A stretch of 59,778 bases of DNA from a virus. Lineage: Duplodnaviria; Caudoviricetes. Numbering within the stretch: the first letter of the stretch is position 1; every line of letters starts with the position of its first letter. Below the pieces are notes generated by a model, which had not been told where the DNA came from, made no database searches, and saw nothing but the letters and a program-made list of their open reading frames with translations. Both the position numbers and the translations under genes were made by a program. The stretch spans positions 1-59,778 of IMG/VR virus record IMGVR_UViG_3300021197_001267; one strand, written 5' to 3'. Below are positions 1 to 59,778 of the stretch, one piece after another.

Positions 1-140
1 TCGCAGATGACTTCATGGAAATCATGAAGGACTACATGGCGCGTCAGGACGACGACAGCTTTGACGTAGCCGTCGAGATAGACGACCTGTATACAGACCT
101 TTCAAACCTTTACTACAACAACATCAAAGACAATGACTAA
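1..140 (+). CDS. 3' part of a 51 aa acidic early protein spanning the window junction (starts at 59763)
   Basis: Joining 59763-59778 to 1-140 gives MTKTEIADDFMEIMKDYMARQDDDSFDVAVEIDDLYTDLSNLYYNNIKDND*; its stop overlaps the next ATG (133). Confidence 0.75.
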   Translation, partial: ADDFMEIMKDYMARQDDDSFDVAVEIDDLYTDLSNLYYNNIKDND

Positions 141-357
141 AAGAAAGCAAACCAAGGGTGACCTCGTCACCACCATCATCGCCTTTGAATCAGGCCAACT
201 CGACAGCGCGGACACCATCGTGTTCTTCTCTGAACTCATCAAGAGCGGCTTGGCTTGGCAACTACAAGGAAGCTATGGCCGAGCGTCCAGAAATCTCATC
301 CTCCAAGGATACCTCAACAACAAGGGTGACATCACCTGCAATCTCGAACAACTATGA
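133..357 (+). CDS. small early hypothetical protein
   Basis: 74 aa, coupled to both neighbours; LIxSGxAWxLQGxYGR motif recalled from phage early proteins. Confidence 0.7.
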   Translation: MTKRKQTKGDLVTTIIAFESGQLDSADTIVFFSELIKSGLAWQLQGSYGRASRNLILQGYLNNKGDITCNLEQL

Positions 358-524
358 AGCCCTACGACCACACCGAAAACCCATTCATCGAGCTTGACCT
401 GTGCAAGGATGAGCTTGTGGAAGCATACGCCCTCTTTGCTGACGCTGACCCTGAAGCACAGCACCTCATCGTCGAGGCCTTGGACAGGAAGTACAGCGTC
501 GAAGAACTATGGGCTACGTTTTAA
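354..524 (+). CDS. small hypothetical protein (56 aa, not in ORF track)
   Basis: MKPYDHTENPF...EELWATF*; ATGA overlap with the previous stop. Confidence 0.65.
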   Translation: MKPYDHTENPFIELDLCKDELVEAYALFADADPEAQHLIVEALDRKYSVEELWATF

Positions 525-572
525 CATTCGTTCACACAATAAACTGACACCTCCCACGTTGAATAAGTAGAA
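521..572 (+). promoter_or_regulatory. repeated early promoter-like motif, copy 1
   Basis: TTAACATTCGTT (521-532), ACACAAT (534-540), 16 nt, CGTT (557-560), 8 nt, AGAA. Confidence 0.65.
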
Positions 573-592
573 ACCCCTAAACCCAATACACA

Positions 593-769
593 ATGCCTCG
601 ACCCAAGTACATCAGCACGTTAGAGTTGGTTACGCATGTACACCACGACAACAAGTCCGATATCCCAACAGATGAGGTCATCCGCACCCTTCAAACAGCC
701 ATCAGTGACATCAGAGATGCAGGTTCGTACAAAGCATGGATGGAAGTCATCTACACCGAAGAAAGATAA
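593..769 (+). CDS. small hypothetical protein (58 aa, not in ORF track)
   Basis: MPRPKYISTLEL...IYTEER* directly after a CAATACACAATG leader. Confidence 0.65.
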   Translation: MPRPKYISTLELVTHVHHDNKSDIPTDEVIRTLQTAISDIRDAGSYKAWMEVIYTEER

Positions 770-776
770 ACCCAAC

Positions 777-835
777 ACACAATAAACCAAGAACACACAC
801 GTTCTAATACTAGAAACCCTTAAACACAATACACA
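777..835 (+). promoter_or_regulatory. repeated early promoter-like motif, copy 2, plus leader
   Basis: ACACAAT (777-783), 16 nt, CGTT (800-803); 799-835 is identical over 37 nt to 59158-59194. Confidence 0.65.
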
Positions 836-1081
836 ATGAGCACTATCAAGAAAACAACAGAAGACGGATGGGACTGCGCTCCATCTCTCGGAATGACAGC
901 CCGTGTTGTCGATGACTTCGGCCACCTGTTCTACGAGATTCGCAACTGCGTCCGCGCAATGTCCACCGAGGATATGGTAACCGAGCTACGATACTTCGTA
1001 GAGTCTCTCGATGAAGCTGTGGCGATGGCCGAGATGCAACTCGATGGCGTTGAATTTGAAACTGTGAGCGATGAAGACTGA
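836..1081 (+). CDS. small early hypothetical protein
   Basis: 81 aa ORF directly after the conserved leader. Confidence 0.7.
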   Translation: MSTIKKTTEDGWDCAPSLGMTARVVDDFGHLFYEIRNCVRAMSTEDMVTELRYFVESLDEAVAMAEMQLDGVEFETVSDED

Positions 1082-1232
1082 CAACTACTGGACTGTCTAC
1101 AACGAGGTAGATGACCGAATCTACGATGGGACGCCCCTGTTCATCTACTACGGAGCTGCACAGGATTGGATGCGAAGCAACGATGGCAGACCATCGAGCA
1201 AGGTCATCCAAGTTAAAGTGATAGAGGATTAA
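1071..1232 (+). CDS. small hypothetical protein (53 aa, not in ORF track)
   Basis: MKTDNYWTVYNEVDD...VKVIED*; fills the gap between 836-1081 and the next motif copy. Confidence 0.6.
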   Translation: MKTDNYWTVYNEVDDRIYDGTPLFIYYGAAQDWMRSNDGRPSSKVIQVKVIED

Positions 1233-1280
1233 CATTCGTTAACACAATATCCCACACACTAATCCGTTCTAATAACAGAA
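1229..1280 (+). promoter_or_regulatory. repeated early promoter-like motif, copy 3
   Basis: TTAACATTCGTT (1229-1240), ACACAAT (1242-1248), CGTT (1265-1268), AGAA. Confidence 0.65.
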
Positions 1281-1296
1281 CACAATACAATACACA

Positions 1297-2346
1297 ATGG
1301 ATACTTACATCATGAAAGAACAAACCCAAGTCGACTCCCTGCTGTTGAGCATCGAGAAGACTATCCTCAGCGGGCCTGTCGGTGCGAGGTTTCTTAAGGA
1401 CTACAAAAGCATCAACTCATGGGAGGTTCAAAGAGAGGTTGCGGAGTTGTTGAAGAAGAACACACCAGACGACAACCTTAAGACAAGCTCGTATGACTGG
1501 CCAGACAAGGTGAAGATTGCATACAGGACGACGTCCGACAATATCCTCCGAGAGATTGACAGCAGGGTCAAGGACTACAGCCTGTCGCAGACCACAGAGA
1601 AGCCCGTCACGTTGGCTGGTGGTCAGATTGCCCGTAAGCTAATCAGTTCACCTGTGCCAAACGCATACGTTGTGAAGATTGGGACCAACTACTTCACCCT
1701 TGCTGTACTGGAGGCTGAATCTGCTCACGAGCTGTCTGACTTCCGACGTGTGGGAAGCTACGAGACTTGGAAGGAAGCTATCCTTTCGGTCAAGTACACC
1801 TACTTCTTGGCACAATCTCAATGCGATGCCAAGATGCAGTGGGATATCGAGCACGGGAATGACAACCTCCCACGAGTGGTTCGTAACGAGTACTTCCTGA
1901 CCGACGAAGAGGTCTCTCTTCGCTTACGACAAGCACGAGAAACTACGAACGAACAATCCTATTCTGTTGTAGCGGTACGCATCAAGGGCCAAGGGTTCAG
2001 TTCGTGCAAGGTTGTTACAGACGAGGAGTCAGCGAATGGCAAATCGTACAGGCCTAAATACCAAGAGGATGTCAAGATAGTAGCGGGGTTGTCTTACAAC
2101 AAGGCCAAGGCTATTGCGACCGACGTAAACAACATGAAGCGGGCCATCTACCTTGAGCAACGTCAACTCAAAAAGATAGCAGACCTCCAAGAATCTCTGA
2201 ACGATGCGATTGAAGCAAAGAGTAGATACCTGAAGGAGCGGATGGAAGCGGACCAAGAACTCGAAGACACCCTTCAGAATCTTGCCAACGACACCGAGGT
2301 CATAGAGATAGTAAAAGAAGTAATCCAAAACACAACACTACAATGA
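1297..2346 (+). CDS. hypothetical early protein with C-terminal coiled coil
   Basis: 349 aa ORF after the conserved leader; no family recognised. Confidence 0.75.
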   Translation: MDTYIMKEQTQVDSLLLSIEKTILSGPVGARFLKDYKSINSWEVQREVAELLKKNTPDDNLKTSSYDWPDKVKIAYRTTSDNILREIDSRVKDYSLSQTTEKPVTLAGGQIARKLISSPVPNAYVVKIGTNYFTLAVLEAESAHELSDFRRVGSYETWKEAILSVKYTYFLAQSQCDAKMQWDIEHGNDNLPRVVRNEYFLTDEEVSLRLRQARETTNEQSYSVVAVRIKGQGFSSCKVVTDEESANGKSYRPKYQEDVKIVAGLSYNKAKAIATDVNNMKRAIYLEQRQLKKIADLQESLNDAIEAKSRYLKERMEADQELEDTLQNLANDTEVIEIVKEVIQNTTLQ

Positions 2347-2579
2347 ATAGCCAACTACCACACGAAGTCCTGATGACTCTTGAAGACAAAGCAAAGATGT
2401 TCGACAAGGTCTTGCGAGCACATAGCAGAAAAATTGCTGTCATGAAAGACCCTATGTCTATGAGTCGCAACGCTGTCTACAATTTCAACCACGAGATTAA
2501 CAAAATCATGAGGGATGCCGAGCGCTTCGGCTTCCTCCCACTCCACCCCTCAACAAACAACCAACAGAATGTGCATTAA
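2343..2579 (+). CDS. hypothetical protein
   Basis: 78 aa, ATGA overlap. Confidence 0.65.
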   Translation: MNSQLPHEVLMTLEDKAKMFDKVLRAHSRKIAVMKDPMSMSRNAVYNFNHEINKIMRDAERFGFLPLHPSTNNQQNVH

Positions 2580-2596
2580 AATTAACATCACATCCC

Positions 2597-2627
2597 TTGG
2601 ATATTCCAGAAATAGTTCCGAACTTTG
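2597..2627 (+). promoter_or_regulatory. putative Bacteroidota housekeeping-sigma promoter (-33/-7) for the recombination/replication block
   Basis: TTG (2597-2599), 20 nt, GAACTTTG (2620-2627, one mismatch to TAnnTTTG). Confidence 0.4.
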
Positions 2628-2645
2628 TAAAACAATTAGAGACCT

Positions 2646-2810
2646 ATGAGGATACTCCACTGGGTTGTTATGGTGACAGCCTTAATAACCTCCACAATTT
2701 TGTGGCTCCCCATGTATGTCATCAGGAAGTTGTTCCTGCACAGCGTAATCACTGCCTCAAGAGCGCTTGAGAAGTGTACGGGAATCACAATCGAACCACC
2801 AATAAATTAA
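2646..2810 (+). CDS. small membrane protein (54 aa, not in ORF track)
   Basis: MRILHWVVMVTALITSTILWLPMYVIRKLF... hydrophobic N-terminal helix. Confidence 0.5.
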   Translation: MRILHWVVMVTALITSTILWLPMYVIRKLFLHSVITASRALEKCTGITIEPPIN

Positions 2811-2827
2811 ATTCAAACCCCTATAAG

Positions 2828-3445
2828 ATGTCAGAAGACACAACAACCCCCTCAGCTATCGTCAAGGCGATGGCAACAATCCAATCCTCCCTCAAGGCTC
2901 CCAAGGGACAGACAAACAAGTTTGGAGGATACAAGTATCGCTCATGCGAAGACATCCTTGAGTCGGTCAAACCTCATTTGAATACCCACAATCTTATCCT
3001 CACAGTTAGTGACGAGATGGTTGAGGTAGGAGGTAGAGTCTATGTAAAAGCCACGGCCATCGTACACAACATGGAGGGTCAGGCAGTACAGACCAACGGC
3101 TATGCCCGTGAAGAAGAGAACAAGAAAGGTATGGATGCTTCCCAGATTACTGGGTCCACATCAAGCTATGCCCGCAAGTATGCTCTCAATGGATTGTTCT
3201 GCATCGACGACACCAAAGACAGCGATGCAACCAACAGCCATGGTCGCAACACACCTGCATCTAAGGCGGCTCCCAAGAAAGCAGCCAAGACCAGTGGCTC
3301 GATGTCAGATGAAGAGCTGGACCAGCTTGAGAACTACATCAGGAGCAGCAAGAATTCCTTGGCGGCATACCAAGCTGTCGATGATAAGCACGGAAAGCGA
3401 TTGTCTCCTGCACAGGCAGACCGCTTGAAGTCTGCTTGCGGATGA
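2828..3445 (+). CDS. erf: Erf-family single-strand annealing protein
   Basis: LKAPKGQTNKFGGYKYRSCEDILESVKP and SQITGSTSSYARKYALNGLFCIDDTKDSD; start moved to ATG 2828. Confidence 0.9.
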   Translation: MSEDTTTPSAIVKAMATIQSSLKAPKGQTNKFGGYKYRSCEDILESVKPHLNTHNLILTVSDEMVEVGGRVYVKATAIVHNMEGQAVQTNGYAREEENKKGMDASQITGSTSSYARKYALNGLFCIDDTKDSDATNSHGRNTPASKAAPKKAAKTSGSMSDEELDQLENYIRSSKNSLAAYQAVDDKHGKRLSPAQADRLKSACG

Positions 3446-4227
3446 TGCAGTTTGCTAACCAACTTGCGGAGCGAGTAGGCAAGGGTTACTTGTCTTACTC
3501 CTCCTGCAAGGAGGCACTCAAGGACATCAAACTTTGGGAGCTGTATATGCAGGGACGATTGAGGAAGCACTCTGATGCGCTTCACTTCGGTTCGATATAC
3601 GACAAGCTTTTGTTTGAGCCACAATCTTTTGATAAGGAGTTCGTTGTTGTCAATGACGACAAGATTACCGCAGAGATTGGAGGCAAGTCACCGAGGGCTA
3701 CGAAGAAGTACAAGGACTGGCTAAAGGAAATGACCCTTGATGCCACCAAGTCCAAGTTGGGCGTAGTCAACGCCAACGATTACAAGCAAGCCATCGAGAT
3801 GATTGAGCGACTGGACAAGACTCCAGTTCGTGAAGAGTTTCTGAAGGGCGACTATCAAGTGGAGTTCAACAGCTTCATTGAAGGAACCGAGGGGGATGAC
3901 ATCCCTGTTAGAGGATTCCTAGACTGCAAGGGGGATGGTTACATCTCCGACAGCAAGACAACTCAGCGCATGAGTGGGTTCAAGTACGATGTCAACAAGT
4001 TTAGCTACGACATTCAGGCTTACATCTACTGCGAGGTCTTCGGAGTTGAAGACTACTACTGGGTTGTCCAAGAGAAGGCTTACCCCTATGCTGTCGGTGT
4101 ATACAAGGCATCTCCAAGAACATTAGAAGGTGGAGAAAGGAAGTTCCATGCAGCGGTAGCAAAAATCAAAGCCTACCTCGATGGTCACCTCATCCCCGAA
4201 GCTTACTACAATTACCAAGAGATATGA
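3442..4227 (+). CDS. PD-(D/E)XK exonuclease (RecE/exonuclease VIII-like, DUF3799-like)
   Basis: LSYSS, FGS, RGFLDC...DSKTT, YDIQAYIY motifs; coupled to erf. Confidence 0.8.
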   Translation: MMQFANQLAERVGKGYLSYSSCKEALKDIKLWELYMQGRLRKHSDALHFGSIYDKLLFEPQSFDKEFVVVNDDKITAEIGGKSPRATKKYKDWLKEMTLDATKSKLGVVNANDYKQAIEMIERLDKTPVREEFLKGDYQVEFNSFIEGTEGDDIPVRGFLDCKGDGYISDSKTTQRMSGFKYDVNKFSYDIQAYIYCEVFGVEDYYWVVQEKAYPYAVGVYKASPRTLEGGERKFHAAVAKIKAYLDGHLIPEAYYNYQEI

Positions 4228-4496
4228 ACACAGGACACATCATCAGTCAAGCAAACGAGTTCTTCGGAACTGACGTTACTCAAACCACGAAATTCAAGGC
4301 CCCCTTGTGGGATGCCAAGTGTAGCGTGGTAAGGTATCTGGTTGCCGACATGCAGATTCCTTACAAGGATTTGAAGAATGTCTTCAACTGCACGAGCAAT
4401 GAGCTATGGTTCTTGCGTGTGCACGGAGACAATAAGATGATGGTCCCTGCGTTTAGAAGTAAGTACACAGAGTTTGTTAGTTCATTAACCCCTTAA
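4224..4496 (+). CDS. small helical protein, possibly DnaA domain IV-like HTH
   Basis: IISQANEFFG...AKCSVVRYLVADMQIPYKDLKNVF loosely resembles DnaA_C helices. Confidence 0.45.
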   Translation: MNTGHIISQANEFFGTDVTQTTKFKAPLWDAKCSVVRYLVADMQIPYKDLKNVFNCTSNELWFLRVHGDNKMMVPAFRSKYTEFVSSLTP

Positions 4497-4506
4497 TTCC
4501 ATAATC

Positions 4507-4761
4507 ATGTCGAAAGACAACAACAACAACTACGTAGGTTACGTAGAACCCCACGTCTCTTTCAAAGTCAAGTTCACCTTGGCCGAGTTGGAGCAGATGA
4601 AGCAGTTTGCCACAGAGAAAGGCAACGTCTACATCAAAGTAAACTGCACCAAGAACAAGGAGCAGAACAACAAAGGCAACGCATGGGCGGTCGTAGAAGA
4701 CCCGAAGTCATGGGCCTCACAGAAGCCAGCTGAAACGTCAGCGGACTCTATGCCGTTCTGA
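4507..4761 (+). CDS. small putative ssDNA-binding protein
   Basis: beta-rich 84 aa protein with flexible tail ending ADSMPF (SSB-like terminus), in the recombination cluster. Confidence 0.5.
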   Translation: MSKDNNNNYVGYVEPHVSFKVKFTLAELEQMKQFATEKGNVYIKVNCTKNKEQNNKGNAWAVVEDPKSWASQKPAETSADSMPF

Positions 4762-4767
4762 ACCAGA

Positions 4768-4841
4768 GGGGTGGCGCATGGTGTGCAGGGAGAGCCTGCA
4801 ACAAGGCTTATGTATTGAGCCTTAGGAAACAAAGCCACCCC
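4768..4841 (+). ncRNA. predicted three-way-junction structured RNA
   Basis: GGGGTGGC (4768-4775)/GCCACCCC (4834-4841) encloses hairpins TGCAGG/CCTGCA and AAGGCT/AGCCTT. Confidence 0.55.
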
Positions 4842-4847
4842 GTATCT

Positions 4848-4921
4848 GCCCTTGTAGCTCAGTTGGATAGAGCACCCGCCTTCTAAGCGGGCGGTCACAG
4901 GTTCGAATCCTGTCGGGGGTA
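4848..4921 (+). tRNA. tRNA-Arg (anticodon TCT)
   Basis: Cloverleaf: acceptor GCCCTTG/CGGGGGT, D arm GCTC-AGTTGGATA-GAGC, anticodon arm CCCGC-CTTCTAA-GCGGG, T arm ACAGG-TTCGAAT-CCTGT; CCA not encoded. Confidence 0.93.
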
Positions 4922-4923
4922 CT

Positions 4924-5123
4924 TCCCATATCTTCTAGCCCTTGCGGGTAAAAGACTCTACCTTGTCGGGTGAGGTGGGATATCCAGTCATGTCTTGTTC
5001 GCTGTCGAAGCTATGTCGGAAGATTTGTTTAAGCGACAACAGACAAATGATTAAATGGGGGCCGCAAGGTTGACGACTCATTACCCTTTATGGATATCAA
5101 AGACTGACAGCTGGAAAGACAGC
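4924..5123 (+). ncRNA. predicted ~200 nt multi-branched structured RNA downstream of the tRNA
   Basis: TCCCA/TGGGA junction (4924-4980); GATATCCA (4979-4986)/TGGATATC (5091-5098) enclosing a long hairpin and a GCAA-tetraloop hairpin; terminal GCTG-GAAAGA-CAGC hairpin. Confidence 0.55.
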
Positions 5124-5132
5124 ATCGCTTTT

Positions 5133-5196
5133 AAGGTAGCATGGTGGCCGCATCTGTGCGTGCGCGTGAGGTGTTCGATTCCCCTCCTCCCTTCCA
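5133..5196 (+). ncRNA. tRNA-like element (T arm, acceptor-like stem and CCA, no normal D/anticodon arms)
   Basis: GAGGTG-TTCGATT-CCCCTC T arm, AAGGTAG/CTCCCTT stem, CCA at 5194-5196. Confidence 0.45.
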
Positions 5197-5209
5197 AAAT
5201 TTAATTCAA

Positions 5210-5707
5210 ATGAAAAAGAAACCTACTAACCCCTTTCTTCTTGAGGCTAGGAACAGATACTTCGAAGCCATTGGACTAGCCGACAAGAGCAGGACGTCCA
5301 AGCAAAGATGGATGAAGAACAGGAAGCGACACATCGTGGAGCAGAGAGCGGCTCTGTTCAATGCAGTGTCTCCCTTCTGCGGCAGGGCTGACTGCGCATC
5401 CATGTTCAACAAGGACCACGCCACGGTGCTTCACGCTATCAAGAGTCATGAGATGTACTTGAAATACAGCGCAAACTATGGGCAGGTTTATGAGCAAGCA
5501 ACTAAGATTGTTGCCGACCTTGCAAAGGAAATGAGAGTCTACCCCATGGGCCAGTACAGACATTACGTTAGTAGTGAGTCAGAACTAGAGTCCCTACAAA
5601 GAACCCTTGATAATCTTCAAACAACATTAGACCATGTCAAAGACCGCGTCAGAAAAAATACGAACCCAGTGCGAGAGTATCGCGGAGTTCTTAGTGGAGA
5701 AGAATAA
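5210..5707 (+). CDS. DnaA domain IV-like HTH DNA-binding protein with coiled-coil tail
   Basis: RKRHIVEQR...FNKDHATVLHAIK matches the DnaA_C RDHTTVLHA signature; start moved to ATG 5210. Confidence 0.7.
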   Translation: MKKKPTNPFLLEARNRYFEAIGLADKSRTSKQRWMKNRKRHIVEQRAALFNAVSPFCGRADCASMFNKDHATVLHAIKSHEMYLKYSANYGQVYEQATKIVADLAKEMRVYPMGQYRHYVSSESELESLQRTLDNLQTTLDHVKDRVRKNTNPVREYRGVLSGEE

Positions 5708-6008
5708 TAAGTACGGAAGCTCTGCGTTATCACCATCGAGAATCTTTAGCAAGGCTGACTCAGTAGAGCAGTTGAAGGTTCGGATAGACGACAAGCTCAA
5801 CAGAATCTTAAACTACAACGACAGCACAGAAGACGAGGACGTTATTCAAGACCTAATCGGGTATCTAATTCTTTTACAAATAAAATTAAATGAGCAACCA
5901 AGTGGTAACCATATTCCCTTCCATACATCAAGTACAAGAACCAACGTACATCTCTCTGGGTACAGCACTGGAGAGAATCAAGAAGGGGAAACACACAACG
6001 AGGATTGA
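5634..6008 (+). CDS. DUF1599-like (nucleotide-modification associated) protein
   Basis: EKNNKYGSS...VRIDDKLNRI...EDVIQDLIGYLIL. Confidence 0.75.
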   Translation: MSKTASEKIRTQCESIAEFLVEKNNKYGSSALSPSRIFSKADSVEQLKVRIDDKLNRILNYNDSTEDEDVIQDLIGYLILLQIKLNEQPSGNHIPFHTSSTRTNVHLSGYSTGENQEGETHNED

Positions 6009-7695
6009 GAAAATCAGGGAGGGAGATAAGTCTGAGAAGACAAAGCTTCCTATCGTGTTGTTTTCTGGGGAGTTTAGTGGCAGGAAAGACGACATGCTTA
6101 AGAGGCACAGCGGTCTCATTGTCCTCGACTTCGACCACATTGACATAGACAGGGGCAAGTCTGTCATAGGCTCGGACAAGTATGTTCGAAGCTGTTGGGT
6201 TAGCCCCAGTGGAAACGGCATCAAGGCATTGGTCGAGGTGCTTGAACCATCGCGTCACCGCGACCACTTCCGCAGCCTTCAGCAATACTTCGATAGCCAG
6301 TACGGGTTAGAGGTGGATGGCACAGGCATCAACGAGTCGAGGGCTTGCTTTGAATCATGCGACCCTGACATCGTCATCAAGAACGAGTCGGATGTATTCG
6401 TTGGCATGGTGGCAGAGCAGAGGAACACTGACTACGTACAGGACATCCAGTCTAAGACTGACTACGAGAAGCTGAACATCGCTGCTCGCATGATTAACAA
6501 GGCCAGCGAGGGAGAGAAGCACAGCACATTGATACGCGCATCACATCTCATCGGTGGGTATGTGGCCGCAGGAAGGATTGAAGAAGACGTTGCATTCTTT
6601 GTGCTTGAAAGAGAGATAGAGAAGCATGACGTAGATGACCTTGCCTTGGCAAGAAAGACAATCAAGGATGGCATTGCTCACGGCAAGACCATGCCCATCA
6701 AGGAAATCATTGAGGACGAGGAGAAGATTAAGAGAGACATTCTCTTGCAAGACGGAGACATGTCATTCGTCTCGTCTGACGACTCAGACTTTCAGTGGAT
6801 TGATGACTACAGGGAGGGACGGATTGAGGTTGGCTTGTCGACGGGCAACACAAGGGTAGACAACAACTTCAGATTCAAGAAGGAGTTCGTAATGATAAAC
6901 GGACACAGCAACATCGGCAAGACAACCTTCACGTTGTTCATGATGGTGAGTGCCAGCATCAACCACGGATGGAGGTGGGTTATCTACAGCGCAGAGAATA
7001 GTACAGCGGCTATCAAGATGAAGCTAATGCAGTTCTGTCTGAACAAGCACATCCAGTCTATGGGCTATCAAGAACAGAAGAGAGCTTACGAGTGGGTGAA
7101 AGAACACTTCATCATCCTGAAGAACGATGAGGTCCTGAGTTACACCGACGTGTTGTTGTATGCTGAGAAGCTTCACAGACACAAGGCTATCGACGGCCTG
7201 TTCATCGACCCGTACAACAGCCTTCGCATTGATGGCATGAAGGGCAAGCACCTCAACTCTCACGAGTACCACTATGAGGCAGCCTCTGACTTCTTGACAT
7301 TCAGCAACAGGCTAGGCGTGGCGGTGTGGGTAAACGCTCACAGTGTTACGGAGTCACAACGACAGAAGGATGCTGATGGATACCCAAGAGCTCCATACGC
7401 GGAAGACACAGAGGGTGGGGGTAAGTGGGTGAACAGGGCAGACTGCTTCATCACTCTTCACAGAAAGGTCCAGCACGTAGACCCCAACGTTCGCTTCACA
7501 ACAGAGATGCACGTGCGAAAGGTTAGAGAGACAGATACAGGAGGTCAGCCAACCCCATTCGCAGAACCGTTGTACTTCAGCTTCAACAAAACACACAGCG
7601 CATTCAATCTGGAGGGCCCAGTGCAGACTTTCTTTTCTCCACTAGGTGAACAAGTAGTTGGCAAACAGGCGTCTATTCCCCCTCATCTATTGTAA
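5890..7695 (+). CDS. primase-helicase (VirE-N/BT4734-like primase domain + DnaB/RecA-like helicase)
   Basis: KTKLP..FSGEF...HSGLIVLDFDH, WVSPSGNGIK; Walker A GHSNIGKT, Walker B LFIDPYN. Confidence 0.85.
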   Translation: MSNQVVTIFPSIHQVQEPTYISLGTALERIKKGKHTTRIEKIREGDKSEKTKLPIVLFSGEFSGRKDDMLKRHSGLIVLDFDHIDIDRGKSVIGSDKYVRSCWVSPSGNGIKALVEVLEPSRHRDHFRSLQQYFDSQYGLEVDGTGINESRACFESCDPDIVIKNESDVFVGMVAEQRNTDYVQDIQSKTDYEKLNIAARMINKASEGEKHSTLIRASHLIGGYVAAGRIEEDVAFFVLEREIEKHDVDDLALARKTIKDGIAHGKTMPIKEIIEDEEKIKRDILLQDGDMSFVSSDDSDFQWIDDYREGRIEVGLSTGNTRVDNNFRFKKEFVMINGHSNIGKTTFTLFMMVSASINHGWRWVIYSAENSTAAIKMKLMQFCLNKHIQSMGYQEQKRAYEWVKEHFIILKNDEVLSYTDVLLYAEKLHRHKAIDGLFIDPYNSLRIDGMKGKHLNSHEYHYEAASDFLTFSNRLGVAVWVNAHSVTESQRQKDADGYPRAPYAEDTEGGGKWVNRADCFITLHRKVQHVDPNVRFTTEMHVRKVRETDTGGQPTPFAEPLYFSFNKTHSAFNLEGPVQTFFSPLGEQVVGKQASIPPHLL

Positions 7696-7704
7696 ACTGA
7701 CAGC

Positions 7705-8187
7705 ATGCAGAGGAAGCCACGCAAGAACCTCACTAGACCGAAGAAGAAAAGTGCCAAGTCACGTAACCTTCGGAGGCACGGCATGCAACTTAAGTCCAAC
7801 CTTGAGACGTACTGTTACGACCAGCTCAAGGAAGTCGACGTTGACTTTGTCTACGAGGGAGAGACGTTTGTTATTCAGGACGGGTTTAGATATGCAGGTA
7901 TCTACTACAAGTCCACGAAAGCGAAGGACTACATGAGGAATGCTACTGGTAACGCAGTGCTAGAGGTCAAGTACACCCCAGACTTCGTGTCTCATAAGCA
8001 CAAGTTCATCATTGAGACCAAGGGTTACGTCCCATCACAACACACCTTCCCTCTTAGGTGGAAGATGTTCCTCAGGTATTTAGTGGAGAATGGAATGGAC
8101 GACTACATGTTGTTCATCCCTAAGAACAAGAAGCAAGTAGACGAAACCATCCAAACAATCTGTCGTGAAATTAAAAACTCTGAGTGA
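7705..8187 (+). CDS. T7 endonuclease I-like / DUF1064-like Holliday junction resolvase
   Basis: KSNLE, YE, YTPDF, IIETKG motifs. Confidence 0.75.
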   Translation: MQRKPRKNLTRPKKKSAKSRNLRRHGMQLKSNLETYCYDQLKEVDVDFVYEGETFVIQDGFRYAGIYYKSTKAKDYMRNATGNAVLEVKYTPDFVSHKHKFIIETKGYVPSQHTFPLRWKMFLRYLVENGMDDYMLFIPKNKKQVDETIQTICREIKNSE

Positions 8188-8380
8188 GATATACTTCTCC
8201 TCCACCTCCGCCATTCAAAGAGATGCCACCGAGCTGTACGAAGAGCTACACACTGAGCTAGGAGAGCCTCATACAAATTGGATTAGAGTTCTTGAGCTAG
8301 TCAAGGAATTCAAAACACGCATGGCTGTCGAACTCGACACCGTGACCACAGCGTGTGACGAATACAACGATACGCCATAA
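8165..8380 (+). CDS. hypothetical protein
   Basis: 71 aa, GTG start, coupled to neighbours. Confidence 0.55.
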   Translation: MKLKTLSEIYFSSTSAIQRDATELYEELHTELGEPHTNWIRVLELVKEFKTRMAVELDTVTTACDEYNDTP

Positions 8381-8922
8381 TGAGTAGCTTTCATAAGGCC
8401 AACAGAGCGGGCAAGGAAGGCGAGCTTATGTGGGAGGACCACCTCAAGAAGGAGGGGCACAAGGTGCTCCGCTCAGATGACGTTAGGGGTGATGTCAACC
8501 TATACTGGGACCTTGAGACAGACTCAGGCATTAGGTACGAAGTCAAGTATGATTTGAGTGCTTACGATTACTACCACAAAAGACCCGACCAAACCTGCCC
8601 CAATCTTTTTATTGAGTGCTGGAGCACGGTAAGGAATGAACCATCAGGGTTGTACTCAAGCCTCGGAGAGGCAGACATCTTCGTGTATATCATGAAGCGT
8701 ACCGACAAAGAGGGAAGACATCTTGGGAACTACGCATATTCTTTTTGGTTGGAGCCATTCCTTGTTTGGGTCGAGACTCAGGATAAGATGAAGGGGTTAA
8801 GAAAAGTCTCTTGTTCCAACAAGGGAGACAATAATGCAAAGGGGTGGCTCGTTGGAGAAGAACTGGTTAACGAAAACAAAATCCACAATGGATACATCAA
8901 CAAAATTGAACTCGGTAAGTGA
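8380..8922 (+). CDS. putative PD-(D/E)XK nuclease-fold protein
   Basis: GKEGE...WDL...YEVKYD...NLFIE...PSGL...ADIFVY pattern. Confidence 0.6.
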   Translation: MSSFHKANRAGKEGELMWEDHLKKEGHKVLRSDDVRGDVNLYWDLETDSGIRYEVKYDLSAYDYYHKRPDQTCPNLFIECWSTVRNEPSGLYSSLGEADIFVYIMKRTDKEGRHLGNYAYSFWLEPFLVWVETQDKMKGLRKVSCSNKGDNNAKGWLVGEELVNENKIHNGYINKIELGK

Positions 8923-9196
8923 CGTCTTCTTTGAGGCTATGAAGGCTGACCGTCAAGATAGAATCATGGAGAGTCTTGTGGCGGAAGAAGCTTTGCTTGC
9001 TGACGGATTCGAGGACGCACTGGTTGGGCACACGCAGGGTCCAAACCTAGTTGCCGTCTATGACTATGACATCTGCATTCAAGTTCTTATGGACAGAGAT
9101 GAGATGAGTTGCATGGACGCAGTTGAGTTCATGGACTTCAATGTCCTTGGTGCATACGTCGGAGAGAAAACACCAGTCTTCGTGTCATGCAGATAA
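8888..9196 (+). CDS. conserved phage hypothetical protein
   Basis: ADGFEDALVG...VAVYD...AVEFMDFNVLGAYVGEKTPVFV motif recalled from aquatic phages; start uncertain. Confidence 0.7.
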   Translation: MDTSTKLNSVSDVFFEAMKADRQDRIMESLVAEEALLADGFEDALVGHTQGPNLVAVYDYDICIQVLMDRDEMSCMDAVEFMDFNVLGAYVGEKTPVFVSCR

Positions 9197-9390
9197 GAGA
9201 CATCCCGTCCCCAGAAAAGAGAGCTCAAGTGCACGAGCTTCTCAGGTTGAATGCTGAATATCAGGCAGCCAATGTATGCGTCACTAATTCAGCAGCTCGG
9301 CAAAAAGAAATCAATGACCATTGTTACAGAGAGTTCATTGCCCCAATGAAGGACATCTGCACGGGGTTCTTCAAATCTATTTCAACGTAA
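9187..9390 (+). CDS. hypothetical protein
   Basis: 67 aa, last gene of the replication block. Confidence 0.55.
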   Translation: MQIRDIPSPEKRAQVHELLRLNAEYQAANVCVTNSAARQKEINDHCYREFIAPMKDICTGFFKSIST

Positions 9391-9444
9391 TGGATTATAT
9401 TTGAATCGTTACACAGGGATGGCGCTGTGGAACTTCGCTACTAG

Positions 9445-9482
9445 AGGGGGTTGAGCAATAGGCTCGCCCCCTTTTTGTTTTT
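9445..9482 (+). terminator. intrinsic terminator
   Basis: AGGGGG-TT-GAGC-AATAG-GCTC-G-CCCCCT followed by TTTTGTTTTT. Confidence 0.75.
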
Positions 9483-9511
9483 GTAACTTGCCATACTAAC
9501 CTAATCAACCA

Positions 9512-11398
9512 ATGAGACACTTCTTTCTGATGCTTTCCCTTGTGAGTCAGGTAGTTACGGCGCAAGAGTGCCTGGTACTGACCCCAGATGTTTTGCCCAT
9601 GGGCTACTCCAGGTTCGCTGTTGACCTAGAGTCGACGCCTGTCGAGACACTACCCGTGGTGTTCCATGTTGTGCACACTGGTCTTGGAGATGCGAACAAC
9701 ATCTCCGATGAGCAAATAGAATCGCAGGTGGATGTTCTTAATGAGACATTCCTTGATAGCAAGATTCAGTTCTGCATGGCGAGCCGCACCCCTGGGGGAG
9801 TGCCTACAAATGGCATCACAAGATTTGATGGGGGCGTATGGAGCAGCTACCTCGAAGATGGCGTAGCCCAGGGGAGCCCAAACGGTATTGAAGATGCAAC
9901 GCTGAAAGCTTCGGTCGGCTGTTGGAACCCTGATGAATACATCAACATATACGTGGTGTCTGAAATCAACGGTAACAACGGGGGTAGTGGTACTCAGGGG
10001 TACGCATACCTCGGCCCCACTGGTGACTGTAGGGACGGCATCGTGGCCCTGTACAATACAGTAGGCAACGTTGGAGAGCTTAAGCAAGGAAGGGACTTGG
10101 GATACACGGTTGTCCATGAGGTTGGCCACTACCTCAGTCTTTACCACACCTTCTACAACAGCAACGACTGCGAGGAGTCTAACTGTGAGACTCAGGGAGA
10201 CAGGGTGTGCGACACGCCACCTGGATTGGCTTCTAACGGGTGCTCCAATACCTGCCCTGATATCAACGGAAGCAACTACATGGACTACTCGTCACAGAAC
10301 TGCAAGATTGAGTTCACTGAGGGGCAGGCTTGTAGGATGCACGAGTCTTTACAGGGGCCAAGGTCTGCTCTGGTGGTGTCTCCTGCGTGCTTGCCTGTGG
10401 TTGCTTACGACATGACGCCATCCACAGCATACTATCAAGAGCAATGGTGCACTCCTTATCAAGACATCTGGGTGGAGGTGATTAACCAAGGGGTCCAGAC
10501 CATTCCCTTTGTCGACGTGACTCTGTATTGCAACGGTCTCGAATATCTGGAGACGCTCTTTGATGTGGCACCAGGAGGCTACTCGGTCTTCTTTGAGCAG
10601 GTTTACATCGAAGATGCACAGATGTTTGAAGTTCAAACGGCAAGCATTGATGACTACCCAGACAATGATTACGCATCGTGGCCGTTAGAGACTGTAGTGG
10701 GCGACCTATTCAAACTATACGCAGACATCGACACGTGGTCTAATGAGCACAGCTGGATGCTGTTGGATAGCAATGGTGATATCGTAATGGATGACGACTA
10801 TGGTTTCAACGAAGATGGTTTGTACTACTATGAGGCTTGTGTCTTTGACGATTGCTACACATTTGTTGCAGAGGACTACGCTGGCGATGGGTTCTGTACA
10901 GCGGACTTCGGGGAGGAGGGGTGCGACATTGGTAGTGATGGATACCTCGCCATGATAAATCAGGAAACCATTATCTCTATGCCATTTGGATTTGAGTTTG
11001 AGGAGTTCTCTCAAGACTTCTGTAACACCCTGCCAGCCTGTGAGTTAGACTACGACGGCAATGGTTCCATTGGAAACGGAGACATCTTGGTTATGCTCAG
11101 CGAGTGGGCTTGTGACTTTGCTTGTCAGACAGACCCTAACAACGACGGCATCGTAAACGTCCGAGACCTTTTGTACATGCTGTTTAACGTAGGTGAATGT
11201 GACATCGAGATAGAGGATGACTTCTCTGTTGGTACATACATCGACCTTGTGGCAGATGAGGGCATCAATCTGGGAGGTAGAAAGCCAAGAGTATTTGACA
11301 TTCTTGGCAGGGAAATTGATACTCCTTTTGAGCAGCTTGCAACGGGAGTGTATATTTTGAAGTGGAAGAACAAGACAAAGAAAGTATTCGTGCAATGA
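9512..11398 (+). CDS. secreted pappalysin-family (M43) zinc metalloprotease with dockerin-like Ca-binding repeats and T9SS type A C-terminal domain
   Basis: Signal peptide ending VTA|Q; LPVVFHVVH, ISDEQIESQVDVLN, YINIYVV, GYAY, HEVGHYLSLYHTF, GDRVCDTPP, Met-turn NYMDYS; DYDGNGSIGNGD/DPNNDGIVNVRDLL; terminal VFDILGREI...GVYILK...TKKVFVQ. Confidence 0.9.
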   Translation: MRHFFLMLSLVSQVVTAQECLVLTPDVLPMGYSRFAVDLESTPVETLPVVFHVVHTGLGDANNISDEQIESQVDVLNETFLDSKIQFCMASRTPGGVPTNGITRFDGGVWSSYLEDGVAQGSPNGIEDATLKASVGCWNPDEYINIYVVSEINGNNGGSGTQGYAYLGPTGDCRDGIVALYNTVGNVGELKQGRDLGYTVVHEVGHYLSLYHTFYNSNDCEESNCETQGDRVCDTPPGLASNGCSNTCPDINGSNYMDYSSQNCKIEFTEGQACRMHESLQGPRSALVVSPACLPVVAYDMTPSTAYYQEQWCTPYQDIWVEVINQGVQTIPFVDVTLYCNGLEYLETLFDVAPGGYSVFFEQVYIEDAQMFEVQTASIDDYPDNDYASWPLETVVGDLFKLYADIDTWSNEHSWMLLDSNGDIVMDDDYGFNEDGLYYYEACVFDDCYTFVAEDYAGDGFCTADFGEEGCDIGSDGYLAMINQETIISMPFGFEFEEFSQDFCNTLPACELDYDGNGSIGNGDILVMLSEWACDFACQTDPNNDGIVNVRDLLYMLFNVGECDIEIEDDFSVGTYIDLVADEGINLGGRKPRVFDILGREIDTPFEQLATGVYILKWKNKTKKVFVQ

Positions 11399-12396
11399 GA
11401 AAGCTAATTCCTTTTCTGATTCCACTGCTCAGCTTTGGGCAGTGTGACATGGAGATTGTTGGGTTCAACCCCATCTCTACTGACTTAACTATCGCAGTCA
11501 ACGGTGCGCAGTGTGGTGCACCAGCAGACAGCATCGGTGAATTTATCTTGGCCCTTACGTTCAACCCACCCCTAGACGATAATCCTTTCCCTTGTTTCTA
11601 CGATAACGGTTGGGCACTACTCAACTTCCCCTTGGACTTCCCTGGGTTTGAGATAGGTCAAGGTCCTGACAACATCTTACAGGCAGGTGATACCATCACC
11701 TTTAACCTACTTGATACACCATGGGCTGGCAGTGGGGCTGCTCCTTGTTGGATTGACATCTTTCAGAGCGGTTCCTACTACGAGGAATGCTTGGTCATGA
11801 ACGTGTTTCAAATAAATGACAGCGACAACATAACTGGAGAGCCAGGACTTGGAGGATTCCCGTACCCCGACGAAGACATCTTCAACAGCTGGATACAGTG
11901 GTCTCTGAATGGGGCCTGTGACCCACCACCCCCGCCCATTGTGTACGGATGCACTGACATGTTTGCATACAACTACAATGAGTTTGCAACACAGAGTGAT
12001 GGTGGATGTATCTATCAAGGATGCTTAGACCCAGACGCCTTGAACTACTGTGAAGAGTGCACGGTAGAGGGGGAGTGCCTGTACCTTCCTGAAGAAGGTG
12101 AGGACTGCAGCGACCCTCGTGTCTACACCCCAAATACCTTTACTCCTAACGGAGACACTCTTAACGACTACTGGAAGCCAGTGACTCGCAGTGAGTGCTG
12201 GTGGCGGTGGGAGTGCAGGGTCTACAACAGATGGGGTACGCTAGTGTGGGTTAGCTATGACCCTCAGGACAAGTGGCTTGGCAACAGGCTGGGTGCATTT
12301 GTACCTGATGGGGTGTACACCTGGACTATTAAAGCATCTACTTGGGAAAGCCAGAAGGTTATAGAGATGGCTGGAAACGTAACGGTCTTCCGTTAA
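11395..12396 (+). CDS. secreted protein with GCxDxxAxNY repeats and T9SS type B (gliding motility-associated, CHU_C) C-terminal domain
   Basis: Signal peptide ending SFG|Q; GCTDMFAYNY and GCLDPDALNY; PNTFTPNGDTLND, VYNRWG, PDGVYTW, GNVTVFR; ATGA-coupled to the protease. Confidence 0.88.
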   Translation: MRKLIPFLIPLLSFGQCDMEIVGFNPISTDLTIAVNGAQCGAPADSIGEFILALTFNPPLDDNPFPCFYDNGWALLNFPLDFPGFEIGQGPDNILQAGDTITFNLLDTPWAGSGAAPCWIDIFQSGSYYEECLVMNVFQINDSDNITGEPGLGGFPYPDEDIFNSWIQWSLNGACDPPPPPIVYGCTDMFAYNYNEFATQSDGGCIYQGCLDPDALNYCEECTVEGECLYLPEEGEDCSDPRVYTPNTFTPNGDTLNDYWKPVTRSECWWRWECRVYNRWGTLVWVSYDPQDKWLGNRLGAFVPDGVYTWTIKASTWESQKVIEMAGNVTVFR

Positions 12397-12701
12397 TCAC
12401 AGTCCTTTTGACGCAACTCGTCTACTAGAACCTTTAGCTGTTCCACATCCCTCTCTACGTGATTTAGTCTTAGGTTCTGCTCTGCATCGTCAGGCAAGCT
12501 GCCCATCTCCCCACGAGGCCACTTAATTCTAAACTCAGAGTTAAGGTCAATCTCTTGGTTGTGACGCATCGTGTCAATCTCTAGCTTGTTTAGAGCAGAC
12601 ATGATTGTGAAGTAAAGAGTAACAGCGGCCCCTACACCCACAACGATTTGCACCATCCACTTAATGTTGATGCCGAGGTTGGTGTTGTCGTCTATATTCA
12701 C
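12393..12701 (-). CDS. single-TM coiled-coil protein in the lysis region
   Basis: TM WMVQIVVGVGAAVTLYFTIM then coiled coil; stop overlaps the convergent + strand stop at TTAA 12393-12396. Confidence 0.65.
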   Translation of the reverse strand: MNIDDNTNLGINIKWMVQIVVGVGAAVTLYFTIMSALNKLEIDTMRHNQEIDLNSEFRIKWPRGEMGSLPDDAEQNLRLNHVERDVEQLKVLVDELRQKDCD

Positions 12702-12907
12702 TCCACCTTATTCTTAGCCAGAAGTAACTTGATTTCTTGAATGTCCTTGAGCAACTGCTTAACGTCAGCCTTGAACTCTGCGTTGTCCGCTTCGAGGGCG
12801 TGCACACGAGAGCTCAGTTTCGCATAGTCGTTTTGAAACTTTACCCAGCCCACAACTAGGGCACTAGCTACGGTGAGGAATTCAAAGTGGCTCAAGTTTT
12901 CTAACAT
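12698..12907 (-). CDS. small TM coiled-coil protein (holin/spanin-like accessory)
   Basis: N-terminal hydrophobic helix, coiled coil, lysis-gene context. Confidence 0.6.
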   Translation of the reverse strand: MLENLSHFEFLTVASALVVGWVKFQNDYAKLSSRVHALEADNAEFKADVKQLLKDIQEIKLLLAKNKVE

Positions 12908-12912
12908 ATCTC

Positions 12913-13044
12913 TTATCCGCTACAAGATTCACAGTCCTCTGGGCTGTCGACATTGCACGTGATAGTACCATCCTTGAGCTTCTGCTCCTGCTCTTGCAAC
13001 TTATCCTGGTCAAGGAAGTCACACCCAAATTCTTCTTCTCTCAT
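12913..13044 (-). CDS. 43 aa acidic microprotein with C-terminal CxxC (not in ORF track)
   Basis: MREEEFGCDFLDQDKLQEQEQKLKDGTITCNVDSPEDCESCSG*; ATGA overlap with the holin stop; fills the gap to the next gene. Confidence 0.7.
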   Translation of the reverse strand: MREEEFGCDFLDQDKLQEQEQKLKDGTITCNVDSPEDCESCSG

Positions 13045-13481
13045 TTTCTAGATTTCTCTATGGTTCTACCAGCAAAATATGCACCGAAAGAGGTTAGCAT
13101 AAGTATCTCTAACAAAGATACATAACTCGCTTTTACATTAAAGGGCAGATAATCAAGTGAGTCCGCTACCATAGTGCCCATAAACATCACCATCAAAGCA
13201 ATCAAAGTAACTGGCCTGATATACTTGGCCAGCTTTATGTCGCTACCCATGTCCGCCTTCCACCTCTCGGTTACGTTGTTTTGAAACTCTACCTCCGCAT
13301 CAATCTGTGCTTTGATTTCTTCTGCGCTCAGGTCAGGCTCTCTGTCAAGTAGGTTCTTAACTACCCCGAGTCCTCCGCTGTCGGGCAGCAGGTCTCCTAC
13401 TGTGTCAAGAACTCCTGGTGCGGCGGTCCTTAGCCACTGGCCTAGCCTTGTGTCCCTTATCTTTTTTTTCTTCTTCTCCAT
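13041..13481 (-). CDS. putative holin (GTA-3TM-like)
   Basis: VTERWKADM.SD...KYIRP plus two C-terminal TM segments ending YFAGRTIEK; follows the endolysin. Confidence 0.7.
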   Translation of the reverse strand: MEKKKKKIRDTRLGQWLRTAAPGVLDTVGDLLPDSGGLGVVKNLLDREPDLSAEEIKAQIDAEVEFQNNVTERWKADMGSDIKLAKYIRPVTLIALMVMFMGTMVADSLDYLPFNVKASYVSLLEILMLTSFGAYFAGRTIEKSRK

Positions 13482-13941
13482 CGTAATCAATGTATGTGAT
13501 AGTTACTTCCTCACCTTTGTCCAGAGCCTCTGCAATCCTTGGGTACACATCGAAGTAAGCTTGCGTGCTCCTGCCAATAAAGCCATTGCTGCTCTTGACA
13601 TTGGACTCCTGAGTTTCCCCAATGAGAAGGCAACCAGCAGTGTGCTCATCAGTATTCCCACAATGAATAAGTATGTACTCAAAAGAAGGTACGTCAAGAA
13701 CCCAGAGCATGCCTTTGTGAATATCCTGAAAACGATGGGCATACCTGCTGTGAAAGCCGCCCACTGTTCGTAGGCCAACTCGATACGTTCCAGAGGGGAC
13801 ACGAGTTTCGCCATCCACCTTTTCATTTCTTTCCTCATCTTCTAGTGTGTAACACAGGAACTTCCTGCCGTTTGTTGTGTCAAATAAAATGCCTGAGGTC
13901 GAGTCCTCTTGGCTACTGATTCTTAAAACTTCTAGTTTCAT
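13405..13941 (-). CDS. putative endolysin, DUF5675 family
   Basis: CYTLE, TRVPSGTY, ILIHCGNT..HTAGCLLIG. Confidence 0.75.
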   Translation of the reverse strand: MKLEVLRISSQEDSTSGILFDTTNGRKFLCYTLEDEERNEKVDGETRVPSGTYRVGLRTVGGFHSRYAHRFQDIHKGMLWVLDVPSFEYILIHCGNTDEHTAGCLLIGETQESNVKSSNGFIGRSTQAYFDVYPRIAEALDKGEEVTITYIDYDGEEEKKDKGHKARPVAKDRRTRSS

Positions 13942-16900
13942 TCTGTTAGATTGTAGTACATGCTCTCTTCAAGGGTGCCGCTACGCATGCCTGCCATGTA
14001 GATGTCCGCAAGGTTTTTGAACTCCTTGAACTCATCAGCAGACATAGCATTCTTTCTCTTGTTGATGATAGAGAAGTAATCCTTTGCGTCGCCAGCATTC
14101 ATAAAGATACTTCTGATATCTCTAATATGAGTCGAGTATCCATCCATCTTCCTCAAGCTAATTTCAATAGCCGCATCCTTAGCCCCCTTCTTAAATTTAG
14201 AAGCAGCCTTTTCTGCATCGTATGGTGAGTAGTTAAGTTGCTCTTGAAGGATGCGTTGGAATCCCTCTACCCCTGTATCCTCACCTAGAACTTGCATGAG
14301 TTCTTGGTTGTTGGATAGCATAGCCTTGGAAATCATTTCGTAACCAGCAAGCTCTTCTTCTGAGCGCAATGACCGCTCCCTCGGTAGGTCATCCATGCGG
14401 CGAGCGAGGATGTCAATCTCTTTGGATGAGAACCCAGACATCTGCCCCATCGCAAGCATGAACTTCATGGCAAAGAACATATCCATTTGCTCCTTATCCT
14501 CTGGCCTCACAAAGTATTCTCTGCCTGTAGAAGAGTAGACCTTGTTGCCATCTTCCATTAGGTTCTTCAGGGTGTTCCCTGCGTCGGTGACAAACTCCCC
14601 ATATGGCCCCATGCCCACCTTAAGCAAACCACTTGCAGACAACTCGGGGTTGCTGTTGTATGTGGGTATTGTTGCCGAGGTGTTCTTCCAGCGCTCATAC
14701 CTTTCATCATAACTCTCACCCTCCAAGAATCCTGGCACACCATCCATTCCTTCTGAAAGGGGGAATAGCATGTACTTGTTAGTCATCTCTTTTACCACGT
14801 CCTCCAAATAACCAATAGGAGGGAGTGGATTCATGTCTGCTAACACACTGCCAACGATATCCAACAGCTTACTGTCCTTGTACTTTGACTCCTCTTCATC
14901 GTCCTCTACAAATAGGGATGCGATAGCTGGGATTAAGACCTTACCGATAGCGTGGAATGCAGACAGCTCTGCAAGGTGTCCAGCCATAGCAATCGCACCC
15001 TCCCGTCTTGTCTTAGAGTCATCCCGCCTTCCTCGAAGGTCAAGCTTATTGAAGTCAGAGTAGATGCTTCGCTTCTTGTTTACAGCAAATCTTGCAAAAG
15101 GAAGGACAATGTTTCTGACGAAGTCGACTAAAGGCCCCATGGCCCCAGAGGTATCCTTGTAAATATCTGCTGCTTGGCGTGGCGTAGATGCCGCCTGGTC
15201 CTTAGTTACCATAGAGTCTGCATAGCTAAGCGCATCAAGGTCTGGTCGAGCTGCTTGCTCATCCCAGTTAATGTCGTCAAAGCTATCAGCCAGTCCCTCC
15301 GAGAGGAGGTAGTCTCCATAGAATGTAAACCACGACGCTACGGCAGCCACTTTGTCAGTAGACTTTAGGTTCTGTAGTGATAGGTCTTGAAGTTTGTCTC
15401 TTGTCCTAACAAACCAGCTAGTCTCTGTATCAATAGAACCAGTGTATGGGTCAATGTTTCCCGCTTCATAATCTCTAGAAAAAACTGGGGAGTTCTGAAG
15501 TAGCTTGTACCTTCCGTTTGCTTCAAGGGCAAGCTTAGAGTCAGTGAGCAATCCGTTCCTTAAAGCAAATGCGAAGAGCTCACCTACAGTTTGAATCATA
15601 TACGGGATAGACTGAACGGGATTCTTCGTGTTGGCCATCGTACTGATGAGCACGGTACTTTGCTTGAGTGTCTGAGTAAGTACACCGCCAAAGGCCTTCA
15701 CGATTACGGCGTTCTTAATTGTTTTAATAGGGTTTCTAAAAGTCTTACCCCCATACGTAAACCTAGCCTGAAAAACAGGAGGCGCACTTGCAGAATCTTG
15801 CGTGATGTAGTTCATCAACTTTGTGTGCAGCTGATTCTTTGTGCCGTCATCAGGAATGAGCTTGGCTAACTCCTCGCTTGAGAATACAGATTGAAGAGAC
15901 ATCACCTCACCCACAGTGTTTGATAGAATAGTATTTTCTCTGAGCGTTCGCTCGTTAATACTAGTAAAGTTGAGACCAAGGATATTCCCCGTGCCAGTAA
16001 TGCTCTTTGGGTTTCTCTCAAATGAGGAGCCTGCTGTTTTCTTAGCATTAGAAAGCGAGCTACTACGCATGCTGTCCATAATGGCCTGCCTCATCTGCAA
16101 TCCCTCATCAACAGCTTCGTTCTTTACCTTCACCTTAACGCTGAATGGCGTGTAGTTATTCTCTCTCGTGAGGTTCTTCCCGAGGTATCGCTCAACATAG
16201 TTCGCAAACGAATCTTCAAGCGTAGAGTGTACCCCAGCCATGAAGTCAACCATCTGAACAAGGTCAGGTCTTTCTGTCTGCACCTTGGCCAGTAGGTCTG
16301 GCAGGTTCTTCTCTGAGAACAGATACTCAAACGCTGCCTCCATCTCAGCTAAATCTTTGTCTGAGTAAATTTCACGCTGCTCCCTGTAGTGGTCGATACT
16401 GCGCCGCGTTGCATCTCTTAATGCGAGATACCACTCTGCCTCGTTTTGACCAGGTGCTCCCTCTTCAAGGACGGGCATCTGCCTAGCCATGGAGAACAGC
16501 TGCATAATAGCGTTATCCAATACTGTCTTGACACTCCCGCCCTCACCCTCAATACGGTCTATCTCCTCTGTTATGGCTTCGGCGGTCATGGCGTGAATCA
16601 TATCAGCCTTCGCAAAGGCTCTCTCCATGTCAGCAAATCCAATCAACCTTCGGATTTTTGAAATCGTTTTGTTGTCCGTCTTAAAGACCAACCTCAGGAA
16701 GGAGTCAGCTGTATCGAGTAGGGAAAGGATAGGCCTGCTCCCCGCACTTACACCCTTGTTAGTAAGCTGTTCTTCAATGCCCTTGGCCAACTCGATTCGA
16801 CCTCGCACGCGAGCAGCTAGATAACCCAGCCCCATGACTGAGTCGTTCATCAAGTAATCGTCAAGCTTAAACTCTAGGTTCGCTAGGTGAATCTTGTCAA

Positions 16901-19900
16901 GCTTCATCAGCCTATTGATTAGGTCCGAAGCATTGAATTGGTCAAGGCTATACACACCAAGAATCTCAGCAATATGACTGTCTTCAAGAAGCTTCTCTAG
17001 GTTGAAGGCAATCTGCGGCAGCAAAGCATCTCTTATGATTGCATCCTTAGACTGCTCCTCCAGGAGCGCTTTGTTCTCAGCGAGTTGCTCCAGCACATAC
17101 TCTACGTCAGCAGGGTTAGCGGGGTCAAGAGACAGCTCAGGGTTGTCTTCGATGAAGCTAAGGATAGCTCTCCTGGTGGCGCTAACTTTGCGAAGCTTTG
17201 CCGCCTTAACAAGTGCTTCGTATTCGTTCTCAAAAGAAGTTCCGTTCTTCTCGGCAGCCGCCTTAGCCTTAGCCACCATCACCGCGTTACGTCCTATCTC
17301 TTCGAGGGCTATGAACTTATCGGCAAGAGACATGAGGGCTTCGACTGACCTCCTCGCAGGCACCTGAGCCACTACCCTCTCTTCCTCTTTACTGAATACT
17401 GTCTTCACCTTTGACACAGAACTCACGGCGGAGTTGAGTGTGTTGATGAAGTCCTGTATATCCGTGGGCGACAGCAGAGATGCGTTGATTCCAGACAGTC
17501 TCCTTAGTACCCTGTCGTAGGAAGCAACAGACTTAAGCGCCTCTCCCTTCTTGCGCTTCTTGGCTGCACCTCTTAGTCTCTTTTGGAGCTTGCGTGCCGC
17601 ACTAATAGAAGCCAAGTAGTTTCTCATGGCTTCTTTGGCATCCTGCTTATCGAAGATATCAATCAGCTTCTCAACAAACGTATCCATAACCTCGGCCTCC
17701 CCCTCCTTCTGAATCCTCTTGGCAGAAGACTTGTGTGCTTGCCTAACAATCTTAAGGAGTCTCTGAATGTCCTTGTTGCCAAAGGGCTGCTGACCCCTGC
17801 CCTTCATCCTTTCATCCACAAGCTTGATAGCAAAGGACAAGAACTCCTCTACGGTTTTAGACTTGTTCTTAAGCTGGTCGAGTTCTTTCTTAAGAGCCTT
17901 GGCCTCTGTGCTAAGCTCTCTGTTTCTTTTACCGAGGGTCTCCTGAGCCTCCCTGCTTGCCATCTTTTTTCCTGCAGTTCGCCCCTCCTTGTAAGCCTTG
18001 GCATTGGCATACATCGCCTCTGCGTTTTCTTTGCTCATGCCACTTGCAATAAGTAGCTCCATCACCTCCTTCTTTTTTCTGTTCCATAGCTCGCTTTTAG
18101 AGGGCGTAATAATAAGCTTTCCACGCTTAGTCACACGCGCTCCTGGAGTAGGAGTTGAAGGGTCAACCATGTCGGCTATGAGCTTCATCAAGTTACCCTG
18201 AGCCTTACCTCTATTGATAATTGACTCAGACTTGTCCATCGCCAAAACGTCTCTAGTGATAGTGTCAATAGGGACGGGTGTCTTAACAGTCATCCTACCC
18301 CACGTAGCCTGACCCATCCCCCCCATCATTTCAAAGGCGTTAGGAGTTATGAGTTTGCGCTCCCCCTTGCTGTTGGTGTACATGTCACCTATCTCTAGAC
18401 CACGGTTTACTGGGTTGGTACCCCTGGTAACAAGCGTGCCAGGAGCAGAGCGCATAGCCTTAAAGACAATAGTCTTTGGTGTCGGAGCGTTGGGGTCTAC
18501 ATTGACTAGCTTAAGTGGGTATGAGGCTGTTGGGTTGGGGTCTTTCTCAAGCCTAACCTCAGATGAAACCTCGATAGCACCATATATATTATTAACCTCC
18601 CCCCCCTGAAGAATCTTCTCTTGAAAGAAGTCATAGAAAAAGTTCTTAAGAGTAGAACCAAATTGACTTGCCTTAGGTCTAAACCCAAAGATTCTTTCGT
18701 AGGATTCTATGAGTCTTTTCTTTTCTGCAGCACTGTCCTTGGACTTTACAGCTACTGCCTTCCCCAGGTTTGTTGCAAACTTATCTACAAACTCACGTCT
18801 CTGCTCGAACGTAGACCTATATGGGGATGCGAACTCTACGAAGAAACGCTCGAACAAATCCTCCATTTTGCCAGCCATAGAGCTGAGCTTATTTGTCCCC
18901 TTCTTGAGTGGGTTTGGCTCCTTGCCATCCTTTACCCTAGCCTCGTTTCTTTTTATCTGAGTAGTAATAGACAGTCTCTCAGTCTCGGCGACAGTATCCT
19001 TGAGCACCTTCTTGAGCTCCGTCTTGGTCAGTACATTCTGATTGACAAGCTCAAAGCCAAGGGAAGCCATAGACATCACACCATTGGTGGAGCTTTTGTG
19101 CTTCTCCCTTCCCCCGCTGATGAGTAGGAGGTAGGCCTTGCCGTCGGGTGAAGTCTTGAGCAGTTCATTAAGTTCATTGGCCATGTTGTTACCAGCGCTC
19201 TCGCCAGCCACAGCCCACACGTCACCTGTATTGGCAGAATAGAACAGCCCGCCTCCATTATTCACCAGCACTCTGTCGTCAACAGACACCGAGCCAACCA
19301 TCATGTTGTCTGGTGAGTGCGAGAGGACAGGTCTTCCCTCCAATATAGACATATCTTCTTGACGGACCACCCCCGACTTGAGCCAGTCCTCCATCTGTGT
19401 GGTGCTTGCTGCGTAGTTCAGGTCAAAGATTCCAATCTTCTGTGGCTTAACCAAAGACACTGGGTCTCCAACAAGAGCGCCTGGGCGCTGGAACTTAATC
19501 TTCTGTCCACTCACCCTACTCTTAGCCTCAAAGCGAGGGTCAGACGCAGAGACTTTAACAGCATCCTTGGCGAGCACAAGCGCTCCCACTTGAATAATCT
19601 CAGAGGCCTCAGCTAGTGGTCGGCCATCACGCTTGTCATAGAACCAGCTGTGGCGGAACGGATTCATCCCCACCTGTACCCATCCCTCCATCTTGCCCAG
19701 CTCCTTGTAGTCAGAGTTGTACTCGCTACCCTTCATGATGTCGACAGCACGCTGTCTCACCTGCTCGGGTGACTCGTTCTTGAAGTCACCAAACATTCTC
19801 GCAATAGTCTGCTTGCCCTTACCCCTTGCAATGTTGAGGGCGGCCATTGGCGTGGAGTCAAAGGTCGCGTTCGTAATCACCGCTGTCTGTCCATACCCTA

Positions 19901-22900
19901 CAGCCTTGCCGCCAAGGAACGGTGCCCTTGCTTCAGCTCTCTTGCCTTGGTGCACTGAGACAACCCACGTGTCGTAGGTGTCGTATGCTGGGATGTCTAG
20001 TCTCAACCCAACGTAGTACCCGTCAGCAATCTCTTTGTTAACTCCAATGATACCCTTGGCTACCTTGTCAGAGGTTAGCGCCGATGCCACGTCCATTACT
20101 GTTGGGACCTCAGGCACTTCTTCAAAAGGCTTGATAGGCATGTTCTCCCGAACAGCTGACACATAATCCTCTTGAGTAATTTCTCCGAGCTCGTACTTAT
20201 TAAGGACATTGAGCACTACAGAGTTACGTGTTTGTCTTTGAGACTCGGGCAACTTCATCTCCGCTCTACGTTCCTCCATCTGCTGAGCATTGATACCTGC
20301 AGCCTGCTCAAAAGAAACCTCTGCGTTTTCTGATAGCGAGAGGTCGGGCAGGGCTTGAGCCTTAGGCTTTCTTGCTCTTGCTGCCGTGGCATCGTATGCC
20401 ACCATGTAGTCATCAAACCTTTGACCCTCTCCTTTGGCGCCTTCACCTTTGACAAAGAACACTACATCTGGCTCGTCGAGCAACGGTGAGTTCTCTGCAT
20501 CCCAACCATCTGGTGCAAACTCCCTGTTAAATGCTGTGCGTGCATAGGGTTTGTACCCCAACCCAATGTAGATATCCTCTAGCTTGGTGGCAAAAGCATC
20601 GAAGAAAATCTCAACACCGTTCTCTGCAGCCCATGCTTCCATGCGCTTGAACAAAGGTTTTGTAATCCGCTTAAATCTTGTGTCTGGATTCTTGAAGATG
20701 CCACCTACGTAACCGTCCTTGGTGATGTATCCACCAGCACCGTAGTCTGCTGTCATGAAGATTTCCCCTCCGTCGTCGATGATTTGTTGTACATCGGATT
20801 CTGAAAGCTGAGTCACTTGCAAACCAATGTTAATGCCACGCTCCTCCATCATCTTCATCGCTCGGTCCATAGACCTGGCAAAATAGTTTACCCCCTGAGG
20901 GTCAGAGGCCGTGATGATGTCTCTGTCTGCTGCGTCTGCTGTTGGTCTGATAGGCTCTGACTTCTGCCTTGTCGCCTCTCCGCTATACTCACCCTCGTGC
21001 ACGTAAGTTTCCTCATACGTCCACCCTCTCTCCCGCTCCATGAACTTGATGAAGTTGTTGAGGTGACGCTCGTTCTTGAATACCCTCTTCACTGGGTGCT
21101 TGGCCTTACCACTAAGGCTTACGCTGAACACGACGGTTGCAAATATCTCCCCGCCCTCTGCCTCCATAGCCTGCGCCTTGGCTTCGTCGAAGCCATCCTC
21201 TGCTTCGTCATCCATCATAACTCCAGCACGCATAGCAATGCCTGCATAGTTGGCTCGGATAACAGCTTCGTTCAGCTTTCTCTGTCCCTCAAGCCTACGA
21301 CCTTCAGAGAACTCTTGAGTCATCTGTTGGATGGCGGACACGACGTTGTCAATCTTTGCGTCAGGAATACCCTTGACTCCAATGCGTCCTAGGTGTGGGG
21401 CGAGGAACTCCATGAACTGCCTGACCACACTCTTCTGGATGTCGATAGATACGTTGCCTGCGGTGATGTCAGCAAGAAGTTCTGTAAGGAACTCGTCAGC
21501 AACCTGCACCTTGTCCTGTTCTGTCAGAGATTTGTCATCAAGTGAGGACGTGAGGTTGCCTCGGCCGTCTCCGTAACTTGTTAAGAACTGTGAATACCTC
21601 TTAGCCAGGTTGTCAGGCAGAGCCTGGAACAACTTCTTCGCCAACCCAACAGCAGCCTTGGTCCCGATGGTCTGCAGCACGAAGTCATGATACCCCTCGT
21701 GATATGCTGTTGTCTCAAGCAAGCCTGGCAAGAACATCTTAATCTGACCCGACCCAGTCCACATCCCACGTCCCGCAGCCTCGATAGCCTCCTCCCTCGT
21801 GAGGCCAGCATCCTGCATGAGGTCTTCGATGTAAGTATCGTAGTCTCGATACATGTCAACAGCCACGTCACCCAAAGAGGACAAGCCCTTGACTACGTTA
21901 ACAGCGTTTTGCATGCCCCTCACGATGCGTTCGCCAGTAGTTACTGCCTTGGTCTTACCCTCTCCATCCACAACGGTGTGGGGTGAGACATCGTACTTGG
22001 TCAATCCTTGAATGATTTGAGCAATAGGACCTAGGTTGTCTGCCGTTACAGTAACCTTGCCCCTTCCCTCTGCAAACAGTCCGCCATAGTTGCGTCTCTT
22101 CTTGCCAGCTTTCCGTCCCTCTCTAGCCAAGATGCGGGACTCAAGCTTACCGTCTGTCTGAAGCATAGAGTCCATCTCTCCCTCAATGTTACCGCGCTCG
22201 GCCATAAGCTCCCGAACCTCCTTGGTAATCTTTCGTCTTGTATCAGAGTCCGCACGCGTGTACTGTTCTGCAAGAACCTCCGCTCTATTGTGGATATCCA
22301 CGAGTCTTTGGTAAGTCTCTGGCTTAGTCTCTGCCAGATACTCCATAACCTGTTGTCTTCTATCCGACAGCTTGGTGTAGGCATCGACAGCGTCAATAAT
22401 CCTGCGGCCAATCGTGGCTCTTTCTCTTTTAGATTCTGCCTGAGAGAATTGACCCTTAAGCTCTTCAATCTTAGCCATGGTTCTGATTAACCCAAGACTT
22501 TTGCTCGCAACGGTCCTGGCCACTGTACCTGCAGGTGAAAGCGTCCCACCCATAGCAATACCTGCCAGCGCTCCTTCTTTTGTCTGAGCCCAGAAGTCAT
22601 CATACTTCCACTCTACCGCCTCGCCACCAGCACGCATGGCGTTAATTCTAGATGTGTACTGCCACCCTGCAGTAACCCCCTCAGTAATCCCCTCTTCAAC
22701 AGCGCCAAGGCCAGCGCCCATAAGAAGGCCTGTTGTCCAGCTCTTTAAGGTTTGCTCACCAGCATCGGTCATTAAAGACTTGATGATGGCACCTCCAACA
22801 CTTTTACCAGCAAAAATCTGTGCTCCCACTGCGGCAGGAAGACCTTCTGCGATACCGCTACTCGTTACAAACCCAAGCTTCTGTGCGTCATTTAAGTTTT

Positions 22901-24182
22901 GAAACCATTCGGTGTCTCTGTTCTCCGAGTAGACTGAAGCACCACCGAGTATAGATGTGACAGAACCTACGGCTCGGGGGTTGCCTCTTGATACAGCACC
23001 TGTAACCATAGCGGCGCCCATTAGGGGAAGGGATGCACCAAGCATGCCTAGGCCGTCACTCATGAATCCTGGAATGTCAAGGTCAAGGAGCTTTTCCTCA
23101 AGGCCTTTGCTGGAAACAGCCATATCCTTACCAATATCCCTGATGCTCTGCTGCCGTGCAGCCTGGTCTTCATCATTGCCGCCAAGAGCGTTCTCTACTG
23201 GAGTTGCAATACCATCCCACATCCTCAATGTTGCCTGCCTAAATCCAGGGGCGAAAACATCTGTTACTCCAAGCCATCCCTGACCCGACTCGTTGACGTA
23301 ACCCTCCCCCGTTAGGTCCGTAGAGATATCATAATTTCTGTATAGATTCTGCTCGATAGACCTACGCTCATCAAGAGAAAGGTCCCTACCCATTTGTGAT
23401 TTGAACTTAGCGCTTGCGGTAGGCTCAATCTGTTGGTTGATGTAGGAGAAAGCTTCGTTTCCAGCCCGCTCCTTTTCCATCCTTACAACCTCGTCTTTGA
23501 ATTGACGGGCTTGACCCTCATAATCTAGGCTCTCGTCTACCTCAAAGTTGGGCGCAAAAAATCCTCTGTCTCTTCCAGAATACAAACGACCAGCGTCAAA
23601 TCCCTTAAGTGATTCGTAATCGTTTTGAGGAGTATCATTAAATCCTTTTGATAGCTCAATGTAACCCTCGTTTACGTCGTCATTCATCAAAGAGCCAATA
23701 CCATCAATGACAGATTGGCGCTCTAACTCTAGCTGTTCTGAGGAAAGACTATCTAGTCTAGATGCGTCAGCCTGCATACCGCTAGACTGATAGTACTTAG
23801 ACAGGTCAAAGTTTTGATTGATGTAATCCATCCGTTCAGACTCGTAAGCCTGCCCGTAATTGTACACCAACTGCGCATCAGCCCCAGGGATTTGCTGTCC
23901 CCCGAAGTCATACGTCTGGTATGGGTCAAATGTTACTGGCGTAGAAGCCGAAGCTCCACTGTCGTCCTCGTCCTGCTGAGCTGGAGTCGCCAACCCTGAA
24001 GAAGAATCCGTAAAATCCACCTCCGAAACTGGCTCCAAGGCTGAAGTTTCGTCTTTTTTTTTTGGGTCCTCGACTGGCTGTGCCGCTTGGTACCCATCAA
24101 TCATTGCTTGCAGCTCGGCTTTTGAGGCGCCAGCCTCTGCAGCCGCGTAGTAGCGTGCAAGGAACTGCTCTTTTGTCTCCAT
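13938..24182 (-). CDS. giant (3414 aa) internal virion/ejection polyvalent protein with zincin (HExxH) and GNAT-like domains
   Basis: After two other ejection-type genes; Gly/Ala-rich hydrophobic segment; AYHEGYH then ADEFLTE; FDAF...Y...GY..YAR..FN.EFAP.GWD...PDVVF; long helical C-terminus. Confidence 0.8.
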   Translation of the reverse strand: METKEQFLARYYAAAEAGASKAELQAMIDGYQAAQPVEDPKKKDETSALEPVSEVDFTDSSSGLATPAQQDEDDSGASASTPVTFDPYQTYDFGGQQIPGADAQLVYNYGQAYESERMDYINQNFDLSKYYQSSGMQADASRLDSLSSEQLELERQSVIDGIGSLMNDDVNEGYIELSKGFNDTPQNDYESLKGFDAGRLYSGRDRGFFAPNFEVDESLDYEGQARQFKDEVVRMEKERAGNEAFSYINQQIEPTASAKFKSQMGRDLSLDERRSIEQNLYRNYDISTDLTGEGYVNESGQGWLGVTDVFAPGFRQATLRMWDGIATPVENALGGNDEDQAARQQSIRDIGKDMAVSSKGLEEKLLDLDIPGFMSDGLGMLGASLPLMGAAMVTGAVSRGNPRAVGSVTSILGGASVYSENRDTEWFQNLNDAQKLGFVTSSGIAEGLPAAVGAQIFAGKSVGGAIIKSLMTDAGEQTLKSWTTGLLMGAGLGAVEEGITEGVTAGWQYTSRINAMRAGGEAVEWKYDDFWAQTKEGALAGIAMGGTLSPAGTVARTVASKSLGLIRTMAKIEELKGQFSQAESKRERATIGRRIIDAVDAYTKLSDRRQQVMEYLAETKPETYQRLVDIHNRAEVLAEQYTRADSDTRRKITKEVRELMAERGNIEGEMDSMLQTDGKLESRILAREGRKAGKKRRNYGGLFAEGRGKVTVTADNLGPIAQIIQGLTKYDVSPHTVVDGEGKTKAVTTGERIVRGMQNAVNVVKGLSSLGDVAVDMYRDYDTYIEDLMQDAGLTREEAIEAAGRGMWTGSGQIKMFLPGLLETTAYHEGYHDFVLQTIGTKAAVGLAKKLFQALPDNLAKRYSQFLTSYGDGRGNLTSSLDDKSLTEQDKVQVADEFLTELLADITAGNVSIDIQKSVVRQFMEFLAPHLGRIGVKGIPDAKIDNVVSAIQQMTQEFSEGRRLEGQRKLNEAVIRANYAGIAMRAGVMMDDEAEDGFDEAKAQAMEAEGGEIFATVVFSVSLSGKAKHPVKRVFKNERHLNNFIKFMERERGWTYEETYVHEGEYSGEATRQKSEPIRPTADAADRDIITASDPQGVNYFARSMDRAMKMMEERGINIGLQVTQLSESDVQQIIDDGGEIFMTADYGAGGYITKDGYVGGIFKNPDTRFKRITKPLFKRMEAWAAENGVEIFFDAFATKLEDIYIGLGYKPYARTAFNREFAPDGWDAENSPLLDEPDVVFFVKGEGAKGEGQRFDDYMVAYDATAARARKPKAQALPDLSLSENAEVSFEQAAGINAQQMEERRAEMKLPESQRQTRNSVVLNVLNKYELGEITQEDYVSAVRENMPIKPFEEVPEVPTVMDVASALTSDKVAKGIIGVNKEIADGYYVGLRLDIPAYDTYDTWVVSVHQGKRAEARAPFLGGKAVGYGQTAVITNATFDSTPMAALNIARGKGKQTIARMFGDFKNESPEQVRQRAVDIMKGSEYNSDYKELGKMEGWVQVGMNPFRHSWFYDKRDGRPLAEASEIIQVGALVLAKDAVKVSASDPRFEAKSRVSGQKIKFQRPGALVGDPVSLVKPQKIGIFDLNYAASTTQMEDWLKSGVVRQEDMSILEGRPVLSHSPDNMMVGSVSVDDRVLVNNGGGLFYSANTGDVWAVAGESAGNNMANELNELLKTSPDGKAYLLLISGGREKHKSSTNGVMSMASLGFELVNQNVLTKTELKKVLKDTVAETERLSITTQIKRNEARVKDGKEPNPLKKGTNKLSSMAGKMEDLFERFFVEFASPYRSTFEQRREFVDKFATNLGKAVAVKSKDSAAEKKRLIESYERIFGFRPKASQFGSTLKNFFYDFFQEKILQGGEVNNIYGAIEVSSEVRLEKDPNPTASYPLKLVNVDPNAPTPKTIVFKAMRSAPGTLVTRGTNPVNRGLEIGDMYTNSKGERKLITPNAFEMMGGMGQATWGRMTVKTPVPIDTITRDVLAMDKSESIINRGKAQGNLMKLIADMVDPSTPTPGARVTKRGKLIITPSKSELWNRKKKEVMELLIASGMSKENAEAMYANAKAYKEGRTAGKKMASREAQETLGKRNRELSTEAKALKKELDQLKNKSKTVEEFLSFAIKLVDERMKGRGQQPFGNKDIQRLLKIVRQAHKSSAKRIQKEGEAEVMDTFVEKLIDIFDKQDAKEAMRNYLASISAARKLQKRLRGAAKKRKKGEALKSVASYDRVLRRLSGINASLLSPTDIQDFINTLNSAVSSVSKVKTVFSKEEERVVAQVPARRSVEALMSLADKFIALEEIGRNAVMVAKAKAAAEKNGTSFENEYEALVKAAKLRKVSATRRAILSFIEDNPELSLDPANPADVEYVLEQLAENKALLEEQSKDAIIRDALLPQIAFNLEKLLEDSHIAEILGVYSLDQFNASDLINRLMKLDKIHLANLEFKLDDYLMNDSVMGLGYLAARVRGRIELAKGIEEQLTNKGVSAGSRPILSLLDTADSFLRLVFKTDNKTISKIRRLIGFADMERAFAKADMIHAMTAEAITEEIDRIEGEGGSVKTVLDNAIMQLFSMARQMPVLEEGAPGQNEAEWYLALRDATRRSIDHYREQREIYSDKDLAEMEAAFEYLFSEKNLPDLLAKVQTERPDLVQMVDFMAGVHSTLEDSFANYVERYLGKNLTRENNYTPFSVKVKVKNEAVDEGLQMRQAIMDSMRSSSLSNAKKTAGSSFERNPKSITGTGNILGLNFTSINERTLRENTILSNTVGEVMSLQSVFSSEELAKLIPDDGTKNQLHTKLMNYITQDSASAPPVFQARFTYGGKTFRNPIKTIKNAVIVKAFGGVLTQTLKQSTVLISTMANTKNPVQSIPYMIQTVGELFAFALRNGLLTDSKLALEANGRYKLLQNSPVFSRDYEAGNIDPYTGSIDTETSWFVRTRDKLQDLSLQNLKSTDKVAAVASWFTFYGDYLLSEGLADSFDDINWDEQAARPDLDALSYADSMVTKDQAASTPRQAADIYKDTSGAMGPLVDFVRNIVLPFARFAVNKKRSIYSDFNKLDLRGRRDDSKTRREGAIAMAGHLAELSAFHAIGKVLIPAIASLFVEDDEEESKYKDSKLLDIVGSVLADMNPLPPIGYLEDVVKEMTNKYMLFPLSEGMDGVPGFLEGESYDERYERWKNTSATIPTYNSNPELSASGLLKVGMGPYGEFVTDAGNTLKNLMEDGNKVYSSTGREYFVRPEDKEQMDMFFAMKFMLAMGQMSGFSSKEIDILARRMDDLPRERSLRSEEELAGYEMISKAMLSNNQELMQVLGEDTGVEGFQRILQEQLNYSPYDAEKAASKFKKGAKDAAIEISLRKMDGYSTHIRDIRSIFMNAGDAKDYFSIINKRKNAMSADEFKEFKNLADIYMAGMRSGTLEESMYYNLTE

Positions 24183-24187
24183 AGAGA

Positions 24188-24195
24188 CAAAGATA
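24188..24195 (-). promoter_or_regulatory. Bacteroidota -7 promoter element TATCTTTG
   Basis: Exact TAnnTTTG, 5 nt upstream of the ATG at 24182. Confidence 0.6.
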
Positions 24196-24202
24196 AGGAT
24201 TA

Positions 24203-25978
24203 TTACTGCAGGCCCTCTGGCAGCATCTCAGCTGCTTGCTGCCTTGCTTGGAGCTGAGTCAACACGTCCTGGTCTATGCCAGTTTGATTCAACCCAGCCT
24301 CGTACAATCCCTGACTGTGGCCAAGAATCTTAGCTGGTACAAATCGCAGCCTCTCTGCAATCTTGGCGTCGTTCACAACGGATTGACTAATTGACCTAAA
24401 CGCTGGGTCTTGCGCGGAAATTGTTTTGTCCCTAAATCTTGCAAAGAAGGCCCTTACTCTAGCCTCATCATCTTCTGTGTTTGCACTCTCAAGGGCCGCT
24501 GTAACCACGTCATTAGGAACCATAGTTCTGTATCCAACAACATCACCGCCAGCATCGTACAGGATGTCAGTCACATTGACTCTTCCCGAACCATCTGGGA
24601 TGTCAACCCTTACGTTTTCCCTCGGTGGCAAAGAGACGGAGTAACCCCCCTCTCTTTCACTTACAGCATACGTAGCTCCAAGAGCCTCGTTCACGGAAGC
24701 CTCCTGCTCAGCCTCAGCTTCGGCCTGTGCATTGGCCCTGTTCTGATTGAGTCTTGCAATAGTATCACGCTGGTCAACAGGCTCCATACGTCCCGCGATA
24801 CCCTGAGCCATCGACTCATAGTACCCCCCAACAGCTGTGCGCCACTGCTTCATGGCTCTCTTCTGCTCACTGTTCATTGTAGGGATGGCATCAATCTGAC
24901 CTTCCGAAACATTAAAAACAAACTCACCGTTTTCATTGAGTCTGCCTGAAGAGATTGACTCCCTGTTGATGGCTGTATTTACCAACCGCTGGTCGTAGGT
25001 TGAAAGCGCTGCCTGCTGGTCAGCCTCCGTCATGTAATCCTTGCCTGGATTGTCTCTCTTCCACTGCTCAAAAGCCATCTGACGATACATCTGAGGGTTG
25101 GTCCTAACCCTGTCTGAGATAGCGTCTGTAATGTCCCCGTATAGAGGCTCAGACTCCAGCTCTCCAAGCCCCAGTCCTTCGCTATTCAACTTTGTGTAAG
25201 CCTTTTTCTTGGCGTTAAACGTCTCGTCAAACAAAGTCTTACTGAAAGTGGGTGAAGAGAACGCTGTTTCCTCTGCCTTGATAGAGGGAACGTACACGTC
25301 ATCTAGGCTGCCCCATCTCGTACTTCTCCAGTCAGTGAGACCTGCAGGAGAAACCTCCATAGGCATACCGTTCTCATCTACCCCCTGTCTTGCGGGCGTA
25401 ACGACACTAAGCTTTCCGTCCTCACCCATAACCCACTCAGGAGCCTGGCTGTAATCATCCCACTGCTGCTCCGCAAGAGCCACACCACCTGCCAGATTCT
25501 TAATCTTGCCCCCTCTAACATTAGTAATTGTTTGAGAGTTCATGGCAAACTTAGCAGTAGAGATGTTCTTTAGCTGTTCGTACTGAGCCTTGGACTGCTG
25601 AAATGACTGCAGGTTTTCCGATGTAGGTTCAAGCTTGTGCTGAGTAGATGCACGTTGAAATTCGTCAAGAGCCATCTGTAGACCCTCTACGGCCCACCCC
25701 CCGACACCCGTGGGTGCAGCTTCAGAAGCGTTCTTGGTGTAGCCATACAGCTGTTCGTTGTACCTGTCCTCCGAACGCTGGTCCATTGAGGCTTGACGCT
25801 CGTCCTGCCTTGCCTGACGCTCTTCTGACCTAGCGTACCTAGCCTGCTGCTCGCTGTATCTCTGCTGCTCTCGGGCCCTATCTGCAGCCTGCCTTCTCTG
25901 CTGCACGATGCGGTCAACATCACCCTGGATTTGCTGTCCAATTTCTCTTGCGTAGTCTGACGCGAACTTATACTCCAT
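24203..25978 (-). CDS. putative internal virion (ejection) protein
   Basis: 591 aa, Q/R/E-rich helical N-terminus, located between pilot-like and giant genes. Confidence 0.65.
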   Translation of the reverse strand: MEYKFASDYAREIGQQIQGDVDRIVQQRRQAADRAREQQRYSEQQARYARSEERQARQDERQASMDQRSEDRYNEQLYGYTKNASEAAPTGVGGWAVEGLQMALDEFQRASTQHKLEPTSENLQSFQQSKAQYEQLKNISTAKFAMNSQTITNVRGGKIKNLAGGVALAEQQWDDYSQAPEWVMGEDGKLSVVTPARQGVDENGMPMEVSPAGLTDWRSTRWGSLDDVYVPSIKAEETAFSSPTFSKTLFDETFNAKKKAYTKLNSEGLGLGELESEPLYGDITDAISDRVRTNPQMYRQMAFEQWKRDNPGKDYMTEADQQAALSTYDQRLVNTAINRESISSGRLNENGEFVFNVSEGQIDAIPTMNSEQKRAMKQWRTAVGGYYESMAQGIAGRMEPVDQRDTIARLNQNRANAQAEAEAEQEASVNEALGATYAVSEREGGYSVSLPPRENVRVDIPDGSGRVNVTDILYDAGGDVVGYRTMVPNDVVTAALESANTEDDEARVRAFFARFRDKTISAQDPAFRSISQSVVNDAKIAERLRFVPAKILGHSQGLYEAGLNQTGIDQDVLTQLQARQQAAEMLPEGLQ

Positions 25979-25980
25979 GG

Positions 25981-27453
25981 TTATGCGAATTGTGGTTCAT
26001 CGAGAAGGCCATCCATGAATTTCATGAGGGCATCTTTATCGCCTGCTTCCACTAGTTTTTTAATAGATGATGCTTGGTCTGGGTTGAGTACATACTCACC
26101 TCCAGTAACTCTGACGCCAGTGTCTTCACCCTCTTCTGTGATGACAGCCATTTCGTTTTCGTCGTGAGAGAACTTACCTGGAGTCTTCTGTACTTTACCA
26201 CCCTTTTCCATAGGCACTGGAGCGGCGGAGACGGGATTCAAAACACCCATTCCAATCTTAGCTACGCCCCCGACAGTCGAAGCGATACCAGCCATCCTTT
26301 GTTGTCTTGCCATTGCCTCTGCCTGCTCTGCTTGGTCTAGCTGATTCTGAGCGTATGTAGTCTCTCTTGTGTTCCTAGCCTCCTTAAGACCAATACTTCT
26401 TTCCTGAGCTCCAGCCAAGTCACCAAGAGCTGCTGTCTGCAACTGCTGCTGCTGCAGAACCTCTTGCCTTTGAGCTCTGTTAGCCTGCTGTGTGGCACCT
26501 GCTAAAGCACCTAGCCCTCTAGAACCAAATGAAGTAGCTGCTGCTGTTGTATTCGCAAGGTTCTTGTTGATGTCTTCCGTTCTCATCTGCATGAGTCTAG
26601 CATCATAAGCACCCTTTACTCTCTCGTAGTACTCTGCGGGAGTAGACAGAGATGGTTGAGACGCCTTAAGCCTGTCAATCTCAGCTTGTTGCTTGCGCTG
26701 GTCTGACTGAGCAGACTTGATAGCTCTACCTCCTTGAACAATGTCTGTGATACCACCAGCCACACCCATGACTCCGCCTGCAATCATGCCTGCAGACTCT
26801 AGGTTTAGCTTACCTGCCGCTCCACCTGCACCTGCGCCTGCACCTGCGCCTGCGCCTCCACCTGCACCTGCGCCTGCACCCGCGCTTTTTGTAGATAAGC
26901 TGCTGGGGTCAAACGCAAGAGGAATGTCAGCTTCTTCAGCCATGTCAAAATCCTCAATGCCTGGCAAACTTCTAAACTCCTGAGGGAAATTAGAACTAGT
27001 TGGGCCATCTGGGAAGCTAAGAGGGATGTCTGCCTCTGGTGCATTACCAAAGGACTGCACATTGAACAGGGGATTCTCGCTAGTAAGTGAGATATCCGCC
27101 TCGGGAGCTGGGTCAAAGGGCTGCATACCCGCGAGACCTGGAACAAAGTTACCCGTTCCTGTCGTGTTAAATCCTCCCGTGTAATCTGTTGCCCCTCCTA
27201 GACCGTAAGCCTGCCCAGGAAGTCCCTGCATCTCAAAGTCGTTTTGATTCCCTGCAGAAATTCCCGTGATAGGAATTTGCATAGTAGGCATAAGGCCACG
27301 TGTGGTGGGCCCTCCAACCGCGATTGGTCCTGGCTGAATGCCTGGATACTGCCCAGTAAATGCTCCCGCAGCATTGCGCCTACCGTCCCCCATAGTTGAG
27401 GCAGTCGCTGTCCCTATACGGATAGGGTTTCCAAACTCGTCGTACTCAAACAT
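25981..27453 (-). CDS. putative DNA pilot / ejection protein
   Basis: Gly-zipper hydrophobic segments (AGMIAGGVMGVAGG; GIASTVGGVAKIGMG) around a Q-rich coiled coil; low-complexity N-terminus. Confidence 0.65.
   Translation of the reverse strand: MFEYDEFGNPIRIGTATASTMGDGRRNAAGAFTGQYPGIQPGPIAVGGPTTRGLMPTMQIPITGISAGNQNDFEMQGLPGQAYGLGGATDYTGGFNTTGTGNFVPGLAGMQPFDPAPEADISLTSENPLFNVQSFGNAPEADIPLSFPDGPTSSNFPQEFRSLPGIEDFDMAEEADIPLAFDPSSLSTKSAGAGAGAGGGAGAGAGAGAGGAAGKLNLESAGMIAGGVMGVAGGITDIVQGGRAIKSAQSDQRKQQAEIDRLKASQPSLSTPAEYYERVKGAYDARLMQMRTEDINKNLANTTAAATSFGSRGLGALAGATQQANRAQRQEVLQQQQLQTAALGDLAGAQERSIGLKEARNTRETTYAQNQLDQAEQAEAMARQQRMAGIASTVGGVAKIGMGVLNPVSAAPVPMEKGGKVQKTPGKFSHDENEMAVITEEGEDTGVRVTGGEYVLNPDQASSIKKLVEAGDKDALMKFMDGLLDEPQFA
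26821..26885. repeat. in-frame tandem repeat encoding an Ala-Gly linker
   Basis: CCTGC(A/G) hexamers with a 36 nt higher-order duplication (26821-26856, 26857-26880). Confidence 0.85.
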
Positions 27454-27462
27454 GCTGCTAAT

Positions 27463-30400
27463 TTACTGATTATTATCGTTGTGCAATGAAGAAGATTCAT
27501 ACACAAGATTTACTGCGTAAAGCTCCCTAGCCTCCGCGTCTGTATTCTCTAGTTTAACCTTTGTGTAATAACCTCTTAGGGTATCTCCATCGATACCCCC
27601 AAGACTGACGTTTGCTATGACGTCACCTACCTGTACAAGGGTGGGGCTTACATTGGTGTTAACTGTTGAGGTAGACCCCGAAGCAATACCTGTGATGTTG
27701 ACGCTCGTCGGAAGCCAGGCCGTGCCGCCTGAGGAATACCTAAGACAAATGGCTTGTGGGGCCGTATTGACAGGAGACTTGTTCACATTAGAATCAAACG
27801 TGATTGTATTATTTGAGGTGTCTACCGAAGCCACCGTGCCAACAACCCTAATTGCAGACGAGCCATAGTCAGTGGTGAGCTCATTGGTGATGTCCGAGTC
27901 CGTAACCCTGGGGATTGAGGCGTACTTCATGCCTTCTTTATCGCTCCAGAAGTTAGCATTTATTACTGCAGTACGCTGTAGTTCATTCGAAAGAGTGGCC
28001 TTCCAGGTTGCATTCCCCTCAAGACTCATTGCCTTATAGTACTTAATGCTACTGGGGTTGCCTTTTGAAATGAGCTCAAGCTCAGAGCGGTATGTAGTTC
28101 CGTAAAAGCTATTACGGGTAGATAGCTTATTGTGATACCACATCTGCCCATCCTTAAAGGAGAAGAACCTGTTCTGCACATTGGCATATAGGTCTGGAAT
28201 GAATGAGTAGAATGTCAGCCACTTTTGAGCGTTAGGCGACCAAGCTACTGTTGCTTGTTCGGGGTCTACTGCATCGGCAATACTCATGAGCTCAGTACCT
28301 CCATCAGCATCTGTCTCAATAAGAGTTAAGCAAAAGTCAACTGTGTGGTCTTGCATAGAAATCTGAGCACTCCCTCTGTACAGCTGTCCCTCTACAATAG
28401 TGTCAATTCTAAAGCTGTCTGTAAGAGACTCGCTATTGGGCTCGATGTACACTCCGCTTGTCTCATTTATTCTATCCAGATAAATAATCCCTCTGTGCAT
28501 ATCCTCCCACTTAGGAACGCAAGTCGTATTAGCCCATTCACTCTCATCCCAATCAAGGGGTTCTGTATCCCATGTAAGCAGAAGGTCTGTCTCAAACTTT
28601 GGTTGGACCTTTACGTCTGGGTAGTCGGCGCCCGTTGGTGCTGACGCAGCATAACCTACAGTCGATTGATTGATGACAAGCTTCTTGAAGTCAATGGGTT
28701 CAGTAGTAATTATATACTCACTGTTTTCTGGGTCAAATCCACTAGGGATTCGAGGCCTGGCAACAGCATTGTTTACACCACCAAACAATCCCTCAAAGTA
28801 AGACTCCATCTTCTCGGAGCTGATAGGCGTTATACCTCCCCCATCAATGCGACATACGACACCGCTCCTCACGTCAGAAAAATAAACTTGGCCAAACCTT
28901 GAGACAACTCCCTCTGGAGAATTTCCAGGGCCGTAAGTACCCGCCATAAAGCTTGGTGTGCCAATGACATTTGTAGACGCAACCATTGCGTTATCACTGC
29001 CTAGCTCTACGACATTTCTGTTAATGGGCAGAAGCGAAGCTTTGCTCTCTTGGAGAACCGTGAGAGATTCGTTTCCATCTATAAGCCTAACAACCTCTCC
29101 ATGCTTAGATGGCATGTCGTAGTAGGGGAACAGCGATGGGTTGAAAGAAGATAGATTGAGTACCGATGAATCAAAAGCAAATGGGTCGCTGTACGTGACT
29201 GATGTAGTCCTTCTAATCCTAGCTTGGTCAGGTGTTTCTGCGTGAGGCCTACCTATAGATATCTCCTTAGAATCAAAGAAGTCACTTGCGGAAGCATCTT
29301 CAATATCAAACCTTTTGTAGGTTTGCTTTCTGGGTACGATAGGAGAGAGGGGCAAGGTCGTAGACTGAGATGACGTAGGGGTGAACTCTTCGCTTGCGTT
29401 CACAAGCATTTCCCTGTCCCTCATGTACACATCTCCGTCATTCAGAGTTACTACTCCGTAGTGTGTTGAGTTGTAGCTAGTTGGACTTGAAGAGACATAC
29501 GCTCCTGTATATGAAAGACCTGTTGCTGCTTGTTTGAAGGGTTTGTCTCCAGACACGAAGTAAGAATAACCGCCTGAAACAGGCCTTACACCAGCAACAA
29601 ATACATATCCAACGGAGTTAATTGTAGTGTTACCGCCAGCAGGAACAGTAAGCTTGTCGCCAACATAAAGCCTTGTAGCAGAGAAAAATCTTTGACTGCT
29701 TGTAACCTCAATAGAAACGTTACCTTGCGTAGAGTTAGACCTTGAGCCGCCGTGAGTCCTCTCTCCACTTACCTCAACAATAGGGAAGGACTCCCCAATC
29801 TCGAAGTATACTGGCTCAGAAACATCCTTCTTTGGCCTAAGGATTTCTATGACACATGCCTGACTAAACAGGTCCTTAGCAAGAGCTACATCGCTGCGAG
29901 AGAACCCACCCCTTTCGTTATCCCTTACGCTTAAAAACCAGCCAGACCTTCTGTAGGTGTCATCCTCCTTGCTCTCGTCACCACTAGACGTTTGAGAAAC
30001 AACAAGTGGATTCTCTTCGTTGTCCACAAAATAGTTGTACCCCGTGATGGTAAACTCCACATCGGACGGATACTGTCTCTGACCCTGAGAATCAAGGTGA
30101 GACCTAACGCGCAAGATGTCTCCCTCTACGTATTGATAATCAATCTGCCCACCCTTAAACTCCTTGTATGAATTATTCTTTCCTTCGAGGGGGCGCATTG
30201 CTAGAAATATCGCTGACCTAATGTCATCACCAAGTGCAGTGGCAATAGCCCTACTGTTACTTAAGCTATCTTCTTCCGTCACCCCTACAGGAGAGAGGAT
30301 GTCCCTAAAAAGGGATAGGTTAGGAAGCAGAGCTTCGGAAACAGTGAACTGAAGAAAACTGTCGTAGGTCGTGTTCTTTGAGTACACGGGAGCCCAACGA

Positions 30401-32877
30401 TGTGCCCACTCAGGAGGGGTGTGCAAAAGCCTGAAGTCAATCTCTGTACGGCCTTGCTGACCGTTTCTTCTGGGGTCTCCTGTTGCTGCCACCTCAACTG
30501 AGGAGAGGCGCTGAACTCCACTAGCCCTATTTCTTTTGTCGAAATAGACGGCGCCAAACTCGTGTGTAGCACCAGACTTGAACGACTTGTTTTTATCTGC
30601 CGTACTACCAGAAGGAATCAACGCTCCCGAACCAGACACGCTCATATCCCTGATGGCTGTAGCGTAGGTGGTGTTGCTGAAGGAGCCATCTTTCAGAGGA
30701 TGAGAAGAGCCATTGCTTGATACTTCTCCTGTCTTAATGGTACATGAAATATCTTCACCTAAGTACGTATGCCCTGCGCCAGGGATGCCGTTATTAACGG
30801 CATCGTCGAACTTATCGTCTGGGTAGAAATTAGGAGATGCTGTAAAGGCTTTGTTGGCCGTAAGATTAACATCTTCGTTCATAAATCTAACAAGCACCCT
30901 ACCACTCTCCTGGTCAGCAAAGGCGTCAGGAACCATAGTAAAAGTACCTCCCCACTCAATGTTAATCCACCTTTTATACGCTAGGTTGTCGCCTGTTAGA
31001 GAGGGTGGCTGATAGACGTTTTCGGATATCCTAAGACCCCCAGGACCCAGTTCAGATGCTTGTGTTATTGAAAAAGGGGCACCTGAACTAAAGGTGTTTG
31101 TAATAGATTGAATGACACCGTCGCCCGATGTCTTTGATGCCACGCTTACAACAACACCATTGGCTCCGTTAATCTTGGTGGCTAGAAGATTAAGTATATC
31201 TACTCTGGGAGTTCCTGCGGGGACGTCTAGAGAAACAGAAAAATCAAACCCCCCAACAATCTGCATGTTGTTAAGGGTGCCCTCTCTGTTAAAATTTGTG
31301 TAAGAAATGTTCCCGTTAGTGCTTACAATCGTGGCCTTAGCTGGTTGAAGGATAGTGATTTCCGTATCAGCATGAGAGCCTACGGGACTTCCGTTTGGAT
31401 TCTTTAGGTCAATGTCAACAATAAAAGCTTCCTTGTCGTAGTCAGTATCAGAGCTGGTGCCAGTGTAACTTGTCTTCTGCCCCATACCAATGCCACTGCC
31501 GTCGATGGAGAATGAAATGTTTAATGTTGCATCCTCTTCTACTCCTCCTGCGGGAATTGAAGATAGGTCTACCTCAACCCCGATGGGCTTACCAGAAAGC
31601 GACTGCTGAACATTCTCAAAATTACCCGTAGGGAAATCGGCACCACCGTAGCTAGTGCCTGAATTGTTCTGGAAGTCCTCAAACCTACTTCCGATAGCCA
31701 TAGCCAGGCCGTGATATTCATCGTTAAAATTAGAGAAGGCTGGCCCCGCATTGAAACGAGTTCTTTCGTTTACAAATACATCATTGGCCTCTATCACGTT
31801 GTAGTAGACAGGGTAGCCTATCGCTTCAGTGTTGACGTTGTCAAACCCCTCTACATAGTTACCGTAAAACAAACGGTTGTTCGAAAAGGTTTGGGTGCCC
31901 GCAAGCTGAGGTACAGCGTCAAATGGTTTGTTTGCTGTACTCTCGTCAAGCTGATTGAACAGACCGTCGTTTCTGAATACCACCTTGACCGAGGATTGAG
32001 ACTGTGCGTTGTCAACCTCATCGACCTTTACGAAGTAACCTCCATTGCCGCGCCTAGCATATACCCTGATTTTTTTTACAGGCCCTACAGAACAGTCAAG
32101 AGAAATTTCAATCTCATTGTTTTCTGATTGATAGATATTCTTCTGTGCATTATTAAACGCAAGGTGCGTAGGACTTACAGCAATCTTAGAGTACGGAGAC
32201 AATGCGCTCTGCTCACCGTCATCATAAACATACTGATAGGCAAACTGAAACAGGGCGTCCGAGAGCTGATTTCTTCTAAGGTTCGGGTTGCTCTTAAACT
32301 CAAAGGAGGGTGCCTTAAGAGGTGGCTGCTTGCACACAGAAAGAAACAACTCCTTTTCTGCTGATGTACCAGAAGTGAAGGTGCTTGAGTACGAGCTGGA
32401 CAAGGCCTTGGTAGCGTTAATCTTCCTTGGCTCGTTTCTATTGTCCGTGAAGTAAAGAAGGTGCTCTCCTTTTTGATTGACGATAAGGTCTGAGTCTACA
32501 TAGCCCTGAAGGTTGAAGTTCAAAGAACTGGACTCGTACACCTTTTGATATACATCACTGTCTTCTGTACCTGGTGCGGCGGTGTACTTGTAAATGCCAT
32601 GGTTTCCATTAGCGTTGTACAAGAAGAAGTAGATGCACTTATGTGCCTCTGAACTTGTGGCACCAATAACTTTATTCAACCCTGTAGCGGGGATTGCATC
32701 TGCCGAGGACTTGGAAGCAACACTCTGATTGCCTTCAATGTTCTTGATAACTCCAGCATCCCCATCCTCTTCGTGAGAGATGCGGACATTCAAAGCATCA
32801 ATCATTTCAAACGACTTAAGAATTCTTTCGTCGTCGTCCCTGTTTAGATATTGAGGGATAAGCTTGTCAATCGCCAT
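27463..32877 (-). CDS. tail nozzle/muzzle (stabilization) protein
   Basis: 1804 aa; LNRDDDER...DALNVRI, YFTDNRNEPRKIN, QFAYQYVY.DGEQS..SP.S, NRLFYGNY, SFKSG..H.FG, W.TFYSF.P motifs of Bacteroidota podophage tail proteins. Confidence 0.75.
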   Translation of the reverse strand: MAIDKLIPQYLNRDDDERILKSFEMIDALNVRISHEEDGDAGVIKNIEGNQSVASKSSADAIPATGLNKVIGATSSEAHKCIYFFLYNANGNHGIYKYTAAPGTEDSDVYQKVYESSSLNFNLQGYVDSDLIVNQKGEHLLYFTDNRNEPRKINATKALSSSYSSTFTSGTSAEKELFLSVCKQPPLKAPSFEFKSNPNLRRNQLSDALFQFAYQYVYDDGEQSALSPYSKIAVSPTHLAFNNAQKNIYQSENNEIEISLDCSVGPVKKIRVYARRGNGGYFVKVDEVDNAQSQSSVKVVFRNDGLFNQLDESTANKPFDAVPQLAGTQTFSNNRLFYGNYVEGFDNVNTEAIGYPVYYNVIEANDVFVNERTRFNAGPAFSNFNDEYHGLAMAIGSRFEDFQNNSGTSYGGADFPTGNFENVQQSLSGKPIGVEVDLSSIPAGGVEEDATLNISFSIDGSGIGMGQKTSYTGTSSDTDYDKEAFIVDIDLKNPNGSPVGSHADTEITILQPAKATIVSTNGNISYTNFNREGTLNNMQIVGGFDFSVSLDVPAGTPRVDILNLLATKINGANGVVVSVASKTSGDGVIQSITNTFSSGAPFSITQASELGPGGLRISENVYQPPSLTGDNLAYKRWINIEWGGTFTMVPDAFADQESGRVLVRFMNEDVNLTANKAFTASPNFYPDDKFDDAVNNGIPGAGHTYLGEDISCTIKTGEVSSNGSSHPLKDGSFSNTTYATAIRDMSVSGSGALIPSGSTADKNKSFKSGATHEFGAVYFDKRNRASGVQRLSSVEVAATGDPRRNGQQGRTEIDFRLLHTPPEWAHRWAPVYSKNTTYDSFLQFTVSEALLPNLSLFRDILSPVGVTEEDSLSNSRAIATALGDDIRSAIFLAMRPLEGKNNSYKEFKGGQIDYQYVEGDILRVRSHLDSQGQRQYPSDVEFTITGYNYFVDNEENPLVVSQTSSGDESKEDDTYRRSGWFLSVRDNERGGFSRSDVALAKDLFSQACVIEILRPKKDVSEPVYFEIGESFPIVEVSGERTHGGSRSNSTQGNVSIEVTSSQRFFSATRLYVGDKLTVPAGGNTTINSVGYVFVAGVRPVSGGYSYFVSGDKPFKQAATGLSYTGAYVSSSPTSYNSTHYGVVTLNDGDVYMRDREMLVNASEEFTPTSSQSTTLPLSPIVPRKQTYKRFDIEDASASDFFDSKEISIGRPHAETPDQARIRRTTSVTYSDPFAFDSSVLNLSSFNPSLFPYYDMPSKHGEVVRLIDGNESLTVLQESKASLLPINRNVVELGSDNAMVASTNVIGTPSFMAGTYGPGNSPEGVVSRFGQVYFSDVRSGVVCRIDGGGITPISSEKMESYFEGLFGGVNNAVARPRIPSGFDPENSEYIITTEPIDFKKLVINQSTVGYAASAPTGADYPDVKVQPKFETDLLLTWDTEPLDWDESEWANTTCVPKWEDMHRGIIYLDRINETSGVYIEPNSESLTDSFRIDTIVEGQLYRGSAQISMQDHTVDFCLTLIETDADGGTELMSIADAVDPEQATVAWSPNAQKWLTFYSFIPDLYANVQNRFFSFKDGQMWYHNKLSTRNSFYGTTYRSELELISKGNPSSIKYYKAMSLEGNATWKATLSNELQRTAVINANFWSDKEGMKYASIPRVTDSDITNELTTDYGSSAIRVVGTVASVDTSNNTITFDSNVNKSPVNTAPQAICLRYSSGGTAWLPTSVNITGIASGSTSTVNTNVSPTLVQVGDVIANVSLGGIDGDTLRGYYTKVKLENTDAEARELYAVNLVYESSSLHNDNNQ

Positions 32878-33683
32878 CAGTACTTAGGGGATTGTTTGAA
32901 GTTCTTACGGATAACCTGAAGCGCGTCCTCTTTGCTAAAGGATTGCATTCTAGAGTTGGCTCTCCTCAACTCATTAAAGTATTCGGACCTCGCTCGCGCC
33001 TTCTCCCCTGCAGGAACGGTGCTTTTTCTCTGTACGATTTTGTAGTAGATGTAGGCTCTGAGGGCCTCCTCCGCCATAACATGAACGGTAGGGTTCTCGC
33101 TCCTCGCCTCATCCGCTACATACTCAATCACCACCTCACTCACATTGCTGTCGCCCGCAATCTCTATCCTGTTCTGGTCCAGGTTTAGCCTGTAGTCTCC
33201 TCTGTATTTACCGCCTCCAAAACCATACACCTGACCAACATTACTTTGGTAGATGTAGTTGCTGAATACGACATGGTCGTCTTGCCCAGGTAGTGCCGTT
33301 ACTGGCGAACCCTTGGCGTCCACTCTATCATAAACTCCGTCACCGTTGGAATCAATCAGCTGTCCGCCGCTAGTGGTAGCGTACTTCTGAGACGCATTGA
33401 TGTTTGGGTTTGGACCAAAAACATAGACCAGTCCGTCAGAGCCAACTACACCCACCTTAACCAAAGACACGAAGTCATCTGGCAAATCCACTGTATCGTT
33501 ACCGTTCTTAGTGAGCTTGATTGAACGAACTCGCTGGAGCATGTCAAAGCCCATCTCTCTAATACCCCTCAAAGCGTAATTGTGAACAAGGGTCTCAGAT
33601 ACATTTCTTGAGAAATCCTCCCCCTCAATAGACATGATGAAGTCGTTTACAACCTCTGATACCGTTACTAGATTGCGTGCCAT
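32877..33683 (-). CDS. tail ring / adaptor protein
   Basis: ALRGIREMGFD, LPDDFV..VKV, VVIEYVAD, AEEALRAYIYY; synteny. Confidence 0.65.
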   Translation of the reverse strand: MARNLVTVSEVVNDFIMSIEGEDFSRNVSETLVHNYALRGIREMGFDMLQRVRSIKLTKNGNDTVDLPDDFVSLVKVGVVGSDGLVYVFGPNPNINASQKYATTSGGQLIDSNGDGVYDRVDAKGSPVTALPGQDDHVVFSNYIYQSNVGQVYGFGGGKYRGDYRLNLDQNRIEIAGDSNVSEVVIEYVADEARSENPTVHVMAEEALRAYIYYKIVQRKSTVPAGEKARARSEYFNELRRANSRMQSFSKEDALQVIRKNFKQSPKY

Positions 33684-34405
33684 TATGCTTGTTGTCTTCC
33701 GTAGTTAATCAGAGCAGCATCTCTAAGTGACGTCCCAATCATGCCCGCCAGCTCAACGACAAGCTGCTCTTCCCTGTCTTCTGGTAACTCAAAGTTTATG
33801 CTGCTAGATGAATCAAACACCTCACTGCCCAAGAGGAGCGAGAAACCGTACTGAGGTTGAGATGAGGTGGCGACCCCCGAAGTGGTCATCCCCTCTGGAG
33901 ATTTGTAATATCTGATGTCAATCTTCTTGATTGAGTTGGGGTGAACCTCTAGCTTGTCAGCAACAAGAACAACTGGCTTGCCGATAGACGGCCCTGAAAG
34001 CGTGCTCCTTAGCATGTAGTCCAACCTGTGGGGGTCGTACATGATTTCAATAGGAACAGACGTCACAACCCCCATTAAAACGCTACCGTAAGTCTTCGCC
34101 GATGACATCTTGTAGAAGTCGGCGGGGTATGTGTACTTCAAGTCTGCCTGCCTTTCCTGTGTAGCATTACGCAGATACATTGACAGCTCTTCTCTGACGT
34201 CATTAGTTTTTGACAAGTCGCGCTGCCCGTCTCTACCGCTTAGTCTAATTGATTCTGAAGCCAAGACCTCAGACCACATCTTATTAAACACTGCGGTTTG
34301 TGCGATAGGTGCCATGGTGTTAAACTCTGACGGGCTGATAAAGCCACGCTGCTCCTTGTTGGCAAGGTCCTTTAACACTTCGTATACTCTTTTAACACTT
34401 ATCAT
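33683..34405 (-). CDS. tail ring / head-tail connector protein
   Basis: LANKEQRGFISPSEFN..A..AQ, P.DFY, YYKSP, FELPE; start moved to ATG 34405 after the TATATTTG box at 34426-34433. Confidence 0.65.
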   Translation of the reverse strand: MISVKRVYEVLKDLANKEQRGFISPSEFNTMAPIAQTAVFNKMWSEVLASESIRLSGRDGQRDLSKTNDVREELSMYLRNATQERQADLKYTYPADFYKMSSAKTYGSVLMGVVTSVPIEIMYDPHRLDYMLRSTLSGPSIGKPVVLVADKLEVHPNSIKKIDIRYYKSPEGMTTSGVATSSQPQYGFSLLLGSEVFDSSSSINFELPEDREEQLVVELAGMIGTSLRDAALINYGRQQA

Positions 34406-34436
34406 TTTTAGACTTTTGGGCTTAGCAAATATAACG

Positions 34437-34466
34437 AAAAAGGGGAGGGCCTCCTGGCCACTCCCC
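34437..34466 (-). terminator. intrinsic terminator
   Basis: GGGGAG.GGCC-loop-GGCC.CTCCCC with a T5 tract on the - strand. Confidence 0.7.
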
Positions 34467-34489
34467 CTCGCTCGCCTCACACGCTAATG

Positions 34490-35335
34490 TTAGGCTATCT
34501 CTGCAAGCTGCCTCTCAATATCAGTCAAAACAGAATTGCCGTTATCTGTCATGCAGAATCTAGCAAGAACTTCTACGCCTGACTGCCCCGCAGGGATTGT
34601 AACAATGAGCTTGTTCGTGTCATACCAGACAACAGCACCACCGTTCTCTCTTACAATATCAAAGTCAAAAGCTTGTTTCACCTGCCCTCTTACATTCACC
34701 AATGGATTGGACACCATGTCAAGGAACTTCTGAGGAGTAGAGCGAGCTAGTCGCACAAGGTTACGCTTAACCTCGATGTTCGGCTTATCAATATCAACAT
34801 GCAATGCCATCGCTACTGGAGCTAGGTCGTCGATAGAGGAGCTTTTGATGATACTGATTGCATCATGAATCAAGAACTCCGAAACCACCTCGGACTCAAA
34901 ATCTTTCTTAGCGTTCTCCTTCCTAAACACAGTACCTCCGTTGGCTTGGTTTTGAGGGTGAGCATCCAAGAACGCGATTAGGTTTGGCTTGGAGGGCGGC
35001 ACAATAAGAGACTTCTCATAAAAGAACACTTGCTCTACGGTAGCGTTATCCGATTGCTCGTCGACGAAAATAGACCTCTCCATGGGACAGTATCTAATTT
35101 GTCTTGGGTATCCTTTCTCCTCGTCGTAAACCTGGATGGAGGCTCCCTTGAGCTTCAAGACAATCCCCCCACCTTTATTGACGACAACGTATGATGAGGG
35201 GAGGCTGTCCTGTTTTTGGATTTCTCGCTTAATCTTTTTGGTTCTAGCTACTGGCTGTGTGTCGACAGACTCTACAGTAGGCTTGTTGGCCGCTTTAGGC
35301 GGACGGCCTTTCCGCACGGGTTTCTTACTATCCAT
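34490..35335 (-). CDS. conserved protein downstream of the major capsid gene
   Basis: 281 aa; YDEEKG..RQIRY..ERSIFVDEQ, FLDAHP motifs. Confidence 0.7.
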   Translation of the reverse strand: MDSKKPVRKGRPPKAANKPTVESVDTQPVARTKKIKREIQKQDSLPSSYVVVNKGGGIVLKLKGASIQVYDEEKGYPRQIRYCPMERSIFVDEQSDNATVEQVFFYEKSLIVPPSKPNLIAFLDAHPQNQANGGTVFRKENAKKDFESEVVSEFLIHDAISIIKSSSIDDLAPVAMALHVDIDKPNIEVKRNLVRLARSTPQKFLDMVSNPLVNVRGQVKQAFDFDIVRENGGAVVWYDTNKLIVTIPAGQSGVEVLARFCMTDNGNSVLTDIERQLAEIA

Positions 35336-35366
35336 GATATTAAATTTATTGTATTACTCAAGAAGT

Positions 35367-35393
35367 AAAAGGGGGAGAGCGATTCCCTCCCCC
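35367..35393 (-). terminator. intrinsic terminator after the major capsid gene
   Basis: GGGGGAG...CTCCCCC stem with a T tract on the - strand, 18 nt after the stop. Confidence 0.75.
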
Positions 35394-35411
35394 AGTTACT
35401 ATTCAGTCAAA

Positions 35412-36836
35412 TTACTGCTTAATCAAAACGTGCTGGTTTGCAGCGCGAGTAATCAAGTTGCACTCAGAGCGGTAGTTGAACTGAGCAGCGTCCTTAGAGT
35501 CCGTGTTGAACCCGAGAACACCACCACCAGTTACCCAGTGCTCCATCTCACGGCTGTAGCCGTTAGCTGCCTTGTAGTTCATCTCCAGGGCAGGAGCTCT
35601 GTTACCAGTCTTAGCATCGACCACATTGGCCAAAGGAATCATTGCTCCCGCAAAGCCCTGACCATCCAACAAGGTTGGGTCGTTCAACAACTTCCAGTTG
35701 TGCTTGTGGAAGGTGTAGCCTCCACGAGAGAACGACTTGAAGCCGAGGTTGACGGCCATGTCCTTATCGTTGTTGAATGCACCGTAGCTAACGCTCAGTC
35801 CAGCTGCTGTGGAAGAAGTCCCGCCAGAAGCAATCATATCGTCCAACTTGAGCATCTGAGCCGTGTTGCAGTACATAGCGTACTCAGCAGGGGCTCCTTG
35901 CTTATCAAGAAGGGTGACGATATCATCCAAGTCACTGAACGAGTTTGCGTTGGTACCGATGAGGTCAGTAGTAACGATACCTCTGTCTTCGACAGCAGCA
36001 AAGTATCCTTCTGTTCCGTCGACGCCAGCAGAGGCGTTGGTAGCCTTCTGACCCAACAACAAAGTCATCTCACGCTTATCCATAAAGCGCTGACGAGTGT
36101 CTTGCTCGCCCTTGATGTACCATCTGTAGTCTCCTCCTCCGAGGTCAATGTAGCCAATGTTTGTGGCTTGAGAACCAGTAACCTTAAAGGTTTCCTTTAC
36201 GATTGCGTAAGGGTTAGTTCTCTTGACAACGTTAGATTCGAGGTAGCGGTCGGGCTGGTCTGTTCCCTGAGCAAACATGTTGCCGATGATAGGGAGAGAG
36301 ATACCAGTATCCGAAGCCGCTGTTCTAGCTGCGGCTGCACCGCCACTAGCCAAGCACTCGATAGACAAAGATGCCGCGCCAGTCGTGGCGTCAATGGTTG
36401 GGTCTGCGTCAACAATCCAGCGAGCGCCATCGAGGAGAAGGATGTCTCCCTTTCTAGCAATCAGCTGTTGGTTGCCGCTACCGTCCTCATCGTATCCACT
36501 GCCACCAATGGCGTGCATAGCGTCCAAAGAAGCAGACGTGTCACCAACGGCAATGTCTGCTGCGACGTCGCATAGCTGTCTCTGGTGGAGGCGAGCCTCT
36601 TCCCAGTATGTTACCTCATCCGCTGTTCCAGCGTTGTTTACAGCACCAGTAAGGCTAAGGAAGCCTGTGATGCCTTGGTCGCCAAAAGTCTTGACGAGGC
36701 TTGCGCGAATGTCAGGTGCGTTGACCTGCTTAATAAAATCCTCAAGTGCTGTGTACTTTGAGGGGTCGAGCTGGTTGTAAGCGGAGTTAAAAATCCCCTT
36801 AGGTCCAGCATCTTGAGTTGGAGTAGTCCAAGCCAT
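35412..36836 (-). CDS. major capsid protein
   Basis: 474 aa between scaffold and terminator; WEEARLH, VTGSQATNIGYI, WYIKGEQDTRQRF, GTEGYFAAVEDRG, LGFKSFSRGGYTFHK. Confidence 0.85.
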   Translation of the reverse strand: MAWTTPTQDAGPKGIFNSAYNQLDPSKYTALEDFIKQVNAPDIRASLVKTFGDQGITGFLSLTGAVNNAGTADEVTYWEEARLHQRQLCDVAADIAVGDTSASLDAMHAIGGSGYDEDGSGNQQLIARKGDILLLDGARWIVDADPTIDATTGAASLSIECLASGGAAAARTAASDTGISLPIIGNMFAQGTDQPDRYLESNVVKRTNPYAIVKETFKVTGSQATNIGYIDLGGGDYRWYIKGEQDTRQRFMDKREMTLLLGQKATNASAGVDGTEGYFAAVEDRGIVTTDLIGTNANSFSDLDDIVTLLDKQGAPAEYAMYCNTAQMLKLDDMIASGGTSSTAAGLSVSYGAFNNDKDMAVNLGFKSFSRGGYTFHKHNWKLLNDPTLLDGQGFAGAMIPLANVVDAKTGNRAPALEMNYKAANGYSREMEHWVTGGGVLGFNTDSKDAAQFNYRSECNLITRAANQHVLIKQ

Positions 36837-36854
36837 AATTTTTGTTTTTTGTTT

Positions 36855-37979
36855 TTAGAACTTAAAAGTCATTCCCGCACCTCCTCCAAGAGCGTCTCTT
36901 AATTGTTCAGCAATCTTTGATGATTGATTCTGTTCTGTTGGTGTCTGGGGTTGTGTATTGTTGGAGACGTTTCCAGCGCTGGTTACAACCTTTCGTTGCC
37001 CATCGCTCATACCCTGTCGGTAGACAGATGATACAATCTCATCAATGTTATCAATAAGAGCTCGGTGAGAGCTTAACTTATCGAAGTCCCATGAACCTTC
37101 TGAACTGATGTAATCATCAAAGTATTGGTCGAGCTTAACGTTCTTCTCAATAAGCTTTCCCTTGTAACTCTCGTTCAAACCAAAGGTGAACTGGTTACCA
37201 TTAGGAAGCCCAAAGACTAGACCATCGAGCTCATCCACTTCGCTTTTCATTGTGGAGACCCACTCGTCGTTGATGAAGGATTCTGGCATTTCGTTGTTTA
37301 CCTCGGGTGCCTCGTACTTGGTACGGACATCTTCGATAGAACGACGTGCCTGCTCCGCATCCATCTTGAGCTGGAGCTGCGACATCTTAACGTCTTGTTC
37401 AGTATTGGTATCAGGGTCCAGTCGATACTTGTTGGAGATGAGCATATCAATTTCCTCAGAGTTGAGGTTGCTATGCTGCATCTTCATGTTGTTACGAACA
37501 GCAGACATATCATCCATTTCAGATGTGTTCAGCCGCTGGTACGTATACCAATCTTCTGGACTCCGACCCGTCTCTCGAACGAAGTCGTTAATCGCAGCTA
37601 CCCGCTCGTCAATTTCAGTCGGGGCTGTGGTGAACCTCTCTTTCACAGAATCGAAACTGTCGAACTCAGACCCAAGCTTTTCGCTCATGTATCTAAGGAC
37701 TTCAGAATCTAGCTCTTCTTGAGAGAATTCATTATCTTGAGTTACCTGTTCTTGCGGAGGAGATACCTCCTGAGTCTGTTGGACTGGCGGAGCATCCACC
37801 AGCTTAGGCTCGTTAACAGGTTCACTTTCAGGTTGAGAAACAGGTTCCTCAACAGGAGGAGCAGCTTGTTCAACTGGAGCTTCAGTTTGCTGAACATCTT
37901 GTTGGGGTGTTTCTTGTGTAGGAGGGGTGTCCGACAGTGCGAACCCAGCGTCCTGCATCGCTGTGCTTAAATCTTTCAT
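36855..37979 (-). CDS. capsid scaffolding protein
   Basis: Acidic P/E/Q-rich N-terminus, F.RETGRS.EDW, YRQG.SDG; directly upstream of the capsid gene. Confidence 0.7.
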   Translation of the reverse strand: MKDLSTAMQDAGFALSDTPPTQETPQQDVQQTEAPVEQAAPPVEEPVSQPESEPVNEPKLVDAPPVQQTQEVSPPQEQVTQDNEFSQEELDSEVLRYMSEKLGSEFDSFDSVKERFTTAPTEIDERVAAINDFVRETGRSPEDWYTYQRLNTSEMDDMSAVRNNMKMQHSNLNSEEIDMLISNKYRLDPDTNTEQDVKMSQLQLKMDAEQARRSIEDVRTKYEAPEVNNEMPESFINDEWVSTMKSEVDELDGLVFGLPNGNQFTFGLNESYKGKLIEKNVKLDQYFDDYISSEGSWDFDKLSSHRALIDNIDEIVSSVYRQGMSDGQRKVVTSAGNVSNNTQPQTPTEQNQSSKIAEQLRDALGGGAGMTFKF

Positions 37980-37993
37980 GCTCTTTTATTGAA

Positions 37994-38254
37994 TTACCAT
38001 TTTACTTTGTTTGCCCACCATGCCGCACTCATCTTGCCTTTGGCAATGTTCTTTGCGTGACGGGACTTAAAGGCCTTCCGTTGTTTGGGGTTTTGATTTG
38101 TCTTGGCTCCTTGCTCTCCAAAACGAATTAGTCGAACCTTATCACCAACCTTAGCCAAAACCACATGAGACTTCTTGGGGTGCTTGGGAGTTCTCTTGGC
38201 TTTGTTCACGCCAGAGAGACCATGCTTCTTAAGAAGATTTTTGATGCGGCTCAT
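37994..38254 (-). CDS. small basic conserved viral protein
   Basis: KRTPKHPKKSHVVLAK...LIRFGEQG...RKAFKSRH...SAAWWANKVKW; TATATTCG box at 38259-38266. Confidence 0.7.
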   Translation of the reverse strand: MSRIKNLLKKHGLSGVNKAKRTPKHPKKSHVVLAKVGDKVRLIRFGEQGAKTNQNPKQRKAFKSRHAKNIAKGKMSAAWWANKVKW

Positions 38255-38279
38255 GCTGCGAATATAATCATATCCATCA

Positions 38280-40052
38280 TTATGGATTTGTCTCGTGCTC
38301 TGTGCTGGTGGTGCCTAGGTTGTTGGAAGTGTCGAACTCGACGATAGTAGTAACGTGCCAATAACCATTCCCAGAAATATCTGCAGACGCTTGTATGCTT
38401 GCGGTACACAAGTCTCCCGCTTCAAAATGCTGAGCATTGTCAAATACAAAATGAAAGGTGTGATTGTCATCTGTTGATGTCACAGGTAAAACCTCTGACT
38501 CTTCAATGGTCCAGCCCGCACCGTTAAACACACTGCTTCCAGTGCCAATAGTGTTTACCCTAAGAGTTAGGTCTCCATTTCCTGTAAGGCTCGTAGACTT
38601 AAGGGAGATTGATTTAATCCTACCACTAAAGGGCATGAGCATGGCCGCCTCTTCTTGATAAAGCTGACCCTGCTCATTGATATCCTTAAAAGGAAGGTAG
38701 TGAGGTATGGTTGAAATGTCGTCGAAGAAGCTCTGACTGTATACCTGCGTTAATGTCGTACTAGCTCCTGCCGAGGCGAATGAAAGGTTTCCACTGCCGT
38801 CAGTCTTAAGCACCTGTCCGTCTGTCCCGTCCTCTCCTGGTAGGACAAATGTCGTATTCGACGACATTGAATCTGGTGGCTTTAGTGTAAGGATGTTACT
38901 GTCATCGGCGTCTTTCATCCTGAGCTGACCGCCAGAAACGCCATTGCCATTTACAGTAAACCTACTTGTAGCGACGGCTGTGCCCGTAGAGAAAATCTTA
39001 AACTTAGACGTACTCCCGCTTTGAAAATCCAGGTGGTTACTACCCATCTCAACAGTCCTCGACGCCGAGAGGGTCATGTCTGTATTGCCAAGATTCGTGT
39101 CTGTCCCGCCAGAGATGGTAGTAAAGGATAGGTTACCACTTCCGTCAGTAACCATAGCTTGACCGCTTGTCCCATCCGCGCCTGGAAGTATAAAGGATGC
39201 GCTGGCCGTAAGAGTTTGAGGAGCTTTTAGACTAACGAAGTTTGACTCGTCTCCATCATATAGAGCAATCGTAGCCTCCGCAGCTCCAACTTTCTTGAAT
39301 GACGTAATTCCTTCAAACGTGTCGTTTACACCGTTCGAAACTTTACCCCAGGATAGAACACCATTCCCGTCGGTCTTTAATGCTTCTCCAGTAGAACCAG
39401 CTCCATCGGGTAAGGTGAGCGTGGTGTCTGACGTGACCAGGAGAGGAGCTTGTATGGAGATAAAGTTTGAGCCCGCTAAGTCTGATTCGTACAACTTAAT
39501 CTTGCCGCTGAAAGCCCCGCCACCATCAAACTGAATATCGTCAGACTTGAATACGATTGCTCCAGTACCGTCAGGGTCCAGCGTAATGTCACCGTTGGAT
39601 GCCGACGTAATCTTGTTTCCATTTACATCAAGGTCCCCACCTAGCTGCGGCGTCGTGTCCGTGGAAAGTTCGTCAATATCTTCCACATTTTGAACGTGCA
39701 AGGTATTTCCTCCGACATTAACAATCTTAAGAACCTGTCCTTCGACTATGTTTTGGAATGTTACATTATCGTTTTCCTGAATCTTTGTTGTCCTGTCGAA
39801 AATGACATTCAGTGCCGCTACCGTTGATGGGCCGTCAGAAGCAATCTGCGTTCCTGATTGGTCAATGTAATTTTGATAATCTAAATCTTTTGAAATAACA
39901 AAATTATCTATCGTCCTTTTGATGTTCACCATAGTGGTAATCCCGCCCTGCTCTGCAATGAAATCTCCATCGGGGTCGCCCAAAAAGGTTCTTCCGTTAG
40001 GCAGGACAATGGCTACGCCATTTTGCTTTCCAAAGACTTTAATTAAACTCAT
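38280..40052 (-). CDS. tail fibre protein
   Basis: DTTPQLGGDLDVNG and three LPxxxG(T/S)xG(E/Q)xxxTDGxGxLS(W/F) repeats. Confidence 0.75.
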   Translation of the reverse strand: MSLIKVFGKQNGVAIVLPNGRTFLGDPDGDFIAEQGGITTMVNIKRTIDNFVISKDLDYQNYIDQSGTQIASDGPSTVAALNVIFDRTTKIQENDNVTFQNIVEGQVLKIVNVGGNTLHVQNVEDIDELSTDTTPQLGGDLDVNGNKITSASNGDITLDPDGTGAIVFKSDDIQFDGGGAFSGKIKLYESDLAGSNFISIQAPLLVTSDTTLTLPDGAGSTGEALKTDGNGVLSWGKVSNGVNDTFEGITSFKKVGAAEATIALYDGDESNFVSLKAPQTLTASASFILPGADGTSGQAMVTDGSGNLSFTTISGGTDTNLGNTDMTLSASRTVEMGSNHLDFQSGSTSKFKIFSTGTAVATSRFTVNGNGVSGGQLRMKDADDSNILTLKPPDSMSSNTTFVLPGEDGTDGQVLKTDGSGNLSFASAGASTTLTQVYSQSFFDDISTIPHYLPFKDINEQGQLYQEEAAMLMPFSGRIKSISLKSTSLTGNGDLTLRVNTIGTGSSVFNGAGWTIEESEVLPVTSTDDNHTFHFVFDNAQHFEAGDLCTASIQASADISGNGYWHVTTIVEFDTSNNLGTTSTEHETNP

Positions 40053-40061
40053 GTCGACAAT

Positions 40062-41414
40062 TTAACTTTCTTCTACTTTAATCTGAACATCTTGTATTTG
40101 AACAAAGGCAGCACTACCCATTTGAGAAGCAGCATGAAAGCTAACCTCTAAGCTACTTATGCTGGTGTTTGCAAGACCGTTGGTTATGAAGGTTCCTAGG
40201 CTACTACCGTTAGATGTAGGCCCCCCACCAGGACCACCAATAACAAATAAACTTTGAGAAAGAGGCACAGAAATGGCTCCAGGCTCGCTCGTCTGCACAT
40301 CCGCAATGTTATGATAAAAGTCCTCACCTATTTGCGTGCCGCCCCCCGAGAAGGCCCTGACCTTTACAAAGACAAAAACTCTTTCATCAGCAATCCCTGT
40401 AGTGAAGGTGAAGGCTGATTGAGTATCATCTGTTTCTCTGATTAGGATTTTTTTGTTGGGTGCACCACTCATATTGTAGTTACCCAACGCTGGGTCTGTA
40501 AAGGTTACTGTATCACTTCCCGAGTCGATAGTGACGTCAAGAGTACCTGTAGCGCTGACAATACTTCCAGCGGTAGTTATGTCTATTTTTTTTAAGTTTC
40601 CTCCAGCAATAATTGAGCTGTAGTCTGACGTGCCAGTGCCAGAGATAGAGAGGAGGGCCGTGTTTTGACCTGTGTCGAAATACACCGTTCGGGTGGTGTA
40701 ATTCGCAAACGTGGGTGGCGCACCAAAGAGAGTCAAGAATTCGAGCAAGTCAGCTGTAGAAACGGAACCGTCTCCGTTCAAATCTCCGAGGACACCTGTC
40801 GTATCGTTTGTATACGTGGCGGTATTACCAATGCCTGCGTCAACGTTGGCGTTAACAAGGTCTAAAACAAGTGCGCCTATGAGGTCGTTAAAGTCAACCC
40901 TTACATGCTTTTCCCCCTCGGTGTCGTTGGCAATAAAGTAGAAGTCTCCGTCTGATGCCGCAGAAAGGATGGCGCGTGGAAGGTCTGAATCAAGGTTACT
41001 AATGTCAGGCAACTCTTCGATTGAAGCAATCTTCATATCTCCGACAGGGTCGTCGTCGGGACGATTGTACAAACAAAGTTGATTGCCCGCACTCACCGTG
41101 GTAGGTTGAGCGGGTAGCCTAAACCCGAAGGTTGTAATTCCCTCCTGCCTATTAAGAAAAGAAGTTCCTGGCACGCTAGGGTCAGCGTCGGGAGATAAGT
41201 TAAGACGTGCGTCAAAGTCGTCGCTATCCACGACGGTCACCTCGACTCCGTCCAGAACAAACCTTGAAGACGTGCCGCCACCGACAATAGTAAGAGTTTG
41301 GTTGGATAGTGAATGTGTTCTATCACCATCTAGAGTAAGGTCGGCGCTAGAGAAATCAGTGTTCGTGATATTCTCAAGGTCGCTCGTTGTAAGTACTCTA
41401 CTCCATGTTGCCAT
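40062..41414 (-). CDS. tail fibre/spike-associated protein with dockerin-like EF-hand motif
   Basis: MATW N-terminus shared with 41780-42922; GDLNGDGSVSTADLLEFLTLFG. Confidence 0.6.
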   Translation of the reverse strand: MATWSRVLTTSDLENITNTDFSSADLTLDGDRTHSLSNQTLTIVGGGTSSRFVLDGVEVTVVDSDDFDARLNLSPDADPSVPGTSFLNRQEGITTFGFRLPAQPTTVSAGNQLCLYNRPDDDPVGDMKIASIEELPDISNLDSDLPRAILSAASDGDFYFIANDTEGEKHVRVDFNDLIGALVLDLVNANVDAGIGNTATYTNDTTGVLGDLNGDGSVSTADLLEFLTLFGAPPTFANYTTRTVYFDTGQNTALLSISGTGTSDYSSIIAGGNLKKIDITTAGSIVSATGTLDVTIDSGSDTVTFTDPALGNYNMSGAPNKKILIRETDDTQSAFTFTTGIADERVFVFVKVRAFSGGGTQIGEDFYHNIADVQTSEPGAISVPLSQSLFVIGGPGGGPTSNGSSLGTFITNGLANTSISSLEVSFHAASQMGSAAFVQIQDVQIKVEES

Positions 41415-41608
41415 TATTTCTTAGTCTTAGGTCGCGCCGTGCTTGCTTCAATTTTTTCGGACTCGGAGGCTGCCAAAGAAAGCTTCTTGTGTTCTGCCTC
41501 GAATTTATTTACTAGCTCCAGAAGAGCCCTGGCCTCCCGAAGTTTACACTCTTTTTCTAGCAGCGTGTTGTGGATGAACGCTACCTCTTGAATTTCCAGC
41601 TTCAACAT
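41414..41608 (-). CDS. small helical protein, possible fibre chaperone
   Basis: MLKLEIQEVAF...; start moved to 41608. Confidence 0.5.
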   Translation of the reverse strand: MLKLEIQEVAFIHNTLLEKECKLREARALLELVNKFEAEHKKLSLAASESEKIEASTARPKTKK

Positions 41609-41771
41609 CTTTAATTTTATTTTGAAGTTTATTGACGATAGATGCAAGCACCAGTACGTCGACACCTTGAAAGTTTAATTCTGCGATAGTACCCAAGAGA
41701 TATTTCATCTCGTCTGGATTAAGGTCACTAGCCTCCTCTATAGGGGTGGCGGCATATTTTCTGTTACTCAT
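41544..41771 (-). CDS. small helical protein, possible fibre chaperone
   Basis: LNPDEMKYLL...FQGVDV..LASIVNKLQ; between fibre genes. Confidence 0.55.
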   Translation of the reverse strand: MSNRKYAATPIEEASDLNPDEMKYLLGTIAELNFQGVDVLVLASIVNKLQNKIKDVEAGNSRGSVHPQHAARKRV

Positions 41772-41779
41772 GGGAGGTC

Positions 41780-42922
41780 TTAGTCTACTCTAATGTACAC
41801 TTCACCGACGGCGCCACCCGACCTTTGGACAAACACCATTTGACCCAGTCCTCTGACGTCATCGCCTGGAATAGGAACGTCATCAGTGTTGGCATAATCC
41901 ATAGTCATGACCGCAGAGTTATGAATAGCATTGCTGCCATTGTATTGGATTATTTGGCTAGACGCCGCCTTAGTAGCTCTCCATCCCGTTTGATAGATGT
42001 TGGCCCCTGTGCCGAGGTTGTGGTCATAGTCAAAATGTGCATCTAAGCTGGTGTTTACACCCACCTCAATACCTCCCTTGCCTGAAAGGGGGGTGCCATC
42101 CGTGGCGTTGTCATTGATTCTAACGACTTGGTCATCAACAGTAAGCGTCTCTGTGTTGAGGATGGTTTGAGTTCCCTCAACGGTTAGGTTACCGTATACG
42201 GTCAGATTTTTGGGTTGGCCATTCTGCCCGACAGATACGTTGTCCAAGAAGGAGGAGGGACCATCAACCCGCAAAGCATTCCCCGTCGCCCCCGTTTCGT
42301 AATCTACAACAAGAGTCTTTGCAATCTTAAGGTCGTCCTTCAGAGAAAAAGAAATAGACTCACCCTCGCCCCCATGATTAACCTCGCCAATAATAATCTG
42401 ATTGTCGAAAGACTCCAGGTATATTACGGTGTCGGTGCTTGGGCCGTCGAGAACAATTTGAGAATCGGCCCAACCGTAGGGGGTGGTACTGTCCGAGCTT
42501 AGGGTGTATGTCCCCACTGTTGCGGCAATTTGGCTCGTGAAATCACCCACCGACACCTTACTCGCTCCGCCCGCGCTGCCGTCGTGGAACGCAATGAAAT
42601 CCACACCACCTTGGGTGTTTGGTGTCGCGGTGGTGAGGTCATTAATGAAACCAAGATTAAGCTTAGCGGCTGTAATACCGCCGTCTTTAACCTCAAGCTT
42701 AGTGCCAGTGCCGCCGTCGCCAGTAAGTGCAAGAGTTTGCAAGTCTGGAGCCGCAGTAACCTTATCTCCTACAATTTGAATGCCACCCCCAGGGTTGACA
42801 TCTAGCGCTCCATCAACGGCATCGTAACTTACGCCCTCTCCGTTCCCAAGTGCAGACAGGTTCGAGGTGGTGATTACATCACTCAAGTCATCTTCCGTCA
42901 ATAATTTTTTCCAAGTTGCCAT
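41780..42922 (-). CDS. tail fibre protein
   Basis: VKDGGITAAKL, GNLTVEGTQTILNTETLTVDD..V.IN fibre motifs; TATATTTG box at 42940-42947. Confidence 0.7.
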   Translation of the reverse strand: MATWKKLLTEDDLSDVITTSNLSALGNGEGVSYDAVDGALDVNPGGGIQIVGDKVTAAPDLQTLALTGDGGTGTKLEVKDGGITAAKLNLGFINDLTTATPNTQGGVDFIAFHDGSAGGASKVSVGDFTSQIAATVGTYTLSSDSTTPYGWADSQIVLDGPSTDTVIYLESFDNQIIIGEVNHGGEGESISFSLKDDLKIAKTLVVDYETGATGNALRVDGPSSFLDNVSVGQNGQPKNLTVYGNLTVEGTQTILNTETLTVDDQVVRINDNATDGTPLSGKGGIEVGVNTSLDAHFDYDHNLGTGANIYQTGWRATKAASSQIIQYNGSNAIHNSAVMTMDYANTDDVPIPGDDVRGLGQMVFVQRSGGAVGEVYIRVD

Positions 42923-42953
42923 AGTACGTATTTGTGTTGCAAATATAACTCAA

Positions 42954-43655
42954 TCAAGAGATTCCGAAATACACGTTGTCATTTGTGTCTGCATAAAACC
43001 CTCCAGCTACCGCAGAAGGAGCTGAGACCTGCCTGCTTACGGATAAAACCTTTTCCTCGTTTACGGTGACGGCCACCTCCTGACCGCTCGATGTGCCAAC
43101 GCTTAGCTCCATCTTAGAGCTGACAGTAGCTGCCGCTGCACCCACCTGAGTGTATCTGATAAATCCAGCTTCAGCGATGGCGTCAGAACTATTGTGACCT
43201 CTGAACTTTATGAGACCTAGCGACTGCCCGCTGGTGGTTGCTTGAGCAACGCCACTGTCGTCAGAGGTTCTTGTGAATATAAGGTCAGGCGAAGCGGTCG
43301 CTGTACTGTTGAATACATCGACAGCGCTTACTCTCGGTGTTGTATCGAAAACGGCGGCATTGCTACTGTCACGAACTAACACCGAAAAGTTTGAACCTGA
43401 AGGAAGGGCATCGCCTCCAATCTCCGTCCAGTTGTCTGTCTGCCCCCATGTGTCCCCCGTGAAAACAAAGGCTTTGTACGAGCCTCCATCATTAGTCAAG
43501 GCCAAGAAACCATCCGTCTGTACTGTGGAGTCTAGAGCGTTCCTATCCGACACAGAAGAAAAAATACCGAGTCCCTTTACTTGATTGTTTCCAATGTCAA
43601 GTACAGGCCTGTTCGCGTTGTTGTGCTTTAAGTTATCTGGAAAAAATACTGGCAT
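42954..43655 (-). CDS. putative tail/virion structural protein
   Basis: 233 aa, S/T/G-rich, in the fibre block. Confidence 0.6.
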   Translation of the reverse strand: MPVFFPDNLKHNNANRPVLDIGNNQVKGLGIFSSVSDRNALDSTVQTDGFLALTNDGGSYKAFVFTGDTWGQTDNWTEIGGDALPSGSNFSVLVRDSSNAAVFDTTPRVSAVDVFNSTATASPDLIFTRTSDDSGVAQATTSGQSLGLIKFRGHNSSDAIAEAGFIRYTQVGAAAATVSSKMELSVGTSSGQEVAVTVNEEKVLSVSRQVSAPSAVAGGFYADTNDNVYFGIS

Positions 43656-45181
43656 CAGAAGGAGACTTCAAGTGTTACCCCATTGGCAAAAGCTCCTGGG
43701 TCATTGCTCCTGTAAAAATAGTAATCCTCGGATATTCCGTATTGGTTTGTAATTGTTCTAGTTACTTTTTGGAAGGCTGACAATACAGGGATGGAACCGT
43801 TTTGGGCAATGCCTGTAATCTCAGTCCAGCTGACAGGAAATACAATCCAAGTGAAGTTGGTTCCTACATTGTTGTCAGCGGTGCACACTAAAGTCTTAGT
43901 GCTATTAGTGCCTAGAGCTTCCTGAATACTTGAGGAGTCGTAGAGCGTCTGTGCAGCGGCATTGTCCGAAACAGCAGAAGTAGAACTTGCGATAAGCTTA
44001 TATCTCCACTGATGTTTTATTGTCTTATTACCAGATGTGCGTGGGATGTCACTTCCGCTCCCGTTGTCTGTAACGACAAGGCTAAAGCTAGTACTGCTTT
44101 GGTTCGCAAACGTAGAGGGGGACAGATTCTGTATGTTGCCCACCTGTAAGTCTGGGGAAAAAGCGCTGTCAGACAAACCTGACTCTACAGTGGTAGAGCC
44201 TCTCTTAAACACCACGGATGTATCCGCCGTCTGTGAGTTGTCACCGATAGAAAAATTAAAACCCAACACCTTAACTCCCTGCCCAGCCTCATAAGCGGAC
44301 TGAAGAGATGTTGTCGTCGAGCCGTAAGAACCACCCGTATCCTGAACCTGAAGCTTTAAGCTTGACAGCGTGATTGTTGTAGGGTAATAGTTGGTTAGGA
44401 TGTCTGTTAGAATAGTTCGAATGTCTGTTCCTGCAGAATATGTTTGTCCTACGGCACTACCTAAAGCAGAGTCGGTATTGCTCACCACAATATCAGAATC
44501 AATCTTCGGGTTGGCATTAACCCAGTTAGAACCGTTGTACATCAAGTAGTCATACTGACCCTTTCCTGCCACACTCACGTTGGCGATGTCTCCAAGGGCG
44601 TCTATAGAGCTGCCTCCGCCACTGCCCTGCGCGTCATCTGCTGGCTTAAATTTCTGAGAAGCATAGTCAAACTTAAGAATCTGCCCGTCTGTTGGGAGCG
44701 CGGTAGAAAGGTCTACGTCACTTAAGTCATCTAACTCAGAAGGTATAGACGGTGTGTTTGAAAGACTTGAGTATTCACCATCAAACAAAGCTGGCTGGTT
44801 TGTCAGGTCGTTGTAGTCGCCGCTAAAACCACTTGATGAGGGAATATCCGTAAGGTCATTATAGCTTCCAGAGGTTGCTATAGCTGCAAGACTTGGTGTT
44901 CCTGAGATGTCTGAGTAACCTCCCTTGCGCCACTCACCAGCATTAACGTCATAGAAAAGTATCTGACCCTGAGAAGCCGCCGAACCTGCGTTAACATCTG
45001 TCAGGTCATTCAAAACCTGTGCGCCTCCTCCGCCCTGAAAAACGTTCGTAACCGAACCCCCCGTTACTACATCAATCTCGGGAACTACAGGAACCTGATA
45101 TGATGTTACAGAGTCGCTGGCTGGAGCAATGGACAGAGAGATATTCTCCTGTTCCGATATGGTGATTTGAATATCGCTCAT
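43655..45181 (-). CDS. tail fibre-like protein
   Basis: L.DL.DV, GQIL.(Y/F)D and SG.Y.DL..P repeats. Confidence 0.65.
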   Translation of the reverse strand: MSDIQITISEQENISLSIAPASDSVTSYQVPVVPEIDVVTGGSVTNVFQGGGGAQVLNDLTDVNAGSAASQGQILFYDVNAGEWRKGGYSDISGTPSLAAIATSGSYNDLTDIPSSSGFSGDYNDLTNQPALFDGEYSSLSNTPSIPSELDDLSDVDLSTALPTDGQILKFDYASQKFKPADDAQGSGGGSSIDALGDIANVSVAGKGQYDYLMYNGSNWVNANPKIDSDIVVSNTDSALGSAVGQTYSAGTDIRTILTDILTNYYPTTITLSSLKLQVQDTGGSYGSTTTSLQSAYEAGQGVKVLGFNFSIGDNSQTADTSVVFKRGSTTVESGLSDSAFSPDLQVGNIQNLSPSTFANQSSTSFSLVVTDNGSGSDIPRTSGNKTIKHQWRYKLIASSTSAVSDNAAAQTLYDSSSIQEALGTNSTKTLVCTADNNVGTNFTWIVFPVSWTEITGIAQNGSIPVLSAFQKVTRTITNQYGISEDYYFYRSNDPGAFANGVTLEVSF

Positions 45182-45537
45182 ACCGTGACATCTTCATTTA
45201 CCTTAAACAAGCCGTGAATCCATGTGCTAACTACGCTATCCCCATCGGTGGCTTGAAGGTCGTAAACGTATAACCCGCCATCCATTGTCATGTCAGTGTC
45301 AGGAATTTTAACCTCAAGAGTACCCGCCACACTTTGAACGTAGACTACATTCCCACTAGGAACTACTGTCGTTGCGGCTGTGTCAGAGTCCCTGACTTCC
45401 ATCTTGAATGTATATCCACTGACATCCAAAGACCCTCCTTGAGAATTCTTTACTGTTAGGACTAGCCTGAAGTCGTCACCCTTCCTGCAAGTGATGTCCA
45501 GTCTCCTTGATGTGTCTAGATTTACTGAGTTAGCCAT
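45178..45537 (-). CDS. small Ig-like (BppU N-terminal-like) fibre attachment protein
   Basis: LDIT...GDDF...LDVSGYTFKMEVR...YVYDLQ...GLFKVNEDVT. Confidence 0.6.
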   Translation of the reverse strand: MANSVNLDTSRRLDITCRKGDDFRLVLTVKNSQGGSLDVSGYTFKMEVRDSDTAATTVVPSGNVVYVQSVAGTLEVKIPDTDMTMDGGLYVYDLQATDGDSVVSTWIHGLFKVNEDVTV

Positions 45538-47974
45538 TATTCAAAATTTGTGATACGATATCGTCCTGTGCGTCAGGGGCATCTTCCATTACTGGGCGCT
45601 CACCTTTTCTTTGAGCAATAAGCTTAGACTGTACAGCAGCTTGCTTGTCAACTCTTGAGTCCTTCCTGTCTTCTTTAAGTACATCAATCTTTTCTCTGAA
45701 CTCTTGCTCTGTAGACTTAAACCCTAGGGTAGCCTGAGCCCTAATCATCTCAATCTCCCTGCGAAGCTGATGCAGCGCTTGGCCGACCTGAATCTCGCTT
45801 TGTCCTTTGAGCTGAATCTTCTGCGCTTCTAGCTGAGCTTCCATTTGCATCTGCTGAGACTTCATCTGCATCGCCATCTGCTGACTCTGTGCATTCATCT
45901 GCTGCTGCATCTGCATGTTTTGCTGCTGAGCCTTTTGTGCTTCAGACATACGGCGCTTGCGACGAACTACGAGAAGCCTTTGAGCCTGGTCCACATCTTT
46001 AATCTGACGGACAGCAAGAGCGTCCTCTAGGTCGATTTGCTTTTGGGCAAGAGACTGCTGAATATTCTGCTCCAAGAAGATTCTATCCTCGTCACTCATC
46101 TCCTTTACAACACGAACTCCGAAGTTGTACATGGGTAATTCAGAGAAAGAACTAAGGATATCCATATTGTACTTTCCAATAGCCTTCTCGTAGACTCGGT
46201 AAAGCACAGATTCAGTTGGGATTATTTGAAGACACTTAACGACATCCTTACACACTTTCTTGTACAAAACAAGAGAGGCATTTGTAATGTCGTACAGCGC
46301 GTTGTTTCCAGCAGCCATAGCTTGCTGCCTTACCCCCACAAGGGCGTCTCCCTTAGGAGTGCTTGCATCCATCACCTCGTTGACACCACTAGCATCCCTA
46401 ATCATTGTAAGGTAGTGGTTGTACAGCTGTACGTACTGCTGAATGTTTCTTATCGTGTTGTCGATTGGGCGAATAGGCGGGTTCTGAAAACTACCGTCTG
46501 GGTTCTTGCTTCTGTAGTAGAAGACACCCGTCTGCTCGTAGATGTCTTGAATCTGTAGCGGTTGAAGCTCACCTCCTCTACCTAGCTGGACATTCTCTAA
46601 GCCTTCGATATCAACAATGACTCCATCAGGCTTAGCCTTGGCAATCGCTTGTTGAATCTTAAGATGAGTCAACTGCATCTGGTCTGCAAAACCCGTGATG
46701 CTTCCGACCATAGACTTAGGGCGCATGCGTCTAAGGTTAGAGCACGCCACACTGTACGAAAGTGATGCCTTGGTTAAGTCGTGGACATTCTTGGGGATGT
46801 TCTTCTTCTGACCATAATTAAACAACTTACCCATGCCGAGCATGTAGCTGCCTCCATACAGTGTCTCAACCTCCATCTTGTAAGGCTCTCTATTATATAC
46901 AGACTCAGCAGGTGGCTTGTACTCAGAGCCCTTGTAGTAGAAACCCTCATTGCCAAATCTAGACTCCTTGCTCTCGTAGTAAACGCAGTCTACTGAAACG
47001 AATTCAAAGTCCAATACCTCAACTAGATAATCGTCATACCCATGACGCATAGAGCCAGACATCTTATCGTAATTCTTAGACGAGAACTTAGATGTGTCGT
47101 TAAAGGATTTAACCTGTGCCTTTCGAGCAATCTCTTCGTATTCTTTTTCGGTGAACTCATCACCAGCCAAGCGCTTGAGCTCAGCGACACTGATGTGCTT
47201 AATGTGACCTCCGTAAACCACATCTGACATATTAGGGTCTTCTGTGTAACTGTGGACGAACATCGCGGGGTCAACATAATCTACCGTGATTCCGTAGTTA
47301 GGGTCGTTACTTCTCTTGGCTACTCCCATCCCACAAACAACTAGGTCCTCTACGCATCTGCGATATACAGCATCGTCAAAATCATTCCAATCAAGGGTCA
47401 ACGATGTGCCCACCTGAGCAGCAATCTCCGCATTGGTCTTGATGTTCTGGTCCATAAAAACCTCAGCCTCCTCTGTTGAATCAGGCAGGTCTGCGGGGTT
47501 GATTTCTGTTTGCAGACCAATGGAACGCGCCTCAGACAACATGGCCTTATTCTCAATAGAGGACTCTATCAAAGCTCTCTTCTCGTCTTTCTCTCCTTTG
47601 GAGACTGGGTCGACAGCCTCTACCGAGGGGTATGGCTTTCTTGAAAGAACTTTGTTTACGACAACACGAACGAACTTAGGGATGATTGGAACAGGCGACC
47701 AGTCGAGGTTAAGCAATGTTCCGTCTCCGTTGTTTGGGTCTAATGAAGACAGAATCTGCTTGTAAATAGATGTGTCTTGAGTACCGTTAGCATAGTCCCT
47801 GTTTCTTTCGAACTCGCGTTGGCGTCCTCCGACAACAGAGCTTGCATCATCCATACTCCCCCACTGACCCTCAATAGCCTTCGCATATTTGGTCCCGTAT
47901 TCTCTCGAAAGCTTCTCTTCTTGAGAAGCCAAGGGGCTTGGAAACTTCCCGTAATTTTTGTTGCCTGTGGTCAT
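45530..47974 (-). CDS. portal protein
   Basis: 814 aa after terL; LNLDWSPVPIIPKFVRVVVN, YVDPAMFVHSYTEDP, LTHLKIQQ, Q-rich helical C-terminus; TATATTTG box at 47996-48003. Confidence 0.85.
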   Translation of the reverse strand: MTTGNKNYGKFPSPLASQEEKLSREYGTKYAKAIEGQWGSMDDASSVVGGRQREFERNRDYANGTQDTSIYKQILSSLDPNNGDGTLLNLDWSPVPIIPKFVRVVVNKVLSRKPYPSVEAVDPVSKGEKDEKRALIESSIENKAMLSEARSIGLQTEINPADLPDSTEEAEVFMDQNIKTNAEIAAQVGTSLTLDWNDFDDAVYRRCVEDLVVCGMGVAKRSNDPNYGITVDYVDPAMFVHSYTEDPNMSDVVYGGHIKHISVAELKRLAGDEFTEKEYEEIARKAQVKSFNDTSKFSSKNYDKMSGSMRHGYDDYLVEVLDFEFVSVDCVYYESKESRFGNEGFYYKGSEYKPPAESVYNREPYKMEVETLYGGSYMLGMGKLFNYGQKKNIPKNVHDLTKASLSYSVACSNLRRMRPKSMVGSITGFADQMQLTHLKIQQAIAKAKPDGVIVDIEGLENVQLGRGGELQPLQIQDIYEQTGVFYYRSKNPDGSFQNPPIRPIDNTIRNIQQYVQLYNHYLTMIRDASGVNEVMDASTPKGDALVGVRQQAMAAGNNALYDITNASLVLYKKVCKDVVKCLQIIPTESVLYRVYEKAIGKYNMDILSSFSELPMYNFGVRVVKEMSDEDRIFLEQNIQQSLAQKQIDLEDALAVRQIKDVDQAQRLLVVRRKRRMSEAQKAQQQNMQMQQQMNAQSQQMAMQMKSQQMQMEAQLEAQKIQLKGQSEIQVGQALHQLRREIEMIRAQATLGFKSTEQEFREKIDVLKEDRKDSRVDKQAAVQSKLIAQRKGERPVMEDAPDAQDDIVSQILNNG

Positions 47975-48023
47975 CCGTTGCTATTTGGGCTCTCGCAAAT
48001 ATAGCAATACTCTAGGTGACCAA

Positions 48024-50135
48024 TTATTTCATATTGAAGGTCCTGAAAAACACCTTATCCTCAAAATTAGAAGGCTTCTTTTTGGGCTTTACTTTTTGAG
48101 CAGCGAGCAGGGCAAGCCCCGCGCTTATCGTCAAGTCAAACTTTGTTCTATTGTCAATCTTAAATCCCACCCAGTCTTCTAACGTTCTGTTGAAATACAT
48201 ATTGCCCATGACTCCATCTTCACTAAGTCCAACATGATTGTGAATGTAAGCCTCGATAGCTTGAGCATGAGCATGTATGACGTCTTGAGAATTAGACGGT
48301 ATTCCTTTTGTCTTTACGCTTGGAGAAGAACTTCCGTTTCTCAAGTGCTCAGGCCTATCCATGACATATCCGTCATAACCCCTTGACTCAAAGTATCTTA
48401 CGATTCCGTACTTGTTGTTCTCAATAAGCAAGGGATAGCCATAGAAAACCGCAGCCATCAACACATCCTCATAGAATATCTTAGCGAGGGGAGGACGGCT
48501 GGCGTACTCGGCAACAAACATGTTGCTGGCACCATTTAGATTGAACTTGTTGTATATGTGACAAGCTCCCTTTGAGCCGCGACTTACATCAACGGTGGCG
48601 TCGATGTCGTAAGAGTCAACACCCCCACAACCCTTGTCTGGATTTGGAGGAACCTTCTTGCCCTTCTTTTCTAAAACCACACTTCTGTCGGACATGTCTG
48701 GCATCCAAGAAATGTACCAACGGCCCTGAGGCGTGGGTTGAAATACAACCTTGCTGTCCTTTACGCCCCCAGCCCATGTAAAGTTTCCTCTAACCACAGG
48801 GTCTGGAAACATCATCTCGTTGTGTTCTACCTGCTCATAAATTTTACCGATGTTAAACAGGCTACCTTCTACGGAGTCCCTGAAGGCTTCGTCCGTTGTA
48901 AATGGAAATTGCCTTATGAACTCATTCAGCTCTCTGGCGTCGTGTTTAAGAGCATCCCTCTCGTTCTTCAAAAACCTCCTTGCGCCAAAGGTCATCACCT
49001 CCCCGTCCATTGCGGTGACGGGCTCTTTGATATCAACGATGGGATTTCCGTACTTATCAAAGAAACCTTCTAGTGCATCGTGAGCGGGGATGAAGATTCG
49101 ATACAACCCAGATACCGTTCTTCCGTTAGCGTTTCTATTTGTGGCATCGGAGTCATTCCATAATTGCTTGAACTGATTGCCTCCCTTATCCATAGGGTTA
49201 ACGGTACTTCCCACCAAGGCTTTTCCAATAATCTTTCTACCTACGATAAGGCAGGTTCTTTGAATCCTCCAAGCCTCTCTTATGTCTGTAGGTTTCTCCC
49301 ACTTGCCTGCCTCGTCGAGATACATCATGTGAAGCTTCTCACCATCGTATGCGTTGTTGGTGGTGTTCTTCCAGTTCACTACGGTGTTAAGAGCCTCGCC
49401 CTTTTGAGCGGTCTTATTGTTTTTGGTGATACGCTTTGAAGGCTCACGAAAGGCCAGCTCCATCCTGGGGTTTGTGGTTCCGTCTTGAATAGGCTTGAAG
49501 AAGAAAGGGTAGTAGCGAAACATGTTCACCACCTTCTTCATGAAGATATTCTCTTGAGCGTCCTTGCCCGTCTTAGACTGTATGCCTAGCAGCTTATCCT
49601 TTACCTGTGTTGCCTCGTCGAGGAGTACAGCAGAGCAGATGTTTGTATAACCACTACGCCGACACTTCGTGTACAGCTGTCCCATACATCGCGGGTCGGC
49701 TTCGCACGCGGCCATGTGCAAGAAGATGTCTCTTTGGAACGAGAGGTAGTCGGGATATCCGACATCCATCTTCGTCCACTGAAGCATCATATAGTGCCTG
49801 CCCGTAATATATGTAGGTACACCCTCATTGAAAAACCAAAAGCCCTCACGCCTACGGCGAAACTCCTCTTCGATATATGGACGAAACTTTTCTCTAAACT
49901 CCCTTGGCATCTCTGCCCACTCATCCATAGACTTAATCCTAGACAGCTCCTTTGGCATAGCCCCCCTCTCCCACAGCTGCATGTCGTCTGGTTCTCCATA
50001 TCCGACAATCTCCTTTTCGGGAGGCTGAGCGGGAAGAAGAATGCGTAGCCCTGCAAGTTCGACAGTTTCTCCCTGCGTACCGTTGGGGCAAATTGAGATA
50101 AGAGCCTCTTCATCTTCTATAAGGACTAATGACAT
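48024..50135 (-). CDS. terL: terminase large subunit
   Basis: YITGRHY, Walker A KCRRSGYT, Walker B YLDEAGK, VGST, RQFP...EAF, nuclease GVDSYD, IENNK, KFDLTISAG. Confidence 0.92.
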   Translation of the reverse strand: MSLVLIEDEEALISICPNGTQGETVELAGLRILLPAQPPEKEIVGYGEPDDMQLWERGAMPKELSRIKSMDEWAEMPREFREKFRPYIEEEFRRRREGFWFFNEGVPTYITGRHYMMLQWTKMDVGYPDYLSFQRDIFLHMAACEADPRCMGQLYTKCRRSGYTNICSAVLLDEATQVKDKLLGIQSKTGKDAQENIFMKKVVNMFRYYPFFFKPIQDGTTNPRMELAFREPSKRITKNNKTAQKGEALNTVVNWKNTTNNAYDGEKLHMMYLDEAGKWEKPTDIREAWRIQRTCLIVGRKIIGKALVGSTVNPMDKGGNQFKQLWNDSDATNRNANGRTVSGLYRIFIPAHDALEGFFDKYGNPIVDIKEPVTAMDGEVMTFGARRFLKNERDALKHDARELNEFIRQFPFTTDEAFRDSVEGSLFNIGKIYEQVEHNEMMFPDPVVRGNFTWAGGVKDSKVVFQPTPQGRWYISWMPDMSDRSVVLEKKGKKVPPNPDKGCGGVDSYDIDATVDVSRGSKGACHIYNKFNLNGASNMFVAEYASRPPLAKIFYEDVLMAAVFYGYPLLIENNKYGIVRYFESRGYDGYVMDRPEHLRNGSSSPSVKTKGIPSNSQDVIHAHAQAIEAYIHNHVGLSEDGVMGNMYFNRTLEDWVGFKIDNRTKFDLTISAGLALLAAQKVKPKKKPSNFEDKVFFRTFNMK

Positions 50136-50425
50136 TACTTACTAAACCTTTCGGCAAAACCTCCAGAGTAGTCTTTGTCTGATTTAATTTCACCGTTCTG
50201 CTTAAGGTCCTTAACCATCTGCTCTAGTCTCTGGCGCTCTACGATGAGTTCCTTACAGTCAACCGCTGTTTGCTTTATCGACTGAAGCTCTGCCTTTCGA
50301 GCACTGCCGTTAACCTCTGGGTCTACAGGCTTTTTTATTTCCTCTATCATGTTGTCAATGGCGATAGCCATGCTATCCATAAGCCTTGTTGAGGCAGCCA
50401 TTGTTGTGAACTTAGTCTTTGACAT
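50135..50425 (-). CDS. putative terminase small subunit
   Basis: 96 aa helical protein directly upstream of terL, ends GGFAERFSK. Confidence 0.55.
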   Translation of the reverse strand: MSKTKFTTMAASTRLMDSMAIAIDNMIEEIKKPVDPEVNGSARKAELQSIKQTAVDCKELIVERQRLEQMVKDLKQNGEIKSDKDYSGGFAERFSK

Positions 50426-50987
50426 AGTTCAAGTTGTCTTCAGTCATTCTAAAAACAACGCTACCATCATCGAGAGTCATCTTGTAGTCTGCATCTTTAG
50501 TGAAGCATACAATAGACCCCTCTGTTACTCCCTGTTGGGATAAGTAATCCGAGGGCTTAAACATCTTTGCGAGGTTCTCGTTTTTGTTGTGTATAGCAAG
50601 GCGAGAAACTAACCCCGACTCTGTCACTACATCTTGAGATTCTTCTGTGGGAACTACAAAAATCCAATGACCTAGCATTGAAATCTCACCTGTGTCCTTA
50701 CATCGGTAAGCGATAGCATCTCCCCGTCCTGTGCTATACCTAGCTATGTACGTGTCATCTCCTATAGAGAGGTCTTTCGTTGTTGTCACATGGTGATGAA
50801 AAAACAGAGTGTCTCCTTCTTTGGCGCCTGTAGCGTGACGAAGGGGTGCGGAAACTATCTCTCCAAAACAAATCCTGTTCTCAAACTCATCGAACTTGGA
50901 TTCGAGGTAAATGTCTTTGCCCGCGACATTAAGCGTATCGTTAAAGCGCTTTTCTACTTTAACGAAGAAGTGGTTTAATGACTTCAT
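50412..50987 (-). CDS. GroES-like co-chaperonin (tandem domains)
   Basis: GEIVSAP...KEGDTLFF and LGHWIFVVP...TESGLV...VTEGSIVCF...FRMTEDNL. Confidence 0.6.
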   Translation of the reverse strand: MKSLNHFFVKVEKRFNDTLNVAGKDIYLESKFDEFENRICFGEIVSAPLRHATGAKEGDTLFFHHHVTTTKDLSIGDDTYIARYSTGRGDAIAYRCKDTGEISMLGHWIFVVPTEESQDVVTESGLVSRLAIHNKNENLAKMFKPSDYLSQQGVTEGSIVCFTKDADYKMTLDDGSVVFRMTEDNLNYVKD

Positions 50988-51220
50988 TCAAAATTACAAT
51001 CGTATTCAACTAAGACTGGCTGGTTCTCAACCGTCTTCCAAATATAGGAAGAATCCTCGTCCTCAATGAATACGTTGTATCTGCGAATGCTGTGCTTGAA
51101 CATAGCCCTCTCGTCTTCGACGATGGCGGACACCTTTCCTTTGCCAGCTCTCATGCCGACGTAGTAAGCCATGGCGTCCTTGGGATTAGGACCCACAACA
51201 ATTTTTCTAATTAGATTCAT
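50984..51220 (-). CDS. conserved hypothetical protein
   Basis: IRKIVVG.NPKDAM.YYVG...WK...PV.VEY. Confidence 0.65.
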   Translation of the reverse strand: MNLIRKIVVGPNPKDAMAYYVGMRAGKGKVSAIVEDERAMFKHSIRRYNVFIEDEDSSYIWKTVENQPVLVEYDCNFE

Positions 51221-51221
51221 G

Positions 51222-51506
51222 TCAATTCATAAAGAGGAAGTCGAGGGGGTCGTCAGGTTCTTCGTGAGACTTCATGAAAGCCTCTACTTGAAGTTGAACC
51301 ACCTCCTCTAACTCGTCAGTGTCTTTTACATTCCATGTGTACTTGAGCTGCCACTCGTGTGTATCCTCCTCCTCTTCTTCCATAGCCCCCACGCACGCCA
51401 TGTACACTACGTTTCCGCTCGTGTTGTACTTGGCAACGATAGCTTCTATCTGCTCAAAGCACTCATCGAGTTCTTCAAACATGGTCTTCTTTAAGATGTC
51501 GTCCAT
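51222..51506 (-). CDS. acidic hypothetical protein
   Basis: 94 aa ORF in the operon. Confidence 0.6.
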   Translation of the reverse strand: MDDILKKTMFEELDECFEQIEAIVAKYNTSGNVVYMACVGAMEEEEEDTHEWQLKYTWNVKDTDELEEVVQLQVEAFMKSHEEPDDPLDFLFMN

Positions 51507-51519
51507 AGCCTTAAGATAC

Positions 51520-52704
51520 TTAATCTCTGGTTCCGTCTGAGGTAGCCGCTGTCCAGTTTTGGAAAGGCGTCAAAGCAATGTAGTCCTCAAATGTTCCATC
51601 AGGGGACTCCTGGTCACCTTCGATATTCGTGTTAAACGTATTCGTTGAATGAACGTCACCGTATATGAACCAGTTGTTGTCGGCCACGGCCATGACGGTA
51701 ATCTTACTTCCCGAGATACCACCAACAAGTTGTTCGGTGGATTGAGTATTGTAACTGTTTTTGAAGTTGACTTTATTAGGACGTCCCGTAGTGTTTGAAA
51801 GATTCTTAAAACACGTAAGCGTGCTGTAGGCATGATTCATAGCGTAACTAGTACCTGACTTGACCATGATGTCCGATACTGTAGTTCCATTACTGATGGC
51901 ACTACTGTGAATTGTCAATGAACCAAAGATACCGTCTGTTTCTAGTTTTGTCTCTAGAGACCACCCGCCGCCAGTGGTGGCAAATACGATATCGTAAAAA
52001 AGACCTTCTTGCCAGGTTGGTAGTACTAATCCATCACCATTATTCATTGCTGAATAAACAACAAGAGTGCTTCCTGATTGGCCCGCCGTAAGGTTTCTAT
52101 CGGCAGTCAGGGATATAAATTCCTTCTTCGTTACGTTTCTCTCAAGGGAGCTGATGGTAGCCGTCAGGGTATTGGCAGCCTCAACCGAGGTGACTGTCGT
52201 AGCCCCCGCGCCAACAAGCTCGATGGCCTTGGTCACACCTGCCGTATCCGTGACAGAGTATTTACTATTGGTAGCATCAAGAGCAACAGTAGCTCCAACG
52301 GTTGCGGAGTTTGTAAGCGTAATCGTAGTTCCGCTAACGGCGAGGGTGAGACCCGTGCCTGCTGCTACCGTAAATGAATTAGATGCGTTATTACCTGTAG
52401 AAACCGTAGCCGTGCCCGTTGAAGTAGCCACACTGACAACAGGGTCTGACTGAGTGAAGTCGTAAAAACCAACAGTCTTAGCTGTGTCGTCCCAAGTCAA
52501 AAACCTAGTAAGGGTGCTGGTCTCGGACACGTTCTCCACAAGAAGAGCATCAACCTTTACTTGGCTAGATGAAAGCTGCAGAGCTGAGTCTGCCCCTGCT
52601 CCATCTGTAATTCTTTTGAGTCCCGTTGTCACCGCACTGTTGTCAGTGGTCTTCAACAGCCCAGTGTAAGAGTTTTTAATCTGCGTTCCAGCGAGTGAGG
52701 CCAT
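51520..52704 (-). CDS. putative head/tail fibre-like structural protein
   Basis: T/S/A/G-rich; start moved to MASLAGTQIK (52704) after the TATATTTG box at 52723-52730. Confidence 0.65.
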   Translation of the reverse strand: MASLAGTQIKNSYTGLLKTTDNSAVTTGLKRITDGAGADSALQLSSSQVKVDALLVENVSETSTLTRFLTWDDTAKTVGFYDFTQSDPVVSVATSTGTATVSTGNNASNSFTVAAGTGLTLAVSGTTITLTNSATVGATVALDATNSKYSVTDTAGVTKAIELVGAGATTVTSVEAANTLTATISSLERNVTKKEFISLTADRNLTAGQSGSTLVVYSAMNNGDGLVLPTWQEGLFYDIVFATTGGGWSLETKLETDGIFGSLTIHSSAISNGTTVSDIMVKSGTSYAMNHAYSTLTCFKNLSNTTGRPNKVNFKNSYNTQSTEQLVGGISGSKITVMAVADNNWFIYGDVHSTNTFNTNIEGDQESPDGTFEDYIALTPFQNWTAATSDGTRD

Positions 52705-52735
52705 GTTCTTAATTTTACACCACAAATATACTTCA

Positions 52736-53209
52736 ATGAGCAGAACCCATAAAGGAAGAAAGTTCCGAGAGTTCTCTATGCTGAACGAGAGGTACGTCAA
52801 TAACAACTACCTCAAGTACTACAAGCTTGCAAAGAGAGACATATCCAGTAACTACGATGTCACAGAGAATGAGCTTGAGTGCCTGCTCTTTATGTACGAC
52901 TACGAGTTTTTTACCAGAGCCCACATAGCCGAGGCACTGCACCAGAACAAGACTAAGTTCTACGAGAGGGTCTTGCGCCCCCTAAAGAACAAGGGGTTGG
53001 TGGAACGCATATACTACAAGAAGGACCTAGCGAATGCTACCATGGAACAGATGGCATTCCTTAAATACAATAAGGGCAACTACAGAGCTCGCTATCAGAT
53101 AACGCAGAAGGCTAGACTTCTAGTCCAACGGTTCTATCGCAAGCTACACGGAGAGGAGGTGATAAAGATTACTCCCCGTAAATCTTCTGACGACGGGCCT
53201 CAAACGTAG
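52736..53209 (+). CDS. putative winged-helix (MarR-like) transcription regulator
   Basis: ELECLLFMY...FTRAHIAEAL...LRPLKNKGLVE...YQITQKAR; on the opposite strand within the late region. Confidence 0.6.
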   Translation: MSRTHKGRKFREFSMLNERYVNNNYLKYYKLAKRDISSNYDVTENELECLLFMYDYEFFTRAHIAEALHQNKTKFYERVLRPLKNKGLVERIYYKKDLANATMEQMAFLKYNKGNYRARYQITQKARLLVQRFYRKLHGEEVIKITPRKSSDDGPQT

Positions 53210-53816
53210 GCCAGTTCTCTTCAAACTGTCGCCCCTTCTCGGTATCCATCCCTGCAATCTGCTCGATGTACTCTCTACTCTCCTTGTTGATTTCTTTAAT
53301 CCAATCAAGGCTGTTGTAGATATCGTACTTGTCTTTAAGTCTGGTGAGCTCACTGCGTGCTGTACCCTCCCCCGCATTGTATGCAAAGGCAGCCTTAGCG
53401 TATGCGACGATGGGGTCGCTTTTCTCTGCATGCACCCACTCCCTGTCGTACAGGTTCTCCATGTAACCAGACATAGCCTCTCTCGCTTGCACGGGGTCGT
53501 TGGGGTCCCACCCTTCGTTCATGATACCCAGGCGTACCACTTCTTTCTGAGCGATAGGTCTAAACTGCCCGAGGCCTGTGGCCCCTGCGCTAGAGCTACG
53601 ACCAGGAAGGTAGGAGGACTCTACACCCATCTGTCTGTTGACCATACTATTCATATCAAGGGACGGGCTCTCCTCGTGGAACTCCTGCCAGTCCTCTGGG
53701 ACCATGTCTCCTTGGTTATACCTAAACCCTTCGGGGGCTACGGGCTGCTCTGGGTATGAACCAAAGAAGTAATAATTACCGTCGGTGGCAGGCTTGCCTT
53801 TCTTCTTGGGTACCAT
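53169..53816 (-). CDS. SLT-family lytic transglycosylase
   Basis: VESS, S.AGA.GLGQF, AYNAGEG, ESREYI motifs. Confidence 0.85.
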   Translation of the reverse strand: MVPKKKGKPATDGNYYFFGSYPEQPVAPEGFRYNQGDMVPEDWQEFHEESPSLDMNSMVNRQMGVESSYLPGRSSSAGATGLGQFRPIAQKEVVRLGIMNEGWDPNDPVQAREAMSGYMENLYDREWVHAEKSDPIVAYAKAAFAYNAGEGTARSELTRLKDKYDIYNSLDWIKEINKESREYIEQIAGMDTEKGRQFEENWPTFEARRQKIYGE

Positions 53817-53868
53817 TTAACATTCGTTTACACAATATCTAGAATCCACCTCCGTTATAGAAGCAGAG
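53817..53868 (+). promoter_or_regulatory. repeated early promoter-like motif, isolated copy in the late region
   Basis: TTAACATTCGTT (53817-53828), ACACAAT (53830-53836), CGTT (53853-53856), AGAG. Confidence 0.6.
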
Positions 53869-53897
53869 CAACACACAAATTTAATAAATTCAAACTC

Positions 53898-54098
53898 ATG
53901 AAAAAGTTCCTCCTACGCCTCGCGGTAATCGTCGCCATCGGTATCCCCTTTATGGACACACCCGAAAGAGAAGCCAACCGTCTTATCCTCCGCAGCGGTG
54001 ACGGATGTTCCGCACTGGTTAACCGACCACTGCCGTGGAACCTTCCAGGTAACCCATACAACCTGAAGCAGCCGACAGGCAATCAGATTCTTAAGTGA
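53898..54098 (+). CDS. small exported or membrane-anchored protein
   Basis: MKKFLLRLAVIVAIGIPFM signal/TM; has its own promoter motif and terminator. Confidence 0.65.
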   Translation: MKKFLLRLAVIVAIGIPFMDTPEREANRLILRSGDGCSALVNRPLPWNLPGNPYNLKQPTGNQILK

Positions 54099-54100
54099 TA

Positions 54101-54131
54101 AAAGGGAGGGGGCTTAGCCCCTTCTTTTTTT
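54101..54131 (+). terminator. intrinsic terminator, possibly bidirectional
   Basis: AAAGGGAGGGGGC-TTA-GCCCCTTCTTTTTTT between convergent genes. Confidence 0.7.
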
Positions 54132-55004
54132 GCTTACTCCGAAGGACATCTTGCCGCCGTATCCGAAAGATGCAGACGCTCTGTTCTGTCTCTCCTTATA
54201 GGCTTCGAGGGTGATGCGTCCGCTCATGATGTCAGCCAAGTCCTTTGCAGCCTGGCCACCCGTATCAGAGAATCTACCTGACTCTCTGCCGATGTCCTGC
54301 TGATACTTCGTTCTGTTGGCTTCAGCAACGAGGTTCTTAAAGGTTGGGTCTTCTGTCATGTAAGCAGGCAGGTCAGACAAGTCTGTCACCTCACCTCTTT
54401 CTTTTAGCATGCCGTCCTGCACCAAGTCGGAGCGGACACCTCTGAACCCACCAGTGGTTCCCTCACCACGAGCACCACTCTGCGCGATACCTCTATTGAA
54501 TACCGCACTGGACTCAAGGTCGTCACCCATGCTGTAGTCTACAGACTTCTTTACTGGGTCGGGAGTCTGCTCTGGAGGTGCTGGTGGAATAATCCTGTCC
54601 ATCTGCTCTCTCTTCATGCCCATCTTCATCTCGGGCTTACCTCTCTCGGCCAGGAACATCTTTGCTATCCGAGGAGGAACACCACCCACCTGGTTCGTTG
54701 TTTCGGAAGCCATCTGAAGTCTCTCGATGTCGATGGCGTCGTCGGGGCCCTCCACAATGAAGTCGCCTTCTTTGCGAAGAGGCTTATCGTCTGAATTAAG
54801 AGACGCGATGGTTCGTCCTTTTTTCTTTGCTTCGTTAGCTCTATCCATAGCAGCCAACAACTCCTCCTCTTCGCCTACGGCACCGCCTGTGACGTAGTAC
54901 ATCTTGCCACCCTCTCCCATCTCTTTTTTACGCTTCTTGAATTTCTTCAACAACCATTCTGGCATCCTTCCTCCAGCGGCGTAGTCTTTCTTTTTGTACA
55001 TCAT
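54114..55004 (-). CDS. hypothetical protein, probably internal virion, with repeated xxGG(K/R/A)(M/V) motifs
   Basis: YAAGGRM, MGEGGKM, YVTGGAV, FGYGGKM; TATCTTTG box at 55010-55017. Confidence 0.65.
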   Translation of the reverse strand: MMYKKKDYAAGGRMPEWLLKKFKKRKKEMGEGGKMYYVTGGAVGEEEELLAAMDRANEAKKKGRTIASLNSDDKPLRKEGDFIVEGPDDAIDIERLQMASETTNQVGGVPPRIAKMFLAERGKPEMKMGMKREQMDRIIPPAPPEQTPDPVKKSVDYSMGDDLESSAVFNRGIAQSGARGEGTTGGFRGVRSDLVQDGMLKERGEVTDLSDLPAYMTEDPTFKNLVAEANRTKYQQDIGRESGRFSDTGGQAAKDLADIMSGRITLEAYKERQNRASASFGYGGKMSFGVSKKRRG

Positions 55005-55019
55005 GGTTTCAAAGATAAG

Positions 55020-55229
55020 TTACTTCTTCTTTTTCTTTTTTGCTGCAATCTTCCTGGCCTCAGCCTTGCCAAATGCGGACTTCACACGGGCCGCAGCCCA
55101 CGCATGTTGGGACGTCTTCGGTCTATTTCCTGAGGACATATACGCGGCGAGACCTCGACGATACACTTCTTTCTGCGCAGCAGAAAGCTTCGAAAGGAAC
55201 GAACCCTTGGTGCTCTTCTTCTTACTCAT
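55020..55229 (-). CDS. small basic protein (DUF5824-like)
   Basis: EVYRRGLAAY.SSG.RP..S.HAWA.ARV.S. Confidence 0.65.
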   Translation of the reverse strand: MSKKKSTKGSFLSKLSAAQKEVYRRGLAAYMSSGNRPKTSQHAWAAARVKSAFGKAEARKIAAKKKKKK

Positions 55230-55417
55230 AGTTTGTCACGTTGTGCCATAAGCTTCTTCAGTCGGGAAGCTACGGCTGGTGGGAATCCTTTCTTCTGTCG
55301 CTTTGCTTTCGTGCCACGGTACTTGGCGTAGATGGCTGATATCTGCTTCATAAGCGCTTTGCGCTTCGCAGAATTTTTCGAGCCCGCCGTATACTTCTTG
55401 TTGAAGGACTTAGCCAT
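55226..55417 (-). CDS. small basic protein
   Basis: 63 aa, K/R-rich, coupled. Confidence 0.6.
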   Translation of the reverse strand: MAKSFNKKYTAGSKNSAKRKALMKQISAIYAKYRGTKAKRQKKGFPPAVASRLKKLMAQRDKL

Positions 55418-55595
55418 GAGAGGCCACCTTAAAGGGTGCTTCTTTCACGGCGCCAGGGTGTGGCTTGTAGTCCCCCTTCATAAGGTAGAACCGCCCCTGC
55501 TCCTCCATCCAGTGGTAACCAGATGGGGGTGGGACGGATACCTTCTTGCTGCTGACCTTAAGCTTGCCTCTCTCTGACTTCTTTGTGGTCTTCAT
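55410..55595 (-). CDS. small basic protein
   Basis: PP.GYHWM...LMKG.YKPH.GA motif. Confidence 0.6.
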   Translation of the reverse strand: MKTTKKSERGKLKVSSKKVSVPPPSGYHWMEEQGRFYLMKGDYKPHPGAVKEAPFKVASHG

Positions 55596-55822
55596 TGCTT
55601 CTGGAGTTTTTTCACTGCAGCAGCTAGGACGGAGGGATTCTTTCTAGACAAACCATAAGTGGATGCAACTTTAACGAGGAAGTCCTCATCGAGCTGAGCA
55701 TCAGGGACAGCATCCATAAGATACTTACGCACACTTTCTACTTCTCTCTGGGCACTCTCACTAACAGCTGAGCTGCGGCGAGTCCCTGCAGAAGGCTTTT
55801 TCTTTTTCTTTGAAACGAGCAT
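55592..55822 (-). CDS. small basic protein
   Basis: Start at ATG 55822, 3 nt after the TATATTTG box (55826-55833). Confidence 0.6.
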   Translation of the reverse strand: MLVSKKKKKPSAGTRRSSAVSESAQREVESVRKYLMDAVPDAQLDEDFLVKVASTYGLSRKNPSVLAAAVKKLQKQ

Positions 55823-55834
55823 GCACAAATATAA

Positions 55835-56104
55835 TCATTTGGTGCAACCCCATTTCGCATTAGAGTAGCTGATGAACTTCTTAAACGTTATGCTGCTACA
55901 CGTAAGGTGAAGGTTGTTCTGTTGCTTGTTGATACGAGCCTTGCTCTTGAAGATATCCTTTATGAGCTTCTCCCTGAAATACTCGTTCCGCCATATAAGG
56001 TTCTTGTCATTGCCAACAAGGATAGCATCGTACAGCTTGTACTCCTTCTTCGACTTGCTGTCAAACAAGACGACGTCACACATGTGGATGGGTTCTTTAG
56101 TCAT
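55835..56104 (-). CDS. hypothetical protein
   Basis: 89 aa ORF near the start of the - strand arm. Confidence 0.55.
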   Translation of the reverse strand: MTKEPIHMCDVVLFDSKSKKEYKLYDAILVGNDKNLIWRNEYFREKLIKDIFKSKARINKQQNNLHLTCSSITFKKFISYSNAKWGCTK

Positions 56105-56258
56105 ACTCCTCTAACGAAGGAGGTGGCAGCTTATTGCTCAGCTTATCTAGAGCCCTGGCCATAGCCCTCCTCCTTCCACGCGCTGTGTGCTGCCCCCTAG
56201 TGTTATTAGTGGCTTCTTGCAACAGCTGAATCATCTCGTCTGTTAATTGCATGTGCAT
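56097..56258 (-). CDS. small hypothetical protein (53 aa, not in ORF track)
   Basis: MHMQLTDEMIQLLQEA...PPPSLEEYD*; ATGACTAA overlap with the next gene. Confidence 0.45.
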   Translation of the reverse strand: MHMQLTDEMIQLLQEATNNTRGQHTARGRRRAMARALDKLSNKLPPPSLEEYD

Positions 56259-56371
56259 AGCTGTCCCTTGATACTTTTTTAAGAGAGGACCCTAAGCTGC
56301 CTGTATCTCACAAACAGTCTGACCGAGGTGAGGACCCATCAGGTCCGTAACCTCAAGACGTCCTCTCAAGG

Positions 56372-56408
56372 ATGTAGCGAAGGTACTACATTTTTTTTTC
56401 AAAGTCAA
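56372..56408 (-). promoter_or_regulatory. putative first promoter of the - strand (late) arm
   Basis: TTG (56406-56408), 20 nt, TACCTTCG (56378-56385); the -7 box is flanked by the inverted repeat ATGTAG/CTACAT. Confidence 0.5.
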
Positions 56409-56917
56409 GTAGGGTGGGTAACACCATAACCCAGCGCGGAATTATCTTTCGAGATACATATAGTGTAATACCATAGATAGAAAGGTGACAGATAGAAGAG
56501 CATAACACATATCGAGGCTGATAATAATTATGCGAAGGTATGTGAAAATAGGCCAGACATACGCACCTAGGGGATTATACATATACAGCAGTAGCACCGA
56601 TGTCAATCGGAAACGGAATCCTGAACCCCAGCCCCTCGACGTTTTCCCCTTTGGGAATCCAGTTTTGGCATTTGACTTTTGGCTCTCCCCAGTCCAAGCA
56701 AGACAGACCAAGATGGACCACAGGAGATGAGACACACAGACCACAGGCACAATCCCTTCCCCAATCGTTCATGCTCCATGGGGGAACCCACACATGGGAC
56801 ATTGTGGTGCGTTAACTTTTGTTTGCATATAGGTCCATACTAAATCGAAGACGAGACTCGTATAGGTATCAGAAGGCGGGAGCTGATTCCTAGCCACAAA
56901 CCCTTAACTCACTGATA

Positions 56918-57271
56918 ATGAACAACATGAAAAGATACGCTTGTGATTGCATCAAGCAAGCAGACGATTCAGCGGAACGTTTGCGCAACATGGCCGACGT
57001 GATTGGCAACGAACAACGCTACGAGGATGGCGTTTGCACCACCGCTGACGTTCAACGAATGATGAAGAACGGCATCAAGAAAACGGCAACCGACATGCAG
57101 AACTTGATTCGCACAATGGCCGACCAGTTGGATGCCGAGAGAGCCGAGGTTGAGCGCATGAAGCGTCTGTACGGGATGGCTCGCAAGGACATCCAAGACT
57201 TGAAGAACCTGCCATCTCCTTCGGGCTATGACCGAAACATCCATCGTATGCAGTCTGACGGCTCATACTAA
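56918..57271 (+). CDS. first early gene, coiled-coil hypothetical protein
   Basis: 117 aa ORF after the strand-switch region. Confidence 0.7.
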   Translation: MNNMKRYACDCIKQADDSAERLRNMADVIGNEQRYEDGVCTTADVQRMMKNGIKKTATDMQNLIRTMADQLDAERAEVERMKRLYGMARKDIQDLKNLPSPSGYDRNIHRMQSDGSY

Positions 57272-57311
57272 AACGATGACGACAACGTTATACTATCAAA
57301 CCCCAAGCACA

Positions 57312-57461
57312 ATGACAAGTTTCAAAATTCACAGGCAGATGCGCGTAGACCTTGACCGAGGGGTGCGCACAGAGGTAGCCGCAAGACGTTGCGTGATTCA
57401 GTTGTTCAAGCATGGACACCTCCTCCCCATGAGCTACCAAGGCCCAACCAAGGCACACTGA
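57312..57461 (+). CDS. small hypothetical protein (49 aa)
   Basis: Start moved to the ATG in leader AAACCCCAAGCACAATGA (57298-57315, repeated at 57510-57527). Confidence 0.6.
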   Translation: MTSFKIHRQMRVDLDRGVRTEVAARRCVIQLFKHGHLLPMSYQGPTKAH

Positions 57462-57501
57462 AGAGTCCTAATTGGACGAAACGCCGTGAGGCGTCTGTGT
57501 C
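57452..57501 (+). ncRNA. type I hammerhead ribozyme
   Basis: Stem I GGCACA/TGTGTC; core CTGAAGA (57458-57464); stem II GTCC-TAATT-GGAC; GAAA; stem III ACGCC-GTGA-GGCGT; GTC cleavage triplet ending at 57495. Confidence 0.9.
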
Positions 57502-57523
57502 AAACTCTTAAACCCCAAGCACA

Positions 57524-57718
57524 ATGAGCATGCTCCCGAAAATCAGCACCGAGTTCAGCGGCACGAACGCGGACTACAACATCCAAACGATGGGCGACAC
57601 CACCCACGTTGAAGTCAATGGATTCTGTTACCACATCAATCAAATCAAAACGCCCGAGTTGAAGTCTGCCTGCGAGACGTTGCTCCAAGCATCAAGGGTC
57701 CTCGGCCAAACCATCTGA
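57524..57718 (+). CDS. small early hypothetical protein
   Basis: 64 aa, 28 nt after the predicted ribozyme cut. Confidence 0.65.
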   Translation: MSMLPKISTEFSGTNADYNIQTMGDTTHVEVNGFCYHINQIKTPELKSACETLLQASRVLGQTI

Positions 57719-57721
57719 ACC

Positions 57722-57931
57722 ATGAAGTACACAATGCAAGCCCAACTACTGCAACGCAAGAACCTCGCCTACATTCGGATGAAGGACCTTCGTGAGCAAG
57801 CCCGCATCGCACGAATCGAGTTTGACTTGGCCGCCAAGGATTTGGAGGAGCACAAGATTCAGTTGACCATCAAACGCATGGCGGAGAGGGAGACTCACTT
57901 CGGCATCCACATCGACACCTCAAACCTCTGA
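57722..57931 (+). CDS. small coiled-coil hypothetical protein
   Basis: 69 aa. Confidence 0.6.
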   Translation: MKYTMQAQLLQRKNLAYIRMKDLREQARIARIEFDLAAKDLEEHKIQLTIKRMAERETHFGIHIDTSNL

Positions 57932-57935
57932 AGCG

Positions 57936-58058
57936 ATGACAAGCATGGACATCTTCGCCCACCTGTTGGGTATGTACGCGGGATGGAGTTTGGTGCTCTC
58001 CTGCATACGAATTGGACTGAACATGACGTTAGATTACCTAGAAACACAATACACATGA
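57936..58058 (+). CDS. 40 aa putative membrane peptide (not in ORF track)
   Basis: MTSMDIFAHLLGMYAGWSLVLSCIRIGLNMTLDYLETQYT*; ATGA overlap with the next gene. Confidence 0.4.
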   Translation: MTSMDIFAHLLGMYAGWSLVLSCIRIGLNMTLDYLETQYT

Positions 58059-58222
58059 ACGTATACCGAATGACTTACATCCGTGGTCGAGACCGAGATG
58101 ATTGGAGAGAGATTGACTTCATCGAAAACAGCATGGAAGGAGCGCGTCAAATGGCTCGTGCTCTCGTGCCCCACGACCACAGAGTTCGCAAGGTTGAATT
58201 TGTCAAAACAATAGAGCAATGA
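58055..58222 (+). CDS. small hypothetical protein (55 aa)
   Basis: Start moved to the ATG after the ACACAATACAC leader. Confidence 0.6.
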   Translation: MNVYRMTYIRGRDRDDWREIDFIENSMEGARQMARALVPHDHRVRKVEFVKTIEQ

Positions 58223-59115
58223 AGAAGAAGAGAAACGTCTACGAGGAAGTCACGGCACGGGTTGTCGATGGCATCAAGGCAAAGGGTATGCAATGGTTCC
58301 GACCATGGGAAGGTGGTGGTGGGTTGCACCCCATCAACCGAGCCACAGGCAAGGGATACAAGGGGATGAACGTCCTGTTCCTGTTCGCTGAAGCGGAAGC
58401 CAAGGGATATGAGCACAACGAATGGTTGACCTACAAGCAAGCTGTTGGCCTGAAGGGTCAGGTGCGCAAAGGTGAGAAGTCTACCAACGTGGTATTCTGG
58501 AGCATCAGCATTCAGGACGAGGACAAGAAGTGGTACAGGAAGGCGTCAGAAGTACCTAGCGGCAAGAAGTACGAGAAGTTCTTCTCTCTGCGGACGTACA
58601 ACGTCTTCAATGTGGCGCAATGCGATGGCATCGAACCTCGAAGAGAGGTTGTGGAGGCCAAGGGTGATACAACCCCCATCGAGAGCGCAGAAGCGGTTTA
58701 TGGTGGTTTTGTGGGCAAGCCTACTCTGAAGCAGGGAGGTTCACGAGCCTACTACAAACCTGCGGCCCACCATGTCCAAATGCCCAAGATGGAGACCTTC
58801 GTCTCTCCTGACGACTACTACAAGGTCCTGTTCCACGAGTTGACGCACAGCACAGGCCACAAGAGCCTACTCAATCGTGACACCTTGGTGCAGATGAACT
58901 CGTTTGGCGACGAGGAGTACTCCAAGGAGGAATTGGTGGCGGAGATTGGTGCGCAGTTCCTCTCGGGCATCGTGGGCATCAAGCCCAAGTCTGACTCCAT
59001 GAACTCACAGGCCTACATCAATGGGTGGTTGAGCAAGATTGGCAAGGAACCGAAGTTGGTCGTGAGCGCGGCAACGCAAGCAATGAAAGCTGTCGATTGC
59101 ATCCTCGGAGATTAA
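58219..59115 (+). CDS. ardC: ArdC-like antirestriction protein (ssDNA-binding N-domain + zincin-like domain)
   Basis: W.RPW, YKGMN, WLTYKQA...GQVRKGEKS, YNVFNVAQ, AYY.P, FHELTHSTGH, YSKEELVAE. Confidence 0.9.
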   Translation: MKKKRNVYEEVTARVVDGIKAKGMQWFRPWEGGGGLHPINRATGKGYKGMNVLFLFAEAEAKGYEHNEWLTYKQAVGLKGQVRKGEKSTNVVFWSISIQDEDKKWYRKASEVPSGKKYEKFFSLRTYNVFNVAQCDGIEPRREVVEAKGDTTPIESAEAVYGGFVGKPTLKQGGSRAYYKPAAHHVQMPKMETFVSPDDYYKVLFHELTHSTGHKSLLNRDTLVQMNSFGDEEYSKEELVAEIGAQFLSGIVGIKPKSDSMNSQAYINGWLSKIGKEPKLVVSAATQAMKAVDCILGD

Positions 59116-59194
59116 CATTCGTTAACAACGGGGAGGACAATAAGGTCTTCCCCACCAACGTTCTAATACTAGAAACCCTTAAACACAATACACA
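59112..59194 (+). promoter_or_regulatory. repeated early promoter-like motif plus 37 nt repeat
   Basis: TTAACATTCGTT (59112-59123), GACAAT (59136-59141), CGTT (59159-59162); 59158-59194 identical to 799-835. Confidence 0.65.
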
Positions 59195-59445
59195 TGATTG
59201 TCGAAAACCTAAACTTCTGCTTCCGACCAAACGTAGGAGACAGAGGGCAAGTCATCATCCCGCTCTCTCCAACCCTTGGAGTCTCCATGGTTGCGATGGA
59301 GGATGGACCTTCAGAAATTGCCGCTGTCGTTCTAGACGGGAAGGGCAAGGTCAACTGCGTCCTCTCTGACAGCAAGCCATTCTTCACCATCGGGTGCATC
59401 TTGGACTTCATCAAGCAAGCAAACAATGAATACAACACATTATGA
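59194..59445 (+). CDS. small early hypothetical protein
   Basis: 83 aa directly after the conserved leader. Confidence 0.65.
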   Translation: MIVENLNFCFRPNVGDRGQVIIPLSPTLGVSMVAMEDGPSEIAAVVLDGKGKVNCVLSDSKPFFTIGCILDFIKQANNEYNTL

Positions 59446-59588
59446 CACAAGGCCAAAGACTTGACAATCGCATGAAGAACTGCGGTAGCTTCGAACTTGC
59501 GCTCATCAGGGCGTGGTTCAAGGCAGACAAAAGCAACAAGGACCGCTTACAAGAGGCCTTCAAGAATACACAATTTGATTTGACATGA
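59442..59588 (+). CDS. small conserved phage protein (48 aa, not in ORF track)
   Basis: GSF..AL..AW..AD..N..RL..AF motif; ATGA-coupled on both sides. Confidence 0.65.
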   Translation: MTQGQRLDNRMKNCGSFELALIRAWFKADKSNKDRLQEAFKNTQFDLT

Positions 59589-59770
59589 CGAAGAAACAAC
59601 TGCTTATCGAACGTATCAGCCATGTGCTGAACGACACAGGAGCGTACAAGGAGTTAACCAAGCTCCTCGTTGACCGCGAAGAGGTGCTACTGGACACCGA
59701 CATGGATAGCCTTGCCGATGAGCTTGAAGAATTTATTTTCAACTGGACACAAATCGAAGACAATGACTAA
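59585..59770 (+). CDS. small acidic hypothetical protein
   Basis: 61 aa, coupled. Confidence 0.65.
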   Translation: MTKKQLLIERISHVLNDTGAYKELTKLLVDREEVLLDTDMDSLADELEEFIFNWTQIEDND

Positions 59771-59778
59771 AACAGAAA
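59763..59778 (+). CDS. 5' part of the junction-spanning gene (continues at 1-140)
   Basis: ATGACTAAAACAGAAA continues in frame into TCGCAGAT... Confidence 0.7.

Follow-up and report, generated by a model that had tools for sequence, protein, structure and literature searches.

A predicted M43B protease and a putative type B secretion cargo form an apparently mobile cassette in marine Bacteroidota phages

The stretch of DNA analysed here (the window; IMGVR_UViG_3300021197_001267:1-59778, 59,778 nt) is a complete-looking phage, which encodes a portal, a large terminase, a primase-helicase and a holin and has a CheckV completeness estimate of 100%. Relatives of its portal include 87 GenBank phage records, 86 with Flavobacteriia hosts and one uncultured; all cultured-phage relatives (86/86) infect Flavobacteriia. 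The phage carries a cassette of two adjacent genes, here called A and B, which are real, intact and phage-borne, with a GC content (0.497 and 0.502) that agrees with that of the phage (0.482). The holin block adjoins the cassette, and the gene directly after B is convergent. A PHROG search gave the cassette no family, and neither protein matched a structural one. Sequencing runs that hold the cassette come from eight studies, mostly marine, marine plankton metagenomes included. The features of the locus, in window coordinates, are the following.

9396..9485, plus strand: candidate small RNA or leader unit, conserved in relatives; this is the "terminator" of the sequence-only reading
9396-9403, plus strand: TATATTTG, -7-box-like, start of the conserved upstream unit
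9443-9474, plus strand: terminator hairpin followed by a U-run, from folding
9484..9491, plus strand: degenerate Bacteroidota-type -7 box TAACTTGC, 20 nt upstream of the ATG of A
9512..11398, plus strand: gene A, 628 aa, intact ORF with an M43 match
9638..10375, plus strand: pappalysin (M43B) catalytic domain, residues 43-288, from Pfam and likeness to ulilysin and mirolysin
10115-10147, plus strand: zinc site HEVGHYLSLYH, residues 202-212, invariant in 36 homologues
11039..11191, plus strand: EF-hand/dockerin-like calcium-binding pair, residues 510-560, with a helix after each of two DxDxNGxIxxxD loops, below family cut-offs
11276..11395, plus strand: tail of A, residues 589-628, related to the C-terminal two thirds of type A CTDs but shortened
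11395..12396, plus strand: gene B, 333 aa from the ATG, intact ORF; alternative start GTG at 11362
11440..11928, plus strand: N-domain of B, residues 16-178, Cys-containing, mostly beta-strand with one helix, rare family
11947..12087, plus strand: two GCxDxxAxNY-type repeats, residues 185-231, from sequence
12127..12393, plus strand: type B T9SS CTD (CHU_C), residues 245-333, from Pfam, six-frame scan and fold

The layout of A comprises a signal peptide (residues 1-17), Gln18, a short pro-segment, the M43B catalytic domain, two beta-sandwich domains, the EF-hand/dockerin-like pair, a linker and a short type-A-like tail. The sequence-only reading had called the protein an M43 metalloprotease, and this was confirmed: Peptidase_M43 (PF05572) matched A with 61.3 bits (E 1.3e-16, cut-off 23), as it did all of its homologues (36/36). 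The catalytic domain retrieved ulilysin (E 1.7e-26) and mirolysin (E 1.1e-19) with phmmer, and Foldseek returned the same two proteins for the A model (E 2.5e-11 and 4.5e-11, respectively, 28-32% identity). H202, E203, H206, H212, M257 and Y259, which form the HExxHxxxxxH site and the Met-turn and aligned to the ulilysin motifs, are invariant in 36 A sequences, while the Cys-rich residues 210-267 were modelled at low confidence. Sequence and model together indicate that A is a pappalysin-family (M43B) zinc protease with its fold and active-site motifs complete. Cys20, three residues past the predicted cleavage site, is also invariant across the 36 homologues; by analogy with mirolysin, where Cys23 is described as a cysteine switch (PMC8259862), it could block the zinc, and A would probably be made as a latent zymogen. 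A cysteine switch has likewise been proposed at C24 of cytophagalysin (PMC11674741). The pro-segment region of the A model is weak (pLDDT <50, residues 13-34). Residues 510-560 resemble a dockerin/EF-hand pair and are not filed here as a family member, the C-terminal 148-aa fragment of A giving sub-threshold matches to EF-hand_6 (E 0.011, 15.9 bits, cut-off 25), Dockerin_1 (E 0.2, 12.3 bits, cut-off 22.9) and EF-hand_1 (E 0.14, 12.2 bits, cut-off 25.4). The model has helices at 522-529 and 550-560 in this pair, and EF-hand_1 was found in 17 of the 36 homologues (best E 2.4e-4) and Dockerin_1 in four (best E 0.0048).

B consists of a signal peptide (residues 1-15), Gln16-Cys-Asp, the N-domain, a PPPPP linker, two GCxDxxAxNY repeats and a type B CTD. 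The last two of these had been recognised beforehand and were both upheld, the repeats lying at residues 185-231 and PF13585 (CHU_C) matching the last ~90 residues with 51.4 bits (E 1.2e-13, cut-off 27), or 54.6 bits in the six-frame scan; TIGR04131 scored 34.8-34.9 bits, 0.1-0.2 bits under the NCBIfam cut-off of 35. With VIA-align, the modelled CTD of B aligned to 73 of the 75 residues of chain 8glk_D, the NucA CTD bound to SprA (Z 8.9, rmsd 2.0), and also to PorZ (Z 8.8) and PorU (Z 8.2), all three type A CTDs, and it is by this model a beta-sandwich with a fold like that of substrate CTDs bound in the SprA translocon. According to PMC12618676, no type B CTD structure has been solved. The N-domain defines a rare family, a search of 1.84 billion representatives giving 47 clusters at E<=0.001, and CHU_C ends all of its longer members that were tested (10/10); its one structural neighbour in the Atlas above TM 0.5 (0.71) is a Viruses-only cluster. 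From 537 cellular matches to B, 80 were kept, which cover the CTD region and in a few cases extend to the repeats; none covers the N-domain, a family that, judging from these matches, was not found in the cellular genomes searched here. Since the repeats vary from 0 to 5 copies among B homologues, a spacer role for them is likely.

Both proteins were expected to have signal peptides whose cleavage exposes Gln, and conservation agrees with this prediction, in which the cleavage sites were read by eye. A hydrophobic N-terminus followed by A|QEC is conserved in the 36 A homologues, and in the 33 B homologues the conserved N-terminus is positively charged as well as hydrophobic and leads into small-x-small|Q (G|QCD in B itself). 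Gln18 of A is in the alignment consensus, Q16, C17 and D18 of B are invariant (33 homologues), and in both families A, G or S precedes the Gln in most homologues.

That two coupled intact genes follow a terminator is also borne out, since both plus-strand ORFs are intact and share a 4-nt ATGA stop/start overlap (11395-11398), and a hairpin lies upstream at 9443-9474 (-22.7 kcal/mol, z -2.57, equalled by 6 of 200 shuffles). This hairpin with its U-run is the last part of a conserved unit that begins with TATATTTG and continues with an invariant 5' stem-loop and a single-stranded stretch. Pairing is kept despite changes on both sides in 5 of 19 predicted pairs, and Rfam has no family for the unit (9396-9485), which is a candidate small RNA or leader. 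The -7 box suggested for the window fared less well there, as TAACTTGC matches the Bacteroidota -7 consensus TAnnTTTG poorly; however, in relatives an exact TAnnTTTG stands at the homologous place, at most 35 nt from the ATG of A, in 13 of 30 distinct upstream sequences. The motif is not enriched across the window (35 found, 30.5 expected), and in one genome context the cassette has its own -7 box after a terminator. From these signals, a host-type -7 promoter is predicted to yield a single A-B message on which the ATGA overlap would couple translation of the two genes.

The search for related viruses returned 42 loci or contigs with a cassette gene. The sequence-only reading had proposed looking for the same pair in related phages, and B directly follows A in each of the 31 informative loci, that is, those in which A is complete and no less than 150 nt follow it, with the 4-nt overlap in 25 of them. 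Protein clusters number 427 for A and 150 for B, and contigs bearing A clusters reach at most 66 kb among the clusters listed. At least three genome contexts were found: the cassette separates the replication genes from those for lysis, adjoins the large terminase or lies within the structural genes. Such a variety of positions argues that the two genes form a mobile cassette in marine Bacteroidota phages. By its gene content and placement it appears to be a phage moron or auxiliary cassette, being non-core, variable in position and equipped with its own predicted expression signals.

The type A CTD that had been claimed for A survived only in part. Full-length A had no match at E<=1 to the type A CTD models, and its last 100 aa scored below both curated cut-offs (TIGR04183, 12.8 bits, E 0.086, cut-off 23; PF18962, 13.6 bits, E 0.084, cut-off 27), these matches covering only the last ~24 residues; the six-frame scan gave the tail 11.3 bits, and only 2 of 36 A homologues had a type A CTD match at E<=0.1. 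However, profile-profile comparison shows homology with the C-terminal two thirds of such domains: hhalign of 30 A tails with 30 genuine CTDs of one Vicingaceae genome gave Prob 93.8, E 1.7e-7 and a score of 37.7, against control scores of at most 15.7 for 40 column shuffles, 10.7 for the reversed profile, at most 15.8 for other parts of A and 16.3 for CHU_C. In this alignment the first ~24 CTD positions have no counterpart in the tail, and two deletions, of 10 and 4 residues, shorten it further. Its model has three strands (593-596, 613-618 and 621-627, pLDDT ~65-72) after a disordered linker, as opposed to the 3+4 sandwich of a type A CTD, which is reported to be essential (PMC11285876). Of 36 aligned homologues, 30 show strong conservation of the tail; it is missing in 9 of 31 loci, and A is intact there. 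We read it from its sequence as a type A CTD relative that is shortened to the last two thirds and sub-threshold; given these features and its absence from one subclade, the type A signal does not settle the outer-membrane route of A itself.

A natural fusion of M43, B N-domain, repeats and CHU_C links A to B at the sequence level. The fused protein L160 (950 aa; a second representative, P0250, has 958 aa) aligns to A residues 5-289 (46% identity, E 2e-78), then to B residues 17-218, from the mature CDxE of B (28%, E 2e-9), and to the CTD of B (39%, E 6e-20), and at E<=0.001 neither CHU_C nor the type A CTD models match it anywhere but in this type B CTD. In the tree, L160 and the 36 phage A sequences are in one group (SH-aLRT 99). 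Genes for Mom, an ATP-dependent ligase and an exonuclease, as well as an endolysin-like gene, lie on its 29-kb contig (35% GC), which is probably another phage. Of the 80 loci kept as cellular relatives of A, 78 have a Bacteroidota label, and two are phage-like contigs of one MAG; one relative, L162, combines M43, GEVED and a full type A CTD (53 bits) and has cellular neighbours.

The T9SS is the main route of Bacteroidota for surface building, movement and polymer digestion. Over the whole phage, TIGR03519 (PorP/SprF) matched nothing at E<=1, and there is no shuttle gene beside B, so B must use a shuttle of the host; together with the significant type B signal, this makes use of the host T9SS the natural reading, and by its sequence B would be an "orphan" type B substrate. 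Type B substrates are reported to require PorP/SprF-type shuttles, of which "orphan" substrates share one (PMC12618676; PMC9143113), and PorP-like proteins to hold type B cargo at the surface (PMC9143113). Type B CTD-shuttle pairs are also described as highly specific (PMC12618676), and thus an orphan phage CTD may fail to find its shuttle. We infer that Sec would export both proteins and that signal peptidase I would cut them so that Gln becomes the first residue, as in the Q-rule of Bacteroidota exported proteins (PMC5837995). B would then be taken by a host shuttle from the SprA translocon and held on the cell surface, and A would get out by means of its shortened type-A-like tail or, in loci without one, along with B; the two may act as one unit, as their single-polypeptide relative suggests. 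The earlier proposal that the phage uses the host T9SS for both proteins is therefore favoured by the type B signal of B, the lack of an own shuttle and the pairing in 31 of 31 loci, and is weakened for A by its shortened, sub-threshold CTD.

The cassette probably puts the phage's own proteins on the infected cell surface. As a whole explanation we favour, with a probability of roughly 60%, a mobile cassette in which A, as a latent M43B protease, and B, as a type B cargo, pass through the host T9SS and remodel the surface. The most likely role, which is speculative, would be to remodel, by proteolysis, the surface of the infected cell or what surrounds it; protein receptors or adhesins, for example, might be removed, whereby superinfection could be blocked or progeny freed. 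The receptor clipping, exclusion and scavenging named in the sequence-only reading are guesses.

It is possible, although somewhat unlikely, that only B is T9SS cargo and that the tail of A is a non-functional remnant, A then residing in the periplasm or outer membrane (envelope processing, lysis aid) or reaching the surface only by riding on B. A tail that is shortened, under curated cut-offs and absent from nine loci with an intact A would fit, as would the single type B CTD match of the fused relative and the holin block next to the cassette in the window; however, the tail is strongly kept in 30 of 36 aligned homologues and resembles type A CTDs specifically (score 37.7, with 40 shuffles reaching no more than 15.7), and in other phages the cassette lies away from the lysis genes. 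We consider it unlikely that the genes are a nutrient-scavenging auxiliary pair, in which the protease, set free or displayed, digests external protein and feeds the infected cell without bearing on receptors. The sequence gives no distinction between scavenging and surface remodelling, and the idea gains from the cellular relatives of A, which are secreted T9SS proteases of Flavobacteriales and Saprospiraceae, from the gelatin degradation reported for the pappalysin-family cytophagalysin (PMC11674741) and from the presence of the DNA in marine plankton metagenomes; but a lytic infection would leave little time to profit from slow external digestion, and type B CTD anchoring suggests the cell surface over release (PMC9143113). 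Quite improbable, in our view, is an entry or escape aid that digests a proteinaceous matrix or surface layer, so that progeny leave debris or reach new cells, as has been suggested for a small zinc metallopeptidase of Maribacter phage Molly (PMC8776804), since Sec and T9SS signals mean that the infected cell itself would send the proteins out prior to lysis, rather than virion association, and A and B match no PHROG structural family. Finally, host DNA joined onto a phage contig has a negligible probability even though the identical sequence also occurs in a MAG labelled Parvibaculum sp., chimeric assembly being excluded by the 42 related viral contigs with the gene (pair in all 31 informative ones), by contigs from two independent studies that bridge the junctions (run X5, covering 8900-10086, 11071-11974 and 12222-12948; run X6, covering 11127-11844 and 12349-13080) and by the matching GC, while the MAG contigs, of 12 and 33 kb and with A or B homologues, make mis-binning the simpler reading.

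Within the preferred explanation, delivery of both proteins to the surface, we put forward one tentative and rather doubtful elaboration: a widespread marine phage family may have divided one T9SS protease cargo between two coupled genes. B would then serve as carrier or anchor, taking over a PorP/SprF-type shuttle of the host and perhaps also the gliding track, and would position A, the latent protease. The two would form a phage-controlled surface "razor" that shaves protein receptors or adhesins and may rival gliding adhesins and other type B cargo of the host. If this were true, infected cells in the sea would be expected to exclude superinfecting phages and to move or attach differently. 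More generally, if phages load their own cargo into the T9SS, infected cells would carry a virus-specified surface, and this would matter for how marine Flavobacteriia and their relatives resist phages, attach to particles and turn over protein. The cassette is a good test case, being common (hundreds of protein clusters) and small, with a type B cargo and a fusion that gives a hypothesis for joint action, and the natural "orphan" signal of B could serve as a probe of shuttle specificity.

Among known systems, mirolysin (Tannerella forsythia) and ulilysin, the MEROPS M43B unicellular pappalysins, share with A the HExxHxxxxxH zinc site, the Met-turn and the catalytic domain, and mirolysin uses the T9SS. 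Mirolysin is also a secreted Bacteroidota protease; its Cys23 is reported as the switch (PMC8259862), to which Cys20 of A may be the analogue. Unlike both, A is phage-encoded, has two beta-sandwich domains, an EF-hand/dockerin-like pair and only a shortened type-A-like tail, and is coupled to a second gene with a type B CTD. The cellular Flavobacteriales protease L162 is 41% identical over A residues 46-315 and has M43, an accessory domain and Por_Secre_tail in that order, while cytophagalysin CPL1 has a Q20 start after its signal peptide, the putative switch cysteine C24 and a CTD-like last domain (PMC11674741); both differ from A in their full-length type A CTDs and in having no B-like partner, and the neighbours of L162 are chromosomal. 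The fused L160 and P0250 keep the order of the cassette, with the signal peptide, pro-segment and catalytic domain of A followed by the N-domain, repeats and type B CTD of B, but as one polypeptide that lacks the beta-sandwiches, EF-hand-like pair and tail of A. As for B, the Flavobacterium johnsoniae orphans Fjoh_1123 and Fjoh_1720 as well as Fjoh_4934, and PG1035/SprB, likewise have no adjacent porP/sprF-like gene, their shuttle being encoded elsewhere (PMC12618676), whereas B is phage-encoded, so its shuttle would be the host's, and it has an N-domain that turned up in none of the cellular genomes searched here. Phage genes with T9SS tags were described before: in "Cryophage" type A CTDs occur in three genes, encoding an endoglucanase, a GH39 and a PA14-domain protein (Bellas 2020, PMC7468147), and crAss-BACON cluster 2 has "T9SS sorting domain" proteins, for which the available part of the report names no CTD type or enzyme (de Jonge 2019, PMC6949934). 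Like the cassette, these are phage proteins with T9SS C-terminal signals that were read as a hijack of the host T9SS; unlike it, they include no coupled pair and no protease and were reported as sequences, with no experimental characterisation (PMC7468147; PMC6949934). The earlier statement that no characterised phage T9SS effector module was known holds in the literature searched, with the qualification that uncharacterised T9SS-tagged phage genes were already on record (PMC7468147, PMC6949934). In that literature B is the first phage type B CTD cargo, and what is new here beyond the known systems is the conservation of the pair, its mobility, the absence of a phage shuttle, the rare B N-domain with its CHU_C and the A-B fusion.

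The 59,778-base IMG/VR virus record was rated 100% complete by CheckV, and its portal protein matches 87 phage records in GenBank with 28-31% identity, by host Flavobacterium (68), Cellulophaga (15), Tenacibaculum (2), Maribacter (1) and uncultured (1). The protease gene (gene A) and the neighbouring gene B, which together make up the cassette, are intact open reading frames that close the plus-strand (replication) block, and they share the tetranucleotide ATGA, in which the stop of A overlaps the start ATG of B. Their GC contents (0.497 for A, 0.502 for B) match that of the phage (0.482). The features needed here are the following:

5890-7695, primase-helicase (E 4.8e-136)
9396-9485, plus strand, conserved unit of about 80 nt with its own TAnnTTTG-type box, TATATTTG
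9512-11398, plus strand, gene A, 628 aa
11395 (ATG) to 12396, plus strand, gene B, 333 aa (344 aa if begun at an upstream GTG)
13041-13490, minus strand, holin
45530-47974, minus strand, portal (E 1.5e-195)
48024-50135, minus strand, large terminase (E 1.1e-197)

A convergent gene (12393-12701) shares the 4 nt of its stop (12393-12396) with the stop of B, and since no terminator-like site was found between the two, transcripts from both strands would collide at this point. An ORF of 3414 aa (13938-24182, minus strand) adjoins the lysis genes and is 78% identical in a related contig (L010).

The sequence-only reading took gene A for an M43 metalloprotease, and this is borne out by the Pfam Peptidase_M43 profile (61.3 bits, cut-off 23), by solved structures (ulilysin, E 1.7e-26; mirolysin, E 1.1e-19; pappalysin-2, E 1.6e-5) and by the AlphaFold model (mean pLDDT 70), which Foldseek matches to ulilysin and mirolysin at E of about 1e-11. 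The HExxHxxxxxH zinc site (H202, E203, H206, H212), the Met-turn (M257, Y259) and Cys20 are all invariant among 36 aligned homologues, and the N-terminus is a typical predicted signal peptide ending in A|QEC. According to the cited sources, unicellular pappalysins are zymogens in which a cysteine of a short pro-segment blocks the zinc, Cys23 in mirolysin (PMC8259862, PMC6949598), and cytophagalysin has a putative switch, C24, after Q20 (PMC11674741). Because of the invariant Cys20 and these pro-segment cysteines, we infer that A may be a cysteine-switch zymogen as well. In the model, the catalytic domain is followed by two beta-sandwich domains, a region where CARDB was matched in 5 of the 36 homologues and where the 3idu match spans 110 columns, then by two DxDxNGxIxxxD loops, each with a helix after it (EF-hand_1 in 17/36 and Dockerin_1 in 4/36, all under the cut-offs), and finally by a disordered linker leading to a short strand-rich tail.

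This tail had been read as a type A CTD, one of the C-terminal signals for export by type IX secretion (T9SS), and on the profile check proposed for it the claim did not hold, both curated models remaining below cut-off. Full-length A gave nothing with these models at E<=1, and its last 100 residues reached 12.8 bits with TIGR04183 (cut-off 23) and 13.6 bits with PF18962 (cut-off 27), over about 24 residues. A six-frame scan of the phage gave 11.3 bits at the tail, at a loose threshold (E<=10) that was also positive in 12 of 14 control genomes, and just two of the 36 homologues matched the type A models at E<=0.1. An HMM of 30 real type A CTDs was discarded as a test, since single A homologues scored just 0-10 bits, and only the profile-profile comparison was informative. 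In this comparison (hhalign), a profile of 30 A tails was aligned with that of 30 genuine CTDs taken from a Vicingaceae genome with 103, giving Prob 93.8, E 1.7e-7 and a score of 37.7, with tail positions 33-72 aligned to CTD positions 25-78 of 79 through deletions of 10 and 4 residues. This score is far above those of the controls (40 column shuffles, <=15.7; reversed, 10.7; five other A segments, <=15.8; tail against CHU_C, 16.3), so the tail is homologous, in shortened form, to the C-terminal two thirds of a type A CTD. The first CTD strands and one internal hairpin are missing from it; for P. gingivalis the complete 3+4 sandwich is described as essential (PMC11285876), so that the mini-tail is no more than a candidate signal.

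Some forms of A have no tail and end in '...CPEE/CPKE', 6 among the 36 homologues in the alignment and 9 among the 31 loci. One tail-less homologue, protein P0115 in alignment A1, groups by its catalytic domain with tail-bearing sequences and resembles the tail-less clade in its C-terminal region, which suggests recombination inside gene A. The A tail and the B repeats are both present in 19 loci and both missing in 9, with broken genes in 2; this was not accepted as evidence that the two co-evolve, given that both states largely follow clades.

For gene B, the predicted type B CTD was recovered by the Pfam CHU_C profile (51.4 bits, cut-off 27; 54.6 bits in the six-frame scan), the NCBIfam model TIGR04131 falling marginally below its cut-off of 35 (34.8-34.9 bits). 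The model of B (mean pLDDT 79) has a C-terminal sandwich at residues ~240-333 that matches a substrate CTD trapped within the SprA translocon (8glk_D, Z 8.9, rmsd 2.0, 73 residues aligned of a 75-residue chain), the further translocon-caught CTDs 8glj_D, 8gl6_D and 8gl8_D, and also PorZ (Z 8.8), PorU (Z 8.2) and the CTDs of mirolase and RgpB. At the other end, the Q-C-D of the predicted mature N-terminus is invariant in 33 homologues, and is followed by a Cys-containing N-domain of ~160 residues, a PPPPP linker, GCxDxxAxNY repeats and the CTD. The repeats vary from 0 to 5 copies among these homologues, with two in the window, and, being dispensable, resemble a spacer.

It is the N-domain of B that is specific. 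Searched against 1.84 billion representatives, its profile (alignment A3) reached E<=0.001 with only 47 clusters, the domain almost always starting at residue 16-30, and CHU_C terminates all 10 scanned longer members (561-1231 aa); such longer proteins were not found by a word-based search, which is weak evidence, and came from the exhaustive profile search. The best 80 cellular matches to B, all except two labelled Bacteroidota, lie in the CTD region, a few of them extending into the repeats but not one into the N-domain; one candidate cellular match to the N-domain (L110) was rejected, its alignment covering the CTD region alone. Only one structural neighbour in the Atlas exceeded TM 0.5 (0.71), in a cluster that is 100% Viruses, and an ESM Atlas feature search with the N-domain gave no usable match.

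That the two genes belong together is also suggested by natural fusions. The 950-aa protein L160, found with the A alignment and carrying M43 and CHU_C in Pfam, matches A 5-289 by its residues 12-327 (46% identity, E 2e-78), B 17-218 by residues 341-558 (28%, E 2e-9) and the B CTD by residues 847-950 (39%, E 6e-20); the second alignment begins at the mature 'CDxE' of B, and the conserved columns of the N-domain are kept. A second fused representative, P0250 (958 aa), came from the exhaustive profile search. A quick maximum-likelihood tree of catalytic domains, with 109 rows and rooted only at the midpoint, places L160 and the 36 phage sequences in one group (SH-aLRT 99), L160 branching outside the 36; the neighbours of this group are cellular Crocinitomicaceae, Flavobacteriales and Saprospiraceae enzymes. 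These relationships fit a single entry into phages, and they fit the splitting of a fused cargo as well as the joining of the pair. The L160 contig (29 kb, GC 0.349) carries a Mom gene and genes for an ATP-dependent DNA ligase, an exonuclease and an endolysin-like protein; since the large terminase of the window phage was not found in the L160 genome, the contig is not of the same phage family, and it is probably a piece of another flavobacterial phage, perhaps a large one. A complex prediction for A residues 18-566 with B residues 16-180 (score 0.00, mark 0.32) made no call either way.

A chimeric assembly with host DNA can be set aside. Scanning viral contigs with A gave 42 related loci at 49-59% identity; B adjoins A in all 31 of those where A is complete and is followed by 150 nt or more, a check that the sequence-only reading had proposed, and 25 of these keep the 4-nt overlap. 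Contigs from two other studies bridge the cassette junctions, those of run X5 covering 8900-10086, 11071-11974 and 12222-12948 and those of run X6 covering 11127-11844 and 12349-13080, and the stretch is present in DNA runs of 8 studies, mostly of marine plankton, coral reefs and viral metagenomes. Species-genome scans found as close relatives only two contigs (12 kb and 33 kb) of one MAG labelled Parvibaculum sp., the first matching the window exactly along gene A and the first part of gene B, the second from a related phage. This is probably phage DNA mis-binned into an alphaproteobacterial MAG, whose label is no guide to the host. Among GenBank phages, blastn with the cassette gave no match and tblastn weak partial matches only (one record for A, three for B), and no family was found for either gene in PHROGs. 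Weak tblastn matches to the CHU_C region of B occur in two uncultured phage records of ~635-642 kb, LR745206.1 (27667-27963, 3 places; E 2e-10) and LR756502.1 (518968-519387; E 2e-7), so that very large phages may also carry type B-like CTDs. Two copies are broken, B of locus L018 ending after 166 aa and A of locus L033 after 475 aa; these could be pseudogenes or assembly errors.

The cassette occurs in at least three settings in related phages, and is thus mobile:

Setting 1, flanked by the primase-helicase block and the holin (the arrangement of the window)
Setting 2, adjoining the large terminase (74-76% identical)
Setting 3, amid structural genes

Setting 1 carries its own signals, namely the ~80-nt unit, which a terminator hairpin closes, and after it an exact TAnnTTTG, the Bacteroidota -7 consensus, beginning 15 nt 5' of the ATG of A. 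The -7 box proposed in the window is partly upheld: the copy there, TAACTTGC, is degenerate, and the exact motif stands within 35 nt of the ATG of A in 13 of 30 distinct upstream sequences. Over its full length the window shows no enrichment of this motif (35 occurrences against 30.5 expected). Exact copies lie on the minus strand at 24188-24195, 42940-42947, 47996-48003 and 55010-55017, 5-21 nt 5' of the starts of, respectively, the 3414-aa ORF, the gene at 41780-42922, the portal gene and the gene at 54114-55004. In the 9396-9485 unit, a 5' stem-loop that does not vary (GTTACAC...CTGTGGAAC) is followed by a single-stranded stretch and then by a terminator hairpin in which compensatory changes occur; the unit is near-identical across phages whose neighbouring proteins are just ~55% identical; Rfam gave only a chance-level miRNA match and no family on 9350-9530. 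We regard the unit as a candidate for a small phage RNA or a leader. Two oligo-dT RNA-seq runs yielded one contig of ~220-230 nt each (9539-9755 in A; 11439-11654 in B, with an inverted joint), which we rejected as a sign of transcription, as DNA can occur in such libraries; elsewhere RNA cover was absent, which is equally uninformative.

In regards to export, the first observation was largely right and its T9SS reading is reasonable, most strongly for B and more weakly for A. Gene structure, coupling, domain content, conservation, fusion and the missing phage PorP/SprF gene (none with TIGR03519 at E<=1) are direct observations, and the route that follows is conditional. The cited sources describe a Q-rule, by which Gln is exposed by signal peptidase I and cyclised (PMC5837995, PMC10653852), for proteins also encoded by P. 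gingivalis phages (PMC10367356); signal peptidase I would likewise expose Gln on the cassette products, and the host would cyclise it. Type B CTDs are taken off the translocon by cognate PorP/SprF-like shuttles, usually encoded just downstream, one orphan shuttle in F. johnsoniae being common to three 'orphan' substrates, and some of this cargo goes to the gliding machinery (PMC12618676), while PorP-like proteins retain type B cargo at the surface (PMC9143113). Since type B CTDs need shuttles and the phage has no PorP/SprF gene, B would be an orphan type B cargo dependent on a host shuttle, for which it would possibly compete. A could be exported via its own mini-tail, or could travel or act with B. 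Their role is a matter of speculation; they might shave receptors or adhesins, giving exclusion or release, digest a matrix or scavenge protein.

The sequence-only reading knew of no characterised phage T9SS effector, and we found none in the papers searched; phage genes with T9SS signals do have two earlier mentions, both without experiments (PMC7468147, PMC6949934), the latter concerning BACON-carrying gut phages that encode T9SS sorting-domain proteins. In the papers covered by the search, mostly outside the subscription journals and without supplements, we found no account of a type B CTD cargo or a pappalysin in a phage, nor of this pair. What the analysis adds (A and B invariably paired, a cassette that is mobile, a rare N-domain that always accompanies CHU_C, a relative in which the two are fused, and no shuttle in the phage) makes the cassette a well-defined experimental candidate and not a categorically new system. 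The closest characterised enzymes to A are mirolysin and ulilysin, and the closest architecture is that of L162, a cellular Flavobacteriales protease with M43, GEVED and a type A CTD.

Follow-up and report, generated by a model that had tools for sequence, protein, structure and literature searches.

A Lys-x-Gln (K-x-Q) motif marks the module borders of a 3414-aa protein encoded by an uncultured 60-kb phage; it is conserved among relatives, selection acts on it at the protein level, and cassettes are exchanged at its sites. From its sequence, the protein is read as a polyvalent ejection protein of the phage, its candidate processing sites being written in a K-x-Q "dialect", and the tag probably marks the points at which it would be cut into separate effectors. 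Tentatively, we favour an endopeptidase site, most probably for the built-in zincin-like domain, through which the cassettes would be freed as effectors; cleavage, scissile bond and protease identity are all putative.

Genome setting and layout of the giant protein

The window, i.e. the whole stretch of 59,778 nucleotides that was analysed, is best explained as belonging to a podovirus of roughly 60 kb that has a crAss-type muzzle and probably infects one of the Bacteroidota. No large gene of the late operon follows the giant ORF (13938-24182, minus strand), which lies downstream of a muzzle-like gene and encodes a product without cysteine. Sixty homologues, ranging from 1.9 to 4.2k aa, were found on contigs of about 55-62 kb. 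Packaging of the protein in the virion is a candidate property. The features are as follows:

24203..27453, minus: two genes upstream of the giant gene, 591 aa and 490 aa (synteny with the giant gene in relatives)
13938..24182, minus: giant gene, candidate polyvalent virion/ejection protein (ORF and translation, homologues, Cys count)
21171..24182, minus: N-terminal chassis, aa 1-1004, kept in relatives (BLASTP blocks stop at aa 1000-1008)
21303..22145, minus: HExxH domain, aa about 680-960 (invariant residues, order of strands and helices)
21687..21701, minus: HEGYH, aa 828-832 (translation)
21468..21500, minus: conserved helix ADEFLTELLAD, aa 895-905 (alignment)
21171..21179, minus: junction site 1, K1002-A-Q1004 ([KR]xQ in 45/47 occupied rows)
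20934..21170, minus: small alpha/beta domain, aa 1005-1083 (model secondary-structure elements 54-104)
20364..20933, minus: GNAT-fold acetyltransferase-like cassette, aa 1084-1273 (fold searches)
20355..20363, minus: junction site 2, K1274-A-Q1276 ([KR]xQ in 52/52 rows; conservation island)
19497..20354, minus: cassette 3, aa 1277-1562, a helical part and a beta-rich, highly conserved domain (RLDIPAY...NPFRHSWFYD), akin to Phage_L5_gp82
19488..19496, minus: junction site 3, K1563-F-Q1565 ([KR]FQ in 53/53 rows)
19440..19448, minus: junction site 4, K1579-P-Q1581 ([KR]xQ in 45/53 rows, KAQ in 27)
18207..19439, minus: cassette 4, aa 1582-1992 (SPDNM...GGLFY...), alpha/beta, helical bundle and beta (model)
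18198..18206, minus: junction site 5, K1993-A-Q1995, immediately before the C-terminal chassis (K-x-Q in 53/53 rows; conservation island)
13941..18197, minus: C-terminal chassis, aa 1996-3414, conserved (BLASTP, [KR]-x-Q column scan, hydropathy)
15195..15203, minus: invariant KDQ, aa 2994-2996, inside a conserved block of the C-terminal chassis (Q2996 in 51/51)

A hydropathy scan located a hydrophobic Gly/Ala-rich segment in the N-terminal chassis (aa 377-398; 22989-23054), and another hydrophobic segment lies in the C-terminal chassis (aa 3070-3094; 14901-14975). For the C-terminal chassis, the Atlas feature search returned viral hypothetical clusters, one of them with LPD39 on 55% of its members, to be taken as a lead only. 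Concerning the two upstream genes, both products are also free of cysteine and might possibly be co-ejected with the giant protein; two weak K-x-Q columns (10/15) were found in the 490-aa family and no conserved one among the 14 sequences of the 591-aa family. The same genome encodes two further metallopeptidases: an M43 peptidase (9512-11398) and an ArdC-N + MPTase-PolyVal gene (58219-59115).

The HExxH domain

The first-pass annotation had taken HEGYH for a zincin motif. The motif itself stands: all 32 sequences compared share H828, E829, H832, E897, E901 and D905, and exactly one HExxH is present in 13 of the 14 more distant homologues, the fourteenth being a fragment. Within the domain, strands lie just ahead of the HExxH helix and a later helix bears the Glu residues. 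Assignment to a known zincin family did not follow, as there was no match in Pfam (including MPTase-PolyVal, PF18818), PHROGs or NCBIfam, a probability of 1.7% by hhalign against the window's own ArdC-type MPTase, and no clear zincin fold match for the model. The best whole-domain rows all fell within background, namely PPEP-2 (Z 4.9, rmsd 4.5, 144 aligned), anthrax lethal factor (Z 4.7, rmsd 6.2-6.6, 179-183 aligned) and N4 gp50 residues 2124-2357 (Z 4.1, rmsd 7.0, 178 aligned). Judged by sequence comparison, the domain is a small family of its own: a search of 1.84 billion representatives yielded only 31 clusters, and nearly all the proteins concerned are 2.6-4.0k aa long.

Conservation and enrichment of the K-x-Q motif

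The five motif positions of the first-pass annotation were all correct in the translated ORF and, as it had claimed, there is no further KAQ in the 3414 aa (nor a further KFQ); the fifth junction site, KPQ at aa 1579-1581, and the invariant KDQ at aa 2994-2996 had been overlooked. Judged on this one sequence, the recurrence does not exceed chance: there are three copies of KAQ vs. 0.92 expected, with at least three in 5.6% of 2000 shuffles (p = 0.056), 15 of K-x-Q vs. 9.5 expected, and four each of several unrelated tripeptides (STP, FKN, VRQ and others) vs. about 0.5 expected. The significance of the motif comes from its conservation and enrichment in relatives, not from single-sequence counts.

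In an unbiased scan of a 53-sequence alignment, only six columns retain [KR]-x-Q (Q1004, Q1276, Q1565, Q1581, Q1995 and Q2996), the first five of which lie at module borders, so the expected conservation in homologues was borne out. At these five sites, K and Q form conserved islands amid poorly conserved stretches, and the motif is retained down to about 30% identity with scrambled flanks in the range of 30-45%. A two-column scan found 20 conservation islands, K-x-Q being the sole residue pair to recur at three places. Codons at the sites vary synonymously, with six variants in 37 matches at site 3 and 12 in 31 at site 5, and selection therefore acts on the protein. Neither the middle residue nor those following Q (A, G, R, H, K, D) are constant, so that the scissile bond cannot be read off the sequence.

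Enrichment was assessed independently in 23 giant proteins retrieved only via the HExxH domain, 20 of which lack cassette 3. KAQ ranks first of 4,977 tripeptides by over-representation (59 vs. 21.3 expected, z = 8.2), while the permuted controls QAK, AKQ and KQA are at expectation. For 43 of these 59 sites there is a BLAST breakpoint no more than 12 aa away, vs. 16.2 ± 3.5 for random positions, and none of 1000 randomisations reached 43. Because this set was chosen through the zincin domain, effects of that domain and of the remaining chassis are confounded in it. Six giant proteins whose HExxH domains fell outside the search retrieval showed no KAQ excess (7 vs. 7.5 expected). The link between the motif and the zincin family is imperfect, since P0060 and P0061 are KAQ-rich (five each vs. 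about 0.8 expected) and their HExxH domain was outside the phmmer retrieval. In other virion proteins of the phage, KAQ is not conserved: the portal KAQ is kept in none of six relatives, as is the portal K/R-x-Q at aa 285, and that at aa 681, inside a Gln-rich run, in two of six.

Cassettes and their borders

The AlphaFold2 model covers aa 960-2010 (mean pLDDT 75) and agrees with the proposal of separate globular units between the motifs. Segments with pLDDT < 50 are model residues 1-35, 41-48, 113-119, 313-318, 607-613, 988-1002 and 1011-1051, and the junction sites, four of which had been placed at apparent domain borders by the first-pass annotation, do lie in or next to such predicted disordered linkers. 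Sites 1 (model residues 43-45) and 2 (315-317) are within segments 41-48 and 313-318, respectively; site 3 (604-606) adjoins segment 607-613, and its KFQ may be the last strand of cassette 3. Site 4 (620-622), separated from site 3 by a 13-aa spacer (19449-19487), is the start of the next confident domain, and site 5 (1034-1036) has low pLDDT, though near the cut end of the model. Sites also come in close pairs, with a spacing of 16 aa here and of 10 aa in the group P0024-P0047.

The GNAT-like domain recognised by the first-pass annotation was confirmed as a GNAT fold: VIA-align gave Z 12.7 against 5isv_A (rmsd 4.2, 147 aligned), all 50 rows among the matches listed are GNAT-type acetyltransferases, and the best Foldseek E-value is 1.3e-3 (probability 1.0). 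Its tblastn matches include the C-terminus of a Microbacterium phage "minor capsid protein". Cassette 3 scored 13.7 bits against Pfam PF25735, below the cut-off of 27, vs. 29.8 bits for the homologue P0056; this module is the one in common with the most distant giant proteins and with Roseobacter phage CRP-9 gp54.

Cassettes are indeed swappable, being gained, lost or replaced at K-x-Q points. At site 1, four relatives insert a cassette of 181-183 aa, with K(T/S/P)Q upstream and KAQ downstream. Homology to distant proteins stops at aa 1565/1566 (site 3), BLASTP gaps around cassette 4 fall between aa 1565-1584 and 1935-1993, and P0048-P0053 have a DUF7178-containing region in place of this cassette. 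At site 5, homology restarts exactly at aa 1993 in five relatives (P0050-P0053, P0055), where the C-terminal chassis may open with a conserved KAQG(N/D)L. Indel breakpoints thus coincided with the motif in gains, losses and replacements, with two exceptions. One separates the small domain (missing in 26 of 52 aligned relatives by a deletion of aa 1010-1085) from the GNAT domain, and the other bounds, on its N-terminal side, the nested 169-aa insertion of P0030. Relatives also carry domains typical of polyvalent proteins, namely Kinase-PolyVal, RadC, DUF3293 and DUF7178.

Proposed processing and alternative explanations

In the processing that we propose, the N-terminal chassis (aa 1-1004) ends in a private HExxH...EEFLxELLxD zincin-like domain and is followed by a variable middle of three cassettes (small domain plus GNAT, L5-gp82-like domain, 410-aa module) and by the conserved C-terminal chassis (aa 1996-3414). 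Lys-x-Gln in or next to flexible linkers at the unit borders would be recognised by an endopeptidase; the most probable one is the zincin-like domain itself, which would cut its own chain or neighbouring copies. Cutting in the capsid or after ejection would free the cassettes, presumed to function as separate effectors. Zincins have been predicted to process polyvalent proteins, with autoproteolytic domain release (Iyer et al. 2017, PMC5512222), and the A-X-E site of the SPN3US prohead protease is a precedent for the P3-x-P1 form (PMC10052503). Counting against this reading are the variable residues in and after the motif, the two breaks that lack it, the missing family and fold match of the HExxH domain, the uncut transfer of known zincin-bearing proteins, the KAQ-rich P0060 and P0061, and the possibility that KFQ and KAQG(N/D)L are part of cassette 3 and of the C-terminal chassis, respectively.

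It is very improbable that the motif reflects chance or a shared linker ancestry without function. The single-sequence counts given above would suit such a reading, which is contradicted by the KAQ rank in the independent set, with its permuted controls at expectation, and by the breakpoint enrichment; the retention of the motif amid scrambled flanks and the synonymous codon variation also speak against it. A cut by another enzyme (an unrecognised phage protease of the prohead type, a different phage peptidase or one from the host), with the HExxH domain acting elsewhere, e.g. on host proteins or the cell wall at entry, is unlikely. In phage T4, head-maturation cleavage follows the rule L/I-x-E. 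The P3-x-P1 form of K-x-Q fits sites of this kind, like A-X-E, after which the SPN3US prohead protease gp245 cleaves (PMC10052503). No prohead protease was found by Pfam or PHROGs in the 31 and 20 ORFs scanned, respectively. Moreover, head proteases usually cut several head proteins, whereas conserved K-x-Q was found only in the giant protein, and the KAQ excess tracks proteins sharing the HExxH domain, mostly without cassette 3. That this domain matched no protease family, that the genome has the M43 and ArdC-N + MPTase-PolyVal genes and that some of the genes lying between those for portal and capsid lack annotation are points for a separate cutter, as is the suggestion in the phi24B preprint that the metallopeptidase of the polyvalent protein gp47 acts on peptidoglycan (10.64898/2026.04.10.717836).

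Rather doubtful, too, is an uncut junction tag, be it a docking motif (for portal, capsid interior, chaperone or ejection channel), a hinge signal or a Lys/Gln isopeptide cross-link pair, with cassettes exchanged at the sites simply because linkers tolerate breaks. All the motif evidence consists of conservation and position, not chemistry, and N4 vRNAP, ArdC and TraC1 have zincin domains but travel uncut on transfer (PMC5512222). Three residues with a free middle and free flanks are nevertheless short for docking and are what protease sub-sites typically recognise in an extended chain, and the paired sites fit spacer trimming better than docking. As for a cross-link, it would join exactly Lys and Gln. 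These are the two residues linked by transglutaminase-type bonds, but proteins so joined would be hard to thread through the tail.

Comparison with known systems

The proposed self-processing resembles that of RNA virus polyproteins, with one translation product, an embedded protease (e.g. 3C-type with Q/G sites), short conserved Gln junction motifs and the release of separate enzymes; it differs in belonging to a dsDNA phage, in its metalloprotease-like rather than chymotrypsin-like domain, in its Cys-free protein and in the lack of homology. In Flavobacterium phage Elemovirus (NC_055854.1), large terminase, portal (28% identical) and structural genes are followed by a protein of about 1470 aa in the muzzle position and by a giant last gene, gp18 (48851-59935, 3694 aa, annotated "structural protein"), with one HExxH and weak homology to cassette 4. 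Unlike the giant protein, gp18 has no KAQ excess (1 vs. 1.2 expected) and a different HExxH context; its junction tags, if any, would be of another kind.

The SPN3US gp245 sites likewise follow a P3-x-P1 pattern of three residues, the middle one free, and recur in head-packed ejected proteins (PMC10052503). They are proven by mass spectrometry, depend on a separate assemblin-like protease and occur in many head proteins, mostly for N-terminal propeptide removal, whereas the sites described here are restricted to one protein and separate whole domains, no such protease gene having been found. A parallel in architecture is offered by the polyvalent proteins of phages and plasmids with zincin-like MPTase hubs (PMC5512222), single giant polypeptides of unrelated enzyme domains with an embedded HExxH; the polyvalent-type domains of the relatives point the same way, as do BFVD fold matches to ART-PolyVal-like, zeta-toxin, lysozyme and "large polyvalent protein associated" proteins. 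The HExxH domain here is not a detectable PF18818 member and, where the sections of that account drawn on here name no cleavage-site motif, the giant protein offers exact candidate sites with statistical support.

Genome organisation and host

The window corresponds to a complete record, a single contig of 59,778 bases representing a phage genome. Its main features are as follows.

48024-50135, late operon on a single strand: large terminase
45530-47974, late operon: portal, followed by virion structural proteins
27463-32877, late operon: 1804-aa protein with a crAss muzzle C-terminal domain
between the muzzle-like gene and the giant gene, late operon: proteins of 490 aa and 591 aa
13938-24182 (-): giant gene, 3414 aa
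13405-13941 (-): DUF5675 gene, overlapping the giant-gene stop by 4 nt
11362-12396 (+): 344-aa ORF whose start resembles a signal peptide, with a CHU_C type IX sorting domain, overlapping the M43 gene by 37 nt
9512-11398 (+): 628-aa M43 (pappalysin-type) metallopeptidase, whose C-terminus resembles a type IX secretion sorting tail
4848-4922 (+): tRNA-Arg (TCT)
2774-4227 (+): Erf and PDDEXK (DUF3799) recombination pair
58219-59115 (+): 298-aa protein with an ArdC N-terminal domain and an MPTase-PolyVal zincin (Pfam E 6e-31 and 4e-32)

The 1804-aa neighbour matches the muzzle C-terminal domain PF25729 just above threshold (27.9 bits for a cut-off of 27, E 3.2e-6). Portals of Flavobacterium Elemovirus and of Cellulophaga, Tenacibaculum and Maribacter podoviruses share 28-31% identity with that of the window. 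The gene content suggests a Bacteroidota host, in that a BT4734-like primase domain is encoded and two ORFs bear type IX secretion sorting signals. The M43 peptidase and the CHU_C ORF are host-like secreted proteins within a phage genome. The 298-aa protein is of the classic anti-restriction type, its gene being separate from that of the giant protein, and the DUF5675 gene is syntenic in the related loci with a fetched downstream flank. One related record of 71.5 kb (G004, the record of locus L022) holds two portal homologues, at 6109-8556 and 62914-65262, which share 71% and 61% identity with the portal analysed here and reflect either a chimeric assembly or a genuine duplication. A megablast search with 4 kb of the window gave no match among deposited phages.

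A K-x-Q motif conserved at five places in the giant protein

The first-pass annotation had read the giant protein as a possible self-processing polyprotein whose cassettes are delimited by K-A/F-Q. All five motifs on which it relied (HEGYH, three KAQ and one KFQ) were recovered at their positions and, as it had claimed for KAQ, the 3414-aa protein contains no further KAQ or KFQ. Three KAQ were counted for 0.92 expected, a number matched by 5.6% of shuffled sequences, and other tripeptides of the same protein reach four occurrences for about 0.5 expected. Taken alone, the recurrence in this protein is weak and outside evidence is needed. The rest of the genome encodes three more K[AF]Q, one in the 591-aa protein and two in the portal.

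With aa 780-2000 as query, 60 proteins were retrieved at E<=0.001 among 2,564 scored candidates, most of them 3.2-3.9k aa long and encoded on contigs of 55-62 kb. Their BLASTP blocks stop at recurring points of the giant protein: aa 1000-1008, 1083-1101, around 1290, 1565/1566 and 1993. Homologues P0001-P0053 were aligned; P0054-P0061 (8 of 61) were left out, having only aa 1277-1562 (cassette 3) in common and differing in domain order. Six columns in total emerged from an unbiased scan of the whole alignment for positions at which at least 70% of the rows read [KR]-x-Q.

Columns of the giant-protein alignment reading [KR]-x-Q
Site 1, K1002-A-Q1004: 45/47 rows
Site 2, K1274-A-Q1276: 52/52 rows
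Site 3, K1563-F-Q1565 (K/R-F-Q): 53/53 rows
Site 4, K1579-P-Q1581 (KPQ in this protein, overlooked by the first-pass annotation): 45/53 rows
Site 5, K1993-A-Q1995: 53/53 rows
KDQ, aa 2994-2996, 15195-15203 (-), within a well-conserved block SYADSMVTKDQAASTPRQAAD of the C-terminal chassis: 51/51 rows

The motif first noticed in a single sequence is conserved among the aligned relatives, from 45/53 to 53/53 rows at sites 1-5. The invariant KDQ is uninformative because it is surrounded by a well-conserved block, and it could be either a sixth site or a mere part of the fold. The middle residue of K-x-Q varies (A, S, F, P, Y, L, K, R), as do the flanks. In the 32 of 53 sequences kept once 21 near-duplicates and fragments had been dropped, K and Q form conserved islands amid columns of 20-50% identity. 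Scanning the whole protein for such two-column islands gave 20 of them, K-x-Q being the sole pair type present at three places.

Conserved borders of this kind might be a DNA-level signal, for instance a recombination joint. This is ruled out by synonymous codon variation: in the window and the related loci, six codon combinations were found among 37 matches at site 3 and 12 among 31 at site 5, the test being limited to these two sites since the loose site 2 pattern matched 91 places and was left unused. As the codons vary synonymously, the constraint bears, at the level of the compared sequences, on the peptide and not on the DNA.

Modules between the sites

The region aa 960-2010 was modelled with AlphaFold2 from 32 aligned sequences (mean pLDDT 75.1). 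Segments with a pLDDT below 50 are model residues 1-35, 41-48, 113-119, 313-318, 607-613, 988-1002 and 1011-1051, while sites 1 to 5 correspond to model residues 43-45, 315-317, 604-606, 620-622 and 1034-1036. Sites 1 and 2 therefore lie within low-confidence segments and site 3 adjoins one; site 4 is located between a low-confidence stretch and the following confident domain, and site 5 in a low-confidence tail near the cut end of the model, which makes its placement less certain. The separate globular units anticipated from the sequence were seen in the model:

aa 1005-1083: small alpha/beta domain (model)
aa 1084-1273: GNAT fold (model and fold search)
aa 1277-1562: cassette 3, Phage_L5_gp82-like
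aa 1582-1992: cassette 4, a 410-aa module between sites 4 and 5 (model)

As for the GNAT-like domain, its fold was confirmed. All 50 rows listed by VIA-align are GNAT-type acetyltransferase chains covering model residues 123-314 (Z 12.7 to 10.3), the best being 5isv_A (Z 12.7, rmsd 4.2, 147 aligned), and Foldseek reached E 1.3e-3 with a probability of 1.0 and a TM (target) of 0.45-0.68. At the sequence level, no Pfam GNAT family was found in the giant protein at E<=0.1, and phmmer against the PDB gave 8heh_A at E 0.17. Cassette 3 scores 13.7 bits against Pfam PF25735 (Phage_L5_gp82), below the cut-off of 27, the aligned domain reaching 29.8 bits in P0056 and 26.6 bits in P0054. No fold match was present for the small domain, cassette 3 or cassette 4 among the listed PDB matches of the 1051-residue model, which were filled by GNAT rows. 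Against predicted viral structures, the model had 32 matches at E<=0.001; it resembles large multidomain phage proteins with names such as ART-PolyVal-like, zeta toxin, PcfJ-like, tail lysozyme and 'large polyvalent protein associated'.

Concerning the whole giant protein, no significant family was found in PHROGs, Pfam or NCBIfam. PDB sequences searched with phmmer and with profiles gave nothing below E 0.04. A tblastn search with aa 668-1995 against deposited phages yielded cassette-level matches only, in six records, the HExxH region having none; an Atlas search with cassette 3 gave no usable match. Each part of the chassis, as the conserved N-terminal (aa 1-1004) and C-terminal (aa 1996-3414) parts are called here, has a hydrophobic segment, at aa 377-398 and 3070-3094.

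Exchange of cassettes among relatives

The central region has undergone five large gain, loss or replacement events among the relatives.

Large events in the central region
Insertion of 181-183 aa at site 1, in four relatives: K(T/S/P)Q upstream, KAQ downstream
Loss of the small domain, in 26 relatives: N-terminal side at site 1, C-terminal side without motif
Loss or replacement of the small domain and GNAT, in P0050-P0053: the K/R-F-Q of these relatives lines up with site 2
Cassette 4 exchanged for a region containing DUF7178, in P0048-P0053: between sites 3/4 and site 5
Nested insertion of 169 aa inside cassette 3, in P0030: N-terminal side without motif, KSQ 14 aa before its end

The expectation that indel breakpoints would coincide with K-x-Q held for four of the five events, in which one border or more falls at a site, but not for the fifth, in which none does. 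Large indels of the N-terminal chassis (aa 40-402) showed no association with K-x-Q. The insert of about 183 aa (at aa 1000-1004 of the giant protein) in P0003, P0013, P0017 and P0021 contains the strings R-S-T-G...G-F-Y-F-F-S and Y-G-T-V-I-Y, which we take to be reminiscent of ADP-ribosyltransferases; Pfam run on P0003 gave no match for it.

Specificity of the motif in an independent set

A phmmer search with the HExxH region (aa 680-1010) against 1.84 billion representatives retrieved no more than 31 proteins at E<=0.001, and almost all of these are 2.6-4.0k aa in length. Removing five from the first set and three short proteins (92-306 aa) left an independent set of 23. In these, KAQ is the most over-represented of the 4,977 tripeptides with an expectation above 3 (59 for 21.3 expected, z=8.2), ahead of HEG and HEA, while the permuted controls QAK, AKQ and KQA, at the same expectation of 21.3, occur 20, 21 and 19 times. 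Forty-three of the 59 KAQ are at most 12 residues from a BLASTP homology breakpoint, compared with 16.2 +/- 3.5 for random positions, and none of 1000 randomisations reached 43.

The association of KAQ with the HExxH family is suggestive at the level of these counts, yet not clean. Among proteins whose HExxH domains were unretrieved by the search, P0054, P0056-P0059 and Elemovirus gp18 together have 7 KAQ for 7.5 expected, whereas P0060 and P0061 have five each for about 0.8 expected. In P0059, a 4197-aa relative, QFS(Q/K)AAPR stands on either side of cassette 3 (residues 2324-2333 and 2597-2606) in place of K-x-Q; the HExxH context of P0059, HEGIHP, differs too.

Two other proteases were weighed as readers of the motif. 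Cassette 3, with invariant Asp, Ser and His and with sites on both sides, might be a hidden protease; it is present in only 3 of the 23 KAQ-rich proteins of the independent set, so the motif does not follow it, which speaks against this candidate. A head protease acting in trans would have many substrates, and several ORFs among the structural genes are indeed without annotation, although no prohead protease family was found there with Pfam or PHROGs. Speaking against this less probable candidate, KAQ is unconserved in the two other proteins that contain it: the 591-aa protein has no conserved [KR]xQ column in 14 family sequences, and the two portal KAQ are kept in 0/6 relatives, K/R-x-Q being read in 0/6 at aa 285 and in 2/6 at aa 681, inside a Gln-rich run. 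The 490-aa protein (25981-27453, -) has two half-conserved [KR]xQ columns (10/15 relatives), from which a second substrate appears possible. One of these columns reads K-V-Q-K-T-P-G and resembles K-F-Q-R-P-G at site 3.

The HExxH domain as candidate protease

The main candidate is the HExxH domain of the giant protein itself (aa ~680-960, HEGYH at aa 828-832). H828, E829 and H832 never vary in 32 full-length sequences; neither do E897, E901 and D905, carried 65-73 residues downstream of HExxH by a later helix (ADEFLTELLAD). In a trimmed alignment of 18 rows, including a 92-aa fragment, the HExxH residues are again invariant and E897 and E901 are present in at least 90% of the rows. Histidine is rare in the giant protein (22/3414 residues). 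In the model of this domain (pLDDT 69), two strands directly precede the HExxH helix, and helix 209-228 carries the Glu residues. This predicted order fits the gluzincin expectation, the motifs likewise indicating HExxH on one helix and a candidate Glu ligand on a later one.

Pfam PF18818 (MPTase-PolyVal) had no match at E<=0.1 in the whole giant protein, and the domain is in no profile library scanned (Pfam, PHROGs, NCBIfam). With hhalign, the 18-sequence profile aligned to the PF18818 (ArdC-type) member of the same genome with a probability of 1.7%, over the Glu helix only. No fold match against the PDB was above background. Foldseek gave a best E of 0.17, and the only VIA-align rows spanning the whole domain were PPEP-2 (Z 4.9, rmsd 4.5, 144 aligned), anthrax lethal factor (Z 4.7, rmsd 6.2-6.6, 179-183 aligned) and residues 2124-2357 of N4 gp50 (Z 4.1, rmsd 7.0, 178 aligned). 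The domain can be called zincin-like on the grounds of its HExxH/Glu motif and its topology, as an unproven assignment.

Proposed processing of the giant protein

It is highly likely that the junction motif is genuine and has a function at the protein level. It is probable, with less assurance, that K-x-Q is a cleavage site, and the built-in HExxH domain is put forward tentatively as the putative cutter.

Late synthesis of the giant chain and its packaging alongside the DNA are inferred from its operon position, its lack of cysteine, the annotation of its Elemovirus counterpart as a 'structural protein' and the detection of the phi24B polyvalent protein gp47 in virions (preprint 10.64898/2026.04.10.717836). 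Cysteine is absent from the giant, 591-aa and 490-aa proteins (13938-27453, -), compared with 4-9 residues in the muzzle-like, capsid-like, portal and terminase proteins; this would fit proteins passing unfolded through the tail and the periplasm. The hydrophobic segments of both chassis parts may serve the passage of the envelope. The built-in peptidase would then bind an extended linker, reading Lys and Gln two positions apart, with these predicted products:

1-1004: N-terminal chassis
1005-1276: small domain and GNAT
1277-1565: cassette 3
16-residue spacer
1582-1995: cassette 4
1996-3414: C-terminal chassis

Since zincin specificity is typically S1'-driven, a cut after Lys or before Gln is conceivable. 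The scissile bond may equally follow Gln, in a P3-x-P1 arrangement as for the A-X-E site of SPN3US, cut after the Glu position (PMC10052503).

More speculatively still, tailed dsDNA phages might possess a true polyprotein strategy, in which private zincin-like proteases read a three-residue code (K-x-Q here) between swappable cassettes, protease and code co-evolving so that lineages differ in 'dialect'. Such dialects are suggested by P0059, which already shows another tag around cassette 3. Because the tag travels with the cassette, any module between two tags would be released automatically, which, if true, would explain the free shuffling of anti-defence and takeover enzymes in giant proteins.

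Comparison with known systems

Polyvalent proteins were defined by Iyer et al. 2017, who, in the parts of the article available, present the zincin-like MPTase as a hub domain, predict autoproteolytic release and also note that N4 vRNAP, ArdC and TraC1 travel uncut (PMC5512222). The same parts contain no cleavage-site motif (PMC5512222), and a full-text term search, from which absence is not proven, found no later paper with a junction or cleavage motif in polyvalent proteins. Like these proteins, the giant protein combines a GNAT fold, an L5-gp82-like domain and at least two further globular units, and its homologues carry Kinase-PolyVal, RadC, DUF3293 and DUF7178. Elemovirus has the same gene order as the window, its last gene (gp18, 3694 aa) being annotated 'structural protein'; gp18 was rejected as a cultured model of the K-x-Q dialect, having no KAQ excess.

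Self-processing of phage polyvalent proteins has thus been predicted since 2017, with sites so far lacking. Residue-exact candidate sites are now available, together with a candidate protease domain, in which H828, E829 and H832 are evident targets for knock-out, and about 30 sequence clusters sharing it. Should processing be confirmed, it would become possible to divide giant 'hypothetical' phage genes into the functional products they really encode, to give injected effectors such as the GNAT enzyme their correct size and express them accordingly, and to locate cassette borders in metagenomic phages by means of K-x-Q. The value of the present finding lies in its exact, testable sites.

Follow-up and report, generated by a model that had tools for sequence, protein, structure and literature searches.

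Results

A hammerhead ribozyme lies between two small genes of a phage gene block

The stretch of DNA analysed here (the window) is a complete IMG/VR virus record of 59,778 nt, with a CheckV completeness of 100% and no terminal repeat. Its plus-strand gene block runs from 56918 across the record ends to about 12396 and contains small orphan genes, ardC, Erf, an exonuclease and a primase/helicase (PHROG assignments), while the minus-strand block, from 56258 down to about 12400, encodes the terminase, the portal, virion proteins and an ORF of 3,414 aa. A type I hammerhead ribozyme is located in the plus-strand block, in the sense orientation between two co-directional small genes (57312-57461 and 57524-57718), and an ardC-like gene begins 724 nt downstream of the predicted cut, with three small genes intervening. 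A position within an operon and upstream of ardC had been given in the first-pass annotation, and the ArdcN and MPTase-PolyVal domains found with Pfam bear out the identity of that gene. The coordinates of all features are collected in Table 1.

Table 1. Features of the ribozyme locus (positions in the window)
Feature	Position	Strand	Basis or remarks
Upstream small ORF, 49 aa, orphan	57312..57461	+	Stop TGA 57459-57461 = core U4-G5-A6
Complete type I hammerhead with both conserved flanking A (A57451, A57502)	57451..57502	+	Sequence, RF00163, models R1/R2
Stem I, 5' strand GGCACA	57452..57457	+	Pairs with 57496-57501, one G-U pair
Core C3-A9, CUGAAGA	57458..57464	+	Sequence; C, U, G, A, G, A invariant in family alignment A1
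Stem II GUCC/GGAC with 5-nt loop UAAUU	57465..57477	+	Strands 57465-57468/57474-57477, loop 57469-57473
Core G12 A13 A14	57478..57480	+	Sequence; invariant in A1
Stem III ACGCC/GGCGU, including A15.1-U16.1	57481..57494	+	Strands 57481-57485/57490-57494; GUGA tetraloop 57486-57489
Predicted cleavage site after C17 (C57495)	57495..57496	+	Position from hammerhead consensus
Stem I, 3' strand UGUGUC	57496..57501	+	Sequence, family covariation
28-nt leader of predicted 3' product	57496..57523	+	A/C-rich, without Shine-Dalgarno; ATG at 57524
Downstream small gene, 64 aa	57524..57718	+	Homologues in relatives
ardC-like anti-restriction gene	58219..59115	+	PHROG 7245; Pfam ArdcN plus MPTase-PolyVal

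No relatives were found for the upstream ORF, and its standing as a real gene rests on a shared leader and on analogy with the ribozyme family described below. The leader is part of an exact 16-nt repeat, AACCCCAAGCACAATG, present on the plus strand at 57299-57314 and again at 57511-57526, where it supplies leader and start codon to 57312 and 57524, respectively. A related AACCCCAAGCACAATG-like leader also stands before a different gene at locus L154 of another phage. The recurrence of such conserved leaders suggests that they may act as recombination linkers. Terminator-like sites were not detected on the plus strand between 56918 and 59115, and co-transcription of the genes that flank the ribozyme is plausible.

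The ORF at 11362-12396 encodes a CHU_C domain of type IX secretion (Pfam). This secretion system is not known outside Bacteroidota; the host is therefore probably a marine member of the Bacteroidota. The CHU_C-domain ORF is overlapped on the same (plus) strand by an M43 metallopeptidase-like ORF at 9512-11398, and a host-secreted protease carried by a phage (9512-12396) is unusual cargo that points to Bacteroidota as well. The Bacteroidota-type -7 promoter motif TANNTTTG was matched 35 times against 30.5 expected; because it showed no overall enrichment, it was not used as host evidence. A Shine-Dalgarno sequence was absent from every start region examined in this phage. When positions 56900-58300 were compared with GenBank phages by blastn at a distant setting, no match was returned.

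Several other features of the genome were recorded. A tRNA-Arg with anticodon TCT is encoded at 4848-4922 (plus strand), within the replication-side gene block. Comparison with PHROG, Pfam and PDB sequences gave no match for the 3,414-aa ORF of the virion gene block (13938-24182, minus strand); in length it is reminiscent of the virion RNA polymerases known from N4-like and crAss-like phages. The divergent gene blocks are separated by a region of 660 nt (56259-56917) that has no convincing ORFs and shows about 67-73% identity to relatives. Positions 56552-56794 within it showed no unusual fold on either strand (z = +0.98 and +0.85). One 243-nt contig maps to the same positions, and none covers the ribozyme; it comes from a run that is labelled metatranscriptomic but is probably DNA, and that is known as contigs only and is thus uninformative on RNA ends or expression.

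The ribozyme is complete and is recognized best by a model of its own family

All core nucleotides and three stems of a type I hammerhead can be read directly from 57452-57501, as had been annotated at first pass. Every core base is intact, including A57481-U57494 and C57495, as are all 15 base pairs; with stems II and III capped by loops and stem I left open to both RNA ends, the topology is that of type I. The three-stem junction is also the fold of lowest predicted energy for 57440-57515, although the stability of this fold is ordinary (z = -1.28, with 27 of 200 shuffled sequences at least as stable). In longer contexts, stems II and III were predicted to pair with probabilities of 0.8-0.98 and stem I with probabilities of 0.01-0.19, values obtained with thermodynamic models that take no account of tertiary contacts. 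The segment UGUGU (57496-57500), which would be freed by cleavage, can also pair with GCACA (57519-57523) just before the AUG of 57524. This pairing is probably incidental, because it is absent in most of the family members listed.

The core and topology are identical to those of the Rfam type I model (RF00163, Hammerhead_1), to which the element aligns over its full length (model positions 1-45) with a score of 25.3 bits. The corresponding E values were 3.2e-4 in a search of 251 nt, 0.0045 in 3.6 kb and 1.8e-5 per genome, and none of 14 control genomes contained a match. The score does not reach the Rfam gathering score of 34 bits, an operational threshold of one model that does not define the class of ribozyme, and at gathering thresholds a tRNA was the only report in the window. 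In the RF00163 alignment, 8 nt fall in stem III where 2 are expected. The hammerhead was the only Rfam match at E <= 1 in 56200-59778, and other RNA families gave no match at E <= 1 in 1-1400.

A covariance model (R2) was built from 117 other phage copies, with the sequence of the window left out. R2 returned the element as its sole match, with 73.1 bits and an E value of 1.8e-19, a typical score for the family, whose members range over 49-76 bits. A second model (R1) scored the element at 73.3 bits, and with filters off its next site in the 59.8 kb had 11.6 bits and an E value of 0.92. Since R2 had a single match and the next-best R1 site was so weak, the genome contains exactly one copy; neither R1 with filters off nor R2 found a second. 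Chance resemblance to the hammerhead consensus could be argued from the sub-threshold Rfam score and from a fold that is no stabler than shuffled sequences; however, the R2 E value, the gap to the next-best site, the clean control genomes and the covariation across the family (see below) make it vanishingly improbable. Loci L154, L156, L157 and L158 of related phages gave no Rfam match at E <= 0.1, and a hammerhead copy that is present at L156 was itself missed by RF00163 at this cut-off. By these scores, the compact phage subfamily is poorly captured by the Rfam type I model.

The ribozyme belongs to a large family with covarying stems

A strict pattern search recovered 25 viral contigs with hammerheads whose stem I sequences are very different yet complementary. 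A looser pattern, in which 16 core bases and their spacing were fixed and pairing was not required, matched at least 127 stretches in viral contigs. Among the matches listed, all three stems are formed in 123 of 139 unique 54-mers although no pairing filter had been applied, and stem I is exactly 6 bp long in 112 of the 139. Covariation was then assessed in an alignment of 118 of the matches listed, the window included, which had been pre-filtered for pairing; because the sequences were selected in this way, the 99.8% of paired positions in the alignment is a circular figure. Within these 118 pre-filtered sequences from the matches listed, 12 of the 15 pairs changed on both sides, and these changes were distributed over all three stems; all six pairs of stem I varied on both sides, and the catalytic core columns were invariant. 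The covariation score was 0.757 compared with 0.168 after shuffling (none of 500 shuffles reached the observed value), and sliding the pairing partners gave at most 0.077.

Features outside the stems are conserved too. Stem III loops are dominated by GNRA or UNCG, and loop II follows a conserved U-N-A-N-U pattern. In 106 flank-independent contexts, position -7 is A in 97% and -6 is G in 91%, +5 is C in 90% and +6 is A in 88%, and both flanks are poor in G. The flanking A-G...C-A bases and the loop II pattern are intact in the window. Two to four hammerhead copies were present in 13 of 25 six-kb phage loci (near-duplicate loci included), and in the multi-copy loci every hammerhead is wedged between small ORFs. 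At L025, L007, L012 and L011, for example, three to four compact type I hammerheads separate small ORFs of about 45-125 aa within one operon. At L004, two paralogues of the window gene 57983-58222 are separated by a hammerhead. Judged by its core, stems, loops and flanks, the hammerhead at 57451-57502 is typical of the large family to which it belongs in uncultured phages.

A loop II-stem I contact is implied by covariation

Natural hammerheads owe their speed to a tertiary contact of loop II with stem I. In the phage family, the last base of loop II (column 23) and the base that immediately follows stem I on its 3' side (column 52) vary together. Among the matches listed, the 118 sequences comprise 92 with U/A, 11 with A/U, 10 with G/A and 5 with other combinations, and the mutual information between the two columns is 0.53 bits. 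The window has U57473/A57502 and falls in the major U/A class. The 11 A/U members have varied stems, and in this class U52 can also pair with A1. Complementarity of loop II to the flanks, as a Watson-Crick pseudoknot would require, did not rise above permutation (mean best run 2.79 vs 2.76 on the 5' side and 2.60 vs 2.71 on the 3' side). Together with the conserved flanks, the covariation implies that loop II and stem I touch in the tertiary fold, with U57473 and A57502 as the predicted partners; this would fit a full-length, fast ribozyme better than a minimal one.

A contact of this kind has precedent. Chi et al. 2008 (PMC2553840) describe a conserved AU pair of the Hoogsteen type, in which the A that ends the stem II loop contacts a U beside residue 1.6. 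The sTRSV and Schistosoma hammerheads have the same A/U identities as 11 of the 118 phage members, whereas the identities are swapped in the 92 members that include the window, with U in loop II and A on the stem I side. The phage family also differs from these two hammerheads in that its stem I is open after 6 bp and has neither a bulge nor a loop.

Upstream stop codons and downstream start codons keep close spacing to the ribozyme

The gene context of the family was surveyed in 128 instances, each unique over ±60 nt; because related phages contribute some of them, the instances are not all independent. In 123 of the 128, a sense ORF of 40 codons or more lies upstream, and 95 of these 123 ORFs end within 11 nt of the core start (the C of CUGA). 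Favoured positions of the stop were -9 (15 instances), -8 (11), -3 (21), +1 (15) and +11 (13). Position +1 corresponds to the core UGA, as in the window (15/123), and +11 lies in loop II; only 7 stops are found beyond the cut site. Downstream, an ORF starting with ATG begins within 90 nt in 117 of 128 instances. In the 106 flank-independent contexts, the distance from cut to ATG has a median of 26 nt (IQR 22-29), with 84 of 99 values within 17-36 nt. Open frames in the same contexts are more frequent on the sense than on the antisense strand, both upstream (83 vs 49) and downstream (101 vs 60). In the window, the TGA stop of ORF 57312-57461 does lie inside the CUGA core, and the spacing from the predicted cut to the next ATG is indeed the 28 nt noted at first pass, compared with the family median of 26. 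The family counts thus make both the stop-codon overlap and the 28-nt leader the norm of the family.

The first-pass annotation had also proposed that a ribosome terminating on the core could gate cleavage. In such a regulated switch, a ribosome at the end of the upstream ORF or on the core UGA would keep stem I and the core unfolded, and the extent of cutting would vary with the level of translation of that ORF. The location of the upstream stop codon in the core fits this proposal, as does the finding that 95 of 123 upstream ORFs end no more than 11 nt from the core start, so that in each case some of the element would be covered by the ribosome during termination; the same pattern is seen at L025, L007, L012 and L011. 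Regulated cleavage is, in addition, raised as a possibility for phage hammerheads by Perreault et al. (PMC3088659). However, the stops occur in all three frames (47, 42 and 34 of 123) and at no fewer than five preferred positions, the core UGA serves as stop in only 15 of 123, and the upstream ORF of the window is an orphan. No conserved alternative structure was found, since the pairing of 57496-57500 with 57519-57523 is absent from most of the family members listed, and folding would be unhindered once the ribosome leaves. Gating is accordingly held to be decidedly unlikely, and this part of the initial proposal was not supported. The even use of the stop frames argues that tight gene packing, and not selection for a device, brings the stop onto the core UGA; such an overlap would arise whenever an ORF reaches the element in the matching frame.

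The ribozyme is found at a mosaic junction and is absent from close relatives

Relatives of ArdC are encoded at seven loci. Four relatives (G001-G004) carry an ArdC that is 73-76% identical to that of the window, and a hammerhead is present only in G002 (locus L156). The L156 hammerhead is situated 955 nt upstream of ardC, has a 7-bp stem III and is flanked by different genes. Whole-record searches of G001, G003 and G004, which are 98-100% complete, recovered no hammerhead copy. By this distribution, the hammerhead is dispensable in the lineage; with three near-complete relatives that do without a copy, any benefit is therefore conditional, and the element is not essential to the early programme.

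Homology to the 57524 cassette begins directly 3' of the ribozyme, at 57502 in the comparison with L156 and at 57507 in the comparisons with L154/L155. According to these alignments, the ribozyme is placed exactly at a mosaic junction. In the relatives, the same cassette comes after ardC, and before it stand a hairpin, a conserved box GTTCTAAYACTAGAAAC and a similar A/C-rich leader. The relatives thus have a promoter-like module before the cassette, and the ribozyme fills a slot that is otherwise held by such a module.

This intergenic module recurs in these genomes as a composite. It consists of TTAACATTCGTTAAC, ACAATAAAC, a near-palindromic box GTTCTAATACTAGAAAC and a leader CCTTAAACACAATACACA, followed by ATG. 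Copies in the window are on the plus strand at 521-595, 776-838, 1229-1299 and 59109-59196 (near 558, 801, 1266 and 59160), and the module is also present at L154, L156, L157 and L158, with 3-5 copies per relative locus. A GGGGAGG...CCCC hairpin sometimes precedes it. The GTTCTAATACTAGAAAC module had no Rfam match. Covariation between the stem halves of the box is absent from the copies listed, as would be expected of a site bound by protein more than of an RNA hairpin. The module probably serves these phages as their own promoter or regulatory cassette and marks the boundaries of gene cassettes.

A further explanation is that the motif arrived with a recombined cassette and is neutral or inactive here. 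Its patchy distribution (among the window and G001-G004, only the window and G002 have a copy) and its location at the homology breakpoint are what such a passenger or relic would show. Decay, however, would leave defects in the core or the stems, and here the core, the 15 pairs, the flanks and loop II are all intact and the score of 73 bits is family-typical. A neutral or inactive remnant is thus very unlikely.

Discussion

Phage hammerheads are already well known, and the window adds a member to them and not a new kind of element. The study of Perreault et al. 2011 (PMC3088659) places hammerheads of phages and prophages beside genes and proposes that they process long phage transcripts. It reports cleavage during in vitro transcription of polycistronic fragments of about 2 kb for three tandem sets, those of Clostridium scindens, Azorhizobium caulinodans and A. 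tumefaciens, and states that the A. tumefaciens hammerheads flanking ardA cleave in E. coli too. In halovirus HF2, according to the same study, a 5' end was mapped within 3 nt of the hammerhead cut and 13 nt before an early start codon.

The element of the window is like the examples in that study in being intergenic, on the sense strand and between co-directional small genes, and in having an anti-restriction gene nearby, which is ardA in the published examples and ardC in the window. The cut that precedes an early start codon by a few nucleotides in haloviruses HF1/HF2, as described there, can likewise be likened to the arrangement at 57524. There are differences from what that source presents, however. 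Its clusters flank single genes or short blocks, whereas the window genome has one copy; ardC is not immediately downstream in the window; and many of its bacterial examples are type II hammerheads with a pseudoknot, whereas the window has a type I. The type I hammerheads in the 5' UTR of fungal RNA viruses (10.1101/2024.05.16.594327) also lie shortly upstream of a viral start codon; unlike the phage, that setting is eukaryotic and involves cap-independent translation.

A sense-strand hammerhead between co-directional genes, with no terminator-like site nearby, makes the processing of a polycistronic message the natural reading. We consider it quite likely that the ribozyme constitutively cuts such a message, giving the downstream part a 5'-OH end, uncoupling the two halves and insulating a shuffled cassette. 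This agrees with the first-pass proposal of mRNA processing that leaves a 5'-OH on the downstream part, while the description of the message as the earliest one of the phage did not find support. We infer that the cut is made in vivo, that the flanking genes are co-transcribed and that RNA stability and translation are affected.

Hammerhead cleavage after position 17 produces a 2',3'-cyclic phosphate and a 5'-OH end. In the proposed sequence of events, the ribozyme would be transcribed within the plus-strand early/replication-side operon, would fold once the 3' strand of stem I emerges, and would cut itself after C57495. The upstream fragment would comprise genes 56918-57271 and 57312-57461, would keep the stop codon of the latter, and would end in the compact structure of stems II and III with the 2',3'-cyclic phosphate. 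The downstream fragment would comprise 57524-57718, two further small genes and ardC, and would start at U57496 with a 5'-OH. Its leader of 28 nt would be unstructured and Shine-Dalgarno-less. Such a cut would uncouple the halves of the message and give the downstream cassette a defined leader that is independent of the upstream context, and the ribozyme may in this way serve as a natural insulator or punctuation mark.

Cleavage could conceivably do more than this and enable translation: in a host that does not use Shine-Dalgarno sequences, it may be needed for efficient initiation at 57524, which it would turn into a 5'-proximal gene. The absence of Shine-Dalgarno sequences at the start regions of this phage, the probable Bacteroidota host suggested by the CHU_C domain, and the narrow distance from cut to ATG in the family (median 26 nt) are compatible with such a role, and so is the position of the ribozyme in the slot of a promoter-like module that would likewise create a short leader. 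The fungal RNA virus preprint (10.1101/2024.05.16.594327) reports that cleavage by a type I hammerhead is essential for translation initiation in that system. However, a Shine-Dalgarno-like tetramer (by a loose definition) occurs in 43 of 93 family leaders, and the family is therefore not confined to hosts of this kind. Most internal genes of the phage have no ribozyme, and relatives express the same gene without one. The predicted mean unpaired probability of the start-codon region was 0.63-0.71 in cleaved and 0.49-0.82 in uncleaved RNA; accessibility is thus not raised by cleavage, and a simple unmasking role is unsupported. A requirement of cleavage for translation is, on balance, a minor possibility.

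A more elaborate version, in which the ribozyme would be a promoter surrogate in Shine-Dalgarno-less hosts, is unlikely. A cut at a fixed distance of about 26 nt before the ATG would then be required for ribosomes to load on an internal cistron, termination on the 5' half would time the cut, and a shuffled cassette would bring along its own start of expression and need no promoter. A full-text literature search found no account of what this compact type I subfamily does in phages, nor of any connection with Shine-Dalgarno-less hosts; the supplements of PMC3088659 may contain members of the subfamily.

Constitutive self-cleavage of a polycistronic message thus remains our preferred reading of the locus. 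The window adds a clean and easily testable example of a phage hammerhead, together with rules that apply across the family: a stem I of 6 bp, an upstream stop codon that abuts the element, a leader of about 26 nt, swapped A/U identities in the predicted tertiary contact, and a mosaic junction at a promoter-like slot. These rules give a more concrete form to an old question, the purpose of phage hammerheads, and they predict a role as insulator or punctuation.
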